From Macrostomum hystrix (Eukaryota; Animalia; Platyhelminthes): a DNA stretch of 64,000 bases. Below the pieces are notes generated by a model that did not search any database, was not told where the DNA came from, and was given only the letters and a program-made list of their open reading frames with translations. Within the stretch, counting starts at the first letter, position 1, and every line of letters begins with the position of its first letter. The translations under genes and the position numbers were made by a program. The stretch is taken from the NCBI GenBank assembly GCA_950097015.1, contig CATNEN010000033.1, positions 930,001 through 994,000 of the forward strand, in the 5' to 3' direction. This document shows positions 1-64,000 of this stretch, piece by piece.

Positions 1-170
1 TGTAGATTGTGAATATGCAAATCTGTAGATTGTGAATATGTAAATCTGTAGATCGTGAAAATGTAAATCTGTAGATTGTGAATTTGTAGATCTGCAGATT
101 GTGAATATGCAAATCTGTAGATGGTGAATATGAAAATCTGTAGATTGCGAATTTGTAGATTTGTAGATAT
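1..170. repeat. Degenerate ~23-bp tandem repeat (TGTAGATTGTGAATATGCAAATC), truncated by window start
   Basis: Unit repeats about 7 times with variants. Confidence 0.85.
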
Positions 171-1280
171 TTACCAAGTATATATGTACGTCTACCATCT
201 ATGTACCATATGTATTGTATATAGATGCATAGATATTTAATTAATGAATAGATCCTATCCGTAAATTTTTATTAGTACGAGCCGTAGATCAACAGATTGC
301 AAAGCAGTAGATTTGTTATCTTAGCATTTTAATCTGTTACTCGTAATTGTTAATCTATCTCTACATTACGCTCGCATTAACTTTTTTAGCGTATGTACAA
401 CTCTCGCGTAAATGAAAAATAAAACATATAGAGAAATACAGAGAAATCCACTTTGAATTGTTCCTAGTGTATATAATTAATCACTACTATTTGTAGTTTT
501 GCAAACTATGACAATTATTATTTCACACCTCCTAAGTTTTGGCTATTCGGAACAATGGCCAATTTTTGAGAGAAAAAGCGAAATTATTTAAATTACGGGT
601 GTTTAATCGCATGAATCATGTCCTATGAATTATTCTATACTAAATAAATATTGCGTTCGTAATTACTGCACAGAGAATCAGAACAAGAATTGGATTAAAA
701 AAAGACTTGGCTAAACATCTTCAACATGCATAAGATTATTACTCGTATTTGCGCCAGAAGAAGCGTGGTTTTGGTCTCGCGTGCTTTAAAGAAACCTTCG
801 ATAGGACCAGCCAATCAGTGACGAGATAAAATTAGACAGAAAAGTTACAACCATATAGCGATGGGCTATACACTAATAACGATCCCCAGACCAACCAATC
901 AGAGACGGAGAAGGGTTAGAGCTACACAAAGGGTTAGATAATAGCAAAGATACAGCCGCGGTGGTGCAGCCAAAAATAAAATAAGGCAGCGCTCACACAC
1001 TGATAAATGATTTAATTATACGAAAATTCGATACACAGATAAAATTTGCCGAATCAATATTAATTTTACAAAAATTGAAAGGGTCAAACTAGCAATTGGA
1101 CTTAAAAAAGCCAATCGGAAAACACTCAGATAGATTTACCCCAGCCTAAGATGTAACCCTCGATGTAGAAAGATAGTCTTTCTTTATCAGCTTATAGGAC
1201 TCCACTCTCGAGAGACAGATCTGACAGCCAATCAAAAATTAGAGAAGGGTAGAAGGGAAATAAGGGGATCCGACAGCCAA

Positions 1281-4200
1281 TCAGACCAACGCTCCCTGGA
1301 GCAGATAGAGAGAATCGCGCGTGGTGGCCAATATTCCAATTGACTCTTCCTGGTGCTGCTGCTGCTGTTGTTTTTCAGGGCTTCCATGAGCAGCAGCTGG
1401 GCAGCAGCAAAGGCTGGTGAAGAACTGACCACCGTCGGACACCGGATGGGTTAGGGCAGTGCAGGCCAGCTGCTGTTTCTGGGCAAGGCAGAGGCAGAGG
1501 ATGTTGCCCTGCTCCCTGCTCAGCATCAGCAGCCGCTCCGGCTGGTTGGCGCCGGTTGATGATGGCACGGCCAGGAGGCGGCCGGGCCTGACCCGGTCCA
1601 GCTTCCAGCTGCTGACCTTCAGCCAGGATTTTGCGCTCGGCGGCGGCTGCTGGGGTTCCTGCGAGTTCAATGTGCAGATGGCAGCAAGCATATTACTCAA
1701 TGCTTCATTTTCATAATACCGCACTGCTTTTTTGGAATCTGTTCAGCGATTGGGTCGGCATATTAAAGTTCCCAAAGCCTGACGTATACAGCTGTCATTT
1801 TTTTGTATGTCTGATGATGAACTAGCAATAAAAACATAATTTATTAACATCGGTGATTCTTTCTTATCTATATTTTTAATTATAAACTTCTAATCGCCAA
1901 GGGTAATTTTTCTCCCTTTGTTTTCTCATTGGTTAAAAAAGATAACGTGCGCTACTCATAGTAGAGGAATTGTCCACATGTCGTCTAATTTTGTTAATTT
2001 GCGGAAAAATTGTCATTTTGAACAGAAAGATAAGACCGCGCCCTCGCTCCACTCGCCTGCTTCTCCGGCTGCGGCGGGCGCAGAGGAAACGACAACAGGC
2101 GATGGCGGTGGGGCTGTCCGTCAGGCGGAAGCTGCTCGGTGGCCACCCAGCAGGTGTTGGCGCCGGGCATGCAGGCCACAAAGTCCGGCCTGTAGACGCT
2201 GCCGCCGCCGAGTTGAATTTTGAACAGTTTCCGGCGGAAGTCGGCGCTCATGCGAAACACCTGCGCCTCGGCTGGTGGCGACTGGCTGGCCACCACCAGC
2301 TCGCCTTCTGCGTCCACGTCAAAGCCGAGGAATTTCGGGTACGGCAGCTCCTTGGAAACCTGAAGGCAGGTGGAAAGTGTCACAGTTGATTGTGTCTAAC
2401 AGCTGAGTGTGTCTAACAGCTGATTGTGTCTAACAGCTGATTGTGTCTAACAGCTGATTGTGTCTAACAGCTGACTGTGTCTAACAGCTGACTGTGTCTA
2501 ATAGCTGATTGTGTCTAACAGCTGATTGTGTCTAACAGCTGATTGTGTCTAACAGCTGACTGTGTCTAACAGCTGACTGTGTCTAACAGCTGACTGTGTC
2601 TAACAGCTGACTGTGTCTAACAGCTGACTGTGTCTAACAGCTGACTGTGTCTAACAGCTGACTGTGTCTAATAGCTGATTGTGTCTAACAGCTGATTGTG
2701 TCTAACAGCTGATTGTGTCTAACAGCTGACTGTGTCTAACAGCTGACTGTGTCTAATAGCTGATTGTGTCTAACAGCTGATTGTGTCTAACAGCTGATTG
2801 TGTCTAACAGCAAAAATGCAATGCTTGACATGTTATACCTAAGAAACTCTCAGGGATGCTAAAGCAATGTTGTTTACGGTTAAAAGTGAATTCAAATTTT
2901 GTTTAGTTCAATTTTTTCTTGCAGTTACTAAAGTACGCCTGGATTTTTCGTTGGAGGCATCGATCTATTTGGCGAAGGCAAAATGCGGACAAGCCTATGC
3001 CCCTAGGGGCTGATGAGATGAAACAGTAAGGTTTATTTCTCCTTTAAAAAATGTCCACTTATGTCACACGACTTTCGGCATGGAGGAAGTTTATTGCTTT
3101 TTAATAGAAATTTTCCGATTCTTGCATGCATTGGTCGCGTCAGGAAATGCCAATTCTAACTGTGCCATTTCCCCCTTGCTCTTAAGGGCGAATTAGGCCT
3201 GAATTTGAAACCAATGTTGCTATGGCAACATTATTTCTCTCAATTAATTTCAGCTTCTTTCTAATCTCCGACTATCGACACTCTAAATCAACCATCTCAC
3301 TCTCCTTCTCCCTCACACTCTCTCTCCTTCTCACTCTCTTCTTCTCGCTCTCTCTCCTTCTAACTCTCTTCTTCTCGCTCTCTCTCCTTCTAACTCTCTC
3401 TCCTTCACCCTCTCTCTCCTTCACCCTCTCTCTCCATCACCCTCTCTCTCCTTCACCCTCTCTCTCCTTCACCCTCTCTCTCCTTCACCCTCTCTCTCCT
3501 TCACCCTCTCTCTCCTTCACCCTCTCTCTCCTTCACCCTCTCTCTCCTTCACCCTCTCTCTCCTTCACCCTCTCTCTCCATCACCCTCTCTCTCCTTCAC
3601 CCTCTCTCTCCTTCACCCTCTCACTCCTTCACCCTCTCTCTCCTTCACCCTCTCTCTTCTTCACCCTCTCTCTCCTTCACCCTCTCTCTCCTTCACCCTC
3701 TCTCTCCTTCACCCTCTCTCTCCATCACCCTCTCTCTTCTTCTCGCTCTCTCTCCTTCTAACTCTCTCTCCTTCACCCTCTCTCTCCATCACCCTCTCTC
3801 TCCTTCACCCTCTCTCTCCATCACCCTCTCTCTCCTTCACCCTCTCTCTCCTTCACCCTCTCTCTCCTTCACCCTCTCTCTCCTTCACCCTCTCTCTCCT
3901 TCACCCTCTCTCTCCTTCACCCTCTCTCTCCTTCACCCTCTCTCTCCTTCACCCTCTCTCTCCATCACCCTCTCTCTCCTTCACCCTCTCTCTCCTTCAC
4001 CCTCTCTCTCCATCACCCTCTCTCTCCTTCACCCTCTCTCTCCTTCACCCTCTCACTCCTTCTTCACCCTCTCTCTCCTTCACCCTCTCTCTCCTTCACC
4101 CTCTCTCTCCTTCACCCTCTCTCACTCTACCCCTCTATCTCTATTTTCCATCCTTCCTCCTCAGTCTTGCCCCCCTCTCCCTCCCCTTCATTCCTGCCCC

Positions 4201-7200
4201 AGTCCCCAGCCACACCCTAGCATTATTTGGCAGCCGTGCAGGCGTGATAGAACTCCATTTCCTGTGCCTAATCGAACTGAGACCAGCGAGATTTGCACTT
4301 GACCAAATCCGGGCAGGTTCTGATGATTGCTTTGTGAATTTGTAGATCTTCTGATGCAAGGATGGGTCAGCCTGTTACGCAATCAATATTCCTACGACCG
4401 ATAGTGAGGATCAGAATGCTTCAAAATATTCGCCAGTGTTGACTTTATAAATTTACATTTCCTTAAACACACTGCACATGAATCAGTCAGGACTATCAGG
4501 TTTCCCCAGTTTTTACAACTTTAGCATTTCACAAAACGGGGCTTCTGATCCCAAAGAAGTGACTCATAAATGGAATATCTTATTCTAGTAAGCCAGTGTG
4601 TAGCAGCAAATATTTAATTCAGAAATTGAATGTTTAGTCCTTTTATACAGCTACAGAATACTCAATGATTCTTCGCAAATTATTACAATGTATTTTTTTA
4701 GGGGTGAAATTTAGTTTTAATGCTACATTCACTATTCTTGCAAGCTTGATAACATCTTGATTATAGCAATATTTCAAAATATTTTTTCTAGGAAACACTG
4801 GTGGGATTTTCATGCAACATAACTCATTTGTCCAGTTATTACACACTGCCGTGTGTCAGTAAGTTTATAACAGTTATACAGAATGCTTGCAAAATATGAA
4901 TTCCCATTCCACTTATGTTTATGTATTCCCAGCTTTTTGTTCTGCCGACGGGTCTAGAATCTTTCTTTAGTTTACGTTAACCCAACCTCGGTCGAATATT
5001 GCCGACATTTTGCGTGTGCTGTGTTTAGGTGTCCCCAGACCTGGTACTACTATGAAGTTTCACTACCCCGAGGTGGGAATTCACTGCTTACATACATTTC
5101 GTTCATTATTTCATTATTTTTATCGTTCATTATCTCATTATTTTACAAAAATGAGAGGTTGTAGCCTAGTGGTTAGGGCGTCGGACTCACGACTTGAAGG
5201 TCGGGGGTTCGATTCCCGACTCCACTGAAACGATTTGTGTCCTTTAGCAAGACACTTAACTCTGGATTGCTTCAGTTCACCCAGCTGTTAAATGGGCACC
5301 AGCATTAGCTGGGATAATTGAAGGTGGGTGTGGCGTCCCCCCAGTCCGTGGACTGAACAGCTGTACGCAGTCCTTCAGATGCGCCGCGCAATAGCTGCGG
5401 CTGTGCTGTCGGCTGCACATCTGACCCTATTGGGGCAGGTGTAATAATAAAAATGAATAACATTTACGAAAAGCAAAAACTAAAAATTCTAACTATATGT
5501 TGCGAAAATCAGGATTTTTAAACTACTAATCATAACCACAGTTATCGACTACTAAAGTAAGTTTCAACTACTAAGAGCGCGATTGGCTGAAAACATCAAC
5601 AAACCAACTAACCCCACCAGGTTCATTGTCGGTTTAGCCTGTCTTGCAGCGCATACAATTTTTACCTTCCAACTCATTTCCAAGGGGTCGATCTGTTGAA
5701 CCATTGAAGGCATTTATCCGCAGGTTTATCTGCTCGGCTCTTCCGGCTTGTGCAAAAATAAAGTCACACTTCACTCACAGCTGTTCGCAGCTGACGTGGT
5801 CTGTGCAGCTCGTGACTCATTCTCACGAGGAGCAATGCAATCTATTTAACTCACACGAACACACATTCCTGTCTCTCCTATCCGTATAAGCAGGACCCAT
5901 TCATACACTGGAAAGCTTTGCACACACTTAATGAGGCACTTCCTGTACAATAAACGCTCTTGTCCTCAATATTTTCTACGATATTTAATATTCAGTTGAC
6001 ACGCGTTACCATGGTGACGGGTGTTGACGTTTTTGAGTTGAAGAGGAGCTTTGCCCCCAAGTCAGATTTGGGGGAGTTCTTGAGCAATTTGAGAAGCCCG
6101 CGTGTGAGGCTGCATGCGGAGTACACATTTAGAAACTGCTTTAGAACCATGGGCCATTCTTAGATGATGCTTCTGTTCAGACTTACCCTCATAGCCTGTG
6201 TGAGTTACTTCGAAACAAATGCCTTATAATAACATGAATTACTCTGCAATTCACTCTACGGGCATTAGCTGCATTTCACAGGGTACCACTTTGTCTTCAT
6301 TTTCCTACCGGCTGATGTTTATTTGCTGCTGTTGCTTTCTCCCAACGTGTCACGTCTCATCTCCTTTTTATATTTTTTCTCTCAGACTCTCTGTCTCTCT
6401 GTCTGTGTCTCTGTTTCTGTCTCTGTCTCTGTCTCTCTGTCTCTGTCTCTGTCTCTGTCTCTGTCTCTGTCTCTGTCTCTGTCTCTGTCTCTGTCTCTGT
6501 CTCCGTCTCTCTGTCTCTGTCTCTGTCTCTGTCTCTGTCTCTGTCTCTGTCTCTGTCTCTGTCTCTGTCCTGTCTCTGTCTCTGTCTCTCTGTCTCTGTC
6601 TCTCAGACTGTCTCTCTGTCTCTGTCTCTGTCTCTGTCTCTGTCTCTGTCTCTGTCTCTCAGACTGTCTCTCTGTCTCTGTCTCTCAGACTGTCTCTCTG
6701 TCTCGTCTCTCAGTCTCTCTGTCTCTCAGTCTCTCTGTCTCTGTCTCTGTCTCTCTGTCTCTGTCTCTCAGACTGTCTCTCTGTCTCGTCTCTCAGTCTC
6801 TCTCCCTCTCAGTCTCTCTCCCTCTCAGTCTCTCTCCCTCTCAGTCTCTCTCCCTCTCAGTCTCTCTCCCTCTCAGTCTCTCTCCCTCTCAGTCTCTCTC
6901 CCTCTCAGTCTCTGTCCCTCTCAGTCTCTCTCCCTCTCAGTCTCTCTCCCTCTCAGTCTCTCTCCCTCTCAGTCTCTCTCCCTCTCAGTCTCTCTCCCTC
7001 TCTGTCTCTCTCTCCCTCTCAGTCTCTCTTTCTCTTTGTCTCTCTGTCTCTGAATCAGTCGACCTGTCTCTCTATTTTTGCTAGTCTCTTGTCTCCCCTG
7101 TCCCAACTAAAAGTCAATACTTATTAACTTGAAGTACATGGCGAGTCTGCGCGGTCTCTGAGAGCAAAGCCAGGCCATGCCACAGCGAGAGTAGAGAACA

Positions 7201-9268
7201 CGGACTTATTGAAAATAGCACGAATGATAATCATAATTATATGTAGTACCGAAAGGAAGGGCCATGACCACTACTGAGAGAGTTCATATTGTTGATTAAT
7301 TAACTGCCATCATACTCAGAGCAATCAGCGGCAGGACTTGAGGCCGCAGAAAATGTCACACTGGTTTGCAAAGAATAACTCATAAATATATTGGTGGGCT
7401 GGGCCAAGTCAAGCTTTGCTAATCACTCACATTTATCAGCTCTTCCAAAACATAAAAATTAATGTACTCCGTTTGCTAGTTAGCTCTTGTTTTGACATTT
7501 GCTCCATCCAACTACAAGCTGTTCAGTCCATGCAGATTTAACCGTTTTGCTAAAGGACACAAATTGTTCCAGTGGACTCGGGAATCGAACCCTCGACCGT
7601 GAGGGCAATGCTCTAACCACTAGGCTACAATCCCTTAGAATTGCATATTTTTTACTTTCCAATTTCGCATAATTGTTGAGTCTGAAAAAGCGTAGCAATC
7701 CTATTTGCTTTCAATTCAAATTTCTCTGCTTTTTTCCTTCAAAGCAGAGAGTTGATTTCCTACAGTTAAGTAAAGTTGGGCAGAGATCAGATCCTAAAGC
7801 CACTTTCTAATCCATAACACAGGCTGTTGTCTTGACTACTCGGTTTGAGCTTAACAATAAATGTCTCTTCCCTAGCGCAGTTGAGTTCCTAAGAGGATTA
7901 GCAAGGGAAAGCAGGAGAGTTGAGGCCCGGAAAATTGATCGGCGGGAACTCTCTTCCACCGCCAAGCTCTCGAAATTTGTAACGTTCATTAGAAGCCCAG
8001 GTGTGGTCACGCACACGTCTAGCGAGGTTTGGTGTAGATCATTTGGCGGGGGGTAGGCACACCTGTTGCATGGCGCAGCTTTCTCCCATGGTCACTGCTG
8101 GATAATGAAAAATATATTTGCAAGAGGCACTGGCACATTATTTGGTGGCAGTACACCGTCAGCCAGCGATGAGGCAATTCTACCCATTCCGCTGACTCCT
8201 GAAACTTGACTTTCTCATCGTCAGGCAGTGGAGGTTGGCCCTCAAGGGCGCAAATGGCACGACAAGAAGGCCCCCAAACAAGAAGGCCTCGCCGCGGAAT
8301 CGAGCTCAGGGACCTTGGTGCGAGAGGCAAACGCGTTAGACCGCTCTGCCACTCACCCATCAAACCGCAAAATAGAATAGATAGAATAGTTAGAATAGAA
8401 TAGATAGAATAGTTAGAGAAGGCCGGAACAGACGAAGGCTCACCAGCAGCGGCCGACCATCGAGGTCGCATCTGGCAATCACGCAGCCCTTCTTGACTCC
8501 TCCGCCGCTGGCTCCGGCGGCGCCAGGCCTGACAACGCAGCCGCTGACGTACAGGTGCTCGCCGCGCACCTTCAAGTCGGCGATCGGCTTCAGCCGGGCT
8601 CCGCCGCGCAGCGGGCCGACTTCAATAACGCGACAACCGCGCGGCGATCGCATCGACGCCTGCGCCAGCTGCAGGCGAAGGATGCAGGGCGAGTCGGCGA
8701 AAGCCAGGAACACGTAACCGCCAAGCGTCGACACGGCGACATGGGCGAGCTCGCAGCCGGCCAGCTCGCGCAGTCGGCTGGTGTCGTCGATGTCGGATTC
8801 CATGGAGCACAGGCTGGCCACATCGAGCAGCTTGAGCAGGCGCGGGCCGCAGCCGCCGCCGCTGAGCACGCTGGTAGCTGAGTCTCCGCCTTCGTTCTCC
8901 TGATGCGACGCCAGCAGCGGCTGTCGGTCCTGCTTCGCCGGCTGCTGATGCCGCGACTCCGAGTCTCCGCTGACCGGAATGTACACGCTCATGATGTCGC
9001 TGAATCGCTTGAAACTCTGCCGGCCTCGCGTCCTTCGATGGCGCACAACGGCGGCCGTCTGGCCCCCCTCACCGTCGGCATCTCCGTCCGCCTCCACCGG
9101 GCCAGCGTCGCCCAGTCGCACAGTCTGCTGCTCCACCGGCGACAACAGCTCCGAGATGGTCGGCGTGGCACCGCCAACGCCAACGGCTGATGAGGATCCC
9201 TCCACGTGCTGCTCGCGCTGATGTGGCAGCGAAAGTGGCGCTAGCTTCGGCTTGCCTTCTGCTGGCAT
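1281..9268 (-). CDS. Three-exon gene, ~500-aa uncharacterised protein with a low-complexity N-terminus and beta-propeller/NHL-like segments
   Basis: Exons 9268-8444 (ATG; donor CTG|GTGAG), 2359-2057 (acceptor ccttcag|GTT; donor CAG|GCGAGT) and 1658-1281 (acceptor ctcgcag|GAA). All junctions are phase 0 and join ORFs 8390..9268, 1994..2383 and 1281..1724 in frame. Beta-strand-like motifs (GYVFLAF, EHLYVSG, GFDVDAEGELVVA, CWVAT) suggest a propeller (inference). Extra exons in the 6-kb intron are not excluded. Confidence 0.7.
2386..2810. repeat. 17-bp minisatellite (TGTGTCTAACAGCTGAY), ~25 copies, intronic
   Basis: Direct tandem copies starting about 25 nt from the exon 2 acceptor. Confidence 0.95.
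3295..4135. repeat. CT-rich ~16-bp minisatellite (CCTTCACCCTCTCTCT)
   Basis: Tandem copies; explains spurious ORF 3222..3761. Confidence 0.95.
5153..5450 (+). mobile_element. tRNA-derived SINE with CORE-like central domain (family 1)
   Basis: Head has an A box (TAGCCTAGTGG) and B box (GGTTCGATTCC). It is followed by GTGTCCTTTAGCAAGACACTTAAC...CAGTTCACCCAGCTGTTAAATGGG, which resembles the MIR/CORE domain, and a TAATAATAAAAA tail. A second copy lies at ~7490-7635 (-). Confidence 0.75.
6383..7050. repeat. (TCTCTG)n microsatellite grading into a 16-bp CTCTCAGTCTCTCTCC repeat
   Basis: Seen directly; explains ORFs 6219..7127 and 6323..7084. Confidence 0.95.
7490..7635 (-). mobile_element. Second, partial copy of tRNA/CORE-like SINE family 1
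   Basis: Reverse complement GGGATTGTAGCCTAGTGGTTAGAGC...GGTTCGATTCCCGAGTCCACTGGAACAATTTGTGTCCTTTAGCAA matches the head of the 5153 copy. Confidence 0.75.
8160..8352 (-). mobile_element. tRNA-derived SINE family 2
   Basis: Minus-strand head GTGGCAGAGCGGTCTAACGCG...CCCTGAGCTCGATTCC has A-box and B-box-like motifs. The body (plus strand CAGCCAGCGAGGAGGCAATTCTGCCCATTTCGCTGACTCCTGA) recurs at 17168, 46750, 52110 and 61617; a head fragment lies at 49300. Confidence 0.7.
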
Positions 9269-9616
9269 CGTCTCAGTGTCTCAGATCTGGCAGTGGTATA
9301 GGCCTCTCCGCTGCCTGACCTGGTCCTATAAATTGTTCTTTCTCTGCTCGCCTCGCCACTCACCCGCCTCACTCCCGACTCCCTCCATCGGCGCAGGCAG
9401 GTCTCGCGCGGTTGGTCAGCCTTGGAGGAGCCGCACACCACACTCCATATTCACACCAGGCTTGCACGGACTGATTGACTGTACATCCAGCCCATTCACC
9501 TCCCCCTAAAACTGCTCCCTTATTTCTCTTCTTCCCTTGGCCTATTGTCCATTCTTTTTTGTTTTGTGATATCCCTATTTGATCCGAAAAAAATTAGCAG
9601 ACAAAGCGCACAGCCT

Positions 9617-10382
9617 GATCTACCCACAGCCTCCCATATCTACCCACAGCCTCCCATATCTACCCACAGCCTGCCAAATCTACCCACAGCCTCCCATATC
9701 TACCCACAGCCTGCCAAATCTACCCACAGCCTCCCATATCTACCCACAGCCTGCCAAATCTACCCACAGCCTCCCATATCTACCCACAGCCTGCCAAATC
9801 TACCCACAGCCTCCCATATCTACCCACAGCCTGCAAATCTACCCACAGCCTCCCATATCTACCCACAGCCTGCCAAATCTACCCACAGCCTCCCATATCT
9901 ACCCACAGCCTGCCAAATCTACCCACAGCCTCCAATATCTACCCACAGCCTCCAATATCTACCCACAGCCTCCAATATCTACCCACAGCCTCCAATATCT
10001 ACCCACAGCCTCCCATATCTACCCACAGCCTGCCATATCTACCCACAGCCTGCCATATCTACCCACAGCCTACCATATCTACCCACAGCCTGCCATATCT
10101 ACCCACAGCCTCCCATATCTACCCACAGCCTGCCAAATCTACCCACAGCCTCCCATATCTACCCACAGCCTGCCAAATCTACCCACAGCCTCCAATATCT
10201 ACCCACAGCCTCCAATATCTACCCACAGCCTCCCATATCTACCCACAGCCTGCCATATCTACCCACAGCCTGCCATATCTACCCACAGCCTACCATATCT
10301 ACCCACAGCCTGCCATATCTACCCACAGCCTGCCATATCTACCCACAGCCTGCCATATCTACCCACAGCCTGCCATATCTGC
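9617..10382. repeat. 20-bp minisatellite (ATATCTACCCACAGCCTCCC and variants), ~38 copies
   Basis: Tandem copies; explains ORFs 9545..10585 and 9579..10397. Confidence 0.95.
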
Positions 10383-11224
10383 CTCAAATCTTATTAAATC
10401 TACTCACAGCCTACGGTTTACCACAGTTTACCACAGTCTCCAATATTCGTTCGATATCTAACGAAAAGCCCTACGATGTCGTGTCTCGTGATCGACAACC
10501 GTTCGGCATCACCGGGAAAAGGCTCCCATCAAACATGAGTCTCCATATGCACAAGCTGAGCATTGGTTCAGGCATTTGTAAATAAACAAAAATCCCAATT
10601 TTATAACGTCTAGCACGCGTGCCAGCAACAACAACAGCTATAAAATTTTGCAAAAAGACTGCAACTATTCTAAAATATGAGTATCGAAAGCATTTTTTCC
10701 GATCTGAATTCAGAAATTCTAGCAGTTATAGGGCATGGTATATCCTAATTGCACTGTCGCATTCTCTCGTCTCTCTTACTCGAAATTTCTTGGAAAATAT
10801 CAGATTTCACTACTATTGAATGTCGCACGGTTCTGTTTAACACTATAATGCTGCGCATATGTAAGCCGCCTTTTCAAATAGGTGGAGCAAAATGTTATTT
10901 TTCTCGGAGTCTTTTTGCGCCGAATCAACCGAGAAAAAACACCGGTTTTCTGGCTTGATTAATCAAATTCTGGCTATTCTGGCTATAGGCACAACTGATG
11001 GGGTAATTAGTTTATTAACGAAAGAAAATTGCCTTTTGTTCAAACTGAACTTAGCTCGCAAGAAAAAAGAGGTGACCAACGCAAAAAACTAAAAGTTGTT
11101 CATATTCTTAAATTTTTTCTTTCGCCGTTCGAATATCACGGGAATAGTAATTAGCAGAGTTTTATTATCGAAAGTTGGTTAATGTAAAAAGTATGAAAAG
11201 CACTGGTTCAATTTAGTCCAAATT

Positions 11225-11735
11225 TAACCAAGAACCCTTAACCAAGAACCCTTAACCAAGAACCCTTAACCAAGAACCCTTAACCAAGAACCCTTAACCA
11301 AGAACCCTTAACCAAGAACCCTTAACCAAGAACCCTTAACCAAGAACCCTTAACCAAGAACCCTTAACCAAGAACCCTTAACCAAGAACCCTTAACCAAG
11401 AACCCTTAACCAAGAACCCTTAACCAAGAACCCTTAACCAAGAACCCTTAACCAAGAACCCTTAACCAAGAACCCTTAACCAAGAACCCTTAACCAAGAA
11501 CCCTTAACCAAGAACCCTTAACCAAGAACCCTTAACCAAGAACCCTTAACCAAGAACCCTTAACCAAGAACCCCTTGACCAAGAACCCTTAACCAAGAAC
11601 TCTTAACCAAGAACTCTTAACCAAGAACCCCTTAACCAAGAACCCTAAGAACCCTTAACCAAGAACCCTTAACCAAGAACCCCTTGACCAAGAACCCTTA
11701 ACCAAGAACCCTAAGAACCCTTAACCCTTAAGAAC
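11225..11735. repeat. 14-bp minisatellite (TTAACCAAGAACCC), ~35 copies
   Basis: Near-perfect tandem copies that degrade at the 3' end. Confidence 0.95.
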
Positions 11736-14700
11736 ATCTACCTAAAACCTTCCACATCTAATTAAAAGCTTTCACATCTAATTAAAAATTTGCACATCTA
11801 ACTAATACCAACGTCTATAGCCTATTTGAAACGCTGCTGTAGCTGACACAGGCCAATTCTCATGCTAAATCTACACTGCATGTCAACTGGGCATTTCAAC
11901 AGCCCTTCAAGAAGAGTTAGGAGCCGACGAACATTTTACCTATCAAGGTCAGCCTTAGTGATGTTAGTCGCCCTGACTGTCCCAGACATTCCTCATCTAA
12001 TCAATATCCGTGCTGAGCTGGCTGCTTGAGCATGCTAATCCGGACTATTGACAGAGGGCCGACTGTATTTGAGAGGCTCAGAATGGCTTCTCCCTCGGAT
12101 ACTAGAAATAGCTTCTGTTTGTTATGTTTTCAGAGCTATGTAGGGGAATTATGCAACCAGAATAGATAATAGATAAAGAAATAGAAACCCATTCATTCAA
12201 AATCACTAAGATAAGACTTCTAAATAATCCTCTATGTATGCCTTTGGGAAATTTGTCCCAAAAGCGAAATCGAATTCAGTTTAGCCAGATTGGCTGACTA
12301 ATGCGGAAACCCTCGGACAAATATGAGTCGTTCTGAGGGGTTATGTAATCGCCCAACCTTGCCCCTAGTAGAGAAGCCAAATCTATATATCGGGCCAGAT
12401 CGAAAAGTCTGGAAATCTTAAATCAAGGAAGTTAAGAGGCGCGATGAGAATTTTCCTAAAGGGTGGAATCTTACTGAATGTTACTTTGAATGCGGATTTT
12501 AAGAGCTGTTTGCCTTATACAGATTAGTCTGGGAGTGTTAATGCATAACGCTTCCTTGATTCAATTAAAAATTTTAATGGGTCAAGAAGGCCTCTTGAAA
12601 GGTTCAAATATGTTTCATGGATCAAGATTGCTGGTCACACGTTTGAGTGGTCAAATTCGATCAAAATCACTAGAGATTTAAGCGCGACGTATTATATAAC
12701 ATAAGAATAAATTAGCTCTTTGGTCAACTTTATTCAGCAACATGCGCTTCTTGAATGGCACAGGTTAGGTAATTCAGGCTCAGCGCTGCTGTCAAGTGGC
12801 AAATACGAAATCAAGGGTTTACATTTAAATGTGCTGCTGCAAGTGGAAGGTTGTTCTTTTAGTCCCATGACTAAAAATCGCTTGTAAATAACAATTACAC
12901 GTAAATATTGTTTGATGAATATTTATATAATACCGTTATACAGACAGAGTGACAGGAACACGAGAAAATTCCAGAAACCATGCTTAATACTGTAAATAGT
13001 CAGAAAATATCCTCATGAATTTTCCGTTCTATATTCAGTTATCTAAAAATGGAAAGCAGAGTCATTTTTATTATTGGTATAACCCAAGGACCACTGGTAC
13101 TAGCGGCAAGGACCTACTTTTGTAGCCCTTGACTAATGGTCCTTCCTAAACATTGCCCTAATCAAGACACGACATCCTCATGACAAGACATGACTCTATA
13201 ATCTATATCAATCTACCAATTTAACGAATCGTCAGGGGGTCATTTGTACACTATAAAACATGCATAAACAAATTAAACAAGACAGTACAGAAAGTAAAAA
13301 GTTTGGCTTCATTTTCATTGGATTTTTTTTTTGTGTGTGTCATATAGTGCACACAAATTACTGAACATAATTACCCATGCATGGTCATGCAGCTTTTTTT
13401 ACCCGGATATCGTTTCTAACAAAAGAGTTAAATATTTTGTAAGAATTTTGATGTTCATTAATGAATCCTGTACTAATTCTATAAAAACTAATTAAAAATC
13501 TAGAAGGTAAACTTTTAATATAAAAGTATACTTCATGATTATCCCTGATCCCTGATTTGAAACTTCGTGGGAAAATTTCCCAGGAAGCGGTTGCTGTACA
13601 GTGAGTGTGCCCTGGGCCTGGCCTGGGGTAAGATCCTAAGAGCCCTCACCCGGCTGAAGCGCAGGTGTCGGGTTTTTCCCCGGTTCTATTTCCCTGTTTC
13701 TGTTTCTATTTCTACTGTGCTTATGGGATGCGACTACTTACTAGCAGATTATTAACTAAGCACAATTGGTTAGAGCCTATTGGTAGAGGTATTGAGCCGA
13801 GACTAGTTAAAGCAATAGAGAGAAATCCTAGCTAATACTAAAAATATTTAATGAACGGTTTAAAAGAATACCACATATCTTGATGTTGATATTAAACAAA
13901 CTGCTACTTACTCTATCGAAGGGCCGATAGGCATCTTTACTTTTGAATACCAATAGACTGTATATGGATACATTTTGTATTATATAGTATGTAAACACAG
14001 TTATAATTTCTATGCTTTGCTATATGCATATATACACATACATATACATGCATATATAGATTAGCTTTTTAGCCAGACCAGGGCTTTCTCTACATGGCTA
14101 GTGTAGCTAAAGTAGTATAATCTATACCATACCCCAAATGAATAGATATTTATAGTCTTAAATTAAATTGTATCCTTTGTTGTTTGCACTAGAGGCTCAA
14201 CCAAAATAAAAAATCAGAACTTCTAAATCTAAGTTATGCGACATAATTTTTATACCTATGTTAGCTACCATTTTGTAATGTAGGGCCTAGTCACTGTGTT
14301 TTGACTTTGGCCTTATTAAGACCTAGCTTCTACAGCTAGCCAAGCAGGCAAGCAAGCTAGTTAAGTTGTTTTGTGTTAGAACTAATAATTGGCTATAGTC
14401 AATGCTCATATATTGGGTTCTGTATGATTTTAAATCTCACTGATGTCACCAAAGTTGTCCTAGGGGTAATTTACTATTCTTGTTTTATTTCCACAATGTG
14501 ACCAGACTAAAGTTGTATAAGGCTATATCTTATCTTATCTATTTGACAAAATTGTAGTTATATGCCTACTTAGAATATGGTTTTTAATAATTTCTGAGTC
14601 TTTATGACAAATGCTTAACAGTGCTTCTTAGTATATTATTCATAATTGTGTTACTGATTTATTTATTGCTATGTAGTCTATTAGGCTACTGTATATGATT

Positions 14701-15800
14701 TCCCAGTCAGATTCCAGTGAATTTCTGCTTCCAGTGATTCAGAGGGTCATGGCTTCTTTTAGTAATTTTGTCAATGTATAACTCTAAGTTTAGATAAGTT
14801 AGAAGATACATGCTTCTGATTTTTATTTCTTTGTAATTATCTTGTATTTTACTTAAGTTTAGTGTTATTTTATTCTGTGTCAGTATATTTGTATATCAAC
14901 GTCTCTTGAATAGAAAAATAATTGCAACACTTTAACACAAATCATTCTCTCTTTATTGAAAAACTTGCTTTTATACTCAATCTGAATTTCTTTATTATTA
15001 TTTGAACATGAAGGTGCAAACAACATTGCTTTTCCTTCTCAAATCTTATGTCTATTTATACCTTTTCAGTCTTGATTTTTAATAAATGAGCACTGCAATA
15101 TTGTGGAAATATGATAATTGAAACAAAAAGATTTTTTGGTATTGACACAAATGTTACTTTTATTATAAGTTGGAATTAAATTTGTTTTATTACAAAGAGA
15201 AAGATTATTTATTTTACATTTTAAAAAGTGTTTAATTTTTACAAAAATATTAGACTTGGCATGATACTCTTTCTTGAGCTAATTTTCTTAATTTCAGTTA
15301 CAACTTGTTTATTTACTTTTTCATATTTTATCCATTGCAGCCTAGGCTATATGTTCTTACTCGGCCTAATAAGCCCACTTAAATAATAAGCAGTCTATGC
15401 ATATTAAAAAGTTTTCTACCCACTATAAAATTCTAAACTTTTTGTTGTAGTAAATTAGAAATATTCAGCACATTGCTAGCTAGACAATACAATTGATTAA
15501 TTATTTATTGTTTATTTTATATATTATATATGCAATAGAATAGATAAGACTTGTTGGCTTTTTGTTTAAATTATATTAATGAGAGCTGAAGCTAAACCCA
15601 GTGTCAGCTTCTGCTGCAACTTTGATGGCAAAGCAGCTGACGCCAACCCCATGCTTTAAGAATTAAATGTTGAAGTTTTAGTAGCCTTTTTAAACTATCA
15701 TTTCCAGCTTCAGTTTAAATATTTTGACACATCTGACTGAGGCCACAGCCTAGGGCCTTGCTACTAGGCTACATTGTGTATTGCAAGTGCATTTAAAAAC

Positions 15801-17778
15801 ATGGTGTCTAATGGCGAAGCTGGTAACTATAGTGAAACAACTAGCCAGCTGTTTCAAGAGCACCTGGCCACCTTGTTTGACATCCTGTCAGATGGAGAGT
15901 CAACTGTGTCTACACCAAGCCTCATCCAACTCTGGCAGCTATCTGACTATGCCGTGTCTTTTGCTTTGATTGATGCATTTCAAAAGTACTCTGGCTATGA
16001 TAATCGACTTGGATTCGAGCAGTTCAGTGAAGCTGTGCGGCACTGTTTGGCCTCCTGCGAGCCCTATGCGGCTGCTGCTGATGCTTATGCTAACGCTGTC
16101 CAGCTAGATGCAGGCACTGCTAACAATGTTGCAGACAGTGCTGCTGCTGCTTCAGCTGCTTCAGAAAGTGGCTATCGAACATATGATAGCAGGTAAATAC
16201 TATCTACTTGTTTTGATCCACAATGCCTCAGAATCATGAGAATATCTATTGAACTATTACCTCACCATCCGCAGCCATTCTCTGGAGCCTGCTGCGCCAC
16301 CGTTGCCGGTCCCGAAGCACGCGCCCCACAGGCCGCCCCTTCGAGTGCACAGCGACAGCGGCGTTCTCGATCGAGAGTTCGACGGCCGGCCGAGGCCGCT
16401 GCGGCCGCCCGACTACGAGACCTACATTAACAACTCGCTTGATTGGGGCGCCGGCGGCAGCGGTGGCAGGCGGAGTCGGTTCAAGCCGCCCGTGCCACCA
16501 AGAATGTCGACGGCCAGCTGCGGCAACAGCAGCGCCCAGAGCTCTCCGTCGGTTCCTCCAGCGGAGGTGGCAACTGCCACTACTGACTTGGTCGACGGTC
16601 CGGACGGGGATGAATACGAGACTTTGATTGGTCTTTCGATTTCCGCGTCAAGAGGACCTCCGCCATTGCCGCCGCCGCCTGCCAACCGGTCTTCGTCGCT
16701 GATGCCAGCGCAGCCGCAGCCGGCAGCCAAAGAGCGGCATCGGGCTCGCTCACCCATGAAGCGGCTGATGCAGGCCTTCACTAGACCCCTGTCTCGTTCG
16801 CAGTCGTTTCGTCTGTCTCGACCGACTGCATCGACAGCTCCGCAGCAGCCTCCACCGCCGCCGCCGCCACCAGTTTCAAACAATATGCTTACTCATCATC
16901 AGCAGCAGCAGCAACAGCCGTTGCTAACAAAGTTCGCCAGTTTCGTAGAAAATCCGGACAGGTTCAGTGGCAGTTATCACGCGCGAGGCGCGCTGCTCCG
17001 CGAACGACTGCGCTGCGTCAGACAGGTGAGCGGTGGCAGATGTGCAAGCCTTTAGGTTCTTCTTTCCAGCAATGACCCCACAGGAAAATAGCAATGACTG
17101 CCCTAATATAATAATAATAATTGCAGGAGGGCTGCGGGCAGCGGCAAATCATTTAATGACAGGACACCCGCAGCCAGCGAGGAGGCAATTCTGCACATTT
17201 CGCTGACTCCTGAGCACACACGCACACAGATACTGTACACAGGCATCTGCCCTGACTTTCTCATTGTCAGGCAGTGTACACTTCACTGTGCCTTGAGCAA
17301 ACTAGAAGGGAACAATGACCACCCAAGCAAACTAGAAGGGAACAATGACCACCCAAGCAAACTAGAAGGGGACAATGACCACCCAAGCAAAGATGAAGGG
17401 CAGGATAATGGCAATGAACATCCTAGCCTCCTAGAACAGGCAAATCGGGAGATAAAACCCTGAAACCGCTCGCTAACAATCGCGCATTGCGTATAAACTC
17501 AGGCCTACGAATGTGTGGAGGCCTGTCGGCAGTCGCTAGTTGCCCAGATCGCCGATCTGCAGTCCCAGCTGGCCGGCTGTCCCTCCGCCGAGGCGTCTAT
17601 CCCCGCCGTCGCATCAAATTATTCGTCTCCTTCTGCGACCAATCTATCGCCGACTTCAGCGACAACGGCGGCGGCAGCCGGTCGATTACTGGCAGATCAG
17701 GAGGCTCGCATTCAGCGCCTGGAGCGGGAGAAATCCCACCTGCTGCGCACCCTGCTGCAGACTCGGGCTTTGGACTGA
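15801..17778 (+). CDS. SAPCD2: Suppressor APC domain-containing protein 2 (p42.3/C9orf140) homolog
   Basis: Exons 15801-16192 (AG|GTAAAT, phase 2), 16275-17025 (ccgcag|C; CAG|GTGAGC, phase 0) and 17503-17778 (actcag|GCC). The N-terminus LFQEHLATLFDILSD...LWQ...LGFEQFSEAVRHCL matches, from memory, human SAPCD2 AFLQSLRTLFDILDD...RWQ...LTFERFVAGLRTSL. The C-terminus EARIQRLEREKSHLLRTLLQTRAL matches SERITQLEQEKSALIKQLFEARAL. Confidence 0.8.
17168..17293 (-). mobile_element. SINE family 2 body fragment in SAPCD2 intron
   Basis: GCAGCCAGCGAGGAGGCAATTCTGCACATTTCGCTGACTCCTGAGCACACACGCACACAG is nearly identical to 61620-61680. Confidence 0.75.
17294..17395. repeat. 30-bp tandem repeat, ~3 copies (CAAGCAAACTAGAAGGGAACAATGACCACC)
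   Basis: Seen directly. Confidence 0.85.
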
Positions 17779-19295
17779 CGAAAATCCCATAAAAATTACC
17801 CTGGGGATTCTAGAGCTTTGGGTTGACATACCCTTAGCCCTCTATCTAAAGCTGTCTTCTATAAGTGCCTAAGGAAACAGGCCGTATATACTATTTACTA
17901 GTAATCAACTAGCAGAATACTTTTTAATTGCCTACTTTTGCACTTTACTAGCCTATCATCAATGCTAACATATAGTCTATATAAAATGCAGCTATTCTTC
18001 TTGTGAATAGAGATGGGCAGTTTTACCTATCGCGACTTTTTGAAATTTGGTTACCTCAATAATCAAACCAGCACAAATTGCATTGTTTTTCATCTTTCCC
18101 CAAATTATGCTTCTAGTTATGTGTCAAAAGCATCGTTACACTGAGCCTTATCTGCGAAAGTACTTAGCAATAATCATGGTTTTTTATCAATCTCTCAGTT
18201 CAGAAGCAATACGTTTTTTTGTTTTTTTTCTTATAAAACGTGCGGTCTCTCTCTGTACAGTTATAGTTTTTCTAAATCAGTTTAAAGTGATCCCAATGCC
18301 AATTTGTTTGTTTATGGCTGTTCATAGCAAGATCATTTTAATCAATAAAATAATGAGGTCCATTGAGTGACCGCAACACGTGACTTGTAGTTTAAGTCCT
18401 ACACGAAACAGAAATTGTTCATTCCTCAATGTATGCTAGGTGGCTGTTATGAAGCGCATTTGTGTGTATTCTTTAGTTTCAATAGGCAGCCGAGCTTTGG
18501 CACTGACACATAATAAATAATATTGTGTAATAAACAATTTGACAGTGGGACCTTAAAGCACTTTGCTCATAAACAGATAGATAGTTGTTTGATCTGCGGA
18601 CATAATTTGTGGAATAAAAAGATAAATTATAAAAGCGGCAACAAAGAACTGAACAATCTCTTGAGTGAGGAACTAGAACAACTAACTACTAGAGTAGAGT
18701 GCAATACATACTATTGGCGGATACATACATTGTCAATTAGTCTAGGGCCAAAACACAAGGAGAGAAGATTCGAATGCTAATATAATCCTAACAGGGCATA
18801 TGATGTCTTTCAACATTTATTGAATAGTATAAATTGTAGAATATATTGAGTAGAATAGAAACTAAGCAGACCGGGTTTAAATAGAGGATGCGGAGTGAGA
18901 ACCGACGATGGAGCATGAGTAGCGGCATTTTTTTAAAAACAAATCTAATAAACAAAGAAGTTTAACTAATAAAGCAACTATTCAGCAGACATTAGAACAG
19001 ATAAGAGTGCTGTTTATAATTTGTAAACTAGCACAAAATATGCTAACTATTGCATGCTACAGACTCAAATTTCTTCGTCATTTTGAGCTAAAAATATGGT
19101 TAGCAAGAGAGACTATTTTAGCAATGACATAAGATTTCAGTTTAAAGTTCAACGGCTTTTTGTTTGAATGATTCCTTTTGGAAAGAAATTCACTTAAGTT
19201 CGTTCAGGCAATTAGAGATTTAGGAGCGCCAGAATAGAATATAGAATTAGAATAATCTTCCCAGATGTATGGATATTCTGTCCAGCACGACTGAC

Positions 19296-22238
19296 TCAGA
19301 GCTTGCACAGACAAAAGAATAACGGCAGAGCGGCTGCCACAGCGATGAGCACAGGCAGCAGGGCCGTGGACGCGGGGTCCGCCTGGTAGGGATCCGAGGC
19401 CTTGGGCCCGGACACCTTCCGCTTGCGCCTGTTGGCCTCCTCCTCTTCGGCCGAGGCGGCCGCCGGCGCCGGATCGTGCGCCGCGTCAGGCAGCGGCTGG
19501 TCCAGGTCGCCGCTATCGCCGACGGGCGGCTGCTGACCGGCGCTGGGCAGCGGTGGCAGCCGGGGAGCCTCGTCGATGCCGCCTGAATCAAGTTGGATTT
19601 CTTCACGAATTGGCTGACCGTAACACGAAAATTGGCCAGGGCGTGGCAGCCCCCGAATTCTAGATTCTACTCACCCTTGAGCAGCACAATGGCGTTAATC
19701 TTCGGATTATCCCGCTCGCCCTTGACAAACTCCAGCGATAGACGGCTATCAATCTGGGAGGCGTCGCTGCCTACAAACAGGCGGTCGCCCTTTACCCGGA
19801 ATGGAATAAGCTCCTCGTGCGCAACGCCGCGACCTACTCGAGAGAAGATGTCCAGGCCGGAGACAATGACATGCTCGCTGTTGAGCATCACATCGAATAC
19901 CTGGCGTAAATAACATAAAAAATAATTGTATTGCACATAGTTAAGGCAAATATTTCGAGCTGTTGCATCAAAAGATAAAAAGAAAACATTACTTTTGCCC
20001 TTTTGTGGAAAAACACAACTTTCATTATTGAAAAATGTTTTGCAGAATGACTTAACCAAAAAATCTTAAACCACTTAATTATATAATCAATATTATTAAA
20101 GTTTGATTCTGATCAAATGAATGGATATTGGTTGCAGAACAGATAAACTAAAGAAACTATTTATCTGTGTAACTAAGTGATTATAGGCTCTTTATATGCT
20201 GAAAAGATAGGTACCATTTATTAAAAATTATAATATTATTATATATATCTATTATATATTTATTGTTTTGTGGTAATGTAGCTCGCTTTAAAAGTAGCAA
20301 AGAGCAAACATCAAAACAAACATTGATTCTATTTAAACTACAGACACGTTTTGTCCAAAGCAGACATCTTCAGGGCAAACAAACCAATGAAAAACACAAC
20401 TGAAAATTTATTTAAATTGAATCGAAAAAATATTGATCAAACAAAAACAAACAGAAGGAATTACTATACCTTATAGTTATAGTTATATTACTATAACAAT
20501 AGTAATAGTAACAATAACAATTTATTCAAATCTATATTTAATTAAAAGATTAAAGTTTGTACTTGAAGTTTAGATTTACTTACAAAAAGTATCAAACTGT
20601 ATTGTAGGCTGTAGCTATAGTCAACAGTTAAACATACTATACATGGAGCAATATAAACAAGGCAATTGAAAATATCCTGAATATGAAATATAAATGAGTT
20701 GTTTTTGTAGCTTAGCTTAGTTTAGCTAGATTTAATTTTTACTTGTAAATAAGTAGGGTAATGTATCATCAACCAAACAAGAATGTGTATTTTTTTAACT
20801 TCAAACCTAAGCTACAGATTTTCTATTTAAGATATGATGATAAATCAAAAGCCAAGTTATAGAAAACAGTTACATCTTTCTAAAAAGTATCTGCTTTTGC
20901 TATTTTGACAAATAGAAAAAAATGTTATTCCTGCTTTTTATCTAAAACCGAACAATGATTTTCATGTATCTTCAAACCAAACAGCGAATTTGATGTTTGG
21001 TTTTACTATTTGAGTGAGTGGTTTAATCTTATTTTTAAGGAGTGATCTATCATGAATTATGTCATTTGAAAGCATTTTTCATGCTCTATAAATAACTACA
21101 TTTATGGTCATTTAATTGGCAAGCAACCGCATACAATCTTTGTCTAAAGTACATACTGAAAAAATGTTGTTAAAAAGTATGCTTTTGCAATAAAAATTTC
21201 TACTGAAACATCAATATCTTTTTTTCCTCTTAATGCTTCATTGCACATCATGCCTCAGCTTGTAGATAATTTCTTCAACTTTCAAATTAGTTGTTCTGTG
21301 AAACACAATAGCTTGTTTCTGTCTTGCACGAGACCAAGGAAGGAGTCAAAATTCTTGTTCGGTTTTGAAGATACATTGTTCGGTTGATGATACATTACCC
21401 TAGAATTGCTTTTTCCACAAGTTGTCATCTGAGAAAAGAGATAGAACTAATTTTGAATAAGCAACATTCACTTTTTAAATAGGCCTATCGGATACATAGT
21501 CTGATTAGGCCTAGTGATGAATAGAGTATTAGGTGACAGTAACTAACAGTCAGCATCAATGCTAGCACAAAAAGCAGCAAAGAAGCACAAATAACAATTA
21601 AATTTGAATATCCTAATTATTTCTAAAAGAAAAATGATTTCTTTTTTTGCTTTCACTTCTGCTAATTTTATTGCTTTGTCCAAAAATATACTGTAGACAT
21701 GAAGGCCACATTTGTACTGCCACTTTACCTACTCACATCTGCTTCTTTAATCTATTAATTAAATTTACTGTAAGGTGGACTTAGATGTTAATGTAATGCA
21801 TTATTGTAATCTAAAATAAAAACTAGACTTCTGTTATTGACAAATATCTAGAATTAAAATATTTTAAACTATAATCTGAAAACGAGAAAATATTTTATTT
21901 ACCTTTTGGTTTGGGTTTGCAAACCATACTTCAGAGAACTTGAGAATGAGAACATATTCACCATCACCAGGAAGAGGAAGTTCATAGGTGAAGCTTGATG
22001 TATGATACCTCTCGGTCTGATACAGTATCTGGTCCTGAGCCACGACTCTACCTATTTCCAGGTTTTTTCCATAGTCAGATGCTATTCCAACATTTAATGT
22101 ATCACGTTCATATCGAATTCCATGAATGTCAGTGTGCTCCTGGCCACCACAATTCACTGCATAAATGACATTCAGAGCTTGAACTGAAACACAAGTTGCT
22201 AAAAACAAAAGGCTAACAGATAAAATTAATAATGTCAT
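19296..22238 (-). CDS. MLEC: Malectin (ER di-glucose-binding lectin)
   Basis: Exons 22238-21903 (phase 0), 19900-19675 (phase 1) and 19582-19296. Signal peptide, then VIYAVNCGG, IASDYG, LYQTERY, LKFSEVWF, VFDV, DNPKINAI. The C-terminus SGPKASDPY...LLPVLIAVAAALPLFFCLCKL* matches the malectin tail anchor. Confidence 0.95.
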
Positions 22239-22879
22239 CTCAAAGGCACACAGCAACCTTTCTGAATGAAATGCAGTACGTTATGCTGCTTTCAAGAGTT
22301 TGAAGTGGTTTTTTAAGGTATGTTTTCACACGGTACATCAGCCTTTTCCTGGAAAAATATGAAAACAGAACATCGTCAGCAACGAATTGACTAAAAGAAA
22401 GTGACAATCTTATTTTGTATTTGTGAATGACGTACATGGTTTAAAACAGCATAAGATTTATTAGAATAGAGCTTTTCGCTAACTGCTTTAAGCGAAACTT
22501 TGCATTTTAATGCACTTGCCTGTGTTAGCATTTTATTCTAAGATCGTAGGCGAGCAATCTAGCACTGGTTTAGATTAACACTTTTTTGCCATTTTTGCGA
22601 AATGAGCGAATTGATTGGAAACCAAGGGCTACTTAATCAATCAGGACGGAAAAATAGGCAAATGGCGAATAAAAGAATGCTCGCTTAAATGCTTTGTTCT
22701 ATGGCCAAGCCTCATACAAAAAACACATTTCTTTCATTTAAGTTTTAAATGCAGACGCTAGCTTCTGCATCTGCAGTGACAGTGAAGAGAAGAGAAAAGA
22801 ATCAAAGCGAAATTTAAATTTTTCATTTGCTGACTTCTGCTGATGGATCAGTCGTTGTACGACAGCGCTTGACTGCCAA

Positions 22880-24930
22880 CACGACTCCAACAACAGCGTC
22901 ATGCCGCGATCTGCTGTGAACGGCTCTCGGTTTCGCTGCCCTGGCCTGACGACCCGCGGCTGTGGTTGCGATCGGCAGAGCGATTCAAGCGCGGAATTTT
23001 TACCGTGGTGGACGGCATCCAGCCCAACCTGATCCTCGGCATGGACGCCAGCTCGGACTGCGACATCGCAGGGTGTCGCATGCCTTGGCCATTGACATGA
23101 AGAAAGGCATATCGTACGTCCGCTTCGACAGCAAGGCTTCCTGCAGTAGCCAGCAGCCGAAGGCCAGTTGCCGCAGCTGGTGCCGCAGCGTTCTGCTGGC
23201 TCGCGTGGCGGTCAACACGGAGCTGCAGGCGGGGAGCGAGAAGGTCGTATGGCTCTGGGCGAACACCCACAGCCGAGAGCAGGGTGGTGTTCGAGCCCTG
23301 CAAGGACTTCGTAGCATCCACGGCGGTGGTTCCTGCGCGTGTGCTGACTATCTCGGACGATGGCCGAATCCCCGTCAAGATGTGTATTACCTGACCGAGG
23401 ATCCTATACTGCTGTACATCCTGGACTTTAAAGGTTGCGATGGCCGGGGGACGAGCGACAGCCTCCACACGAGTACGACCTGGGCACGAGGAGCTGCTGC
23501 AGCACAGGATAGAGCTGGAGCCTGGAACGCGGTCGCACAGGCAGGTTCCAAGGAGCACTAGGATTAGAAGGACGGGAAACTACGGGAAACTACGGGAAAC
23601 TATTTTTTTTAAGAAAAAATTCTTTAAAAAAATCATTTTTCATATTTAAATGGTGACAGCTTTTGATTGGAAGCAGATACAAAGCTGTTATTTTGACTTA
23701 ACTTGCCTGAATTTTTACTTTGAATTCCAATACCGAATGTTACAAAGTTTCGTATAACATACAATTTGATCCTCATACGTTTTTTTACTAATAACCTATC
23801 TTAAGTCTAAAACGTAATACACAACAGACTAGTAAAATTAGCTTGACCTTATAGTTGCGTTCCTCTTGCAATTAAGTATGAATTAATTAATATATATTAT
23901 TTATGATGAGCTATTTTTCCTAGCTTTAATAGAAATCAATGCTTATTAAATGTTATAATTTTTAATAACATAATTTTTTTAAATAAATGAACAATTTCTC
24001 AAGAGCTACAAGCTTCATTTAGCTATAGTGTCTCTTTTCGCGAATACCAGTCTTCAATTTTTTTGAAGACGTATAGTTTCAAAGAAACGTAGTTCCCGTC
24101 CTTCTCCTAGTGGTCCTTGGCAGGTTCAGCGACGACTGCCTATGTCCGTTCGAGTCCATGTGGACAAAAAGATCGGACAGCGGCTTCATCGAGCTGATCG
24201 ATGTCTCCTTGGCCAGCAGCCCAGCAACCTCCTGGTGGTGCGCAAGAAGAAAGGCGACATCCGGCTCTGCACCGACTGGCGACAGCTGAACGACCGCAAG
24301 CCATGGACGCACAGGTCGCCACCATCGACTGCCGGCAGGGTTATACATGTACATCAGGAGGTTTTGGCGGATAAAAGAGAATTCCAATTCTACTCCACCC
24401 GCGGCCTGATGCAGTTTCGCTAGATGGGCTTCGATCCGGATGTGCAACGCCCCATGCCCCATGCAGCGACATTCCAGCGCCTTATGTAGCTCGCATATCC
24501 TGCATGCTTACATTGACGAGCGCATCATCGTCTTCAGCAGCTGCGAGGCAGCAGGCTCAAGCTGCACAGGGCAGAGTATCAAGCTGGTCACGGCATTAAG
24601 CCGGTCATCCCGAGCCACCTAAGGCCGCACTTTTAGCAGGAGGTGCAGCGACCAGAGCGGCCACCTGTGTTAACAGGATCAGGATGGTGGCGAGGCTGGG
24701 GAAGCGCTGCTGGTGGCCAGGTCTGCGGCGGGGTGGCAAAGCTGGGCCGTCTACCTAACAAGGCGACAAGAGTCAGACCAAGCCGCAGCGGGCACCGCTG
24801 CAGACGAGCCAGCGAACAGCGCCTTGGCAGCAAGTACAGATGCAGATTGGCTTAAAGGCCCGCTGCCGCGCACAACGGATGGCAAGGCCTGTACTTGGTG
24901 CCTTAAATCTTCGAGGCAGCAAGTGAAGTG
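22880..24930 (+). mobile_element. Degenerate Ty3/Gypsy pol remnant (protease and RT), interrupted by a MITE
   Basis: Frameshifted motifs AVNGSRFRCPG and TVVDGIQPNLILGMDA (protease end). RT motifs LLVVRKKKGDIRLCTDWRQLN, TRGLMQFR*MGF, ATFQRLM* and AYIDERIIVFS. Many stops and frameshifts; no LTR found. Confidence 0.75.
23549..24119. mobile_element. 571-bp non-autonomous DNA transposon (MITE) with CAAGG...CCTTG termini and 8-bp TSD (hAT- or P-like)
   Basis: Imperfect ~35-bp TIRs (CAAGGA[G/C]CACTAGGA..AGAAGGACGGGAA.CTACG). Perfect TSD GCAGGTTC at 23541-23548 and 24120-24127. AT-rich non-coding interior. Confidence 0.85.
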
Positions 24931-25073
24931 ATTTTTTACTCCTCAATAAACTTTCTTTACTATTGCTGCTATTGCGCTGATTATATGATATACTCTGACC
25001 TGTTGCTTTCTAATAATTGATAACTATACAAATTATCACGGCCTTGAACATAATGAATCATGATTGTTTACTA

Positions 25074-26688
25074 TAGCATTTTGCAGTCTAGTTTGGACAG
25101 CGGGCTTTTAAATTGGACGCAGGCCGCGGTCAGCCGCAGCAGCCTGACTGCAGTCTATGGCCCAACCTGACACGCAGGCGCGGGATTTCAAATTGGACAG
25201 CGGGCAGCAATTTGGATACAGTGAGCAGCAAAGTATACTCGTAGCAGCTGCTTGTATTTTAAACGAGTGACTAGGATATCCAATGCAGAACAATTTCAAA
25301 ACAGTATAGAAAACAGTAACCGTAACTCTAGTTCAAAACAGTAACGGTATAGTTCACATCAGTTTGCTGCGAGAAAATGTCTAAGATTACGCATCAATAG
25401 CAGCTCCGGCCAAGCAGCGCGGAATGTAGCGCAAAGTGTGCTGATACCACGCAGCGCACTTCTGCTTCGTGATGCTGTCAACCGCTGCTTCCCCGCATCT
25501 CTGCAGCACCATCACTCTCCACTCCCTGTCAGTTAGTCCTGGAGGTTTAAATGCCAGTTCTTGCTGCACAACTGGTTCAGCCAACTGTTGCTTCACTTGC
25601 GCTTTGAAAGCGCTGTGAGCCAGTTCAACCGGATTGAGAAATGGCGAGTAGGGCGACATGACCAGAGTGCTGAAGCGGTGCCGGTGCTCCTCCGGAATCT
25701 GCAGTCCGAGGTGAAATCGTGCACCATCCATTACGATCACGCAGTGCTGCTGGTCCTGCAGTTGCTGGGAAATTGCTTCGCAGACTTGGCCCAAAAGTAC
25801 CTGAACGTTTTCCCTATTCACAGTACCGGCTTGCATGCTGTAGGCCACCAGGCCGAACGACGGTGATGTCGCCAGGATCACGTTCAGCGCTGGACTTCTC
25901 TGAGTGTGAACTTCACGATGAACCCGTTCACCAGGCACGCTTCTGCCAAAACTGCGACGAGTCCACACTCCGAATCCAGTTTCGTCCAGGTGTACGAGCT
26001 CAGTGAACGGAGGCAGGTTGACGAGCCAGTTGGCAAATTCATGCCTCTTCTCCCTGTTCTCTTCAGAATTTCGAGCAGCTGGAACATCTGCTTCCCTTGA
26101 CGGACACTTCATGGTGAACAGCTGGCCATCAAGCGCCCGCGAAATGGAAGAAATGTCAACGGTTGCGAGATCGCCATGAAATTCAGCAAGCAAGCGCACA
26201 CGCATTTGGTCCAAGGTCAGGAAGGGATTATCCTGAACAATGGACACCAGGAAATCCCTCATCGGGGCAGTGAGCTTCCGCGCTGCTTTGCTCCACCTCT
26301 TGGCAAGGCGTATCGCCTGCCACCATTACGAAATGTGTTCCATATGTTGTACGCTGTGCTTCGCTTTACTCCGAACATTCGGACAATGTCATCAGGATTC
26401 TCACCACGTTGCCAGGCCTGGATCACGAGATCTCGCTTCTCTCTGGTGATCGTAGCGTAGTGTCCACGCTGCATGCTAGCGCCTCGCTGTGTCCAAACTT
26501 TTTATTTTCTCGTCAGGGACCCTGTAGTTTGTTGTTGTTGTTGTGTCCAAATTGCTGCCCGCTGTCCAATTTGAAATCCCGCGCCTGCGTGTCAGGTTGG
26601 GCCATAGACTGCAGTCAGGCTGCTGCGGCTGACCGCGGCCTGCGTCCAATTTAAAAGCCCGCTGTCCAAACTAGACTGCAAAATGCTA
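25074..26688 (-). mobile_element. Tc1/mariner-IS630 superfamily DNA transposon, ~1.6 kb
   Basis: Near-perfect ~146-bp TIRs (25074-~25219 and ~26543-26688), flanking TA at both ends, transposase on the minus strand. Confidence 0.95.
25387..26474 (-). pseudogene. DD33E transposase split by a 1-nt frameshift between the HTH and the catalytic region
   Basis: ORF 26474-26259 encodes the HTH (DIVRMFGVKRSTAYNIW...GG). It shifts near 26280 into RKLTAPMRDF and continues through 26262-25387 with HLDETGF, VMDGARFH and PYSPFLNPVE. Confidence 0.85.
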
Positions 26689-27722
26689 TAATATGTTTTG
26701 TATGAGGCTTGGCCATAGAACAATGCATTTAGGTGAGTCTTGTACTTTCCTCGCCATAATTAGTCTCGTTTCCCGTCCTGATTGGTTAAGTAAGTCCGTG
26801 ACGTTGTAAACTAGATACAAAGAAATAGTGGTATCGGCTTCCATAACAAATATGTTACACAATTTCGTATTCAGAATTATTGTGGGTGTTTGGCCCCAAA
26901 TGTAAAATATCGTGAGGTTATAAAATCAAAGTTTAACATTGACTTACTTTAGTGGACTTTCTTCAGTTTTCTCGCGCCGCTACACCCGGTTGATTCTGCT
27001 GTTTAACCAACAGAAATTCTATCTGGGTGTCAGCAGGTTGCAGTATACTTATAAATAATTAAAAACAAAGCAGAAATATGAGATACGAGATGTGACATCA
27101 AACAAATTAAAAACAAAAAGGAGAAATTCCTTTAAATAACAGCTGAGGTAATAAAGCATAAACTAATGTATGCATTTCTCTCTAATGATATTTTATTATT
27201 AAAAAACCCTAAAAACACTGAAGACCAGGCTTTCAGAAGACCAGCTGAGGGTTACAAATGAATTATCCAGACCCGATTATTATATTAAATGCATTTTTAG
27301 ATTATCAAAACATAAAAATGCAAGCTTCAACCTATTATAGTATGGAATGCACTGGCATTCTAGCTCGTAATGCATTATGGAATACAATCAGGTACTTTAT
27401 TACTATTAAAAGTAATTCAGTTTTCTCAAACAGGTTCAAGTCAGGAAAACAACTCTACTAAATTTATAATTACTCTACTGAACTCTAAATACAGAATACT
27501 TACAAAACTATGTTATCAGGTGTGTCTTTCACCAAAACAGATCACTTTAAACCGGATTTGAGAAAACACTGTATTGAACGACACGACAAAACAGAAAAAC
27601 AGATCGATTATTATTAAAAGGTCTTTAGTAAAACTAGCCTGACCAGAAGGCTAAAAACAAGTTATTAAAAGGCACTGCACAATGTCAGAAGTGCCAGTGT
27701 TCACAAACAGCCGTGGCGATGC

Positions 27723-30700
27723 TCACAAGTAGAACAGGCGGTCGCAGATGGCCTCTGCGGGCTCCACCCCAATGTTCTGGCCCACCATGTACACCAGCTT
27801 GTGGGCGTACTGGCAGGGCGCTGGCACTCGGATGGAGCCGGCCCAGTTGTAATAAAGATGGCAGCTGCGGAAGGTGAGCTGCTGAATCTCGTCCACGGGC
27901 ACATCACCATTGCACTCCACCACAATATAGTGCGTGGGCGTCACAGTGCCCTGAGTCACGTGCTGCGGCACCAGGAAGAAATCCATCATGTCCGGCCGCG
28001 TGATGGAATGGTCCAGCACGGTGCCTGCGGGCGGGGATGAGCGACTTTACCGATACTAGGGATCTGCGAGAACTGCCGCACTGGGATCTGGGAGGACTGC
28101 CGCACTGGAATCTGGCAGGACTGCCGCACTGGGATCTGGCAGGACTGCCGCACTGGGATCTGGGAGAACTGCCGCACTGGAATCTGGGAGAACTGCCGCA
28201 CTGGGATCTGGTAGAACTGCCGCACTGGGATCTGGGAGAACTGCCGCACTGGGATCTGGGAGAACTGCCGCACTGAAATCTGGGAGGACTGACGCACTGG
28301 GATCTGGGAGGACTGCCGCACTGGGATCTGGGAGAACTGCCGCACTGGGATCTGGCAGAACTGCCGCACTGAAATCTGGGAGGACTGACGCACTGAGATC
28401 TGGGAGGACTGCCGCACTGGGATCTGGGAGAACTGACGCACTGAGATCTGGGAGAACTGCCGCACTGAAATCTGGGAGGGCTGACGCACTGGGATCTGAG
28501 TGGACTGCGCAATGGGCGATCGGGGAAGAGCATGCGTTACTCAGAATAATGATGGAATGGAATGCCACGTAGATGGCATTCCATTCCTGACTGCTCAGGA
28601 CCTGACTGCTCAATCAGAAGTGCGGCTAGGCATGCCGTTTTGCTCACCTGGCGGAGGATTCGAGTAGGCGTTGCCCTGACGCAGGAAGAGGCGCTGATTG
28701 ATTCGCTTCTGGACCACCAGAAACACCAGCTTGGGCCTGTAGTTAGGGTCGATGCCCTTGGCCGCCTCGTAGATGGCTCGCACCTCCTGCTGCTGCACCT
28801 CTCCAACCTGTTTGTCTGAGACGCCGTCGCGAAACACGAAGATGACGTTGGGCGGAGCGCCGACGTTGTTCATGTAGCGGATGAGCTGGGCCTGCAAGAT
28901 GACGCGCATAGAGTCCAGAATCTCCTGGCCTTTGCGCTGGAAGGCCACCCGAGAGTACCAGCGGGTGCAGGCCTGGTCAGCTGAGGCCACAATGCCCGTC
29001 ACCGACTTGGTGCGCGCCTTGTCCGCGTGGTAGACATCGATGCCCACCATCTGCGGGAGCGGAATGCGCAACACATGCTACTCACAGTACTGAGGCATTC
29101 CTAACTGGCATGATGAGCGAGTTGGTGAGGGTCTGGGTGAGTTAGTGAGGGGCAGGGTGAGTTAGTAAGGGGCTGGGTGAGTTGATAAGGGGCTGGGTGA
29201 GTTGATAAGGGGCTGGGTGAGTTAATAAGGGGCTGGGTGAGTTGGTGAGTGAGTTGGTAAGGGGCTGGGTGAGTTAGTAAGGGGCTGGGTGAGTTGATAA
29301 GGGGCTGGGTGAGTTGATAAGGGGCTGGGTGAGTTAATAAGGGGCTGGGTGAGTTGGTGAGTGAGTTGGTAAGGGGCTGGGTGAGTTAATAAGGGGCTGG
29401 GTGAGTTGGTAAGGGGCTGGGTGAGTTAATAAGGGGCTGGGTGAGTTGGTGAGGGGCAGGGTGAGTTGGTGAGGGGCTGGGTGAGTTGAGTTAATCTAAG
29501 GACTCGTTCAGCTCACCATGAACCGCTCGTACGGAATGTCGATGCCCCAGAGGGCGCCTCCCAGCTTGACGTTGATCTGGGCAGCAACATTAACGGCCAC
29601 GCTGCCCATCTTCTTGGGATCGCCGATGGTCTTGGTCCACAGGCACTGGGTGGGCACCACTAGCTCAGTGCAGCAGAGCCTCTTGACCATGTTGTAGCGT
29701 TCCTCACGCTGCGAGGTGAACACGGTGCAGACCAGATTCAGGTCAGTGCTGAAGTTCTCTCTGATGGCCTTAGTGTAGTTTGTTGTCGAATCATTCTGCA
29801 GGGCCACCGTGATTGGCTGGGCGATGGTGATGCCCATGGCGCGGCACTTCTTCATCATTGTCTCGCAGAAGGAGCCGATGGTCCGCTCCTCCCTGGCGGG
29901 GTAGACCACCAGCCACTTGGACAGGCGGCCGTCAATCAGCACCCGATTGTCAGCCAGGGCCCTTTTAAACTCGCTGGTCTGGCCAACTGGCACCGGAGCG
30001 AACGGGCCGCGGCCGCCGCTGCCAAACAGGACCCGCTCGTTGACGAAGCGGCGGGCCGACACGGAGTCGGGCTCTTCAAGGAGGCGCAGGCCCCAGGCGT
30101 CCAGCAGTTTGCGGCACTCCGGTCGGTTGTTGATTGTCTGGACGAATTTGCGCAGCTCGTGAAGCCGGCGGTCCGGGGACAGCTGGAAAAGTTGGGTTTG
30201 AGCAGAGCTTGAGCACATTCTCAGGATGTGAAAATTCCCACATTTCCATTCACAGATCAGCGACTCACCTTCGTGAACTTGGCCAAATCGCGCATCAGGT
30301 GAAAGTTGCGCCGCATCTCATCAGTGAGTCCAGTGACATAGCACAGTTCAGGCACCAGACAGACCTGCCGCTGCTCCAGGGTCTTGCCATCTGTTCCTCG
30401 GACTGGCTTGCCACGGCTGATTAGCATAGGCTGCTGCGGATCCTTAATTTCGATGTTATAGGCCTGCTTGTAGTAGTCTAGGAAGGACATTTGCGTGCCA
30501 TTGCGGTCAAAGGTGTGCGTGCAGTCCATCGATGTTTCAATCTGGTCCACGCGCATGATCTTGTTGTTGTACCGGGTTACAACCGAGGTGCCCACAATGG
30601 CATCCGTCATGGCGTCGATGCGAGTGCCCAGCGACTGGAACAGGTCATAGACAGTCTGGGACCGCACGACCCGGTGACTGGACTCCACCATCAGGCGAAG

Positions 30701-32100
30701 GCCGCCGTCCACGTGGCTGACGGAGGTGATGTACCCAGGCCAGACCTGCGGGAATGCCGAGTTTCAGCTCACTTTGATTGGCTACTCAATATGCCAATAC
30801 GATAATTTAGCTCATAAAAAGTCTGGATGTATAGACTTACTGTCTTCCAACCACATGACAGGCCACTAAACACACACCCACATGGTTAGCAACTACCCAC
30901 ACACCCACATGGCTAGCACCTACCCACACACCCACATGGCTGGCACCTACCCACACACCCACATAGCTGGCACCAACCCACACACCCACATGGCTGGCAC
31001 CAACCCACACACCCACATGGCTGGCACCAACCCACACACCCACATGGCTGGCACCAACCCACACACCCACATGGCTGGCACCAACCCAAACACCCACATG
31101 TCTGGCTTGTACTCAAACGGCTGACCCAGTGATTTGAGCAGGACTTTGAGTTTGCGCCACTCACCTCCATCTGCTGGCCGGGAACTCTCTCGCTGGCGTG
31201 CGGATTGTAATAATGCCGGCGAACTTCGATGAGGTCCATCCGAGCCTGGATGGAGCGGAAGATTATGTTGTAGACGCTGGGCAGGCTGGACAAAGTGGCA
31301 GTGCCAACCAGTTGCAGCTGGATGGACACTCGCATGTTGCCGGAGGCAGCCTGGTACACGCCGCACTCCCTGGGCAGCGGCCTGTTGGTGTAGAGCGAGT
31401 TGCCCGAGGGCACGCGGCCTGGTACGCTCTGGAAGTCCGGGTCCTGAATGGACATGACAAGCCTGTCCCGCTGCATCCGGGAGTCCACGCTCGGTTTGAA
31501 AAGTATGCTGTACTGATACACCAGGCAGTCCGCGCCTTCCACTCGCAAGAAATTTGTGCCCAGTGTCAGGCGCTGGCCAGCCGAGCCCTGTTTGTCTGCC
31601 GGACCCACTCGCTCAACGCGAGGCGGCCGGGGTCGGCTAGGACGAGCGCCGGAGCCGCCAGCTGACGCCTGTGCTGAAGCGGAAGGAGAGACTGAAGAAG
31701 CCTGTTGCGTTGGAGCGCCCTGGATGGACATGCGGCTCATAGCCTCTGGCAGTGTGGCTGGTGGAGGAGCACCGCCGCGGCCGAAACCACGACCGAATGC
31801 AGCTGCTGCAGCTGATGGGCCAGTGGTGGTCGTCAATGCCGCTGAGTCTCCAGCACCGCTCGGCTGCTGAACAGCACCACGACCAAAAGAGGCCATGCCA
31901 CGCCCAAAAGCAGCCGGAACGGCAGACACAGGAGCGGCAGCTGCGCCAGCAGCAGCATCTTGAGGATCCGCCATAGATCTAGCTCTACCAACAGCTTGGG
32001 GCATGGCGGTAGAGGCGCCAGCACCTGCTGTAGCAGTGTCAGACTGTTGTGACAGGCCAATTATTAGGCCACGGCCCAGTTGGCCACGTCCAAAGCTCAT
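27723..32100 (-). CDS. piwi: Piwi-clade Argonaute, 927 aa, five coding exons
   Basis: Exons 32100-31165, 30745-30269, 30182-29517, 29050-28648 and 28024-27723 with canonical GT-AG sites and consistent phases (0,0,0,1); total 2784 nt. GRG-rich N-terminus, VWPGYITS, PAZ (VVTRYNNK, FLDYY, LVPELC), MID (RYNMVKR, PTQC, QINVKLGG), PIWI catalytic D-E-D-H (GIDVYH, GQEI, FRDGV, YAHKL) and C-terminus DRLFYL. Confidence 0.97.
28068..28500. repeat. 24-bp minisatellite in piwi intron 4 (CTGGGATCTGGGAGAACTGCCGCA)
   Basis: Tandem copies; explains ORFs 27904..28533, 27986..28489 and 28056..28613. Confidence 0.95.
29130..29490. repeat. ~20-bp minisatellite in piwi intron 3 (GGGGCTGGGTGAGTTGATAA)
   Basis: Tandem copies. 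Confidence 0.95.
30865..31105. repeat. 27-bp minisatellite in piwi intron 1 (ACCCACACACCCACATGGCTGGCACCA)
   Basis: About 8 tandem copies. Confidence 0.95.
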
Positions 32101-34278
32101 TTTAAACAACTGGCCTAATCAGTTGCGCAAATATGTTTTTCGATCTCTCAGTAGATTTGTTTCTTTTTAGCAAATGCTGATTTTGTTTGTAAGCCGCTTT
32201 ACTTTAATGGATGATAAGTTTATTGCTAGAAATGTGTGGGTGCACAGATATTAGCATGTTTAAGGTAGCAAAGACTTTATTGGTAATTTTATAGAGGAAA
32301 TACAAGTAAGATTTTCAAAACATGCATTAAATTCAAATTTGGGTAACTTTGTAAGTAGCCATAAAACAACAGATTGCTCTTATAGTTTCAATTATATTTA
32401 TAGTTAATAGAAGTGAACTGTAAAGCTAGCTAACTAAAATGACTATAATGATAAAAGTCATAAATTTAGATATAACAGAATAAAAATTGCAAACAACAAA
32501 TGAAAATTAAAACACAAATAGCAACAACTTGGCTTGATATATGATAAGGTAAGAGAAAAAACACATTTTATGCCTTATGGCAAATACAATAGCTATAATC
32601 ACTAGCTTTCTACTACAGACATGTCATCATTTACTTAGAGAAGTGCAGTTGCCTTAAGCTAGTCAGCGGAAAGTTGTACTACACACAATTAGCATTGTAC
32701 TTTTGAGTTAAAAAATATGCTGTTGTGAATAGCCATGAAAATCAAAATGGCTATTCATATAATATAAAACTGTTTTGTATTTTATATATTATTTGAACTT
32801 ATGGGTTAATGTAGGATATTATTTGTAGTTTCCAGCTTGGCACTACACACCAGAATACCTATTGCACACAGAATGTGTTGTATAGGAACCAAATTATGTG
32901 ACTTTTTAACCTATGCATCTGGTGCATGAGTTAAATAATTTAAAGTGGCTGGCTAAGACAAGGCTGACATGAAGTATCAGATTTTCAATTAATTCTGTCT
33001 CTACTCCCATTGCTTAAAATTCAAAAATTTCAATAACCAAATGTCAACACACATTCTTAAGACATTAACATTGCTCAGTGTTGGGCGCATTACTTAGTAC
33101 TAGTTTCCAAATTGGTAACAATCATTACTTTTTTGCATTGTCACTTTCTCCTGTTAGTATGTCTGGTAACAAAAATGATGGTTGCATTTTCATTTTCTTA
33201 TTGTAACAAGAATTATTTGTATTACTGTTACCTTACCATTTTTTCTATTGCTAATGTGTACTTACAGAATGTTTCTCTTAAATTTAAAATCAGTGGCACT
33301 CTAGTAATTTAGCTGTATAAAAAACATTTTTACTTGTTTATTTCTTTTTTATTTAAGAGTAAAACTACAAGTATAACCAGAAGTGTTACGACTTTTCTTT
33401 TCAATATTTGAACAGCACTAAAAGTAGGTTGAGTAGTAGAATTAGGAGTCAAACAGAAGAAAATTAAAAGATAAGATAGAAAGCTAAATAATGACATTAA
33501 TTAGTCAATGTCAAGTCAGAATCAAATCAACTAAATTCAAATCAGCTAGACCTATTTCATCAGGCCATCAGAATTACTTTACTTTTAGATTTCTGTCATT
33601 TTAACTGTTTCCATTTAAAGTGAGTACCATACCAAGTTAGCTTGAAGTTTAGTTAAACCAGACTTTCAAAAAAGTAGTAAATTGTTTTTTAAAAGTTCCC
33701 AAATAACTCTCAATTTTTTGTCTAGAAAAGTGGACAATGTTTGAAATTAAATTGTATGAATTATGACATGACAACAAACAAAGCTGCACATGTTTATAAT
33801 ATACTTTACCACTAAAGCATATTTATGGTCAAAGAAAGTATAAAACACAAAAAGTAATAAATAAAAGTAATGATTGTTACTATTTTTTGCTCTTCTGTTA
33901 CTCAATTTTTCTATTACCAAATGGTCAGTAATGATTGTTATATCCACTCCTGTTCCTTTTTGGTACTATGCCCAACCCAGACATTGCTCCATTTTTATCA
34001 GTCACCGTATAAATATATTTCTGTTTGGTAAATACATTAATAGCAATTTTGTTATTTGCATTGTTTCATTTTAATATCACATTATATCACGTGATTTTAT
34101 TCAACTTAAGCAACAAGCTAAAAAACAAAAATATTCATTCTACATTTTAACTAATTAAATTGAAACAATTTAACTAATTAGCAAACAAATAAGATAAACT
34201 GTACTGAATAAAGACTTTTTTAATTTAGATAAGCTAGGGCCTAATTCTAACTTTATTGAAGTGGGTCCTTTTATTTTA

Positions 34279-34825
34279 TAGGTAGTTGTTATTTGTCCGG
34301 TTAACCGGACAAATAGCCGTTTGATTATTCGTCCGGTTAACCGGTTAACAGTGACTTTGCTGTCAACCACTGATGTCAAAGTGGTGGTAATATTCATGTA
34401 GGCATTGTTTCTTAGAAATGTTTATCATATAAATCCATTGTTGAGTTAGCTGAGTCCCTGGCAAATTAAGAAACTAAAAGCTAACCTATCTAACTAAAAG
34501 GGCAATTGATCTATATGCTATCTATATATAATTTTAGGTTGCCGACAGACCAATGCCTGGATCAAGGAACAACTATGTCTTCGTTTATATATATATATCT
34601 TAATATATTGCCTCTTAATAGCCATAGCCAATAGCCATTTGATTATTCGTCCGGTTAAATTAAAACCAAAACTTTTCGGTGTTGACTATATCTCCTGAAT
34701 CAAAGTCATTGTTAACTGGTTAACCGGACGAATAATCAAACGGCTATTTGTCCGGTTAACCGGACGAATAATCAAACGGCTATTTGTCCAGTTAACCGGA
34801 CGAATAACCAAATTTTTATGACCTA
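34279..34825. mobile_element. Foldback/MITE-like element with palindromic subterminal repeats
   Basis: Left arm (~34285-34372) and right arm (~34700-34810) are inverted copies built from a 36-bp unit containing the 16-bp palindrome GTCCGGTTAACCGGAC. Termini TAGGT...ACCTA with a possible TTTTA duplication. Confidence 0.65.
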
Positions 34826-37800
34826 TTTTATACCCTAATGGTCAAACTTTTAGCTGAAGTTAAGCTTAAGAAATTGTTTAAAGCCAAAAAAGGCTTAGGC
34901 CAAATTTCTTTCATCAAAATGGGTGGAATCACAAGGCCCAAGAAAGATTTAAGCAAACTTTTACAAATGGCATAGAGCTAACACCGTGTCCCAAAACAAG
35001 TTAATGTTAACATGGTTTGATATATTATAACATTTTTAAGTAAAAAAGAAAGTTATTAAATAAAGTACTAAAATACTACATTTTTATAGATAGGCCAAAA
35101 GCTTGGGTTATGCAAGACTACAGCTGGCATATAGAAAGTAGCAATTTTCTATAAACAACTAGTGCACTATTGTATAGACAGCTTAATTCTAAATTATAGA
35201 CCAACAGTGAACAGTTATTAAAGAGCTGAATTAAATAAATAATACAGTGCAAACATATGCCAGGAACTGGGGCATAGGTCAGCTAAAGCGAATGCTAAAT
35301 AGATGAGTTAACAAGCAAACGAATATTGCAGGACAGAATAGCTAAATAAATTACATTCATAATGCTACTATAAAATAAATAATGCAAATAAAATGTGTAC
35401 AAGCCAAGTAATTTAGACATTATTTGTACAAGCAAATATCGTTCTTGGTATTGATAGTTTAGATTTTAGATTAATTATCGCTTTTAAATAAATTTGCTAA
35501 TATCCATGACCATGCCGAGCCGAAGCGGACGATATTAATAACGGCGCTAACAAATAAGTACAGGTTAAAGTGTTCGAAAAAAAATATTGAATGCAGCACT
35601 AACCAATAATATCTTACTTATTATAACAAAACATTATTAGACAATTTAAATATTTAATCAATATTTTTTAAAGATTGTATATTTCCTCGTTTTAAATTAT
35701 AATATGAAATTCTTGATTGACCGTCAAGGCAACGTTTAACAAAAGGCTCTTCGCTTCTTCTTAAAATTCAGAGCACGAATTAAAAAAATCTACCGATTGC
35801 ATATGCTTGAGAATAGCCTTGAATTGAGAATATCGAGCGTTACCGAGCGTTTCGATGATGAAAATGAAGAATATTCTATACCGAAGTAGCGAAATAGTTG
35901 AAATAGCGATTACTGACAAATGTTTCGCTTTTTTAATGATCTGGCGAAATTTTTCCCTTTGTGGTGCATCTGTTCAATACTACTTCTCGCGATAATTCAA
36001 ATTAGGGCTATTCTGCCTTTAGTAAAAAAGGTAAAACCTATTTTCATAATTTACTTCTCATTAATATCGGACAATGCAAAACTCGTAGCTTAGCATACCT
36101 TAGATCAATATCTGTCGTACCTTACACCAATACCTAAGATCAATAAGAGCTGTTATTTTTTATTGCCTTCGTTTCAATCGTTTTTATGGCTTATATACAT
36201 TTAATTATATAAGCCATAGGTGTAGGCCATGCGAACTCCTAAAAATGAAAAATTTTAGCCAGTTTATCTTAGCAAGAAGCTTTTTGCAATAAAATGCTGG
36301 CACATGTACAGAGATTCTTTCGTACTTTCCGTCGACCACTTTATCAGCTATTGCTGGGGTTAGCCTATTGAATGTATGAAGGTATAATAATAATAATAAT
36401 AGTTACGTCCCACGCCGACCACGAAAAGTGGCGAAGAGGGGGGAGCGTCAAATCTCGCGCTTCAGTGCCAGGTCTCTGATGTGCTTCACGCCTGCCGCCT
36501 GGCTGGGTGCTCGGGCGTCTTCAAAAAGTCGGTCGATTTAGCGGGCTGATCGTCCCTGGCCGCGCCTGCGCGGTCCCTGCGAGGTCCACAGCAGGACATC
36601 CTGCAGCGGCTCTGGGCAGTATGCTTCGGCGCGGATGACATGCCCGGCCAGCCGCAGGCTGACTCAGCAGGACAGAAGGCCGCGTTAGGCGCGCACGCTG
36701 GTAGAGGGACTTGGTTGTCTCGCTGCCAGGGCCGCGGCGGGCACCGAAAGCGGCGCGAACTAGGGCCGCGTGTGCCGCGTCGAGCTGCGCCTCGAGCACC
36801 CCGGTCATCGTCCAGGTCTCAGCATTGTACAACAGGGCGGTCTCGACAACCGCCTGGAACAGCTGGGACCTGGCGCCGTTCGACAGGGCCTCGGAGAGCA
36901 GCACCGCCCACACAGAACGATAGGCGGCACAGGCCTTGCCGCGTCGTCTCGCCAGGTCGTCGCCCACGTCAGGCACCAGTCCGCCAAGATAGACGAACTG
37001 ACGGCACTTCGGGAGCACGGTCCCGGGGCCGTTACCGTCTCTTAGTCGAATCTCGGCAGGTAGGTTTTGCGGCAGGCCGGCCGGAACCCATTCTGCTCGT
37101 ACCGCAGAAACGAGTCCAGCACAGGCTGTAACCGTGCTAACAGCACCCGGTTGAACAGCTTCGCGGTACAGGACATAAGCGAGATCCCGCGATGCTCCTC
37201 CTTCCGCGTAGTGCCCGGCTTCTTCGGGATGCCGACGATGGTTGCCTGGGTCCACTCGCGGGGCGCAGGGCCTCCAGCCAGGTTCACAACGTTCACAACG
37301 GTCCAGACGACCCTGTTCTGCCGTTCAGGCCCGACAGAGGTGACAGCCCGGATCGCGTCGTCAACAGCGGCTTTCTGTCGACTTGCGTAGGCGTCTGCCA
37401 GGGCCTTCTCGGCATCGGATGTCGGTCGCCTGGCTCGCCGCAGATGTTCGACAGTGCGGCGGGCCTCACGGACCTCCGGGTCGCTCGCCCAAACTGGAAG
37501 TTGCCGTGACGCGGGTTCCATAAGCGGCAGAGTCTTGGCAGCGGCAGTGGCGATGGCTGAGTTGATTGTGCTGTAGTCCGGCGCCTGTGCTGATCCCAGA
37601 GCGGTCGCAAAGGCGTACGCAAACCTGCTGCGGGTGCCTGGGTCTTGCAAGGCGCGAAAGTACCTTCTTCTAGGGCGTTTTGGTGGACGGTACAGCGGAT
37701 CAGAGAGCCTCAGGTCGCAGTAGAACAGGCGATGGTCGGACCGGACAGCCAAGGGTTTCATTGTGTCGCAGTTCTGCAGCCGGCTGCGTTCGCGATGGCG

Positions 37801-38269
37801 AATCAGCACGTGGTCGAGCTGCGCCAAGCGGGTCGTGGCGAATCGGCCTCGCGCGTTCCGCCTCCTTCGCTTGCAGCCGGCGAAGGTCGCCAGCCGGTTG
37901 GGCGGTTTGCGGAAGCGCGTGTTGGCTGACACCAGGTCGAGCCTCGCCATCAGGTCCGCTAGCGCGGCGGTGTTGGCGTTCTGGCGTGGCGACACAAACG
38001 GGCAGCGCTGGGACCGCGGTGCTACAGCGTTGAGATCACCAAGCATCACCACAGTGTCGCGGTGCGCCACCATCTCGAGCTGCTCCGACAGGAACTCGAA
38101 GAATTCCTGCACCTCCTGCTGATGGGCAGCTGTGGGAGCGTACGCACAGAAAAGCCGCACATTGCGGCGACGTAGTCTCACGTCCACGCGCAGCAGTCGG
38201 GCTGACAGGCTGACGCAGCAGATGCTCTCGCGTAGCCGTGGTCCGACAAGCACGCCGACTCCTCCGCGG

Positions 38270-38337
38270 GCCTGTCAAACGGAGCTCCCTTCACGTGGGG
38301 ACAGGTGCCACAGACGCGTTCTGTGCCAAATGCTCCG
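38270..38337 (+). ncRNA. HDV-like self-cleaving ribozyme at the 5' end of the Ingi-like element
   Basis: Hand fold: P1 GCCTGTC (38270-76)/GACAGGT (38300-06) with G1-U wobble; P2 CGGAGC (38280-85)/GCTCCG (38332-37); P3 CCC/GGG; L3 TTCACGT; single-bp P1.1 C38292-G38307; P4 CACAGA/TCTGTG; J4/2 CCAAAT with candidate catalytic C38327. Confidence 0.85.
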
Positions 38338-38357
38338 GCTCCCCGGATGTCGCTTCG

Positions 38358-41300
38358 ATGTCCGCACCCCAACCCGCTGGCGGGTTTTTGGGAGGGTGGC
38401 AGGCCAACCCCGACTGGTCTCGCCGCCGGGTTCTGTTGTCGGGGGATGTTGAGACGAACCCCGGTCCTATCCAGGCCGATCTCCGTGTCCTGCAGTGGAA
38501 CCTAAACGGGCTACAGGCGCGTCGACCGGCACTTGAACGGCTGCTGGAGGAAAACAAAATAGACATCGCCCTTCTGCAGGAATCTAACCTCACCGAGAGA
38601 GAGCCCACACCCAAGTTCCGCGGCTACACCGTCCACCGCCGCGACCGGGTCGTCCACCGGGGGGGTGGCGGTCACCATGGAGGCCTGCTCACTCTGGTCA
38701 AACAAGGCCTGGCCCATGAAGAGGTGGAGGCGGGTCTGCGGACCCCCGTCAACGCGGCCCTGGAGCAGCTGACCATCCGTCTGTTCGGGGACAAGTCCAA
38801 GCCGCTGCACCTCACCAACCTCTACCGCCCACCTGTACGGCACTCCGACGCGGACGACCGGGACGGGGCCCTACACACCAACGGCTGGCCCACCGATGGG
38901 CACTGGCTGCTGATGGGCGACCTCAACGCTCACGGTAGCTGGGACCCGAATGCTGATCCGGACTCCCCGGGAAGCGAGCTCGACGATTGGCTGAGCGACC
39001 ACGGCTGGATGGCGCTCAACGACGGCAGTGCCACTAGAGTGAGCCCGGGGGGTGGTGAGTCGGCGCCCGACGTGTCGCTCTGCAGTGCTGTCTGGTCCAG
39101 CCGGATCAGCTGGCGCGTGGGGGACGCCATGGGGTCGGACCACCTTCCTCTGCTGCTGACCATCGCCTTCACCCAAACCCATGAACGCCGCCGCCCAGCT
39201 GGCTTCAACCTGCGACGGGCGGACTGGCCGACCTACGCGACGCGGGCGGGTGATTTTTTCCTGGGCTGGCCGGCGGACGGCTTTCGGTCCGTGGAGGCCG
39301 CCAATGCAGACTTCTGCCGCAGGATCCTGGAAGCGGCGAGCTGCATCCCCAAGGGCAGAGTTAAGAAGGCCAAGAGCTGGTGGGACGAGCGTTGCAGACG
39401 GGCCCAGGGCGCCACTCGCGGCGCCTTAGCGGCAGCCAGAGCCGCGCCAGGTGACTTGGAAGCCGCGGCGAGGTACCGCGCTGCCCGCGACCAAGCCGAC
39501 CGAGTGTACCAACAGGCGAAGACCGAGTCCTGGCAAGGTTTCGTCGCGGAGCTGTCGGCCAGGTCCCCAGACAACAAGGTCTGGAACACCATCAGGGCCC
39601 TCGATGGCCGAGCGCATGAGGGCCCTTTGACGACCTGCAGACGCGGCCGATGACGAGGACCCTGGTGGCAGCGATCGACTTCTTCGCTGCTTTTGACCGA
39701 ACCTGGCGCCTCGGGGTGCTTCGGCAACTGGCTCGAGCGAGCGCCCCGGGACGGTGGCTGCGCTGGATCCGCGCGTTTCTGGCTGACCGGAGAGCTCGAG
39801 TGCGCTGGGTTGATAGCATGAGCCGCCCCAAGATCCTGAAGGAGGGAGTCCCGCAAGGCAGTCCGTTGTCCCCGCTGCTGTTCAACATTGCGACCTGTAC
39901 CCTGCCAGCCGCCATCCAGTCCGCCGCCCCGCTCTGTAAGCCGCTGCAATACGCCGATGACCTGTCCATCAAGACGTCGGCGGGCACTGCGGCGGCAGCG
40001 GCGGAGAACATGCAACAAGCGTTGGAAGCGGCAGAAACCTGGTGCCAGCAGCATCACTTCGAACTGGCCCCAAACAAGACCGAGGCCCTGCTGGTGAGTA
40101 CCCATCCAGTGGAGAATACCGAGGCCTTCAGCAACTCTGTTCAGCTCCAGGTCGGTGGGCAGACGATCAGCTGCCAGAAGGAGGCGCGCATCCTGGGGGT
40201 GTTCGTGGACTCCCAGGTCACCTTCGCCGAGCAGGCCCGCCGCGCGCTGGCTGCCATGCGGAGCCGGCTCAACGCCCTGCGGGCTGTGGCTTCCCGCCGG
40301 TGGGGAGCTGACGCTGATACGCTTCGTCGGCTCTACTGCGGCTACGTTCGCCCGGCGGGGCTGTACGCGGCAGAGGTGTGGTGGCCTTTTCTGGCTCGCA
40401 CCCACCGGGAGCGGTTGGAGTCGATGAATTACGCCGCGGCCCGGGCTATCACCGGTGTCAGTCCCGGTGCCCGGGCTGCTGCGCTGATCGCGGACGCCGG
40501 GCTACAGCCCCTGGACGTCATTTGCCGGATTCGGGCGGCTGAGCTCTACCTGCGATGCCGCCAGTTCAGCGAGGACCACCCGCTGCGGAAGCTAACCGAC
40601 GCCCCGCCGAACACGACGAGACTGCGGTCGAGAGGGGGCGGGACCCGCGGGTGCTGGAGAGAGACGGCGCTTGCGGCCCTGGAGGAGGCGGGATGTCACG
40701 CTAGGAACATCGAGGGGTGCGTTCCGCTCTCCTGCCTGCACCGGCCGTGGACCCCTCATCACTCGGCCCGCTTCGCTGCGGCGGATGCTGGGCGCGAGGA
40801 GCCCCCGGAGGTCCGACGCGCGAGGGCCTTAGAACTGCTGGACTCCCTTCGCCGGAGCGACCCGCCGTACCTCCAAATCTGGACAGACGGGGCGGCGGAA
40901 GAAGGCTTCAGAAATGGCGGAGGAGGCTACATCATCCGGCGTCAAGCTATCGGCCCCGACGTCAAGGGCAGTATCCCGACCGGACGGTGGACCAGTTCGA
41001 CCACTTCAGAAGCGGCCGCGGCGGCGGCGGGGCTCGAGGCAGCCCTCGGTCTCCTTCGGGGGAAGCCGAGCTCGGCGATCTGGCTGCTGTTCGACTCACG
41101 AGCCCTGTTCCAGCGGCTGCAGTCCTCGACCAAGTGCCTGCAAGACCACGCCACCGCGCAAGCCGCGATCCTGCTCCAACAGCTGGCCAGCGAGCACAGG
41201 CCAACGGTCATCTGGATCCCAGGGCATGCAGGCCTTGCGCTTAACGAGGCCGCCGATGAGCTGGCCCGGAGAGGGTCCGCCATGCAGCAAGACCCCCAGC

Positions 41301-41731
41301 CAGTCCCCGTGTCGGCCGCCAGGGCCGCCCTCCGTCGCCAGGGACGAGCGGCCGAATTGGCTGAGTATAATCAGCTGGTTCCGGCGGACCACCCCCACAG
41401 GCTCTGCGGCGGAGCGCAGTTCATCCACCGGCCAGGCTGGCCGCGGACGGCCGAGGTGGCGCTGTACCAGCTTCGGGCCAACCGGGCGCCCTTCCTGCAG
41501 GCCACCCGGCATCGTTGGGGCCGCGACCCAACCGCTGCCTGCCCGCACTGCAATGCCCCCGAAGAAGACACCCGGCATTTCCTGTTAGACTGCCCCAGGT
41601 GGGCGGAGGAGCGCCGGCTTCACATCCCAGAGGCTATCAACGGCTCTATGTCCCCACTGCAGAACGACCCAGAAGGGGTGCGGGCCTTCGTCGAGGCGTC
41701 GGGCGCGCTGGCGCGCCCCCCGTATGCCTAG
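38358..41731 (+). pseudogene. Ingi-like polyprotein (2A-APE-RT-RNase H) broken by an internal deletion and frameshift near 39610-39650
   Basis: First in-frame ATG after the ribozyme is at 38358 and the frame runs to TGA at 39653. A second frame (FDDLQTRPMTRTLVAAIDF...) runs to 41731. The early RT motifs (PKPGK, YRPISL, Q.GFR) are absent at the junction. Confidence 0.85.
38412..38468 (+). other. 2A-like ribosome-skipping (StopGo) peptide DWSRRRVLLSGDVETNPG|P
   Basis: Exact match to the D(V/I)ExNPGP consensus at 38445-38468, in frame and immediately upstream of the APE domain. Confidence 0.88.
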
Positions 41732-42269
41732 CTTGGGATCCGAACCAACACACACACACACACTCCTCCGCGGCCTCTGCTGTCCGCTGACGTGTAGTGC
41801 AGCGTCCAGCCGCTCCCCAGATCCTCACGGTGTAGGCCAGCAGTGATTGACACCTCCTGCAGCTAGCATGACGAGGTCCAGCCGCAGGTCAGATGCCAGC
41901 TTTGCGAGCATGCCCCTTCTCCAGGCAGACTTTAGTTGAAGGTTGCTAGCCTTAGAGCGCGGTTTGTAAAGGCTGGGGCCCGATGTTGGTGGGCCTCACG
42001 GTCCCCGGCGCCACCCGGCGGAGCCGGCTGGGCGGGGGTCGGCAGATCAGTGTTGCCAGCAGATTGGCGGAGGCGGCCTTTCATTCGCCCTCGCCAGTTG
42101 CGTTCCCTTCGCCGCTCGGTGCGACGTCGGGTGCTTCGCTGTCCACGCCGTCCTCCCGACCTGCCGCACTTGGCAGCCGCAGCACCAGGGCGCGGCTCTC
42201 CGTGTTGGCCGAGGCAAGCGCTGGGGGCTCCAGCGTCACCAGGAGGCGCGGCATTTATTTGCACTAGGG

Positions 42270-42432
42270 TGCAAATAATTTAACACTGCAAATAATTTAA
42301 CACTGCAAATAATTTAACACTGCAAATAATTTAACACTGCAAATAATTTAACACTGCAAATAATTTAACACTGCAAATAATTTAACACTGCAAATAATTT
42401 AACACTGCAAATAATTTAACACTGCAAATAAG
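42270..42432. repeat. 17-bp minisatellite (TGCAAATAATTTAACAC), ~9 copies
   Basis: Tandem copies abutting the 5' end of the RTE-like element. Confidence 0.95.
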
Positions 42433-42837
42433 GACTATGGAAACTTGAATTTGTGGAGCAGATCAATACAGTCATTATATTCTACGAGTATATATGAGCA
42501 AGGTGCCTATGGGCATGAAGCTGCATATATGCGACTCTTGAATGAATATGAGTTCCAATTATTGATTTCACGCAGAGCGGAACAAGTGCAGCATGGTGGA
42601 TGCGCGCATCCTGTTCAAATTGTGAGACAGGAAAAGCAAATACACACGATTTCCCGAAACAGCCTTTGTTGCCAGGTCTGCCCTGTCCCCTTGAAATTAT
42701 GCATTTTGAAGATGAGAAAAAAATTAGCAAGAAACTTGCCTGCCTGCATTCTCGTAGTTATAGACTGCTAAATTGAACTGTTCAATAATATAGACAGAAT
42801 TTTCGCTGTCTACCTCTTTAATAACATCTGCGTTTTC

Positions 42838-43352
42838 CTTCGAATAGGTCCTGTCTGTCCTGTTCGAATAGGTCCTGTCTGTCCTGTTCGAATAGGTCCT
42901 GTCTGTCCTGTTCGAATAGGTCCTGTCTGTCCTGTTCGAATAGGTCCTGTCTGTCCTGTTCGAATAGGTCCTGTCTGTCCTGTTCGAATAGGTCCTGTCT
43001 GTCCTGTTCGAATAGGTCCTGTCTGTCCTGTTCGAATAGGTCCTGTCTGTCCTGTTCGAATAGGTCCGTCTGTCTGTCGAATAGGTCCTGTCTGTCTGTC
43101 GAATAGGTCCTGTCTGTCCTGTTCGAATAGGTCCTGTCTGTCCTGTTCGAATAGGTCCTGTCTGTCCTGTTCGAATAGGTCCTGTCTGTCCTGTTCGAAT
43201 AGGTCCTGTCTGTCCTGTTCGAATAGGTCCTGTCTGTCCTGTTCGAATAGGTCCTGTCTGTCCTGTTCGAATAGGTCCTGTCTGTCCTGCTCGAATAGGT
43301 CCTGTCTGTCCTGTTCGAATAGGTCCTGTCTGTCCTGTTCGAATAGGTCCTG
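42838..43352. repeat. 24-bp minisatellite (CGAATAGGTCCTGTCTGTCCTGTT), ~21 copies
   Basis: Tandem copies; explains ORF 42810..43370. Confidence 0.95.
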
Positions 43353-43899
43353 TATTGTCGATCTCTCCACGGTCGACTAACTCTCTAGTACTTCATCTCA
43401 TATCTCCTGTGTCCCATCTCTCACGTGTCCCATCTCTCCTATGTCTCGTCTCTCCACAGCTTCATCTCTCCACTGTGGAGATGAGACTCGATGATATGAG
43501 TTCTCGCAATATTTTCATAGGAATGAAAGTGCCCTCATATAAAAATGAAATAGATAGATATTATCAGTAACTTTTACGACCCAATCGACATAAACACTCT
43601 ATATACTATTGTGTCTAGACTGAATTTCACAGCGTGCAAACTAGCAGCTACACGTACTAGTCCAGCTTTTGTTATTGACAGACATGATGGGAATCATAAT
43701 TCATTATTGAAACAATGCAACCTATCAAGTCGTTTGGCCCAGCAGGCCTTATGTAGTCAGAATATCAAACGAGAGGAAGCGCGGGTGCACTGCAGTAGCA
43801 CAAGTGCTTCGCTGATGCAAGTCAATCGACGAAGATCATTCGCCGGTTCTGACCAGCGCCTGTCTTCCCCCGGCTATTTCCCTGTCTAGTCTCCTATTT

Positions 43900-44006
43900 C
43901 TCTCCTCTCTCATTGGCTCCTGCGTCTGTCAAACGAATCGTCGGAGCTGTAACCAACATGGCGGAGGAGGGGAGAAGGGACTGCGAGTTCAGAGCCAGCG
44001 GTAAGT
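43900..44006 (+). promoter_or_regulatory. Candidate promoter and first 5'-UTR exon of the mGluR-like gene
   Basis: Reverse CCAAT (CATTGGCT, ~43911), YY1-like CAACATGGCGG at 43954-43964 and a strong donor GCG|GTAAGT at 44000/44001. Confidence 0.35.
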
Positions 44007-44146
44007 TAGTGAGAAGCACGTATTTAGCTGCTGGGCGCATATTGACAGTATAGCTGCTGCTGAGTTCCGTTCCAAGCCGGGATCATGGATGAGTATCCGG
44101 TTCCAGTTGCTGCTGTCCTTCGAGCTACATTGACGTCGCAATAGTC

Positions 44147-47100
44147 ATGGCAACCAGGCCACTACTTTCTCGCAGAGTCTCCACACAGCTGCTACTTACG
44201 ATCGTGCTGCTGCTCATTCAAGAGTCGCATTCGTCAGAGCTGCAGAGCGATCGCCGGGTCAGCTTTCAGACTGGGGTGTACCCGGGCGATCTGCTGCTGG
44301 GAGCCCTGTACCCCCTGCACTACGCCAACCTGTCCGCTGGGCCCTGGGATCGCTGCGGCCGTCTAAACCCGCTGGAAGGCGTCCAGGCAGTGGAGGCGAC
44401 TCTATTCACCCTGGAGCGCCTGCGACAGTCCGGCCTGCTGGCTGGCAACCTCAGCATCGGTGCCCTAGCGGTGGACACCTGCCAGGATGTGGACGTGGCG
44501 CTCAATCAGTCGTTGAACTTCACCAACGCTTTGGCTGCCGGGGCGCTGCGCCGTGGACTCATCCGGTGTCCGGCCGGAGGCCAGCCAGCATTCGTAGCCA
44601 ATGCCGGCGCTAGCGTAGGAGGCACCGACGGTGTCATCGGTCTGCTAGGAGCCGCCGAGAGTGACGTTACTGTAGCCATAGCCGGCTTCATGAAGCACTT
44701 CAGGGTGCCGCAGGTAGGGCTGGTTGTAGAATTTTTGTTTTTTAAGATTCACCTCCTATCCCACAGGAATCCCTAACGCCTATCACTCTTCACATTTCCA
44801 GCCAACTCGCTCCATTTCCTAGCCTCCCGATCACAGTTCGCGCCTCGATCCCCCCAACCCCCAGCCCTCTAGCCTAGCGCTCTCCACTCTTCACTTGTCC
44901 AGCAACCTCGCTCCATTTTCTACCCTCCCAATTCACACCTCGAGCCCCCCAGCCCTACACTCCCCATCTTCAATTCCCAACCACCTCGATCCATTTTCTA
45001 CCCTCCCAGTTAACACCTCTATCCCCCAACCCAACACTCTTCACTCTACGCTTGTCCAGCCACCTCGCTCCATTTCCTACCCTCCCTGGTCACACCTCGA
45101 GCCCCCAGCCCTACACTCCCCATCTTCAATTCCCAACCACCTCGATCCATTTTCTACCCTCCCAGTTAACACCTCTATCCCCCAACCCAACATTCTTCAC
45201 TCTACGCTTGTCCAGCCACCTCGCTCCATTTCCTACCCTCCCAGTTCGCTCCTCTATTGCCCAGCCCAACGCTCTCCACTCTTCACTCTTAGAAACGCTG
45301 CCACAGAGCCCTGCAATAAATTAACACACAGGGCTATCACATAAGTTTCTGGCCCGTTTTGCAGCCAGAGTTCGCCAAAAAAACTCCTGGATGAGCACAT
45401 TTGTGTCTCAGAATTCGGCACTGCCGATTGACAAGTCAGTTGAATATGCAAATTACTAGATAAATTGGTATCTAGTCGTATCGTTTTTAGGCGCAATGGT
45501 CGCTATTTCCTTGTGAAAAGTAATTGTCTGGCCACCTAATTTCTATTCATTGAATATTGTGTCATTTTTCATACAAGTACTCGTATTTTAGTAAGGAGAT
45601 TCGGTTTATCCATTAGGAAGGAAATTTTAACAGCAAAAACTCCCATGATCTTCATAAGAGTAGAAATTTGAAAATTATTCCTCCAGGTGTTTAAGAAACT
45701 AAATACAAAAGTTCTTTTTGAAGTGAAACTCCCTTACCCTTGTCTGTGGACTAGGTTATCCTCCCTTACCAAGTCTGTGTATGCGATAATACCATGGTGA
45801 GCACCATGCGCTAGTGTTAAGATCTAGAATGATTAATAGTTAATATGAAAATCATGCCCAAATTTAGTGGTAGTGAAATCACAGATAAAAGTACACAGTC
45901 CTGGGCCTAGCAAACAGACCGGTAGAAGCGCTCAACCAGCAGTCAGGTCCACGCACAGCCGCTTTCCAGGCAAAGCAAACAGAAGAAATTCCTGCAGATA
46001 TTTGCTTTCCCCCCCGACTCATCAATTCTCAATTCAGAAGATTTTTTCTAAGAACTCTCGCTGCCCAAGTCACGTGATACGAAGCTGGGGAGCGGAATTG
46101 GTGGGGGGTAGAATGTTCCCTTCGCGGTGACTTCCCTTCCGCACGGTCACTCAGCTCTGCTTCATTCATCGGCCAAGCAACTGCTTAAATTTCAGATCAG
46201 CTACCTGTCCACCTCGCCGATTCTGAGCTCCAAGGAGAAGTTCCCCTACTTTCTGCGCACGGTGCCATCCGATTCTAATACAGTTCGAGGCATTGTGGAC
46301 CTACTCAGGTGAGAAGCTGCTATAGTAATACTAGTAACAACAAAATAAAAAAATAGAAATAAGAATAAAATTAATATAAAAATTATTTTAGTTTCATCCA
46401 GTAAAAAATATATCTTGAGTATAAATTATAGATAAAGAGAATGATATAAACATTAAATTATTAAATTGTTAAATTATTATTATTATTATTATTATTAAAT
46501 TATTAAATTAAATTAAATTTATAACTAATTAAATAATACCAATAATAGTTTAACAACACCGACGAGAACAACAACAGAAATCTTAAAAACAAAGAAATTA
46601 TTAAAATTATATAACAATATTATTTATTTAAAAGTATTGCTAACAATTTTCCTCCTTGCTTAATCGTTTCTATTTGTTAATATTTGTTTTTTATTAGCAT
46701 TATTATTATCTTATTATTACTAGCTTGGAGACAATTCTGATTATTCGGTTGACTCCTGAGCACACTGAGCACACGCAGATACCGTTCGCAGGCAGTGTCT
46801 GCCCACTGAATTTTTCATTTTAAATTGGCTCTCTAGGGCGTATATTGGGCCCAAATGAATGTGGCCTCGACGCGGAATCGAGCTCAGGGACCTTGGTGCG
46901 AGAGACAAATGCGTGAAACTCTCTGCATGCCATGAACCCGAGTCGCTGCATTATGCCATTAATATGCCGGGGAATTCTCGATGTTTCTTTGCAAGACATG
47001 CAAGGTGAAACAGCCCACTCGGTTACAAGTCCTTGAATGGTCCTCAACGTGAGTAGGCTCCGCTTCTAAAAGAGAAGAAATATTTTTTCTTAGATTCGAA

Positions 47101-50100
47101 AATAAGAAGTATCATTGTCATCAGCAGCAACAGCAGGGCTTCGTGACCGAAATTCGAAGCCAAGCAGGTGCCGCTAGAAAAGGCAGTAAAAAGCAGCAGC
47201 AGCAGCAGCAGCGCAGGCAACTTTCGAAATTCGAATTACTCTACTTAAGACCTAGCTCAAATTTCTCTCCAGGTCAAAGTCCTGTTTCTGCTAAAGGTAG
47301 TGATCAACTCAAACAATGCCAGTTCGAGTGCTAATACTGCGTGATGGACACCTTTTGCTTCCTAAATTAAAGAGTACTGAATGATAGTAGAGACAGACTT
47401 CTTCGCAACCAGCTACTCATAATTGCTGTCCTCAAGCCTAGGGTTTTCACTCTATATCCAACCTCCTATTATCCCATTTTCCTTCGCTCAACTATTTTTC
47501 TCGCAATGATTAAATTTTTTCATGCGCCCTCCAACTTGCTTACTCCTCAATTTGCGTTCCCAATGGATCGTTTCCCATTTTTCAGTCATTTTCTCGCCGC
47601 CTACTTATTCGTCCGCAGTTGGCTCCCTTAATATTCCCAATTTCAAGCACAAGACCAACTATTGGTTTTCCAGACCATTGCGGCCTCTGCAAACAGACAG
47701 ACATTTAAGAGAGGTCGGACCCAAGCGCTGCGTGAGCTTGCTGTCCAAATCCGGGTCAGTGATTTTTTTATGAACAAGGCAGCTGCCCCTGCAGCACGTC
47801 TTGTTCTTTTGTTCTTAATGAACATCCGCGCAGACCCAGTCAGTCACGTGTCTCTAGAAGTGTGGAATACAGTTTGTACTTCTAACTCGTACCTCTTTTT
47901 TAATCGTAAATGGGTTTTCCGAGCTTTAATAATGCTGTATTACGCTCGTAGATTAGTCACGTGACTTACAAACACTTCTTAGATGAGTCACGTGACTTTA
48001 GAAACACCTTTTAAATCAGTCACGTGACTTTAGAAACACCTTTTAGATCAGTCATGTGACTTTAGAAACACCATTTAGATCAGTCACGTGACTTTAGAAA
48101 TACCTTTTAGATCAGTCACGTGACTTTAGAAACACCTTTTAGATCAGTCACGTGACTTTAGAAATACCTTTTAGATCAGTCACGTGACTTTAGAAACACC
48201 TTTTAGATCAGTCACGTGACATTAGAAACGTCGGATTTCCTCTTCGTCGAATTCCCTCTTCGTCGAATCCCTACTACGTCGAATTCCCGCTTCGTCGACT
48301 TCCCGTCGAATTCCTGCTTCGTCGAATCCCTACTCCGTTTAATTCCCTCTTCGTCGAATTCCCATCAAATTCCTACTTCGTCAAATTCCCGTCGAATTCC
48401 CGCTTCGTCGAATCCCTACTCCGTTTAATTCCCTCTTCGTCGAATTCCCGTCGAATTCCTACTTCGTCGAATTCCCACTTCGTCGAATTCCCACTTCATC
48501 GAATTCCCACTTCCTTAAATGGGCGCTTTCATGATGCAGAGTAAAATTTCAGTTTCTTAGAATCAGCCAGCCAATCCGCAGCGGCCCAGGTTAAACACAA
48601 ACTCAATTAGCCGCTCTCCGATCAAGAAACGCTCTCCACTTAAAGATGGCCTGGAAGGCAGTGTGGCACTAAGTCCAGTGCGAAATGAACTAGCTCTTTA
48701 TTCTGCTGTGCACCAAGGTCAAATTGCATTTTAGCACACTATATAGTGCCTTCCCACTTCAGCCAACAAATGTTCCCTTTCTTACAAAATGCAACGCATA
48801 CTACAGGGGATCTTTCCGCCCTGTCTATCCCTTGGTTTGTACGCCTCACTTCCTTAGACAACCGCAGTTGGAGGGTAACTGCACTCCGTTCACTCGCTTG
48901 TTCAACCCACCGCCAACCAGTTTTTGCCTGTTAAATATAAGTGAATTTACGGCTGCAATGAGCATGTATTTGTGTATATGTCGACTAACTATATAATTGC
49001 TAGAGTTTAGCTGAAAAGTGTGCTTCGTTCTACGTCGCGAAATCAGCGATTCTCCTCTTAAATGCACTTTTAAACCCCACCCCCGTTCACGAGACCACGA
49101 ATAAAAGTTTTTTAAATTTCGTCTTGAGACACAGTATTATCTAAGGTAAACAGATCTAATGAAAACAAAAAATTAACTTTACACTTTGTGTCACATCATT
49201 TAGCACTGATAAATTTCTCGTCTCCGTAGCTTAATTTAACGGTGCAATAGCCACCTGTTGCCCAAGAGGATGAGTAACAGCTTGACTCTCACGCTAATGT
49301 CCCTGAGCTCGATTCCCCGGGGAGAGAAGGCTTGGGGAGTGAGAGTTTACAGTGCTTCGACGATTAAAAAGTGAGCGTGTGCTCAAGAGTCAGCGGAGTC
49401 GCCTCACGCAGGCTCGCACGTCAACAAACTAGTGCTCGAATCATCGATTTCTATAAATTCAGACAGCAGAACTGGACTTACGTTCACGTGGTGTACGATG
49501 ACACTAACTACGGCACAATGGCTTTCAACGTCTTCGAGCAGCTTATCGCAGCCGAGACTTCGACAGCTCGGCACAGTCGAGTCTGCATCTCAACAAAGAT
49601 TAAGATTGACAGCTCAGACTGGGAGCCGGCAGACTACAAGCGAGCCGTGCACGAGAACCTGCTGGCTCCGTCCAATGCCAATGGTGAGCTGATGAATCTG
49701 GGGTAGACGGCGAGGAATCTAGGATAGACGGAGAGGAATCTAGGATAGACGGAGAGGAATCTAGGGTAGACGGAGAGGAATCTAGGGTAGACGGAGAGGA
49801 ATCTAGGATAGACGGCGAGGAATCAAGGATAGACTCAGAGGAATCTAGGATAGACGGAGAGGAATCTAGGATAGACGGCGAGGAATCAAGGATAGATGGA
49901 GAGGAATCTTGGATAGACGGAGAGGAATCTAGGATAGACGGAGAGGAATCAAGGATAGACTGAGAGGAATCTAGGATAGACGGCGTGGAATCTAGGATAG
50001 ACGGCGTGGAATCTAGGATAGACGGCGTGGAATCTAGGATAGACTGAGAGGAATCTAGGATAGACGGCGTGAAATCTAGGATAGACTGAGAGGAATCCAG

Positions 50101-53100
50101 GATAGACGGCAAGGAATCTAGGATAGACTGAGAGGAATTTATGATAGACGGAGAGGAATCTAGGATAGACGGCGAGGAATCTAGGATAGACTGAAAGGAA
50201 TCTAGGATAGACGGCGAGGAACTAGTAAAGATTGGTAGTGAGACCGGCAGATTTCATGACCCCACGAAGCAGTGTGACCTGCTGGGCCAACCAAGCCAAC
50301 TGCGACCCAGGGGCAACAGCTGCTGGCATCGAAAGCCATAAATTCAAGCCATCACCACACAGAAGGCTTGCAGTGGCGGTCGGCAGGGATTTATTTATCA
50401 GATGGGATGTTTCTGGTAACTCCAGTCAGCGGGAATAAAGTGAATGAACTTGGCTGTCCAGGGAAGCCCCACTGAGGAAATTTGGGAAGTGCTTCAAATG
50501 GGATTGTCGAGATAGTAAAGGGTTTCCTGTGTGTTTCTACAGGAAAGCAGCTACTCAACCTGCGGCCTCAGAAATTGACCAGCTTAGCCACATCTTTATG
50601 AAGACCTCCTTATTAGCATGATTACATGCTCTTATATGCTTCATATATATGAACTTGGAAACTTGTACGCTTTTTGAACACTATATTTACCTGTCTCCTT
50701 CCGGTGTGGAAAATCAGAAATTGCAGAAAGACTACTGGTAAGAGAAAACAGGGAGAAAAACTGACTTCCTTTGCGATCCGCTATGACTCAGTAACTGGAA
50801 TACACATTGGAGAGTGCTTTTTCACCAGCAAAGTGCACTGATTTGAGATGAGAAGGATGGCTGTGATGGGTTGTGGGATAAGGATGGCTGTGATGGATTG
50901 TGGGATAAGGAGGGCTGTGATGGGTTGTGGGATGTGGGATAAGGTACAGGACACTGCCGCGACCCATCTCTCGCAGTGGTTCTGGTGCTGTTGTCGCAGC
51001 CCACCTTGGCCGCATTCTTCGACGCTCTGGTTGCCTGCCGCCGACGCGGAGACTTCGCCGAATCGGCCGCATCGTCGGCAGGGGAGTCCGAAGGCGCCAA
51101 CAGCGCCAACCCTCAGGCCACGATGGCCGGGGCGGTGCAGGCGGAGGCGGAGGCTGACTGGCGCAGCCGGGTGCAGAAGCTGGACGGCCTGGCGTGGATC
51201 GGCACCGACACTTGGTCAATGCGGCGACGCCGACGCAGAGAAGAGCTCAGCTTCCTCAGCCGCTCCATCGTGCTGCTGCCGCGCACGGCCCACATTCCCG
51301 GCTTCGCCGAGCACATGAAGGGGCTCCGACCATCCCGCAGGCCGGAGAATCCTTGGCTGCGCGAGTGGTTCGAGGAGGAATGCGACTGCACTTATGCAGG
51401 CGGCGACGGGCTGGACTGCGTAAGCATCGAGGAGGACTGCAGCCGGCGCCTGCTTGCCGGTGAGATACTCGCGGCCCTCTCTCACCCTGTGTTTCTCAAA
51501 GAAATCTGTTTAGCAGTAGACCACGGGTGCATTTGAAATAGCCACATTTTTTCTGCCTAAATATTTCTCCTATTGCCATGAAAATGGTGTACAGGCTTAA
51601 ACGTTTCCGCTTTATCCCATGAAAAAACTTCCAGGATGATAAAACATCGGCATCGTCGAGACATTCAACGACTCTCGTCGGGGTGTCTGGTGGCCAAAAC
51701 CACCAATATAGGCATACTTTTTCTGCGCACAAAATTTCATCAAATTACCATGCCTACTATTATTGTTGGTTATATTGTTCATTATTTTATTATTGAACCG
51801 ATAAGGATTCGCCATAGAGGCTAACACATAGCAATGTTAGCTGTCCTTGTCACCAAAGTCTTCGACAAGAATCATTGAATATCTAGACGATGCTGACATA
51901 TGACGGCTTTGAGGGTTAGTTCATCGCAAAAGACGGAAAAAATTTTTCTATCTGTTCGACTTTCACGAAAATCGTTAATTCGGTTTGGGAGCCATCGTAG
52001 GCGGTGGGTATTTGAAATACCCCGTGGTCCTTCCCCAGGGGGGAATAGCTGTCTTTCTGCTGTTAAGTAGGTCTGCAGACACTCGCTCGCCATTTGGTGA
52101 TTGTCGCTGCCAGCGAGGAGGCAACTCGGCCTGATCAGCTGACTCCTAAGCACGCACAAGCGATTTTATTGTCAATCAGAATGCCTTGCAGAGGTTGGTC
52201 CTCATTGACGAAAATTGCACGACAAGCCTTCTCTCCGCGGCTACGCCACAAAATTAATATTGCCTCGCCGTGAATTCGAGCTCAGGACCTTTGTGTGGAA
52301 ATTGACCGCCACTTTGCCCCCCCCCGTTCACGATTGCAATTGGCTGGGGTAGATCAATGAGTCATGCCATTTAGCCAGCCAATCAGAAGCCGCCCACAAC
52401 CACCCCAATCGATTCGCTCACTGGAGGCTTCACCGAGCTGTCCTCACTGCACTTCGTGTCGGACGCCGTGCTGGCCTTCGCCCACGCAGTCAAGTCGATC
52501 CAGTCGGCTCTGTGGCCGAGACCGCTCACCGCCCAGCTGGTCACCGGAGATCTGCTCATGACTCACCTGAGAAATGTCAGCTTCACGAGTGAGTACGCAC
52601 TGATTTCCATCAGAAAAAGAATTGCATAGTTGTTGGTTTGAAAGCGGTCTCAATTCAAAGTTAAACAAATATTTAAACTCGTATTTGCCTTGATCCAAAC
52701 TATATTCAGAATTGTGCTGCGGGCACTAGTACATACACTAAGCCTAGATCTTAGTGGTAAATGCAGGAAATTTCACACCAATTATTGACCAATTTGTAAC
52801 AATTAATATTCTCAACTCTTCTATCGATAATATATTAGTTTTTAGTAATAATCAAAATTATTATATTTTAAAAGAATATTATTGATAAAAAATTAAATAA
52901 AATAAGTTTAATTTTATTAAATTTAAATGTTTAAGAAATAATTTTTTATTTTAATAAAAAATTATTATTATAAATAAAAATTAAGTTAATAAAAAAGATT
53001 AATAATTATTTTTGATAATGTGAAAATGCGAAAGACAATCGAAGTTTTCACAATTCAGCCACAACTGAATGGTCGATGAACTTATTTACTGACCGAATTC

Positions 53101-56100
53101 ATATACTCGTAGTTGGCACAGGAATATTTGAGCATAGGTAATCCTGGCAGTTGGGCGCCAATAAGCTCATAATATCCTGTTTATTTTCACACAATCTCCT
53201 GTGTCTAAAGCCTTTATTATAACCTATTGACAGCTGTCCTAAACCTTTCATTTAATTACAAATCCCTTGCAGGAAGATTATGATTTCAATTTAGGGACAA
53301 TATCTTACATAGGAAATTATAAGCGATTGTTTTCGGTGAAAAAATGTATTACCTGTGCAAAATAAATGAGAATATTAGTTGGCGTGATGGTTTGAATCTG
53401 TCATCCAGATTAATTTAGCACAGCACAGTAGGTGTGCACACTGCCTACTGAAGACTGGGGGGGCAGGTGTTCAGGTGAGAGGTGCTCAAGTGTGCTCAGG
53501 GGTGCTCAGGGTGCTCAGGGGTGCTCAGGGTGCTCAGGGGTGCTCAGGGGTGCTCAGGGGTGCTCAGGGGTGCTCAGGGGTGCTCAGGGTGCTCAGGGGT
53601 GCTCAGGGGTGCTCAGGGGTGCTCAGGGGTGTTCAGGGGTGCTCAGGGGTGCTCAGGCTGCTCAGGGCTGCTCAGGGGTGTTCAGGGGTGCTCAGGGGTG
53701 CTCAGGGCTGCTCAGGGGTGCTCACGGGTGCTCAGGGGTGCTCAGGGTGCTCAGGGGTGCTCAGGGGTGCTCAGGGGTGCTCAGGGTGCTCAGGGGTCAA
53801 GGGAATGGACAGAATTTGCACCCTCGCGGTTTGAAAATGCAAATCACGAATAGCGACTACTAAAACTTGTCACAATAAAAAAGGTACAACAAATAATAAA
53901 ATCAGAACAAAAGAACGAACTGCATCTTCTCACCTCATTCAGTTCAGACAATATACGTCTATGCATTGTGTCCACCCGCCTGTCTCATCTCCCATGAGTC
54001 TTGTACATTGTACGAGCCGTATAGTTTAGAAGTTTAGAAGGCTAATCAAACAAAATGTCTCCCATACAGCTGCTAGCGGAGACGAGAAACGAAAATCCAC
54101 TAAAAGTTCCTCTTAGCCTGCCGGGAGAGGAGGAATAAAGAATGGAGGACGGATACTTTCGAAATTCACGCCGCCACACGAGAGACTCTCCCTACCAGAC
54201 GACAGGATCTGTCGGTCTGGCTCAAGAAGGGATATTCGGATTGCTCAAAAGTCAATGCCGTCAATGGCGGAGTGCTCAGCGACAGACGCCATCTGCATAT
54301 TGATTTGCTGAGAGCTGCTGAGCTCAGGCAGGCAGCCCAGAACTGATCCGCCATGGCCTGGACAAAACTTCTCCTGGATGGCCAGAATCCTTTTTTGTGT
54401 CTCACTGCCGTAATGCTCAGCTGAACTCCTTCGACTGATGCTGCGATACTAGCCTCTTTAACTGTGTCTGTGCTTGTGTCTCTGTCTCCATCTGTGTCTG
54501 TGTCTCTGTCTCTATCTGTGTCTGTGTCTCTGTCTCTATCTGTGTCTGTGTCTCTGTCTCCATCTGTGTGTCCGTGTCTCTGTCTCTATCTGTGTCTGTG
54601 TCTCTGTCTCCATCTGTGTGCCCGTGTCTCTGTCTCTATCTGTGTCTGTGTCTCTGTCTCCATCTGTGTGTCTGTGTCTCTGTCTCTATCTGTGTCTGTG
54701 TCTCTGTCTCCATCTGTGTGTCCGTGTCTCTGTCTCTATCTGTGTCTGTGTCTCTGTCTGTGTCTGTGTCTCTGTCTCCATCTGTGTGTCCGTGTCTCTG
54801 TCTCTATCTGTGTCTGTGTCTCTGTCTGTGTCTGTGTCTCTGTCTCTATCTGTGTCTGTGTCTCTGTCTCTGTCTGTGTCTCTGTCTGTGTCTGTGTCTC
54901 TGTGTCTGTGTCTCTATCTGTGTCTGTGTCTGTGTCTCTGTCTGTGTCTGTGTCTCCATCTGTGTCTGTGTCTCCATCTGTGTCTCTGTCTCCATCTGTG
55001 TCTCTGTCTGTGTGTCTGTGTCTCTGTCTCCATCTGTGTCTATGTCTCTGTCTGTGTCTGTGTGTCTCTGTCTCTGTCTATGTCTCTGTCTGTGTCTGTG
55101 TCTCTGTCTGTGTCTGTGTCTCTGTCTCTATCTGTGTCTGTGTCTCTTTCTGTGTCTGTGTCTCTGTCTGTGTATCTGTGTCTCTGTCTGTGTATCTGTG
55201 TCTCTGTCTGTGTATCTGTGTCTCTGTCTCTGTCTGTGTGTCTGTGTCTCTATCTGTGTCTGTGTCTCTTTCTGTGTCTGTGTCTCTGTCTGTGTATCTG
55301 TGTCTCTGTCTCTGTCTGTGTGTCTGTGTCTCTGTGCCCATTTATTTTCTCGATGTCAATATCTCTCTATTTTATCTACGTTTCAGACTGGTACCTATCG
55401 TTTGCCCAGCTTCACTGGCTGCAGTGCAAAGAACAAATGTGGGACAAAGAAAATATTGCTTTCGAAATTGCTGAAAAGAAGCCGACTTGCTTTGGATCGC
55501 TTATATTTAGTCCTAGTCCAACTGCCTCTCACCGTTGGCTTCTAATGCGAGAATAGGACAAGAATGTGGACCAAAAACGGGAGGGTTTCTTTAAAGCGGA
55601 ATTGCCCTGGCCACAATGCTGAAGTAAATGCAAGCAGCTGACCCTTCAACTGCAGAAAGAGGTCGGAAACAATGGACTTTAACAATAAGTGTTTTAGATT
55701 TTCCCTAGAATCTAGAACTACAATTTACAATCAATATTTCCTCATTCGTTTTCTGTAATTTACAATGTAAAAATCAATGGTGAGCCTGAATTTCTCTCAT
55801 TAGGACAGATCCTAGCGGCTAGCAAAGTGTCTCTGCTTGTTGACGCACCCTTTCACCGATCTGCTCTGAGACACTAACTAAACGGCTGCCTTTTATCAAT
55901 TCCTAAGTCAAAGTCTAATTAGAGACTAGAAACTTAGCAACTCGTAACTACCAAATAAACAAAAGACATCTGACAAACTAACCAGAAATAACAAACACAG
56001 CTCAAGCACCTCAGGCAGTACGGATAGGCTCATTAATCTAAGCTCGATTCTGTTAAGAAATAATCCGAATAAGATCTACAAACCTGACAGAATGCACTGG

Positions 56101-59100
56101 CGAACTGTTCAAATTTCACAACGGAGTCGATGGACCGCCTGAATACTCCATCCAATACTACAATGCCTCTAAGGAGCAGTGGATCACGGATGGCAACTAT
56201 ATTGGTGAGTAATAGATCCCAGATCGTAGATCCCAGATCGTAGATCCCAGATCGTAGATCCCAGATCGTAGATCCCAGATCGTAGATCCCAGATCGTAGA
56301 TCCCAGATCGTAGATCCCAGATCGTAGATCCCAGATCGTAGATCCCAGATCGTAGATCCCAGATCGTAGATCCCAGATCGTAGATCCCAGATCGTAGATC
56401 CCAGATCGTAGATCCCAGATCGTAGATCCCAGATCGTAGATCCCAGATCGTAGATCCCAGATCGTAGATCCCAGATCGTAGATCCCAGATCGTAGATCCC
56501 AGATCGTAGATCCCAGATCGTAGATCCCAGATCGTAGATCCCAGATCGTAGATCCCAGATCGTAGATCCCAGATCGTAGATCCCAGATCGTAGATCCCAG
56601 ATCGTAGATCCCAGATCGTAGATCCCAGATCGTAGATCCCAGATCGTAGATCCCAGATCGTAGATCCCAGATCGTAGATCCCAGATCGTAGATCCCAGAT
56701 CGTAGATCCCAGATCGTAGATCCCAGATCGTAGATCCCAGATCGTAGATCCCAGATCGTAGATCCCAGATCGTAGATCCCAGATCGTAGATCCCAGATCG
56801 TAGATCCCAGATCGTAGATCCCAGATCGTAGATCCCAGATCGTAGATCCCAGATCGTAGATCCCAGATCGTAGATCCCAGATCGTAGATCCCAGATCGTA
56901 GATCCCAGATCGTAGATCCCAGATCGTAGATCCCAGATCGTAGATCCCAGATCGTAGATCCCAGATCGTAGATCCCAGATCGTAGATCCCAGATCGTAGA
57001 TCCCAGATCGTAGATCCCAGATCGTAGATCCCAGATCGTAGATCCCAGATCGTAGATCCCAGATCGTAGATCCCAGATCGTAGATCCCAGACACCCAAAA
57101 GCAAAGTGCCGTGTATTGTTCAGTTGCGTGAATAATACAATAAAATGGACACAATGACTATAGGAACCAGGAACTACACGGAGCGGCTGATTGTCGGCCA
57201 TCACCTGGCCGCCGTAATCGCCAGCTTCCCAGAGTCGCGCTGCTCAAACGACTGCGAGAAGGACGAGGCCAAACAATTCCCGACAAGCAGTTGCTGCTGG
57301 ATCTGCATAAAATGCGGCAGGTGAGACTTAAAGAACTCAAAGTATGTCCTCATATGCATCGATGTGTGATCTGCGACGTGGGATCTGAAATGTAGGATCT
57401 GGGTTGTAGGACCTGGGGATTTAATATCTGGGATGTGGGATCTGCGATGTGTGATCTGGGATGTAGGACCTGGGGATTTAATATCTGGGATGTGGGATCT
57501 GCGATGTGTGATCTGGGATGTAGGACCTGGGGATTTAATATCTGGGATGTGGGATCTGCGATGTGTTATCTGGGATGTGGGACCTGGGGATTTAATATCT
57601 GGGATGTGGGATCTGCGATGTGTGATCTGGGATGTGGGACCTGCGATGTGGGACCTGGGATGTGGGATCTGCGATGTGGGATCTGGGATGTGGGATCTGC
57701 GATGTGGGATATGCGATGTGGGACCTGGGATGTGGGATCTGCGATGTGGGATCTGCGATGTGGGATCTGGGATGTGGGACCTGGGATGTGGGATCTGCGA
57801 TGTGGGATCTGCGATGTGGGATCTGCGATGTGGGATCTGCGATGTGGGATCTGCGATGTGGGATCTGCGATGTGGGATCTGCGATGTGGGATCTGCGATG
57901 TGGGATCTGCGATGTGGGATCTGCGATGTGGGATCTGCGATGTGGGATCTGACGTTGGCTGAATATCAATCAATTAGAGTTGTTTAATTCGTGAAGAATA
58001 TTCAAAAGATTCATTAGTGATGACGGGCCCTTATGAGCGTCAGCTGCTACTATTGACTCGGTAAATTAACTTTCGATTTTCTATCCCCGGACCTCCAGAT
58101 ATGACATTGTTGAAACGCCGCAGTCCGATTCCGATCGTCAGCTTCGATCATTGCCAATGACGGCATCGTCGACGTCAACGTCGGCGGCTGGCCGGCAGGT
58201 CTGCAAAACGTGCCAAAATGGCAGCCAGCCATGACGCGACCAGACGGACCTGCCTGAAGCTGCCTCTGGTGTGGAGCGGCTACAGTCACCCACACACCGC
58301 CCCGGTGGCAGTGATCTCAGCACTCGGACTGGTCACCACTGCCGCATTCGGCCTGGTGTTTCTGTGCAAGCGGGACACGCCGCTAATCAAAGCCTCCTGG
58401 TGAGAAAGGAAGACTGAGCAATATAAGAAATGGAAAAAGTTGCATGCGGAGCTAATCAGCAAAGTTATGTACGAGATAACTGCTCACAGATGTTCGATTT
58501 AGATGTAGCTGAATTACACAATTTCTTCTTGTACGTTGAAAAGTCCGAAGTCAGCTTTTCACGAACTTTGAAACCCTTTATTCTTTAGTCCTAAAAACTT
58601 CGGTCACGCTTAAATGCCGTCACAGGCTAAATGACGTCACAGTTCAAATTACATATCATTTTTAATATCGTCACAGCACATTCTTTTAACTTCACAGCTC
58701 AAATCACGGCGCACCCTAACTGCGACGTCACATTTTAAGCTATGTCATCGTTTAAATGACGTCACAGTTTTATTGACGGCTGTATCAATAACGTGATTGA
58801 AAGATATTAAAACGACGTCACGGCTGCAATGTAGTCCTAATCAGTATTTAAATGACTTCACAGTTCAAATGACGTCACAGTTAAAATGACATCGCATTTT
58901 AAATTACGTCACAGTTAAAATGACGTCACAGTTTAAAAGACGTCACATTTTAACTGACGTCGTAGTTTAAATGACGTCAAGCTTGAATGACGTCGCATTT
59001 TAAATGCCGCTACAGTTTAAATGACGTTGCATATTAAGTGACGTCGAATTTTAAATAACGTCCAATTTAAAATTACGTCTAATTTTTTAATGACGTCACT

Positions 59101-62100
59101 GTTTAAATGACGTCACTGTTTAAATGACGTCACTGTTTAAATGACGTCACTGTTTAAATGACGTCACTGTTTAAATGACGTCACTGTTTAAATGACGTCA
59201 CTGTTTAAATGACGTCACTGTTTAAATGACGTCACTGTTTAAATGACGTCACAGTTTAAATGACGATGCAGCTTGAATGACATTTTTTGAAGACTTCTAG
59301 TCTGAAGTCTATCGGACGCTGTTATCTCACTTTGGGCGTAATCTTTCATCGACGTTTTCCCTGAAGCTTATTGTCAGATCATCATAAGCTTGGAGTCCAG
59401 AGTTATTGATTAAAAATACTATAATTGCGGCTTTTCTTCAATTGATCCAAAAAATCTGACCTTGGCCATATGAACAATTTTTGCTACTTGTGCTCGTCGC
59501 AGAAATGCCCCAGAATTGACCCAGAGTGCCCCAGTCGCAATCTCGAGAGGCGGGGTGCCTCGGTGCGAACTCTAGAGCAGCTGGGACTCGCGGAAAACAC
59601 TTCCACGATTCGTTATGCGCCTATCGCTACTAAGCCATGAATAATACAGCAGCCGCTGCAACTACTGGCCATGGAGGGGCCGCGACTGTTGAACAAGAAA
59701 TCCAGTTTAAACCTGTCGGCGAGACTCGAGGAAGAAGTTCCGAGATTAGCATTGGCCCCCTAAAGCGTCCTCCGTCTAAAAGCAACTCGAACTGTCAATC
59801 AAAAGAAGCTTCAGCATCTCAGATGCCCAGAATATATACTTTTTATGAACATTAATGGTCAAATCCCTTAAACTCTGAGTATCTTATGCAGACAACAAAA
59901 AGCAATTAGAAGCTCAAATTAAGACGGGAGTTAATGCGTAGAATTAATTAAGAATAATAATATTTTAATGTGATTCAAATATGGACATAATCCGGAATTA
60001 CAAATCCGAAAACCTGGTTTCCAAATCCTGCTATCTAATATCTAGGTCTTAAATTCCGATAAGCCTGATTTATAAATCGCAAAATATAACATTCTAAAAA
60101 TGCATGGCGACGAAGTCTAACTCTTGTAAGATCTTAAAATCCAGAATCATGAGATCATAAAATTAATCCCAAAAATGTTTTCCCCGTTCCCGCAGGCCGG
60201 GAGACTTCGGCGGTGCTTCTAGTCGGCATCTTCCTGTCCTACCTGTGCCCCTACCTGATGCTGCTGAAGCCGCACCTGCTGGTGTGCGCCGTGACCCGCC
60301 TGGCGCCTGGGCTCTGCTTCACCGTCTGCTACGCCGCCATCCTGGCCAAGACAAACCGCATTGCGCGCATCTTCCAGGTGTCAGCCGGCACAACCAAGCG
60401 AACCAAATTCACCAGCCCGATCTCGCAGCTCTACATCATCGGCTCCATGGTGGTCGCCGAGCTGCTCATCCTGGCTGTGGGCCTCGTTGTTGACACCCCG
60501 CGGGCTGTCGAACGGGAGACTCACGAGAGTCGAACCCTGGAGTGCAGCGGAGTTCGGGCGGCCCACCTCAGCACCGGCATCTCCTTCCCCATCGTGCTGC
60601 TGCTGCTGGCCACTCTCTACGCCTTCAAGATTCGCAAGGTCCCCGACGGGTTCAACGAGAGTCGCATGCTGGCCTTCGTGAACTACGCCAATTGCACCGT
60701 GGTGATCATCCTCATTCCGGTGATGTTCGTGCTGGACAGAGAGGCAAGTGCGGGCGCTGGGATCTAAGAGTGCAATACACATTGAGCTAGCTAAGTGCAC
60801 TAAAATTAGAAGTGTAGTTTCGAACTAATCTTTCAATCTATTAGCCTGAAGTTCTCACACAATCCCAGCAGCTGAATCCGCGGGATCGCTAATTCCTTGG
60901 AAAAAAACACGCCCCCAGATAATCCCAGCGCAGAATCGCCGCGCTGTTCCCAGATTCGGATCTGCAATGACTCTGCTTTGTGTGCCAGGGAGTACCCACC
61001 AGTGCCATTTCTTATAAGGCTGGTCTGAGATTTCGGTACAGTGCAGCATCCATGCTCAGAATATTATTCAAGCGATACATTTTCGAGTCCATCTGGGGTT
61101 CATGAGAGGATAACATTTGAAGTTATATAAAAATCGATTCCTTCTCCTTGGAAAATGAAACTGATCCAGTTTGGTCCGGTTTTATGCTTAAATTGTTAAT
61201 CATTTCAACATTAAAAGGCCAAAATTTTAACTGAAAAGTTAGAGGCCGGTATTTAATGCCGAGTCACGTGCTGATCAGTGTTCTCAATGGTAGATTTACG
61301 CACTAGGAAGCCTAGCATAAGTGCATTGATTTATGACCAAGTGTGTGTGCGCAAGACCAGCTCCTTCGGCCCATAGACAATACCCGTCTGGGATTACTGC
61401 ATAGTAGCTCAGAAGAGGGATGGCACGGAGATCAAGTGGGGCAGCACTTGTCATGTCATTTACCGCACAGTTGCGGAATTTACTGCACACTTCAATCTAT
61501 TTCTTTGATGGCCTTTGGGCCATAAACTATACACGAGCTTGAGACGTTTACGCACACTTGGTTATATGTCAATGTCCCACTCTTAGCATCTCCGCCATAA
61601 TCAATTTTGAGACTAGACCTGCAGCCAGCGAGGAGGCAATTCTGCCCATTTCGCTGACTCCTGAGCACACACGCACACAGGTGTGTACATCTGCCCTGAC
61701 TTTCTTATCGTCAGGCAGTGTATGCACTCTCACTGTGTCTTGAAGGTTGGCCTTCAAGGATGTAAATTGCATGACAAGCCCCCAAGCCTTCTCTCCGCGG
61801 CTGCCACGGAATCGAGCTCAGGGACCTTGGTGCTAGAGGCACCAAGCGACCAAACTGCGATGTTGTAATTCGAAAGCCAAGCCCAACTCCTCGCTCCGCA
61901 ATCCCGCGAAGGTGCAGACGGGCATTGTGATCTGCTACGGCATGCAGCTGTCGGCCACCGCGGTACTGCTAGGCATATTCCTGCCGCGAATCTACATCGT
62001 GCTGGCCAGGCCAGAGAAGAACACAAAGGAGGCCATCATGTGCCGGGCGCGGTCCCAGGGAGTCATCAACAATGCCAAGTACTCGCAGGTGGAGATTCGA

Positions 62101-63007
62101 AACTCAGTCAGTAAGTCGATATTGGGTAGCCGAGCTCATCAGAGATGACAAGATGACAATATACAATTAAAGTACAATTTAATTGCTAGATTATTTCTAA
62201 TATTCAATTACACTCGTACAGAAACACAAGTTTTTGTTTCGTAAAATGATGTCCTTGGACTGAGCAGTTGTACACAGCTTTTGGAAGCGCCGCGCATCGT
62301 CTAGAGAGAGATTAGAGATTAACTATTTTAAAGTACATTAGTGTAGGAAAACTACAAGAAAACTTTAAAAGTACATAGGTACGGGAAAAGTACATTAATA
62401 CTTTAAAAGTACATCGAGCCGTAAAAATTGCTGCGGGAAACTGCAAAGACCCAAAAATAGCTGTAATTTTTTACTAGTTTGAGTAATAACGCATGAAAAT
62501 AATATTAGATCTGATATAGAATGAAATAGAATATTGGATGACAAAGTCTCATTGTCCTCAGGTTCAGTCGCGCACGACGCGGCCAGCATAGTCGAGCCGA
62601 ATCCGGCAACGCCAGAAGCCGTCCGTTGCCTTGACGACGACTACGACGGCGGCGCCGGCAGCGGTGGAAATTCAACAGCGAGCCGGAATCTCAGCCGGCT
62701 GGTTCGCCGGGAGAACTCGGACCCAGGCGGCGGTGCTGTGGGGCGGCGCAGGCTGACAGTTCAATCGTGCGACTGCCGAGTGCACCGCAATGTCACATTC
62801 ACCGACGCCGGCACGTCAATGTCTGTACAGCTGCAGCAGTCGCCGCCGCCCTGGTCGTCGGTTCGGGACAGCATGGACGAAGAAGACGCATTCGGGCAAC
62901 CCGGCGAAACGATCGCTGGTTCGCCTACGTCGTCCAAGTCGCCGAGATCGCCTCTTAGTAAGCAGCAGCAGCAGTGGGATCGAGCCCAGTTCACCACAAC
63001 AGTTTGA
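44147..63007 (+). CDS. GRM: Class C GPCR, metabotropic glutamate receptor-like (mXR/mangetout-like pocket), 11 coding exons, frame disrupted in exon 8 in this sequence
   Basis: Exons 44147-44713, 46196-46308, 49463-49683, 50977-51459, 52427-52588, 56091-56204, 57164-57320, 58099-58399, 60196-60743 (GC donor), 61912-62110 and 62562-63007. Signal peptide; VFT motifs (GDLLLGALYP, VPQISYLSTS, YFLRTVPSD, NWTYV, NYG, WIGTDTW, NPWLREWFE, FVSDAV); CRD (SRCSNDC, CCWIC, CKTC); 7TM (TPLIKAS-GRE, KTNRIARIF, RKVPDGFNES, PRIYIVLARPEKN). All phases are consistent except within exon 8. Confidence 0.9.
44880..45250. repeat. ~156-bp C-rich tandem duplication in intron 1
   Basis: CTTGTCCAGC.ACCTCGCTCCATTT.CTACCCTCCC recurs at ~44894, ~45051 and ~45207. 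Confidence 0.8.
46750..46915 (-). mobile_element. SINE family 2 copy (degenerate)
   Basis: TGACTCCTGAGCACAC and CGCGGAATCGAGCTCAGGGACCTTGGTGCGAGAG are shared with the 8160 and 61617 copies. Confidence 0.65.
47950..48225. repeat. 32-bp minisatellite, each unit carrying the palindrome AGTCACGTGACT
   Basis: About 9 units of CAGTCACGTGACTTTAGAAACACCTTTTAGAT. Confidence 0.92.
48230..48515. repeat. Degenerate repeat of TTCGTCGAATTCCC
   Basis: Motif recurs more than 12 times with variable spacing. Confidence 0.85.
49705..50220. repeat. 21-bp minisatellite (GAATCTAGGATAGACGGAGAG)
   Basis: Tandem copies starting about 20 nt after the exon 3 donor. Confidence 0.95.
50855..50942. repeat. 27-bp tandem repeat, ~3 copies (GATGGCTGTGATGGGTTGTGGGATAAG)
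   Basis: Seen directly, just upstream of exon 4. Confidence 0.8.
52108..52310 (-). mobile_element. SINE family 2 copy (degenerate)
   Basis: GCCAGCGAGGAGGCAA, GCTGACTCCTAAGCAC, CCTTCTCTCCGCGGCT and GAATTCGAGCTCAGGACCTT match other copies. Confidence 0.65.
53485..53795. repeat. 9/10-bp minisatellite GTGCTCAGGG(G)
   Basis: Tandem copies. Confidence 0.95.
54465..55335. repeat. Compound (TG/TC) microsatellite
   Basis: TCTGTG/TCTCTG repeats; explains ORFs 54464-55556. Confidence 0.95.
56213..57090. repeat. Homogeneous 14-bp satellite (TAGATCCCAGATCG), ~62 copies
   Basis: No variant unit visible; starts 9 nt after the exon 6 donor. Confidence 0.97.
57360..57950. repeat. 14-bp-based satellite (GATGTGGGATCTGC/GG) with a higher-order 58-bp block
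   Basis: Tandem copies starting about 40 nt after the exon 7 donor. Confidence 0.93.
58600..59280. repeat. 17-bp repeat containing TGACGTCA: degenerate 5' part, then ~10 near-perfect units at 59088-59260
   Basis: Unit TGACGTCACTGTTTAAA. Confidence 0.93.
61617..61860 (-). mobile_element. SINE family 2, longest copy in window
   Basis: Complete body plus tRNA-like head (reverse complement ...GGTCCCTGAGCTCGATTCCGTGGCAGCCGCGGAGAGAAGG). Confidence 0.75.
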
Positions 63008-63519
63008 CTGTGACTGACAATAAAACCTGTCAAGAAGCTTGAGGATTAACTAAATTATCTAGGATTCCTTTAGCCGCATTGTCTGTTTAAATGTGACTGT
63101 CCGAAATTTATTGTTGTTGACCATAGCCATAGTTACATGCCTGTAAATCAGTGTTGATGTTACTAGACTGTTAGCAGTAGTAATGCACTAGTAAGTAGCA
63201 ATTACAAACAAGTCTGCATTTCTCCTATTATCAAAAACAGTCCTCGCACCAGGGAAACTACCTCGTTTAAAGTGGAATAGAACTGACCACCAACACTCAC
63301 GCACATGCGAGTGATAACAGAGCTTTAGGCCATTATAGCAACTATTTACATACGTCAAGCAAGCCATTACTAATTCATTGATCATTTTAATTGTAAAGCT
63401 TTCTAGCCGCCAAAGTTTCGCTTTGGAAAATGGGCCAAGTTAGGTGGGTAACTTGCTAACTGATAGTCGGCTACCTGATGAAAGTATTTGCTAAGGTGGT
63501 TATTTACGAGGCGTAGCTA

Positions 63520-64000
63520 GCTGATGGGGATACTTTGCTAACTGATGGGATACTTTGCTAGCTGATGGGGATACTTTGCTAGCTGATGGGGATACTTGAT
63601 GGGGATACTTTGCTAACTGATGGGGATACTTGATGGGGATACTTTGCTAACTGATGGGGATACTTTGCTAGCTGATGGGGATACTTGATGGGGATACTTT
63701 GCTAACTGATGGGATACTTTGCTAGCTGATGGGGATACTTTGCTAGCTGATGGGATACTTTGCTAGCTGATGGGGATACTTTGCTAACTGATGGGATACT
63801 TTGCTAGCTGATGGGATACTTTGCTAGCTGATGGGGATACTTGATGGGGATACTTTGCTAACTGATGGGGATACTTGATGGGGATACTTTGCTAACTGAT
63901 GGGGATACTTTGCTAGCTGATGGGGATACTTGATGGGGATACTTTGCTAACTGATGGGATACTTTGCTAGCTGATGGGGATACTTTGCTAGCTGATGGGA
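63520..64000. repeat. 20/21-bp minisatellite (GATGGGGATACTTTGCTAGCT), runs off window end
   Basis: Tandem copies. Confidence 0.95.

Follow-up and report, generated by a model that had tools for sequence, protein, structure and literature searches.

The first 68 nucleotides of the non-LTR retrotransposon copy at 38270-41761 of the window (the whole 64-kb stretch of DNA that was analysed) very likely encode an HDV-like self-cleaving ribozyme, which would set the exact 5′ end of the element's RNA. The retrotransposon is one copy of a low-copy LINE with a single ORF of the order 2A-APE-RT-RNase H, and we give this joint reading, LINE and ribozyme together, a probability of about 0.85. The fold, its covariation and its match with the element boundary are observed; the catalytic activity is predicted by analogy with known ribozymes. 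Judged from the sequence, this is very probably a known trick that has turned up in another, new family of elements: a ribozyme that trims the RNA of the element back to exactly its first base.

Read as RNA, the plus strand of 38270-38337 is G-CCUGUC / AAA / CGGAGC / U / CCC / UUCACGU / GGG / GACAGGU / GC / CACAGA-CGCGU-UCUGUG / CCAAAU / GCUCCG, and it contains the following parts:

38270-38337, plus strand: HDV-like ribozyme fold (from the sequence), the first 68 nt of the LINE
38270-38276 (GCCTGTC) with 38300-38306 (GACAGGT), plus strand: P1, 7 bp, with the closing G1-U wobble G38270-U38306
AAA between the 5′ strands of P1 and P2, plus strand: J1/2
38280-38285 (CGGAGC) with 38332-38337 (GCTCCG), plus strand: P2, 6 bp
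38287-38289 (CCC) with 38297-38299 (GGG), plus strand: P3, 3 bp
38290-38296 (TTCACGT), plus strand: L3, 7 nt
C38292 with G38307, plus strand: P1.1, a single pair
38309-38314 (CACAGA) with 38320-38325 (TCTGTG), plus strand: P4, 6 bp with a 5-nt loop
38326-38331 (CCAAAT), plus strand: J4/2, which opens with C; the conserved C is 38326

Sequence and descriptor agree that these parts have the order of a nested double pseudoknot: P1 crosses P2, and P3 and P4 lie within P2. P1.1 is formed between L3 and J1/4, and the 3′ strand of P1 follows directly after P3. All the parts named in the helix list of the first-pass annotation (the 7-bp P1 with G1-U, the P2 of 6 bp, the P3 of 3 bp, L3 TTCACGT, the one-pair P1.1 and the P4 of 6 bp) are present.

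The start of the fold can be compared with the boundary of the element, which is given by a target site duplication (TSD):

38258-38269, plus strand: left TSD ACTCCTCCGCGG, 12 bp, an exact repeat of 41762-41773
41762-41773, plus strand: right TSD, 12 bp, directly after the (AC)n tail

Because ACTCCTCCGCGG recurs exactly right after the (AC)n tail, the insertion unit is 38270-41761, which amounts to 3492 bp; at one mismatch or fewer, 0.14 matches to the TSD are expected by chance per window. In public contigs from three runs of the same study, 38257 is followed directly by 41762, so that 3504 bases are skipped and 12 letters are common to both sides. These contigs represent the empty site, which is either an allele or a paralogue of the host repeat (approximately 98% identity), and the insertion boundaries are therefore confirmed independently. 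In another public contig the alignment ends exactly at 38270. The predicted cleavage site thus coincides with the TSD-defined element boundary, as had been proposed from the sequence before: it lies at the first base after the exact 12-bp TSD, and the empty site agrees.

The insertion resides in another LINE on the opposite strand, whose ORF (37042-38253, minus strand) has weak EN and RT Pfam matches. This host LINE is decayed (37042-38253 on the minus strand and 41774-42250), and the public contigs carry it without the insertion. The copy on C32 (L005), which is 91-93% identical to the window element, occupies the corresponding site in another copy of the host repeat; the two host copies share just 68% identity over the 149 nt that lead up to the junction (window 38124-38269). 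This hints that the same site of that host LINE family was hit more than once. Two tandem arrays were observed downstream of the insertion: one at 42262-42432, just behind it, with a unit of approximately 17 bp (CTGCAAATAATTTAACA), and one at 42838-43355 with a unit of approximately 24 bp (CCTGTTCGAATAGGTCCTGTCTGT), the latter being the source of spurious Rfam 'HIV_POL-1_SL' matches.

Behind the ribozyme, the window copy carries these parts:

38358-38441, plus strand: first in-frame ATG and leader peptide ahead of the 2A motif (from the translation)
38442-38468, plus strand: 2A (StopGo) motif GDVETNPGP (from the translation), which fits the canonical -GD(V/I)ExNPGP- (PMC3708506)
38490-39143, plus strand: APE endonuclease domain (Pfam Exo_endo_phos E=2e-12, Exo_endo_phos_2 E=8e-10)
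~39620-39624, plus strand: internal loss of ~583 bp (element nt 1351-1355; blastn against L016, L017, L018 and L022)
39659-40198, plus strand: reverse transcriptase, N-terminal part missing (Pfam RVT_1 E=5e-20, profile positions 68-202 only)
40871-41278, plus strand: RNase H domain (Pfam RNase_H E=1e-9)
41748-41761, plus strand: (AC)n 3′ tail, which is the element end (from the sequence; same tail in the C41, C1 and C2 copies)

APE and RT domains, a simple-repeat tail, a TSD and an empty site are all found, as in a LINE. The single ORF with an N-terminal 2A motif followed by APE, RT and RNase H, and with no ORF1, is the architecture of the Ingi/L1Tc type; both architecture and 2A motif fit the putative placement as Ingi-like. 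The window copy is 3.5 kb long compared to ~4.1 kb for full-length relatives, and its frame ends at 39651-39653 according to the ORF list, while intact relatives have open frames of 1372-1381 aa. The ~583 bp missing between the APE and RT regions are carried by the copies on C41, C1, C2 and C14. Since the TSD around the window copy is perfect, this loss may predate or follow the insertion. The 5′ end of the window copy is complete, as the first-pass annotation had inferred, with homology among the copies starting at G1; the element itself is not intact.

The odds are about even that the ribozyme, although real for the family, is a relic at the window locus, where a dead, internally deleted insertion inside an opposite-strand LINE would do nothing functional. 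The missing ~583 bp and the frame end at 39651 speak for this, as do the EN and RT Pfam matches of the host at 37042-38253 (minus strand). Against it, the window ribozyme differs from the intact copies at only two positions, both of them unpaired (base 2 of J1/4 and a single base in the P4 loop), and a read-through transcript should still be cut. The possibility of a relic qualifies the ribozyme reading and does not replace it.

DNA, protein and covariance-model searches of the 220-Mb assembly (42 contigs) revealed approximately 20 loci with the ribozyme motif, which belong to five subfamilies:

Family A: the window copy; the copies on C1, C2 and C41 (98-99% identical); C32 (93%); C35, C8 and C38 (older)
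Family B: two copies on C39 (L024, G000:C39:~4.711 Mb; L023, C39:~17.510 Mb) and one on C7 (L009, C7:~12.965 Mb), with 3′ ends in L198 and L199; APE 56-58% identical to that of A
Family C: C10, C39, C1, C38 and others; APE 63-65% identical to that of A; ribozyme 66 nt long
Family D: C41:3.69 Mb
Family E: C5, decayed

Protein identity between subfamilies that keep the helices goes down to 56-65%. In copies with unrelated flanks, homology begins exactly at G1. Altogether, a TSD adjoins G1 in seven independent insertions, four of family A (including the window) and three of family C. The family A copies on C41, C1 and C2 have the TSDs ACGCCTCGCAGT, ACTTACTCGGGT and ACTGCACCATCGT, respectively; in each, the left repeat adjoins G1 and the right repeat adjoins the (AC)n tail. 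The TSDs of the family C copies on C38 (ACTGCTCGCGAA) and C39 (ACGGGCGCT) both adjoin G1, and these full-size copies have an (AAC)n-type tail before the right repeat.

Several features of the insertions were seen in addition. A 193-nt insertion on C1 (L061, G000:C1:2712971-~2713163) consists of just the family C ribozyme followed by the 5′ leader as far as the 2A region; its G1 adjoins a direct repeat (ACCAGCATGGTGACAGAGTCGT) that is 12-22 bp long, and the (AAC)n-type tail is absent. Such a 3′-truncated mini-copy is unusual for target-primed reverse transcription. CGAC immediately precedes the TSD or opens it in all four family A targets (window, L002, L003 and L004: GCCGAC/T.., GCGAC/G.., GACGAC/T.. 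and GGCGAC/T..). The 3′ microsatellite differs by family, with (AC)n in A, (AAC)n in C and (AG)n in B. Together, these observations point to a short target preference that is tied to the tail repeat.

The copies were used to follow the helices through the subfamilies. Pairs were counted in a MAFFT alignment of 14 distinct sequences from subfamilies A-E, all paralogues of one genome, with the pseudoknotted structure written out. Standard pairs make up 91.4% of the cells, compared to 80.9 ± 1.1% when the 3′ partners were shuffled, and none of 500 shuffles reached the observed value. Changes on both sides are present in 11 of the 23 pairs (four in P1, three in P2 and four in P4), and 40 cells are compensated versus 15 ± 3 in the shuffles. 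Sliding the 3′ partners by one to three columns left 40-52% paired. A smaller set of nine sequences gave the same picture. For instance, position 4 of P1 is U-A in family A, with C-G in the copies on C32 and C35, and it is G-C in family C. Between families A and C, P2 pairs change from C-G to G-C, from G-C to A-U and from A-U to G-C, and between families A and B three A-U pairs of P4 are replaced by G-C or C-G. P3 shows no covariation, being CCC/GGG throughout or broken, and is uninformative. The closing pair of P1 is G-U in eight of the 14 sequences and G-C, A-U or C-G in the others.

The single-stranded parts are conserved as well. L3 has the consensus U-U-C-N-C-G-N, with T21, T22, C25 and G26 invariant in the 14 sequences, and the C-G pair of P1.1 is found in 12 of 13. 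The C that immediately follows P4 (C38326, alignment column 60) is likewise present in 12 of 13 sequences and is followed by N-A-A, making it the candidate catalytic C. As far as the alignment can tell, the unpaired core is kept as expected of HDV-like ribozymes. Two details of the first-pass annotation have to be amended. A J4/2 led by C is present, but the conserved C is 38326 and not 38327, the residue chosen there, which is A, C or T among the copies. The U-U mismatch at the top of P2, which according to that annotation may tune activity, is indeed unpaired here (T38286 faces T38331), but this position is unpaired in every family (C opposite U in B, C and D).

Broken pairs are present in L006, L007, L011 and L070/71, which look like decaying copies. 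In the family C ribozyme at L020/L068 (G000:C1:26312567-26312622), all of P4 is missing (GT-CG-CAAAGT) and P1, P2, P3 and L3 are retained; partial deletions are also seen in L072 and L073. The comparison of the 5′ ends of other copies, which had been proposed as a check, yielded compensatory changes in P1, P2 and P4 across subfamilies. Together with the TSDs adjoining G1 in the seven insertions and with the empty site, they bear out the earlier claim that the fold is real.

How the ribozyme might act can be deduced from R2, R4, RTE, Baggins and L1Tc. By analogy, the element would be transcribed inside a longer read-through RNA, in which the ribozyme would fold co-transcriptionally. The candidate C38326, next to P4, would catalyse scission immediately 5′ of G38270, and the released RNA would begin at the first base of the element. 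Target-primed reverse transcription would copy this RNA to its end, and new insertions would start at G1 after the TSD.

Family B offers a comparison for this processing model. It keeps P2, P3, L3, P4 and J4/2 with compensatory changes, and the 5′ strand of P1 is interrupted (GCCTGTGGTC); it reads GCCUGUGGUC where GCCGGUC would be needed. The three copies, which are 99% identical, share a 37-nt leader upstream of the ribozyme homologue. Their TSDs GAGTGCTACCAGC and CTCAGGTACC are located 2 and 30 nt beyond the leader, that is 39 and 67 nt upstream of the ribozyme homologue. An intact P1 would thus go along with a precise 5′ end and a disrupted P1 with an extended, heterogeneous and apparently untrimmed one, a pattern that is inferred from three copies and matches the processing model. 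Because its copies are so alike, family B evidently spread recently without precise 5′ trimming. The ribozyme is evidently not strictly required for retrotransposition, since family B spread without a canonical P1. An alternative P1 that uses the real 5′ end of family B was sought by inspection, and none is present in the 37-nt leader.

The main frame is open through the entire ribozyme in families A, B and C (38271-38468 in the window), and an in-frame ATG before the 2A motif is present only in family A (38358) and absent in B and C. Two further ATGs of family A are out of frame; one lies at 38330, within J4/2-P2, and the other at 38347. The open frame, together with the lack of an in-frame AUG ahead of the 2A motif in families B and C, led us to consider an AUG-less start of translation. 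Ribozyme and 2A peptide might then form one expression cassette: the RNA would be uncapped with a 5′-OH, translation would start without AUG in or just after the ribozyme, the 2A peptide would shed a variable leader, and family B would be a loss-of-P1 variant that still transposes with untrimmed, transduced 5′ ends. We regard this extended scheme as possible but rather doubtful. A role of the ribozyme-ended 5′ terminus in translation initiation is speculative; for other LINEs, such a role of ribozyme-terminated 5′ ends is indicated by the title of a 2011 article by Ruminski et al. (reference 12 of PMC3774820).

The 68-nt fold might also be real and selected, with HDV-like topology, and yet not cut. 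It would then act as an internal promoter or +1 definer, as a translation-initiation element or as a protein-binding site, and the 5′ end would result from initiation at G1. L1Tc sets a precedent, with promoter and ribozyme combined in its first 77 nt (PMC3383444, PMC1874656), and an internal promoter at +1 such as Pr77 in L1Tc would likewise place TSDs against G1. That family B spreads with P1 disrupted fits this explanation too, and the ORF that is open through the ribozyme, with no in-frame AUG before 2A in B and C, would fit some role in translation. However, a promoter or protein-binding site would not need a P1 that starts at +1 and has four pairs changed on both sides, a favoured G-U closing pair, a conserved C at the catalytic position and an invariant HDV-type L3. 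In addition, the 5′ end shifts upstream and becomes heterogeneous where P1 is disrupted. We therefore consider a non-cutting fold improbable and prefer the self-cleaving ribozyme.

To estimate how often such a fold arises by chance, we used our own generic HDV-type descriptor. It requires a 7-bp P1 with G1-U, a P2 of at least 5 bp, a 3-bp P3, an L3 of 6-9 nt containing C, a G in J1/4, a P4 of at least 4 bp and a J4/2 starting with C. This descriptor search, which the first-pass annotation had recommended, matches a single locus, 38270-38337, on both strands of the 64-kb window (128 kb searched). In dinucleotide-shuffled sequence, 0.22 loci are expected per window and 0.098 per 12.6 kb of GC-rich neighbourhood. 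A descriptor match anywhere in the window is unremarkable; at the TSD-fixed base it is notable. Since the match begins on one base that is set independently by the TSD, its chance is about 2e-6 to 8e-6.

The recommended check against the HDV-like and CPEB3 covariance models of Rfam was negative. Searching 10 kb and 151 bases with cmscan (Rfam release 15, E<=10) gave only noise and no HDV, CPEB3 or drz match. This is weak evidence against the fold, because the models have narrow seed alignments and cannot encode pseudoknots. An MFE fold limited to nested pairs does not stand out (z = -1.06), as expected for a pseudoknot. The covariance model R1 gives the window fold a score of 90 bits. A chance fold that is conserved through coding constraint on the open frame or through the youth of the copies could appeal to the roughly 0.2 chance descriptor matches per window, to the main frame that is open over the 68 nt, to the 98-99% identity of family A copies and to the missing Rfam match, but it is effectively refuted by the shuffle and covariation counts: the match sits on the TSD-fixed base, the helices are kept by the excess of compensated cells and collapse in slid registers, and coding constraint is unlikely with no in-frame AUG in B and C.

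If the ribozyme reading is correct, a LINE lineage of a 220-Mb genome is added to the clades with a 5′-defining HDV-like ribozyme, which are R2, R4, RTE, Baggins/LOA and L1Tc/Ingi. The ribozyme is coupled here to an N-terminal 2A peptide, as in the trypanosome L1Tc; to our knowledge, no 2A peptide has been reported for R2, R4/Dong, RTE or Baggins1. Should the RT prove to belong to the Ingi clade, the combination of ribozyme and 2A would either predate the split of kinetoplastids and animals or have been transferred between them. Testing is eased by the internal control that this genome contains, namely families with intact P1 and precise ends next to a family with disrupted P1 and extended ends. 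For annotation, the motif can be used to mark the full-length 5′ ends of the element family at its approximately 20 loci.

Relatives were also sought beyond this genome. The closest proteins elsewhere are metagenomic and have 40-48% identity, and look-alikes at the level of protein clusters are generic RT-RNase H clusters. The contigs of the metagenomic RT relatives P0003 and P0012 offer no usable 5′ end in which a ribozyme could be sought: they begin within the ORF, or the sequence upstream of it is A-rich and unrelated. When metagenome contigs were searched with an alignment of the 2A-APE region, there were 395 pattern matches, none of which was confirmed. The exact core GCYCCCTTCNCGNGGGGAC was found in more than 120 stretches of metagenome contigs, where the best covariance-model score was 23 bits and the descriptor recovered only chance cores in GC-rich contigs. 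Neither protein nor core pattern thus identified foreign relatives with the motif in metagenome contigs. At the loci of more distant LINE families (39-44% APE identity), no convincing descriptor match was seen in the sequence upstream of the ORF.

The fold shares its topology, the 7-bp P1 with G1-U and the 3-bp GC P3 with the genomic HDV and CPEB3 ribozymes (Rfam RF00094 and RF00622), as well as an L3 with U...C...C-G and the C directly 3′ of P4 that is followed by N-A-A. It departs from HDV and CPEB3 in a J4/2 of 6 nt instead of 4, in a P1.1 with just one C-G pair, in a P4 that forms a minimal hairpin of 6 bp and in the lack of a covariance-model match. Ribozymes of the HDV type that cut at the 5′ junction have been described for R2, R4/Dong, Baggins, RTE and L1Tc (PMC3774820, PMC3185411, PMC4035085), with R4, Dong, Baggins, L1Tc, RTE and the Drosophila R2 cutting at the junction itself (PMC3774820). 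As in R2, R4/Dong, RTE and Baggins1, where a 5′ double-pseudoknot ribozyme frees the element RNA from a co-transcript, no obligatory AUG is located close by (PMC3774820). R2 and R4 differ from the present element in having a restriction-like endonuclease and being site-specific in rDNA, and many R2 ribozymes differ in cutting upstream, within 28S sequence (PMC3774820).

Like the element, the LINE Ingi-1_AC of Aplysia and other animal LINEs are APE-type and have a single ORF, in which an active-type 2A motif lies 40-80 aa behind the N-terminus; a ribozyme is not mentioned for these 2A-bearing LINEs (PMC3708506). Like the L1TcRz/Pr77-hallmark ribozymes, the fold stands at the head of a single-ORF APE-RT-RNase H LINE, in its first ~70-80 nt, and the cut is predicted at +1 (PMC3185411, PMC4035085). 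Trypanosomatid ribozymes have C1, whereas +1 is G with a G-U wobble here (PMC4035085), and the present elements differ from L1Tc/ingi in their microsatellite tails of (AC)n, (AAC)n or (AG)n. With a genome of 220 Mb, the host is no trypanosomatid. L1Tc also has an N-terminal 2A after the ribozyme, and its canonical -DIEQNPGP- (PMC3708506) is identical in family C, where the 2A motif reads GDIEQNPGP.

Follow-up and report, generated by a model that had tools for sequence, protein, structure and literature searches.

The window analysed here, a stretch of DNA 64,000 nucleotides long, contains a non-LTR retrotransposon whose 5' end raises the question of whether the sequences ahead of its endonuclease form an expression cassette, made of an HDV-like self-cleaving ribozyme followed directly by a 2A (StopGo) peptide, and, if so, how such a cassette would be read by the ribosome. 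The first-pass annotation of this locus had placed a ribozyme, a tiny leader peptide and a viral-type 2A at the head of the element. Comparison with relatives indicates that ribozyme and 2A do form a real cassette, conserved together across a family of elements, with cleavage and skipping activities that are predicted from sequence.

The element occupies positions 38270..41761 of the forward strand (3,492 bp) and is bounded by two identical 12-bp target-site duplications, at 38258..38269 and 41762..41773. In the 3' copy of the duplication, the first two bases might alternatively belong to the (CA)n tail. The GC content of the element is 0.66, as against 0.3–0.5 over much of the window. The polyprotein coding region (38358..41731, forward strand), delimited by Pfam matches and by alignment to the intact relative P0152, is broken. 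It comprises, all on the forward strand, an AP-endonuclease (APE) domain at 38490..39143 (PF03372, E = 1.7e-12; PF14529, E = 6.2e-10), a partial reverse transcriptase (RT) that matches only profile positions 68–202 of the 205 of RVT_1, an RNase H domain at 40871..41278 (PF00075, E = 1.2e-9) and a C-terminal Cys/His zinc-finger-like region at 41420..41596, which aligns with P0152 and gives a zf-RVT match under the curated Pfam cut-off (E = 0.0018). In the frame opened by the ATG at 38358, the Exo_endo_phos match (E = 1.7e-12) spans residues 45–262. A short 3' UTR with an (AC)7 simple-repeat tail (41732..41761, forward strand; tail at 41748–41761) completes the element. According to the Pfam matches and the intact relatives, the architecture is that of L1Tc/ingi: a single ORF with APE, RT, RNase H and C-terminal zinc fingers, and no ORF1.

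The coding region has lost one internal segment, across which the frame changes, and no further interruptions were seen; its two ORF pieces align to residues 1–411 and 622–1308 of P0152. Because the ORF is broken once, the window copy is unable to make the polyprotein, and the earlier proposal that the cassette delivers a polyprotein does not apply to this copy: it is dead, yet the 5' expression cassette is preserved in it. No further copies were found in the 64-kb window by tblastn, by pattern or by the ribozyme model, and an exact-protein look-up with the downstream ORF piece returned no identical record. On its 5' side, the element abuts or interrupts a degraded, oppositely oriented LINE fragment (37042..38253, minus strand), which is recognized by weak Pfam matches to Exo_endo_phos and RVT_1 and by tblastn RT matches at 37075–37281 of the minus strand.

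The first 68 nt of the element (38270..38337, forward strand) are predicted to form an HDV-like self-cleaving ribozyme, as judged by pairing, a covariance model and covariation. The helices P1 (38270–38276/38300–38306), P2 (38280–38285/38332–38337), P3 (38287–38289/38297–38299) and P4 (38309–38314/38320–38325) are arranged in the canonical order of a nested double pseudoknot; all pairs in the window are standard, and the first pair of P1 is a G.U. The loop L3 lies at 38290–38296 and the junction J4/2 at 38326–38331. Ribozymes of the HDV-like class cleave directly 5' of P1, whose first pair is usually a G.U wobble, in a Mg-dependent self-scission that generates a 2',3'-cyclic phosphate and a 5'-OH; a conserved cytosine of J4/2 acts as the general acid. 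In the nine sequences aligned, G.U is the first P1 pair in six, and J4/2 starts with C-C-A-A in all. For P1.1, between L3 and J1/4, no two-pair version fits and a single C-G pair is possible; P1.1 of L1TcRz, the ribozyme of L1Tc, likewise consists of one pair (PMC3185411). The predicted cleavage site, 5' of 38270, falls exactly at the first base of the element after the target-site duplication. A loose HDV descriptor yielded 26 candidate cleavage sites in 128 kb, about 1 per 5 kb, so that the chance of one landing exactly on the insertion boundary is about 2e-4. The folding energy of the ribozyme stretch is unremarkable (z −1.06) and has no thermodynamic significance.

The fold was then followed in other elements with a covariance model, R1, trained on the window sequence and two relatives, P2 lying outside the model. 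MAFFT aligned the ribozymes with the wrong structure where the length of P4 or P2 differed; therefore, the three-sequence alignment was used and the remaining sequences were realigned by the model. R1 matches five relatives outside the training set at 30.2–52.8 bits. Neither the rest of the window nor 17 negative-control loci gave a match with E < 1; these loci, from a metagenome scan with the protein alignment, are distant endonuclease genes that have neither a 2A nor a ribozyme. The maximum of R1 was 18.6 bits in 100 control loci (710 kb) selected for the same core letters. Core-pattern scans gave more than 120 matches in bacterial and archaeal contigs and 7 in viral contigs, all at 18.6 bits or less with R1; by a rough estimate this is about the number expected by chance, and these matches were used to gauge specificity and are not counted among the relatives.

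On nine sequences, 94.4% of the cells are paired, compared with 44–50% when the partners are slid, and double (compensatory) changes are present in 20 of 22 pairs, a number reached by none of 500 shuffles. The pseudoknot helix P2, although absent from R1, covaries at all six of its pairs. The compensatory changes, pervasive in P1, P2 and P4, thus testify to selection on RNA pairing. Rfam, searched at gathering and at permissive thresholds (E up to 10), gave chance matches only and no HDV-type match in the window, and no HDV-type match in a scan of nine relatives. Since the Rfam models are narrow, the non-match weakens the assignment to a sequence family and not that of the fold.

The ribozyme is separated by a 20-nt spacer (38338..38357, forward strand) from the leader carrying the StopGo/2A module (38358..38468, forward strand). 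The leader corresponds to its first-pass description: the ATG at 38358, 20 nt after the end of the fold at 38337, opens 36 residues up to the Gly of NPG, with Pro next, in frame with the endonuclease. The NPG and P codons lie at 38457–38468, the predicted skip is between Gly (38463–38465) and Pro (38466–38468), and the frame runs on stop-free into the APE domain. The octapeptide conforms to the StopGo core as published, (D/G/C/N)(V/I)ExNPGP (PMC12846837), and is fully canonical, and the six residues ahead of it resemble, as judged by eye, the published LLLLSG-like upstream class (PMC12846837). The 27-nt stretch coding for the 2A occurs once in the window, and the approximately 30 residues of the module that are conserved in the family begin near 38367.

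NPGP precedes the endonuclease in 49 of the best 150 representative relatives, which makes a chance occurrence untenable and agrees with the 2A proposed earlier. Among the best representatives with at least 30 residues upstream of the endonuclease, it is found in 42 of 95 and missing in 53; the 2A is thus not shared by every member of the wider group. Across 11 loci, G, D, N, P, G and P never vary, while each of the four synonymous codons occurs at the Gly and Pro positions. Upstream of the core, the column shares are 89% for Gly at −5, 72% for Leu at −9 and 61% for Leu at −10. Some relatives have altered cores, in which the E gives way to H (19% of columns) or to S (2%).

The relatives came from a full HMMER search; a word-index search of proteins, queried with the endonuclease piece, matched nothing. 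The family occurs in marine or coastal metagenomes, and the only named relatives are barnacle proteins automatically named 'jockey', with 31% identity; no identical protein is on record for relative P0050. Ten close and middle-distance relatives were fetched, all of them metagenome contigs with 30–49% protein identity. The 2A is present in all ten and a ribozyme lies 114–174 nt upstream of the N codon in nine: seven are strong R1 matches (two being training sequences), one is a weak match, L025, whose 15.3 bits are in the noise range of the model though its helices pair, and one, L002, was fitted by eye only and differs in L3. In the tenth, L024, the 2A is present and the ribozyme was not found. 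In intact relatives, a single ORF of about 1,280–1,340 residues carries the same domains as the window element. Their tails are (GA)n, (CAA)n or (GAA)n, and no convincing target-site duplications were found in them. The suggestion that a ribozyme stands directly upstream of the 2A is therefore borne out by a structured HDV-like fold with covariation on nine sequences, and both modules, NPGP included, are kept together in sister elements.

The pairing of the two modules is already published for L1Tc of Trypanosoma cruzi, which carries an HDV-like ribozyme at +1 with a 5'-OH product (PMC3185411) and a functional 2A ahead of the endonuclease (PMC5814959); it seems unreported outside trypanosomatids, so that the novelty left undecided by the first-pass annotation would hold for this lineage and not for the pairing as such. 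L1Tc and the window family have in common a single ORF with APE, RT, RNase H and a C-terminal zinc-finger region, an HDV-like ribozyme in the first ~70–77 nt with a cut at +1 (predicted in the window), a 2A directly before the endonuclease, 12-bp duplications, CGTG at +25..+28 and possibly a minimal P1.1. They differ in the host, a kinetoplastid for L1Tc and apparently an animal for the window family, in the tail, which is poly(A) in L1Tc and a simple repeat in the window family ((CA)n in the window), and in the start, as the window family has no conserved AUG. When the printed 4–5-nt motifs of the Pr77 hallmark are compared (PMC4748587), CGTG at +25..+28 matches and CCACC at +16..+20 is absent. 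No trypanosomatid proteins occur among the named or top matches. Membership in the Ingi clade, considered from domain layout, tail and short motifs, was not accepted, since the tail type differs. What is new here is the family, its apparent animal host, its simple-repeat tails, a ribozyme undetected by Rfam and the lack of a conserved start codon.

Among the APE-type LINEs of animals, 2As occur in the Rex1, Crack, L2, L2A, CR1 and Ingi clades, and some have proved active (PMC3708506). Such elements, for instance Ingi-1_AC from Aplysia, resemble the window family in having a single ORF, no ORF1, marine invertebrate hosts and, in some members, a 2A immediately before the APE; a ribozyme is unmentioned in PMC3708506, whereas the 2A of the window family is tied to an upstream HDV-like ribozyme. 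Conversely, HDV-like ribozymes serve 5' processing in R2, R4, R6, SART, Baggins and RTE (Ruminski et al. 2011, as cited in PMC6765202), and those of R2 and L1Tc have been proposed as IRES-like translation starters (PMC6765202), a role that the window ribozyme may share. PMC6765202 and PMC3774820 (on R2) note no 2A in those elements; in addition, the R2 endonuclease is restriction-like and not APE, and the Rfam models miss the ribozyme of the window family. Viral StopGo/2A sequences (PMC12846837, PMC12338488) have the same core octapeptide, their LLLLSG-like upstream class resembles the window residues by eye, and the same skipping chemistry is expected; they lie between two large proteins of RNA viruses, whereas the window 2A is at the extreme N-terminus of a cellular retrotransposon product, after a leader of ~36 residues. 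Finally, in RNA viruses of fungi and plants, self-cleavage by 5' UTR ribozymes upstream of an ORF can by itself give cap-independent translation (PMC13725137); these ribozymes are mostly of other classes and do not belong to retrotransposons, and the abstract of that paper reports no link to a 2A.

Taken with these systems, the head of the element is probably the 5' expression cassette of an APE-RT-RNase H-zinc finger LINE, which would work like Pr77/L1TcRz plus L1Tc2A of L1Tc. The 5'-OH end, the cap-independent translation and the skipping proposed in the first-pass annotation are carried over from known families. The first 68 nt of the RNA, whose pairing shows an HDV-like nested double pseudoknot, would cut themselves exactly at the first base of the element, freeing a unit-length 5'-OH RNA from a read-through or host transcript. 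As the ribozyme would be retained on this RNA, we propose that it is copied into every new insertion. Ribosomes would start shortly downstream, in the window copy probably at AUG 38358, many relatives having no AUG. The conserved 2A of ~30 residues would fill the ribosome exit tunnel, the Gly-Pro bond would be skipped and the leader released, and the endonuclease-RT polyprotein would begin at the same Pro, 4 residues before the endonuclease fold, wherever initiation had occurred.

The point of initiation is where this reading meets its main rival, namely that translation starts at a non-AUG or variable site, that the 2A converts this imprecise start into a fixed N-terminus and that ATG 38358 is incidental. 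In the window, 38358 is the third ATG of the element RNA, after 38330 (inside the ribozyme) and 38347 (in the spacer), which lie in the other two frames, and its position −3 is a pyrimidine. The tiny leader starting at this ATG, as proposed earlier, is not conserved: between ribozyme +1 and the 2A, an in-frame ATG is absent in 5 of 10 elements and lies inside the ribozyme in 2. In the intact L001 and L025, where the frame stays open beyond the 2A for ~1,280 and ~1,300 codons, the first in-frame ATG comes 46 and 163 codons past the 2A, within the endonuclease. By sequence comparison, there is thus no conserved start codon in the family, although ATG is rare anyway at 65% GC and several of the contigs are fragments. 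The 2A frame is also open across the whole ribozyme in 10/10 elements, its last in-frame stop lying 3–79 nt upstream of +1, but the remaining two frames are equally stop-free (29 of the 30 frame-by-element cases) and the depletion of stop triplets is modest; the open frame was therefore rejected as a sign of translation. With the IRES-like role proposed for the R2 and L1Tc ribozymes (PMC6765202) and the capless translation described in PMC13725137 as precedents, we regard an AUG-independent start as a tentative possibility. Another reading assigns the first 68 nt mainly, or also, to an internal DNA promoter like Pr77, from which the RNA would start at +1, possibly capped, and be scanned in the ordinary way, the 2A tuning the amount of endonuclease-RT instead of rescuing an RNA that lacks a cap. 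L1Tc uses one 77-nt stretch as promoter and as ribozyme (PMC3383444), Pr77 requires CGTG at +25..+28 (PMC4748587), and L1Tc2A reduces the yield of the downstream product (PMC5814959); the window element and 4 of 9 relatives have this CGTG, and 2 further relatives have CGCG at that position. The motif, however, lies within L3/P3 and may be kept for the RNA fold alone, and a DNA promoter has no need of the compensatory changes in P1, P2 and P4. We consider such a promoter role unlikely; it is in any case compatible with ribozyme function.

Two further readings deny the skipping or the cassette altogether. The NPGP could be a relic, or have another role such as part of an N-terminal signal sequence, without skipping in this family: certain 2A-like sequences at N-termini also act as signal peptides (PMC4981915), several 2A-like sequences of Nematostella LINEs with altered key residues are inactive (PMC3708506), and the E to H and E to S cores of some relatives are of this altered kind. 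Yet the window core matches the canonical form throughout, it is preceded by Arg-rich and not by hydrophobic residues, selection acts on exactly the residues that skipping needs, and the closest tested analogues, L1Tc and Ingi-1_AC, are highly active (PMC5814959, PMC3708506), which leaves this reading very improbable. That an NPGP and a foldable stretch came to lie ahead of an endonuclease ORF by chance might be argued from the ease with which GC-rich sequence folds and from the frequency of descriptor hits, but both modules persist in relatives below 50% protein identity, where helices covary and synonymous codons turn over, and the cleavage site is the insertion boundary; this explanation is refuted and its probability negligible. 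The cassette reading can also be taken further. Ribozyme and 2A may be one obligatory unit, with an AUG-less start on a 5'-OH RNA and a 2A that trims a variable leader to a fixed Pro, and the shared CGTG and layout may mean that kinetoplastid and animal elements carry homologous versions of the cassette; we think this rather doubtful. If true, the cassette would be ancient or horizontally moved.

The cassette in its likely form extends a ribozyme-plus-2A head, so far described in L1Tc only, to a separate and diverse family with simple-repeat tails, which is present in a genome that appears to be an animal's and in metagenomes of marine or coastal origin. Given that the Rfam models miss a ribozyme variant supported by covariation, similar elements have probably been overlooked in genome annotation, and since intact relatives have no usable AUG ahead of the 2A, gene callers begin their ORFs at arbitrary codons. 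These AUG-less intact relatives with a strongly conserved 2A provide a case for examining how uncapped, ribozyme-processed retrotransposon RNAs get translated, and bear on why many single-ORF LINEs have an N-terminal 2A.

The non-LTR retrotransposon occupies 3,492 bp of the plus strand (38270–41761), its limits being set by an identical 12-mer target-site duplication that lies at 38258–38269 and recurs at 41762–41773. Past the AP-endonuclease domain, the reading frame holds a partial reverse transcriptase (RT), an RNase H domain and a Cys/His region (Pfam) and ends at 41731; it is followed by a 3′ UTR of 16 nt and an (AC)7 tail. The coding region is broken once, with RT sequence equivalent to about 210 residues missing and a change of frame: when compared separately with P0152, an intact relative, the two ORF pieces cover its residues 1–411 and 622–1308, and the Pfam RVT_1 match is restricted to profile positions 68–202. 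Beyond this single break, no other stop or frameshift was found in the coding region. Judged by its coding sequence, the window copy is dead. The upstream flank of the element is a degraded LINE fragment that runs the opposite way (36521–38253, minus strand); it comprises the C-terminal part of an endonuclease and the start of an RT and directly adjoins the 5′ duplication. The GC-rich stretch past the 3′ duplication (41774–42260) has no protein match.

Translation from the Met at 38358 gives a leader of 36 residues, the last of which is the Gly of NPG, followed by Pro, and the endonuclease domain (Pfam Exo_endo_phos, residues 45–262, E = 1.7e-12) begins four residues past this Pro. The first-pass annotation, which had placed an ATG at 38358 and a 36-residue leader in frame with the endonuclease, is thus reproduced exactly by reading of 38100–38700 and translation. 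The 2A coding stretch occurs once in the window, and its octapeptide agrees with the published core motif of StopGo peptides, (D/G/C/N)(V/I)ExNPGP (PMC12846837). The six residues ahead of this core resemble the upstream class termed "LLLLSG-like" in the same paper.

With the endonuclease piece as query, full HMMER searching of 1.84 billion representatives returned 6,149 matches, the best of which show 46–47% identity; all relatives that were looked up come from metagenome contigs. NPGP stands ahead of the endonuclease in 49 of the best 150 of these 6,149 matches, and in 42 of the 95 relatives among the best 150 that have at least 30 residues upstream of the endonuclease. The DNA of ten 2A-bearing relatives was fetched. 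Five of them (L003, L022, L025, L026, and L027) are distinct family members from one ENA sample (ERZ925369, run ERR688349); evidently, that sample includes eukaryotic DNA in which the family is abundant. A literature search for the project accession turned up no paper. The first-pass annotation took a lack of NPGP conservation among sister copies as evidence against the 2A reading; the motif residues G, D, N, P, G, and P do not vary in any of 11 loci, yet all four synonymous codons are used at the Gly and Pro positions, which places selection on the 2A peptide and not on the RNA. Residue shares by column ahead of the core, for example 89% Gly at −5, 72% Leu at −9, and 42% Phe at −24, indicate a conserved 2A module of approximately 25–30 residues, which roughly equals the ribosomal exit tunnel in length.

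The first 68 nt of the element agree with the HDV-like ribozyme topology, and all pairs are standard: P1 has 7 bp, with G.U as its first pair, P2 has 6 bp, P3 has three G–C pairs, L3 has 7 nt, P4 has 6 bp, and the 6-nt J4/2 starts with C-C-A-A. The predicted cleavage point (+1, 38270) is the first base beyond the target-site duplication. As a loose HDV descriptor finds 26 candidate sites on both strands of the window, the chance of a site falling on this exact boundary base is approximately 2e-4. Rfam models gave no match to the ribozyme in the window, and the folding energy of the stretch, taken alone, is not significant, so that the case for the ribozyme rests on comparison with relatives.

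The descriptor recovers the same fold, with different helix sequences, in L001 and L003. A covariance model built on the window, L022, and L023, and restricted to P1, P3, and P4, matches the independent relatives L001 (52.8 bits), L027 (40.6), L026 (38.5), L003 (36.7), and L004 (30.2), each time just upstream of the 2A. L025 reaches only 15.3 bits, though with helices that pair; in L002 a ribozyme with a different L3 was fitted by eye, and none was seen in the 2A-bearing L024. As controls, the rest of the window and 17 endonuclease loci lacking a 2A gave nothing below E = 1, and 100 bacterial or viral loci pre-selected for the same core letters, with a degenerate pattern derived from loop letters common to the relatives, scored at most 18.6 bits. 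In the nine-sequence model alignment, to which P2 was added as a pseudoknot, standard pairs occupy 94.4% of cells versus 44–50% when partners are slid, both sides have changed in 20 of 22 pairs, and none of 500 shuffles matches any of the pairing measures. P2 covaries at all six of its pairs though it lies outside the covariance model.

The ATG at 38358 is the third of the predicted processed RNA, those at 38330 and 38347 being in other frames. The stretch from +1 to the 2A contains no in-frame ATG in five of ten elements, and in two of ten the in-frame ATG lies inside the ribozyme; in the intact relatives L001 and L025, the first in-frame ATG is found 46 and 163 codons past the 2A, within the endonuclease. 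On these sequences, a start codon ahead of the 2A is not conserved. The 2A frame is open across the ribozyme in all ten elements. We rejected this as frame-specific evidence, because the other frames are equally open: over the interval that runs from +1 up to the conserved 2A module (38270 to about 38367 in the window), 29 of 30 frame-by-element cases are stop-free, and all three frames are so in nine of ten elements (region compared in the window, L001–L004, and L022–L027). In upstream flanks of the same length, one to seven stops lie in one frame. Per element, stop triplets are modestly depleted; a combination by hand gives approximately 1e-3.

Elsewhere in the window, a GC-rich block at 27900–32110 (minus strand) with several minus-strand ORFs, including a PIWI-clade exon (29508–30218, minus strand), is probably a multi-exon piwi gene; the best solved-structure match of the exon is "Piwi-A" (PDB 7kx7, E = 4e-36), which we take to be a sponge protein. 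Downstream of the element and on the same strand, an ANF_receptor ligand-binding piece (44147–44776, plus) and a 7tm_3 piece (60213–60767, plus, E = 2.6e-39) probably belong as exons to a single class-C GPCR gene. A Tc1-like DDE_3 transposase ORF (25387–26262, minus) has its best relatives among metagenome proteins (67% identity, with one partial at 93%), its named relatives being sea-urchin and hagfish proteins (37–40% identity). A borderline Rfam tRNA match at 5155–5224 (plus, 31.8 bits for a gathering score of 29), not called by ARAGORN, may be a tRNA-derived repeat or pseudogene. The window is extremely rich in minisatellites (42 TRF rows, units of 6–245 bp), some arrays being perfect, such as a 14-bp unit repeated 63 times (56213–57091, 100% identity), and the GC content swings between about 0.28 and 0.67. 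Taken together, the PIWI-clade exon, the GPCR exons, the Tc1-like transposase, and the abundant minisatellites point to an animal host.

The closest known system is L1Tc of Trypanosoma cruzi, in which an HDV-like ribozyme within the first 77 nt, also an internal promoter, cleaves at +1 and leaves a 5′-OH (PMC3185411, PMC3383444), and a functional 2A precedes the endonuclease (PMC5814959). The window element has the same head, as predicted from its sequence; it and its relatives differ from L1Tc by ending in simple-repeat tails, and no trypanosomatid protein is found among the named or top matches. The L1Tc promoter Pr77 requires CGTG at +25 to +28 (PMC4748587); CGTG occupies the same positions in the window (38294–38297), L001, L004, L026, and L027, which may be a sign of homology with Pr77 or of a double role as promoter and ribozyme. 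In L026, a (GA)n run (92–116), of the same repeat type as its own 3′ tail, ends 17 nt upstream of +1 and suggests that copies stand in tandem, head to tail, as described for L1Tc. N-terminal 2As of animal APE-type LINEs have been published, in a paper that makes no mention of any ribozyme (PMC3708506), and in a full-text search HDV-like, 2A-like, and retrotransposon co-occurred only in a T. cruzi review. The proposal of a ribozyme plus 2A expression cassette is supported by the ribozyme covariation and the 2A conservation in relatives, and we infer by analogy with the families concerned that the element would undergo cleavage, skipping, and cap-independent translation. Since L1Tc has the same head and animal LINE 2As are published, such a head is already known as a kind; the family of this element, its apparent animal host, and its AUG-less form appear to be undescribed so far.
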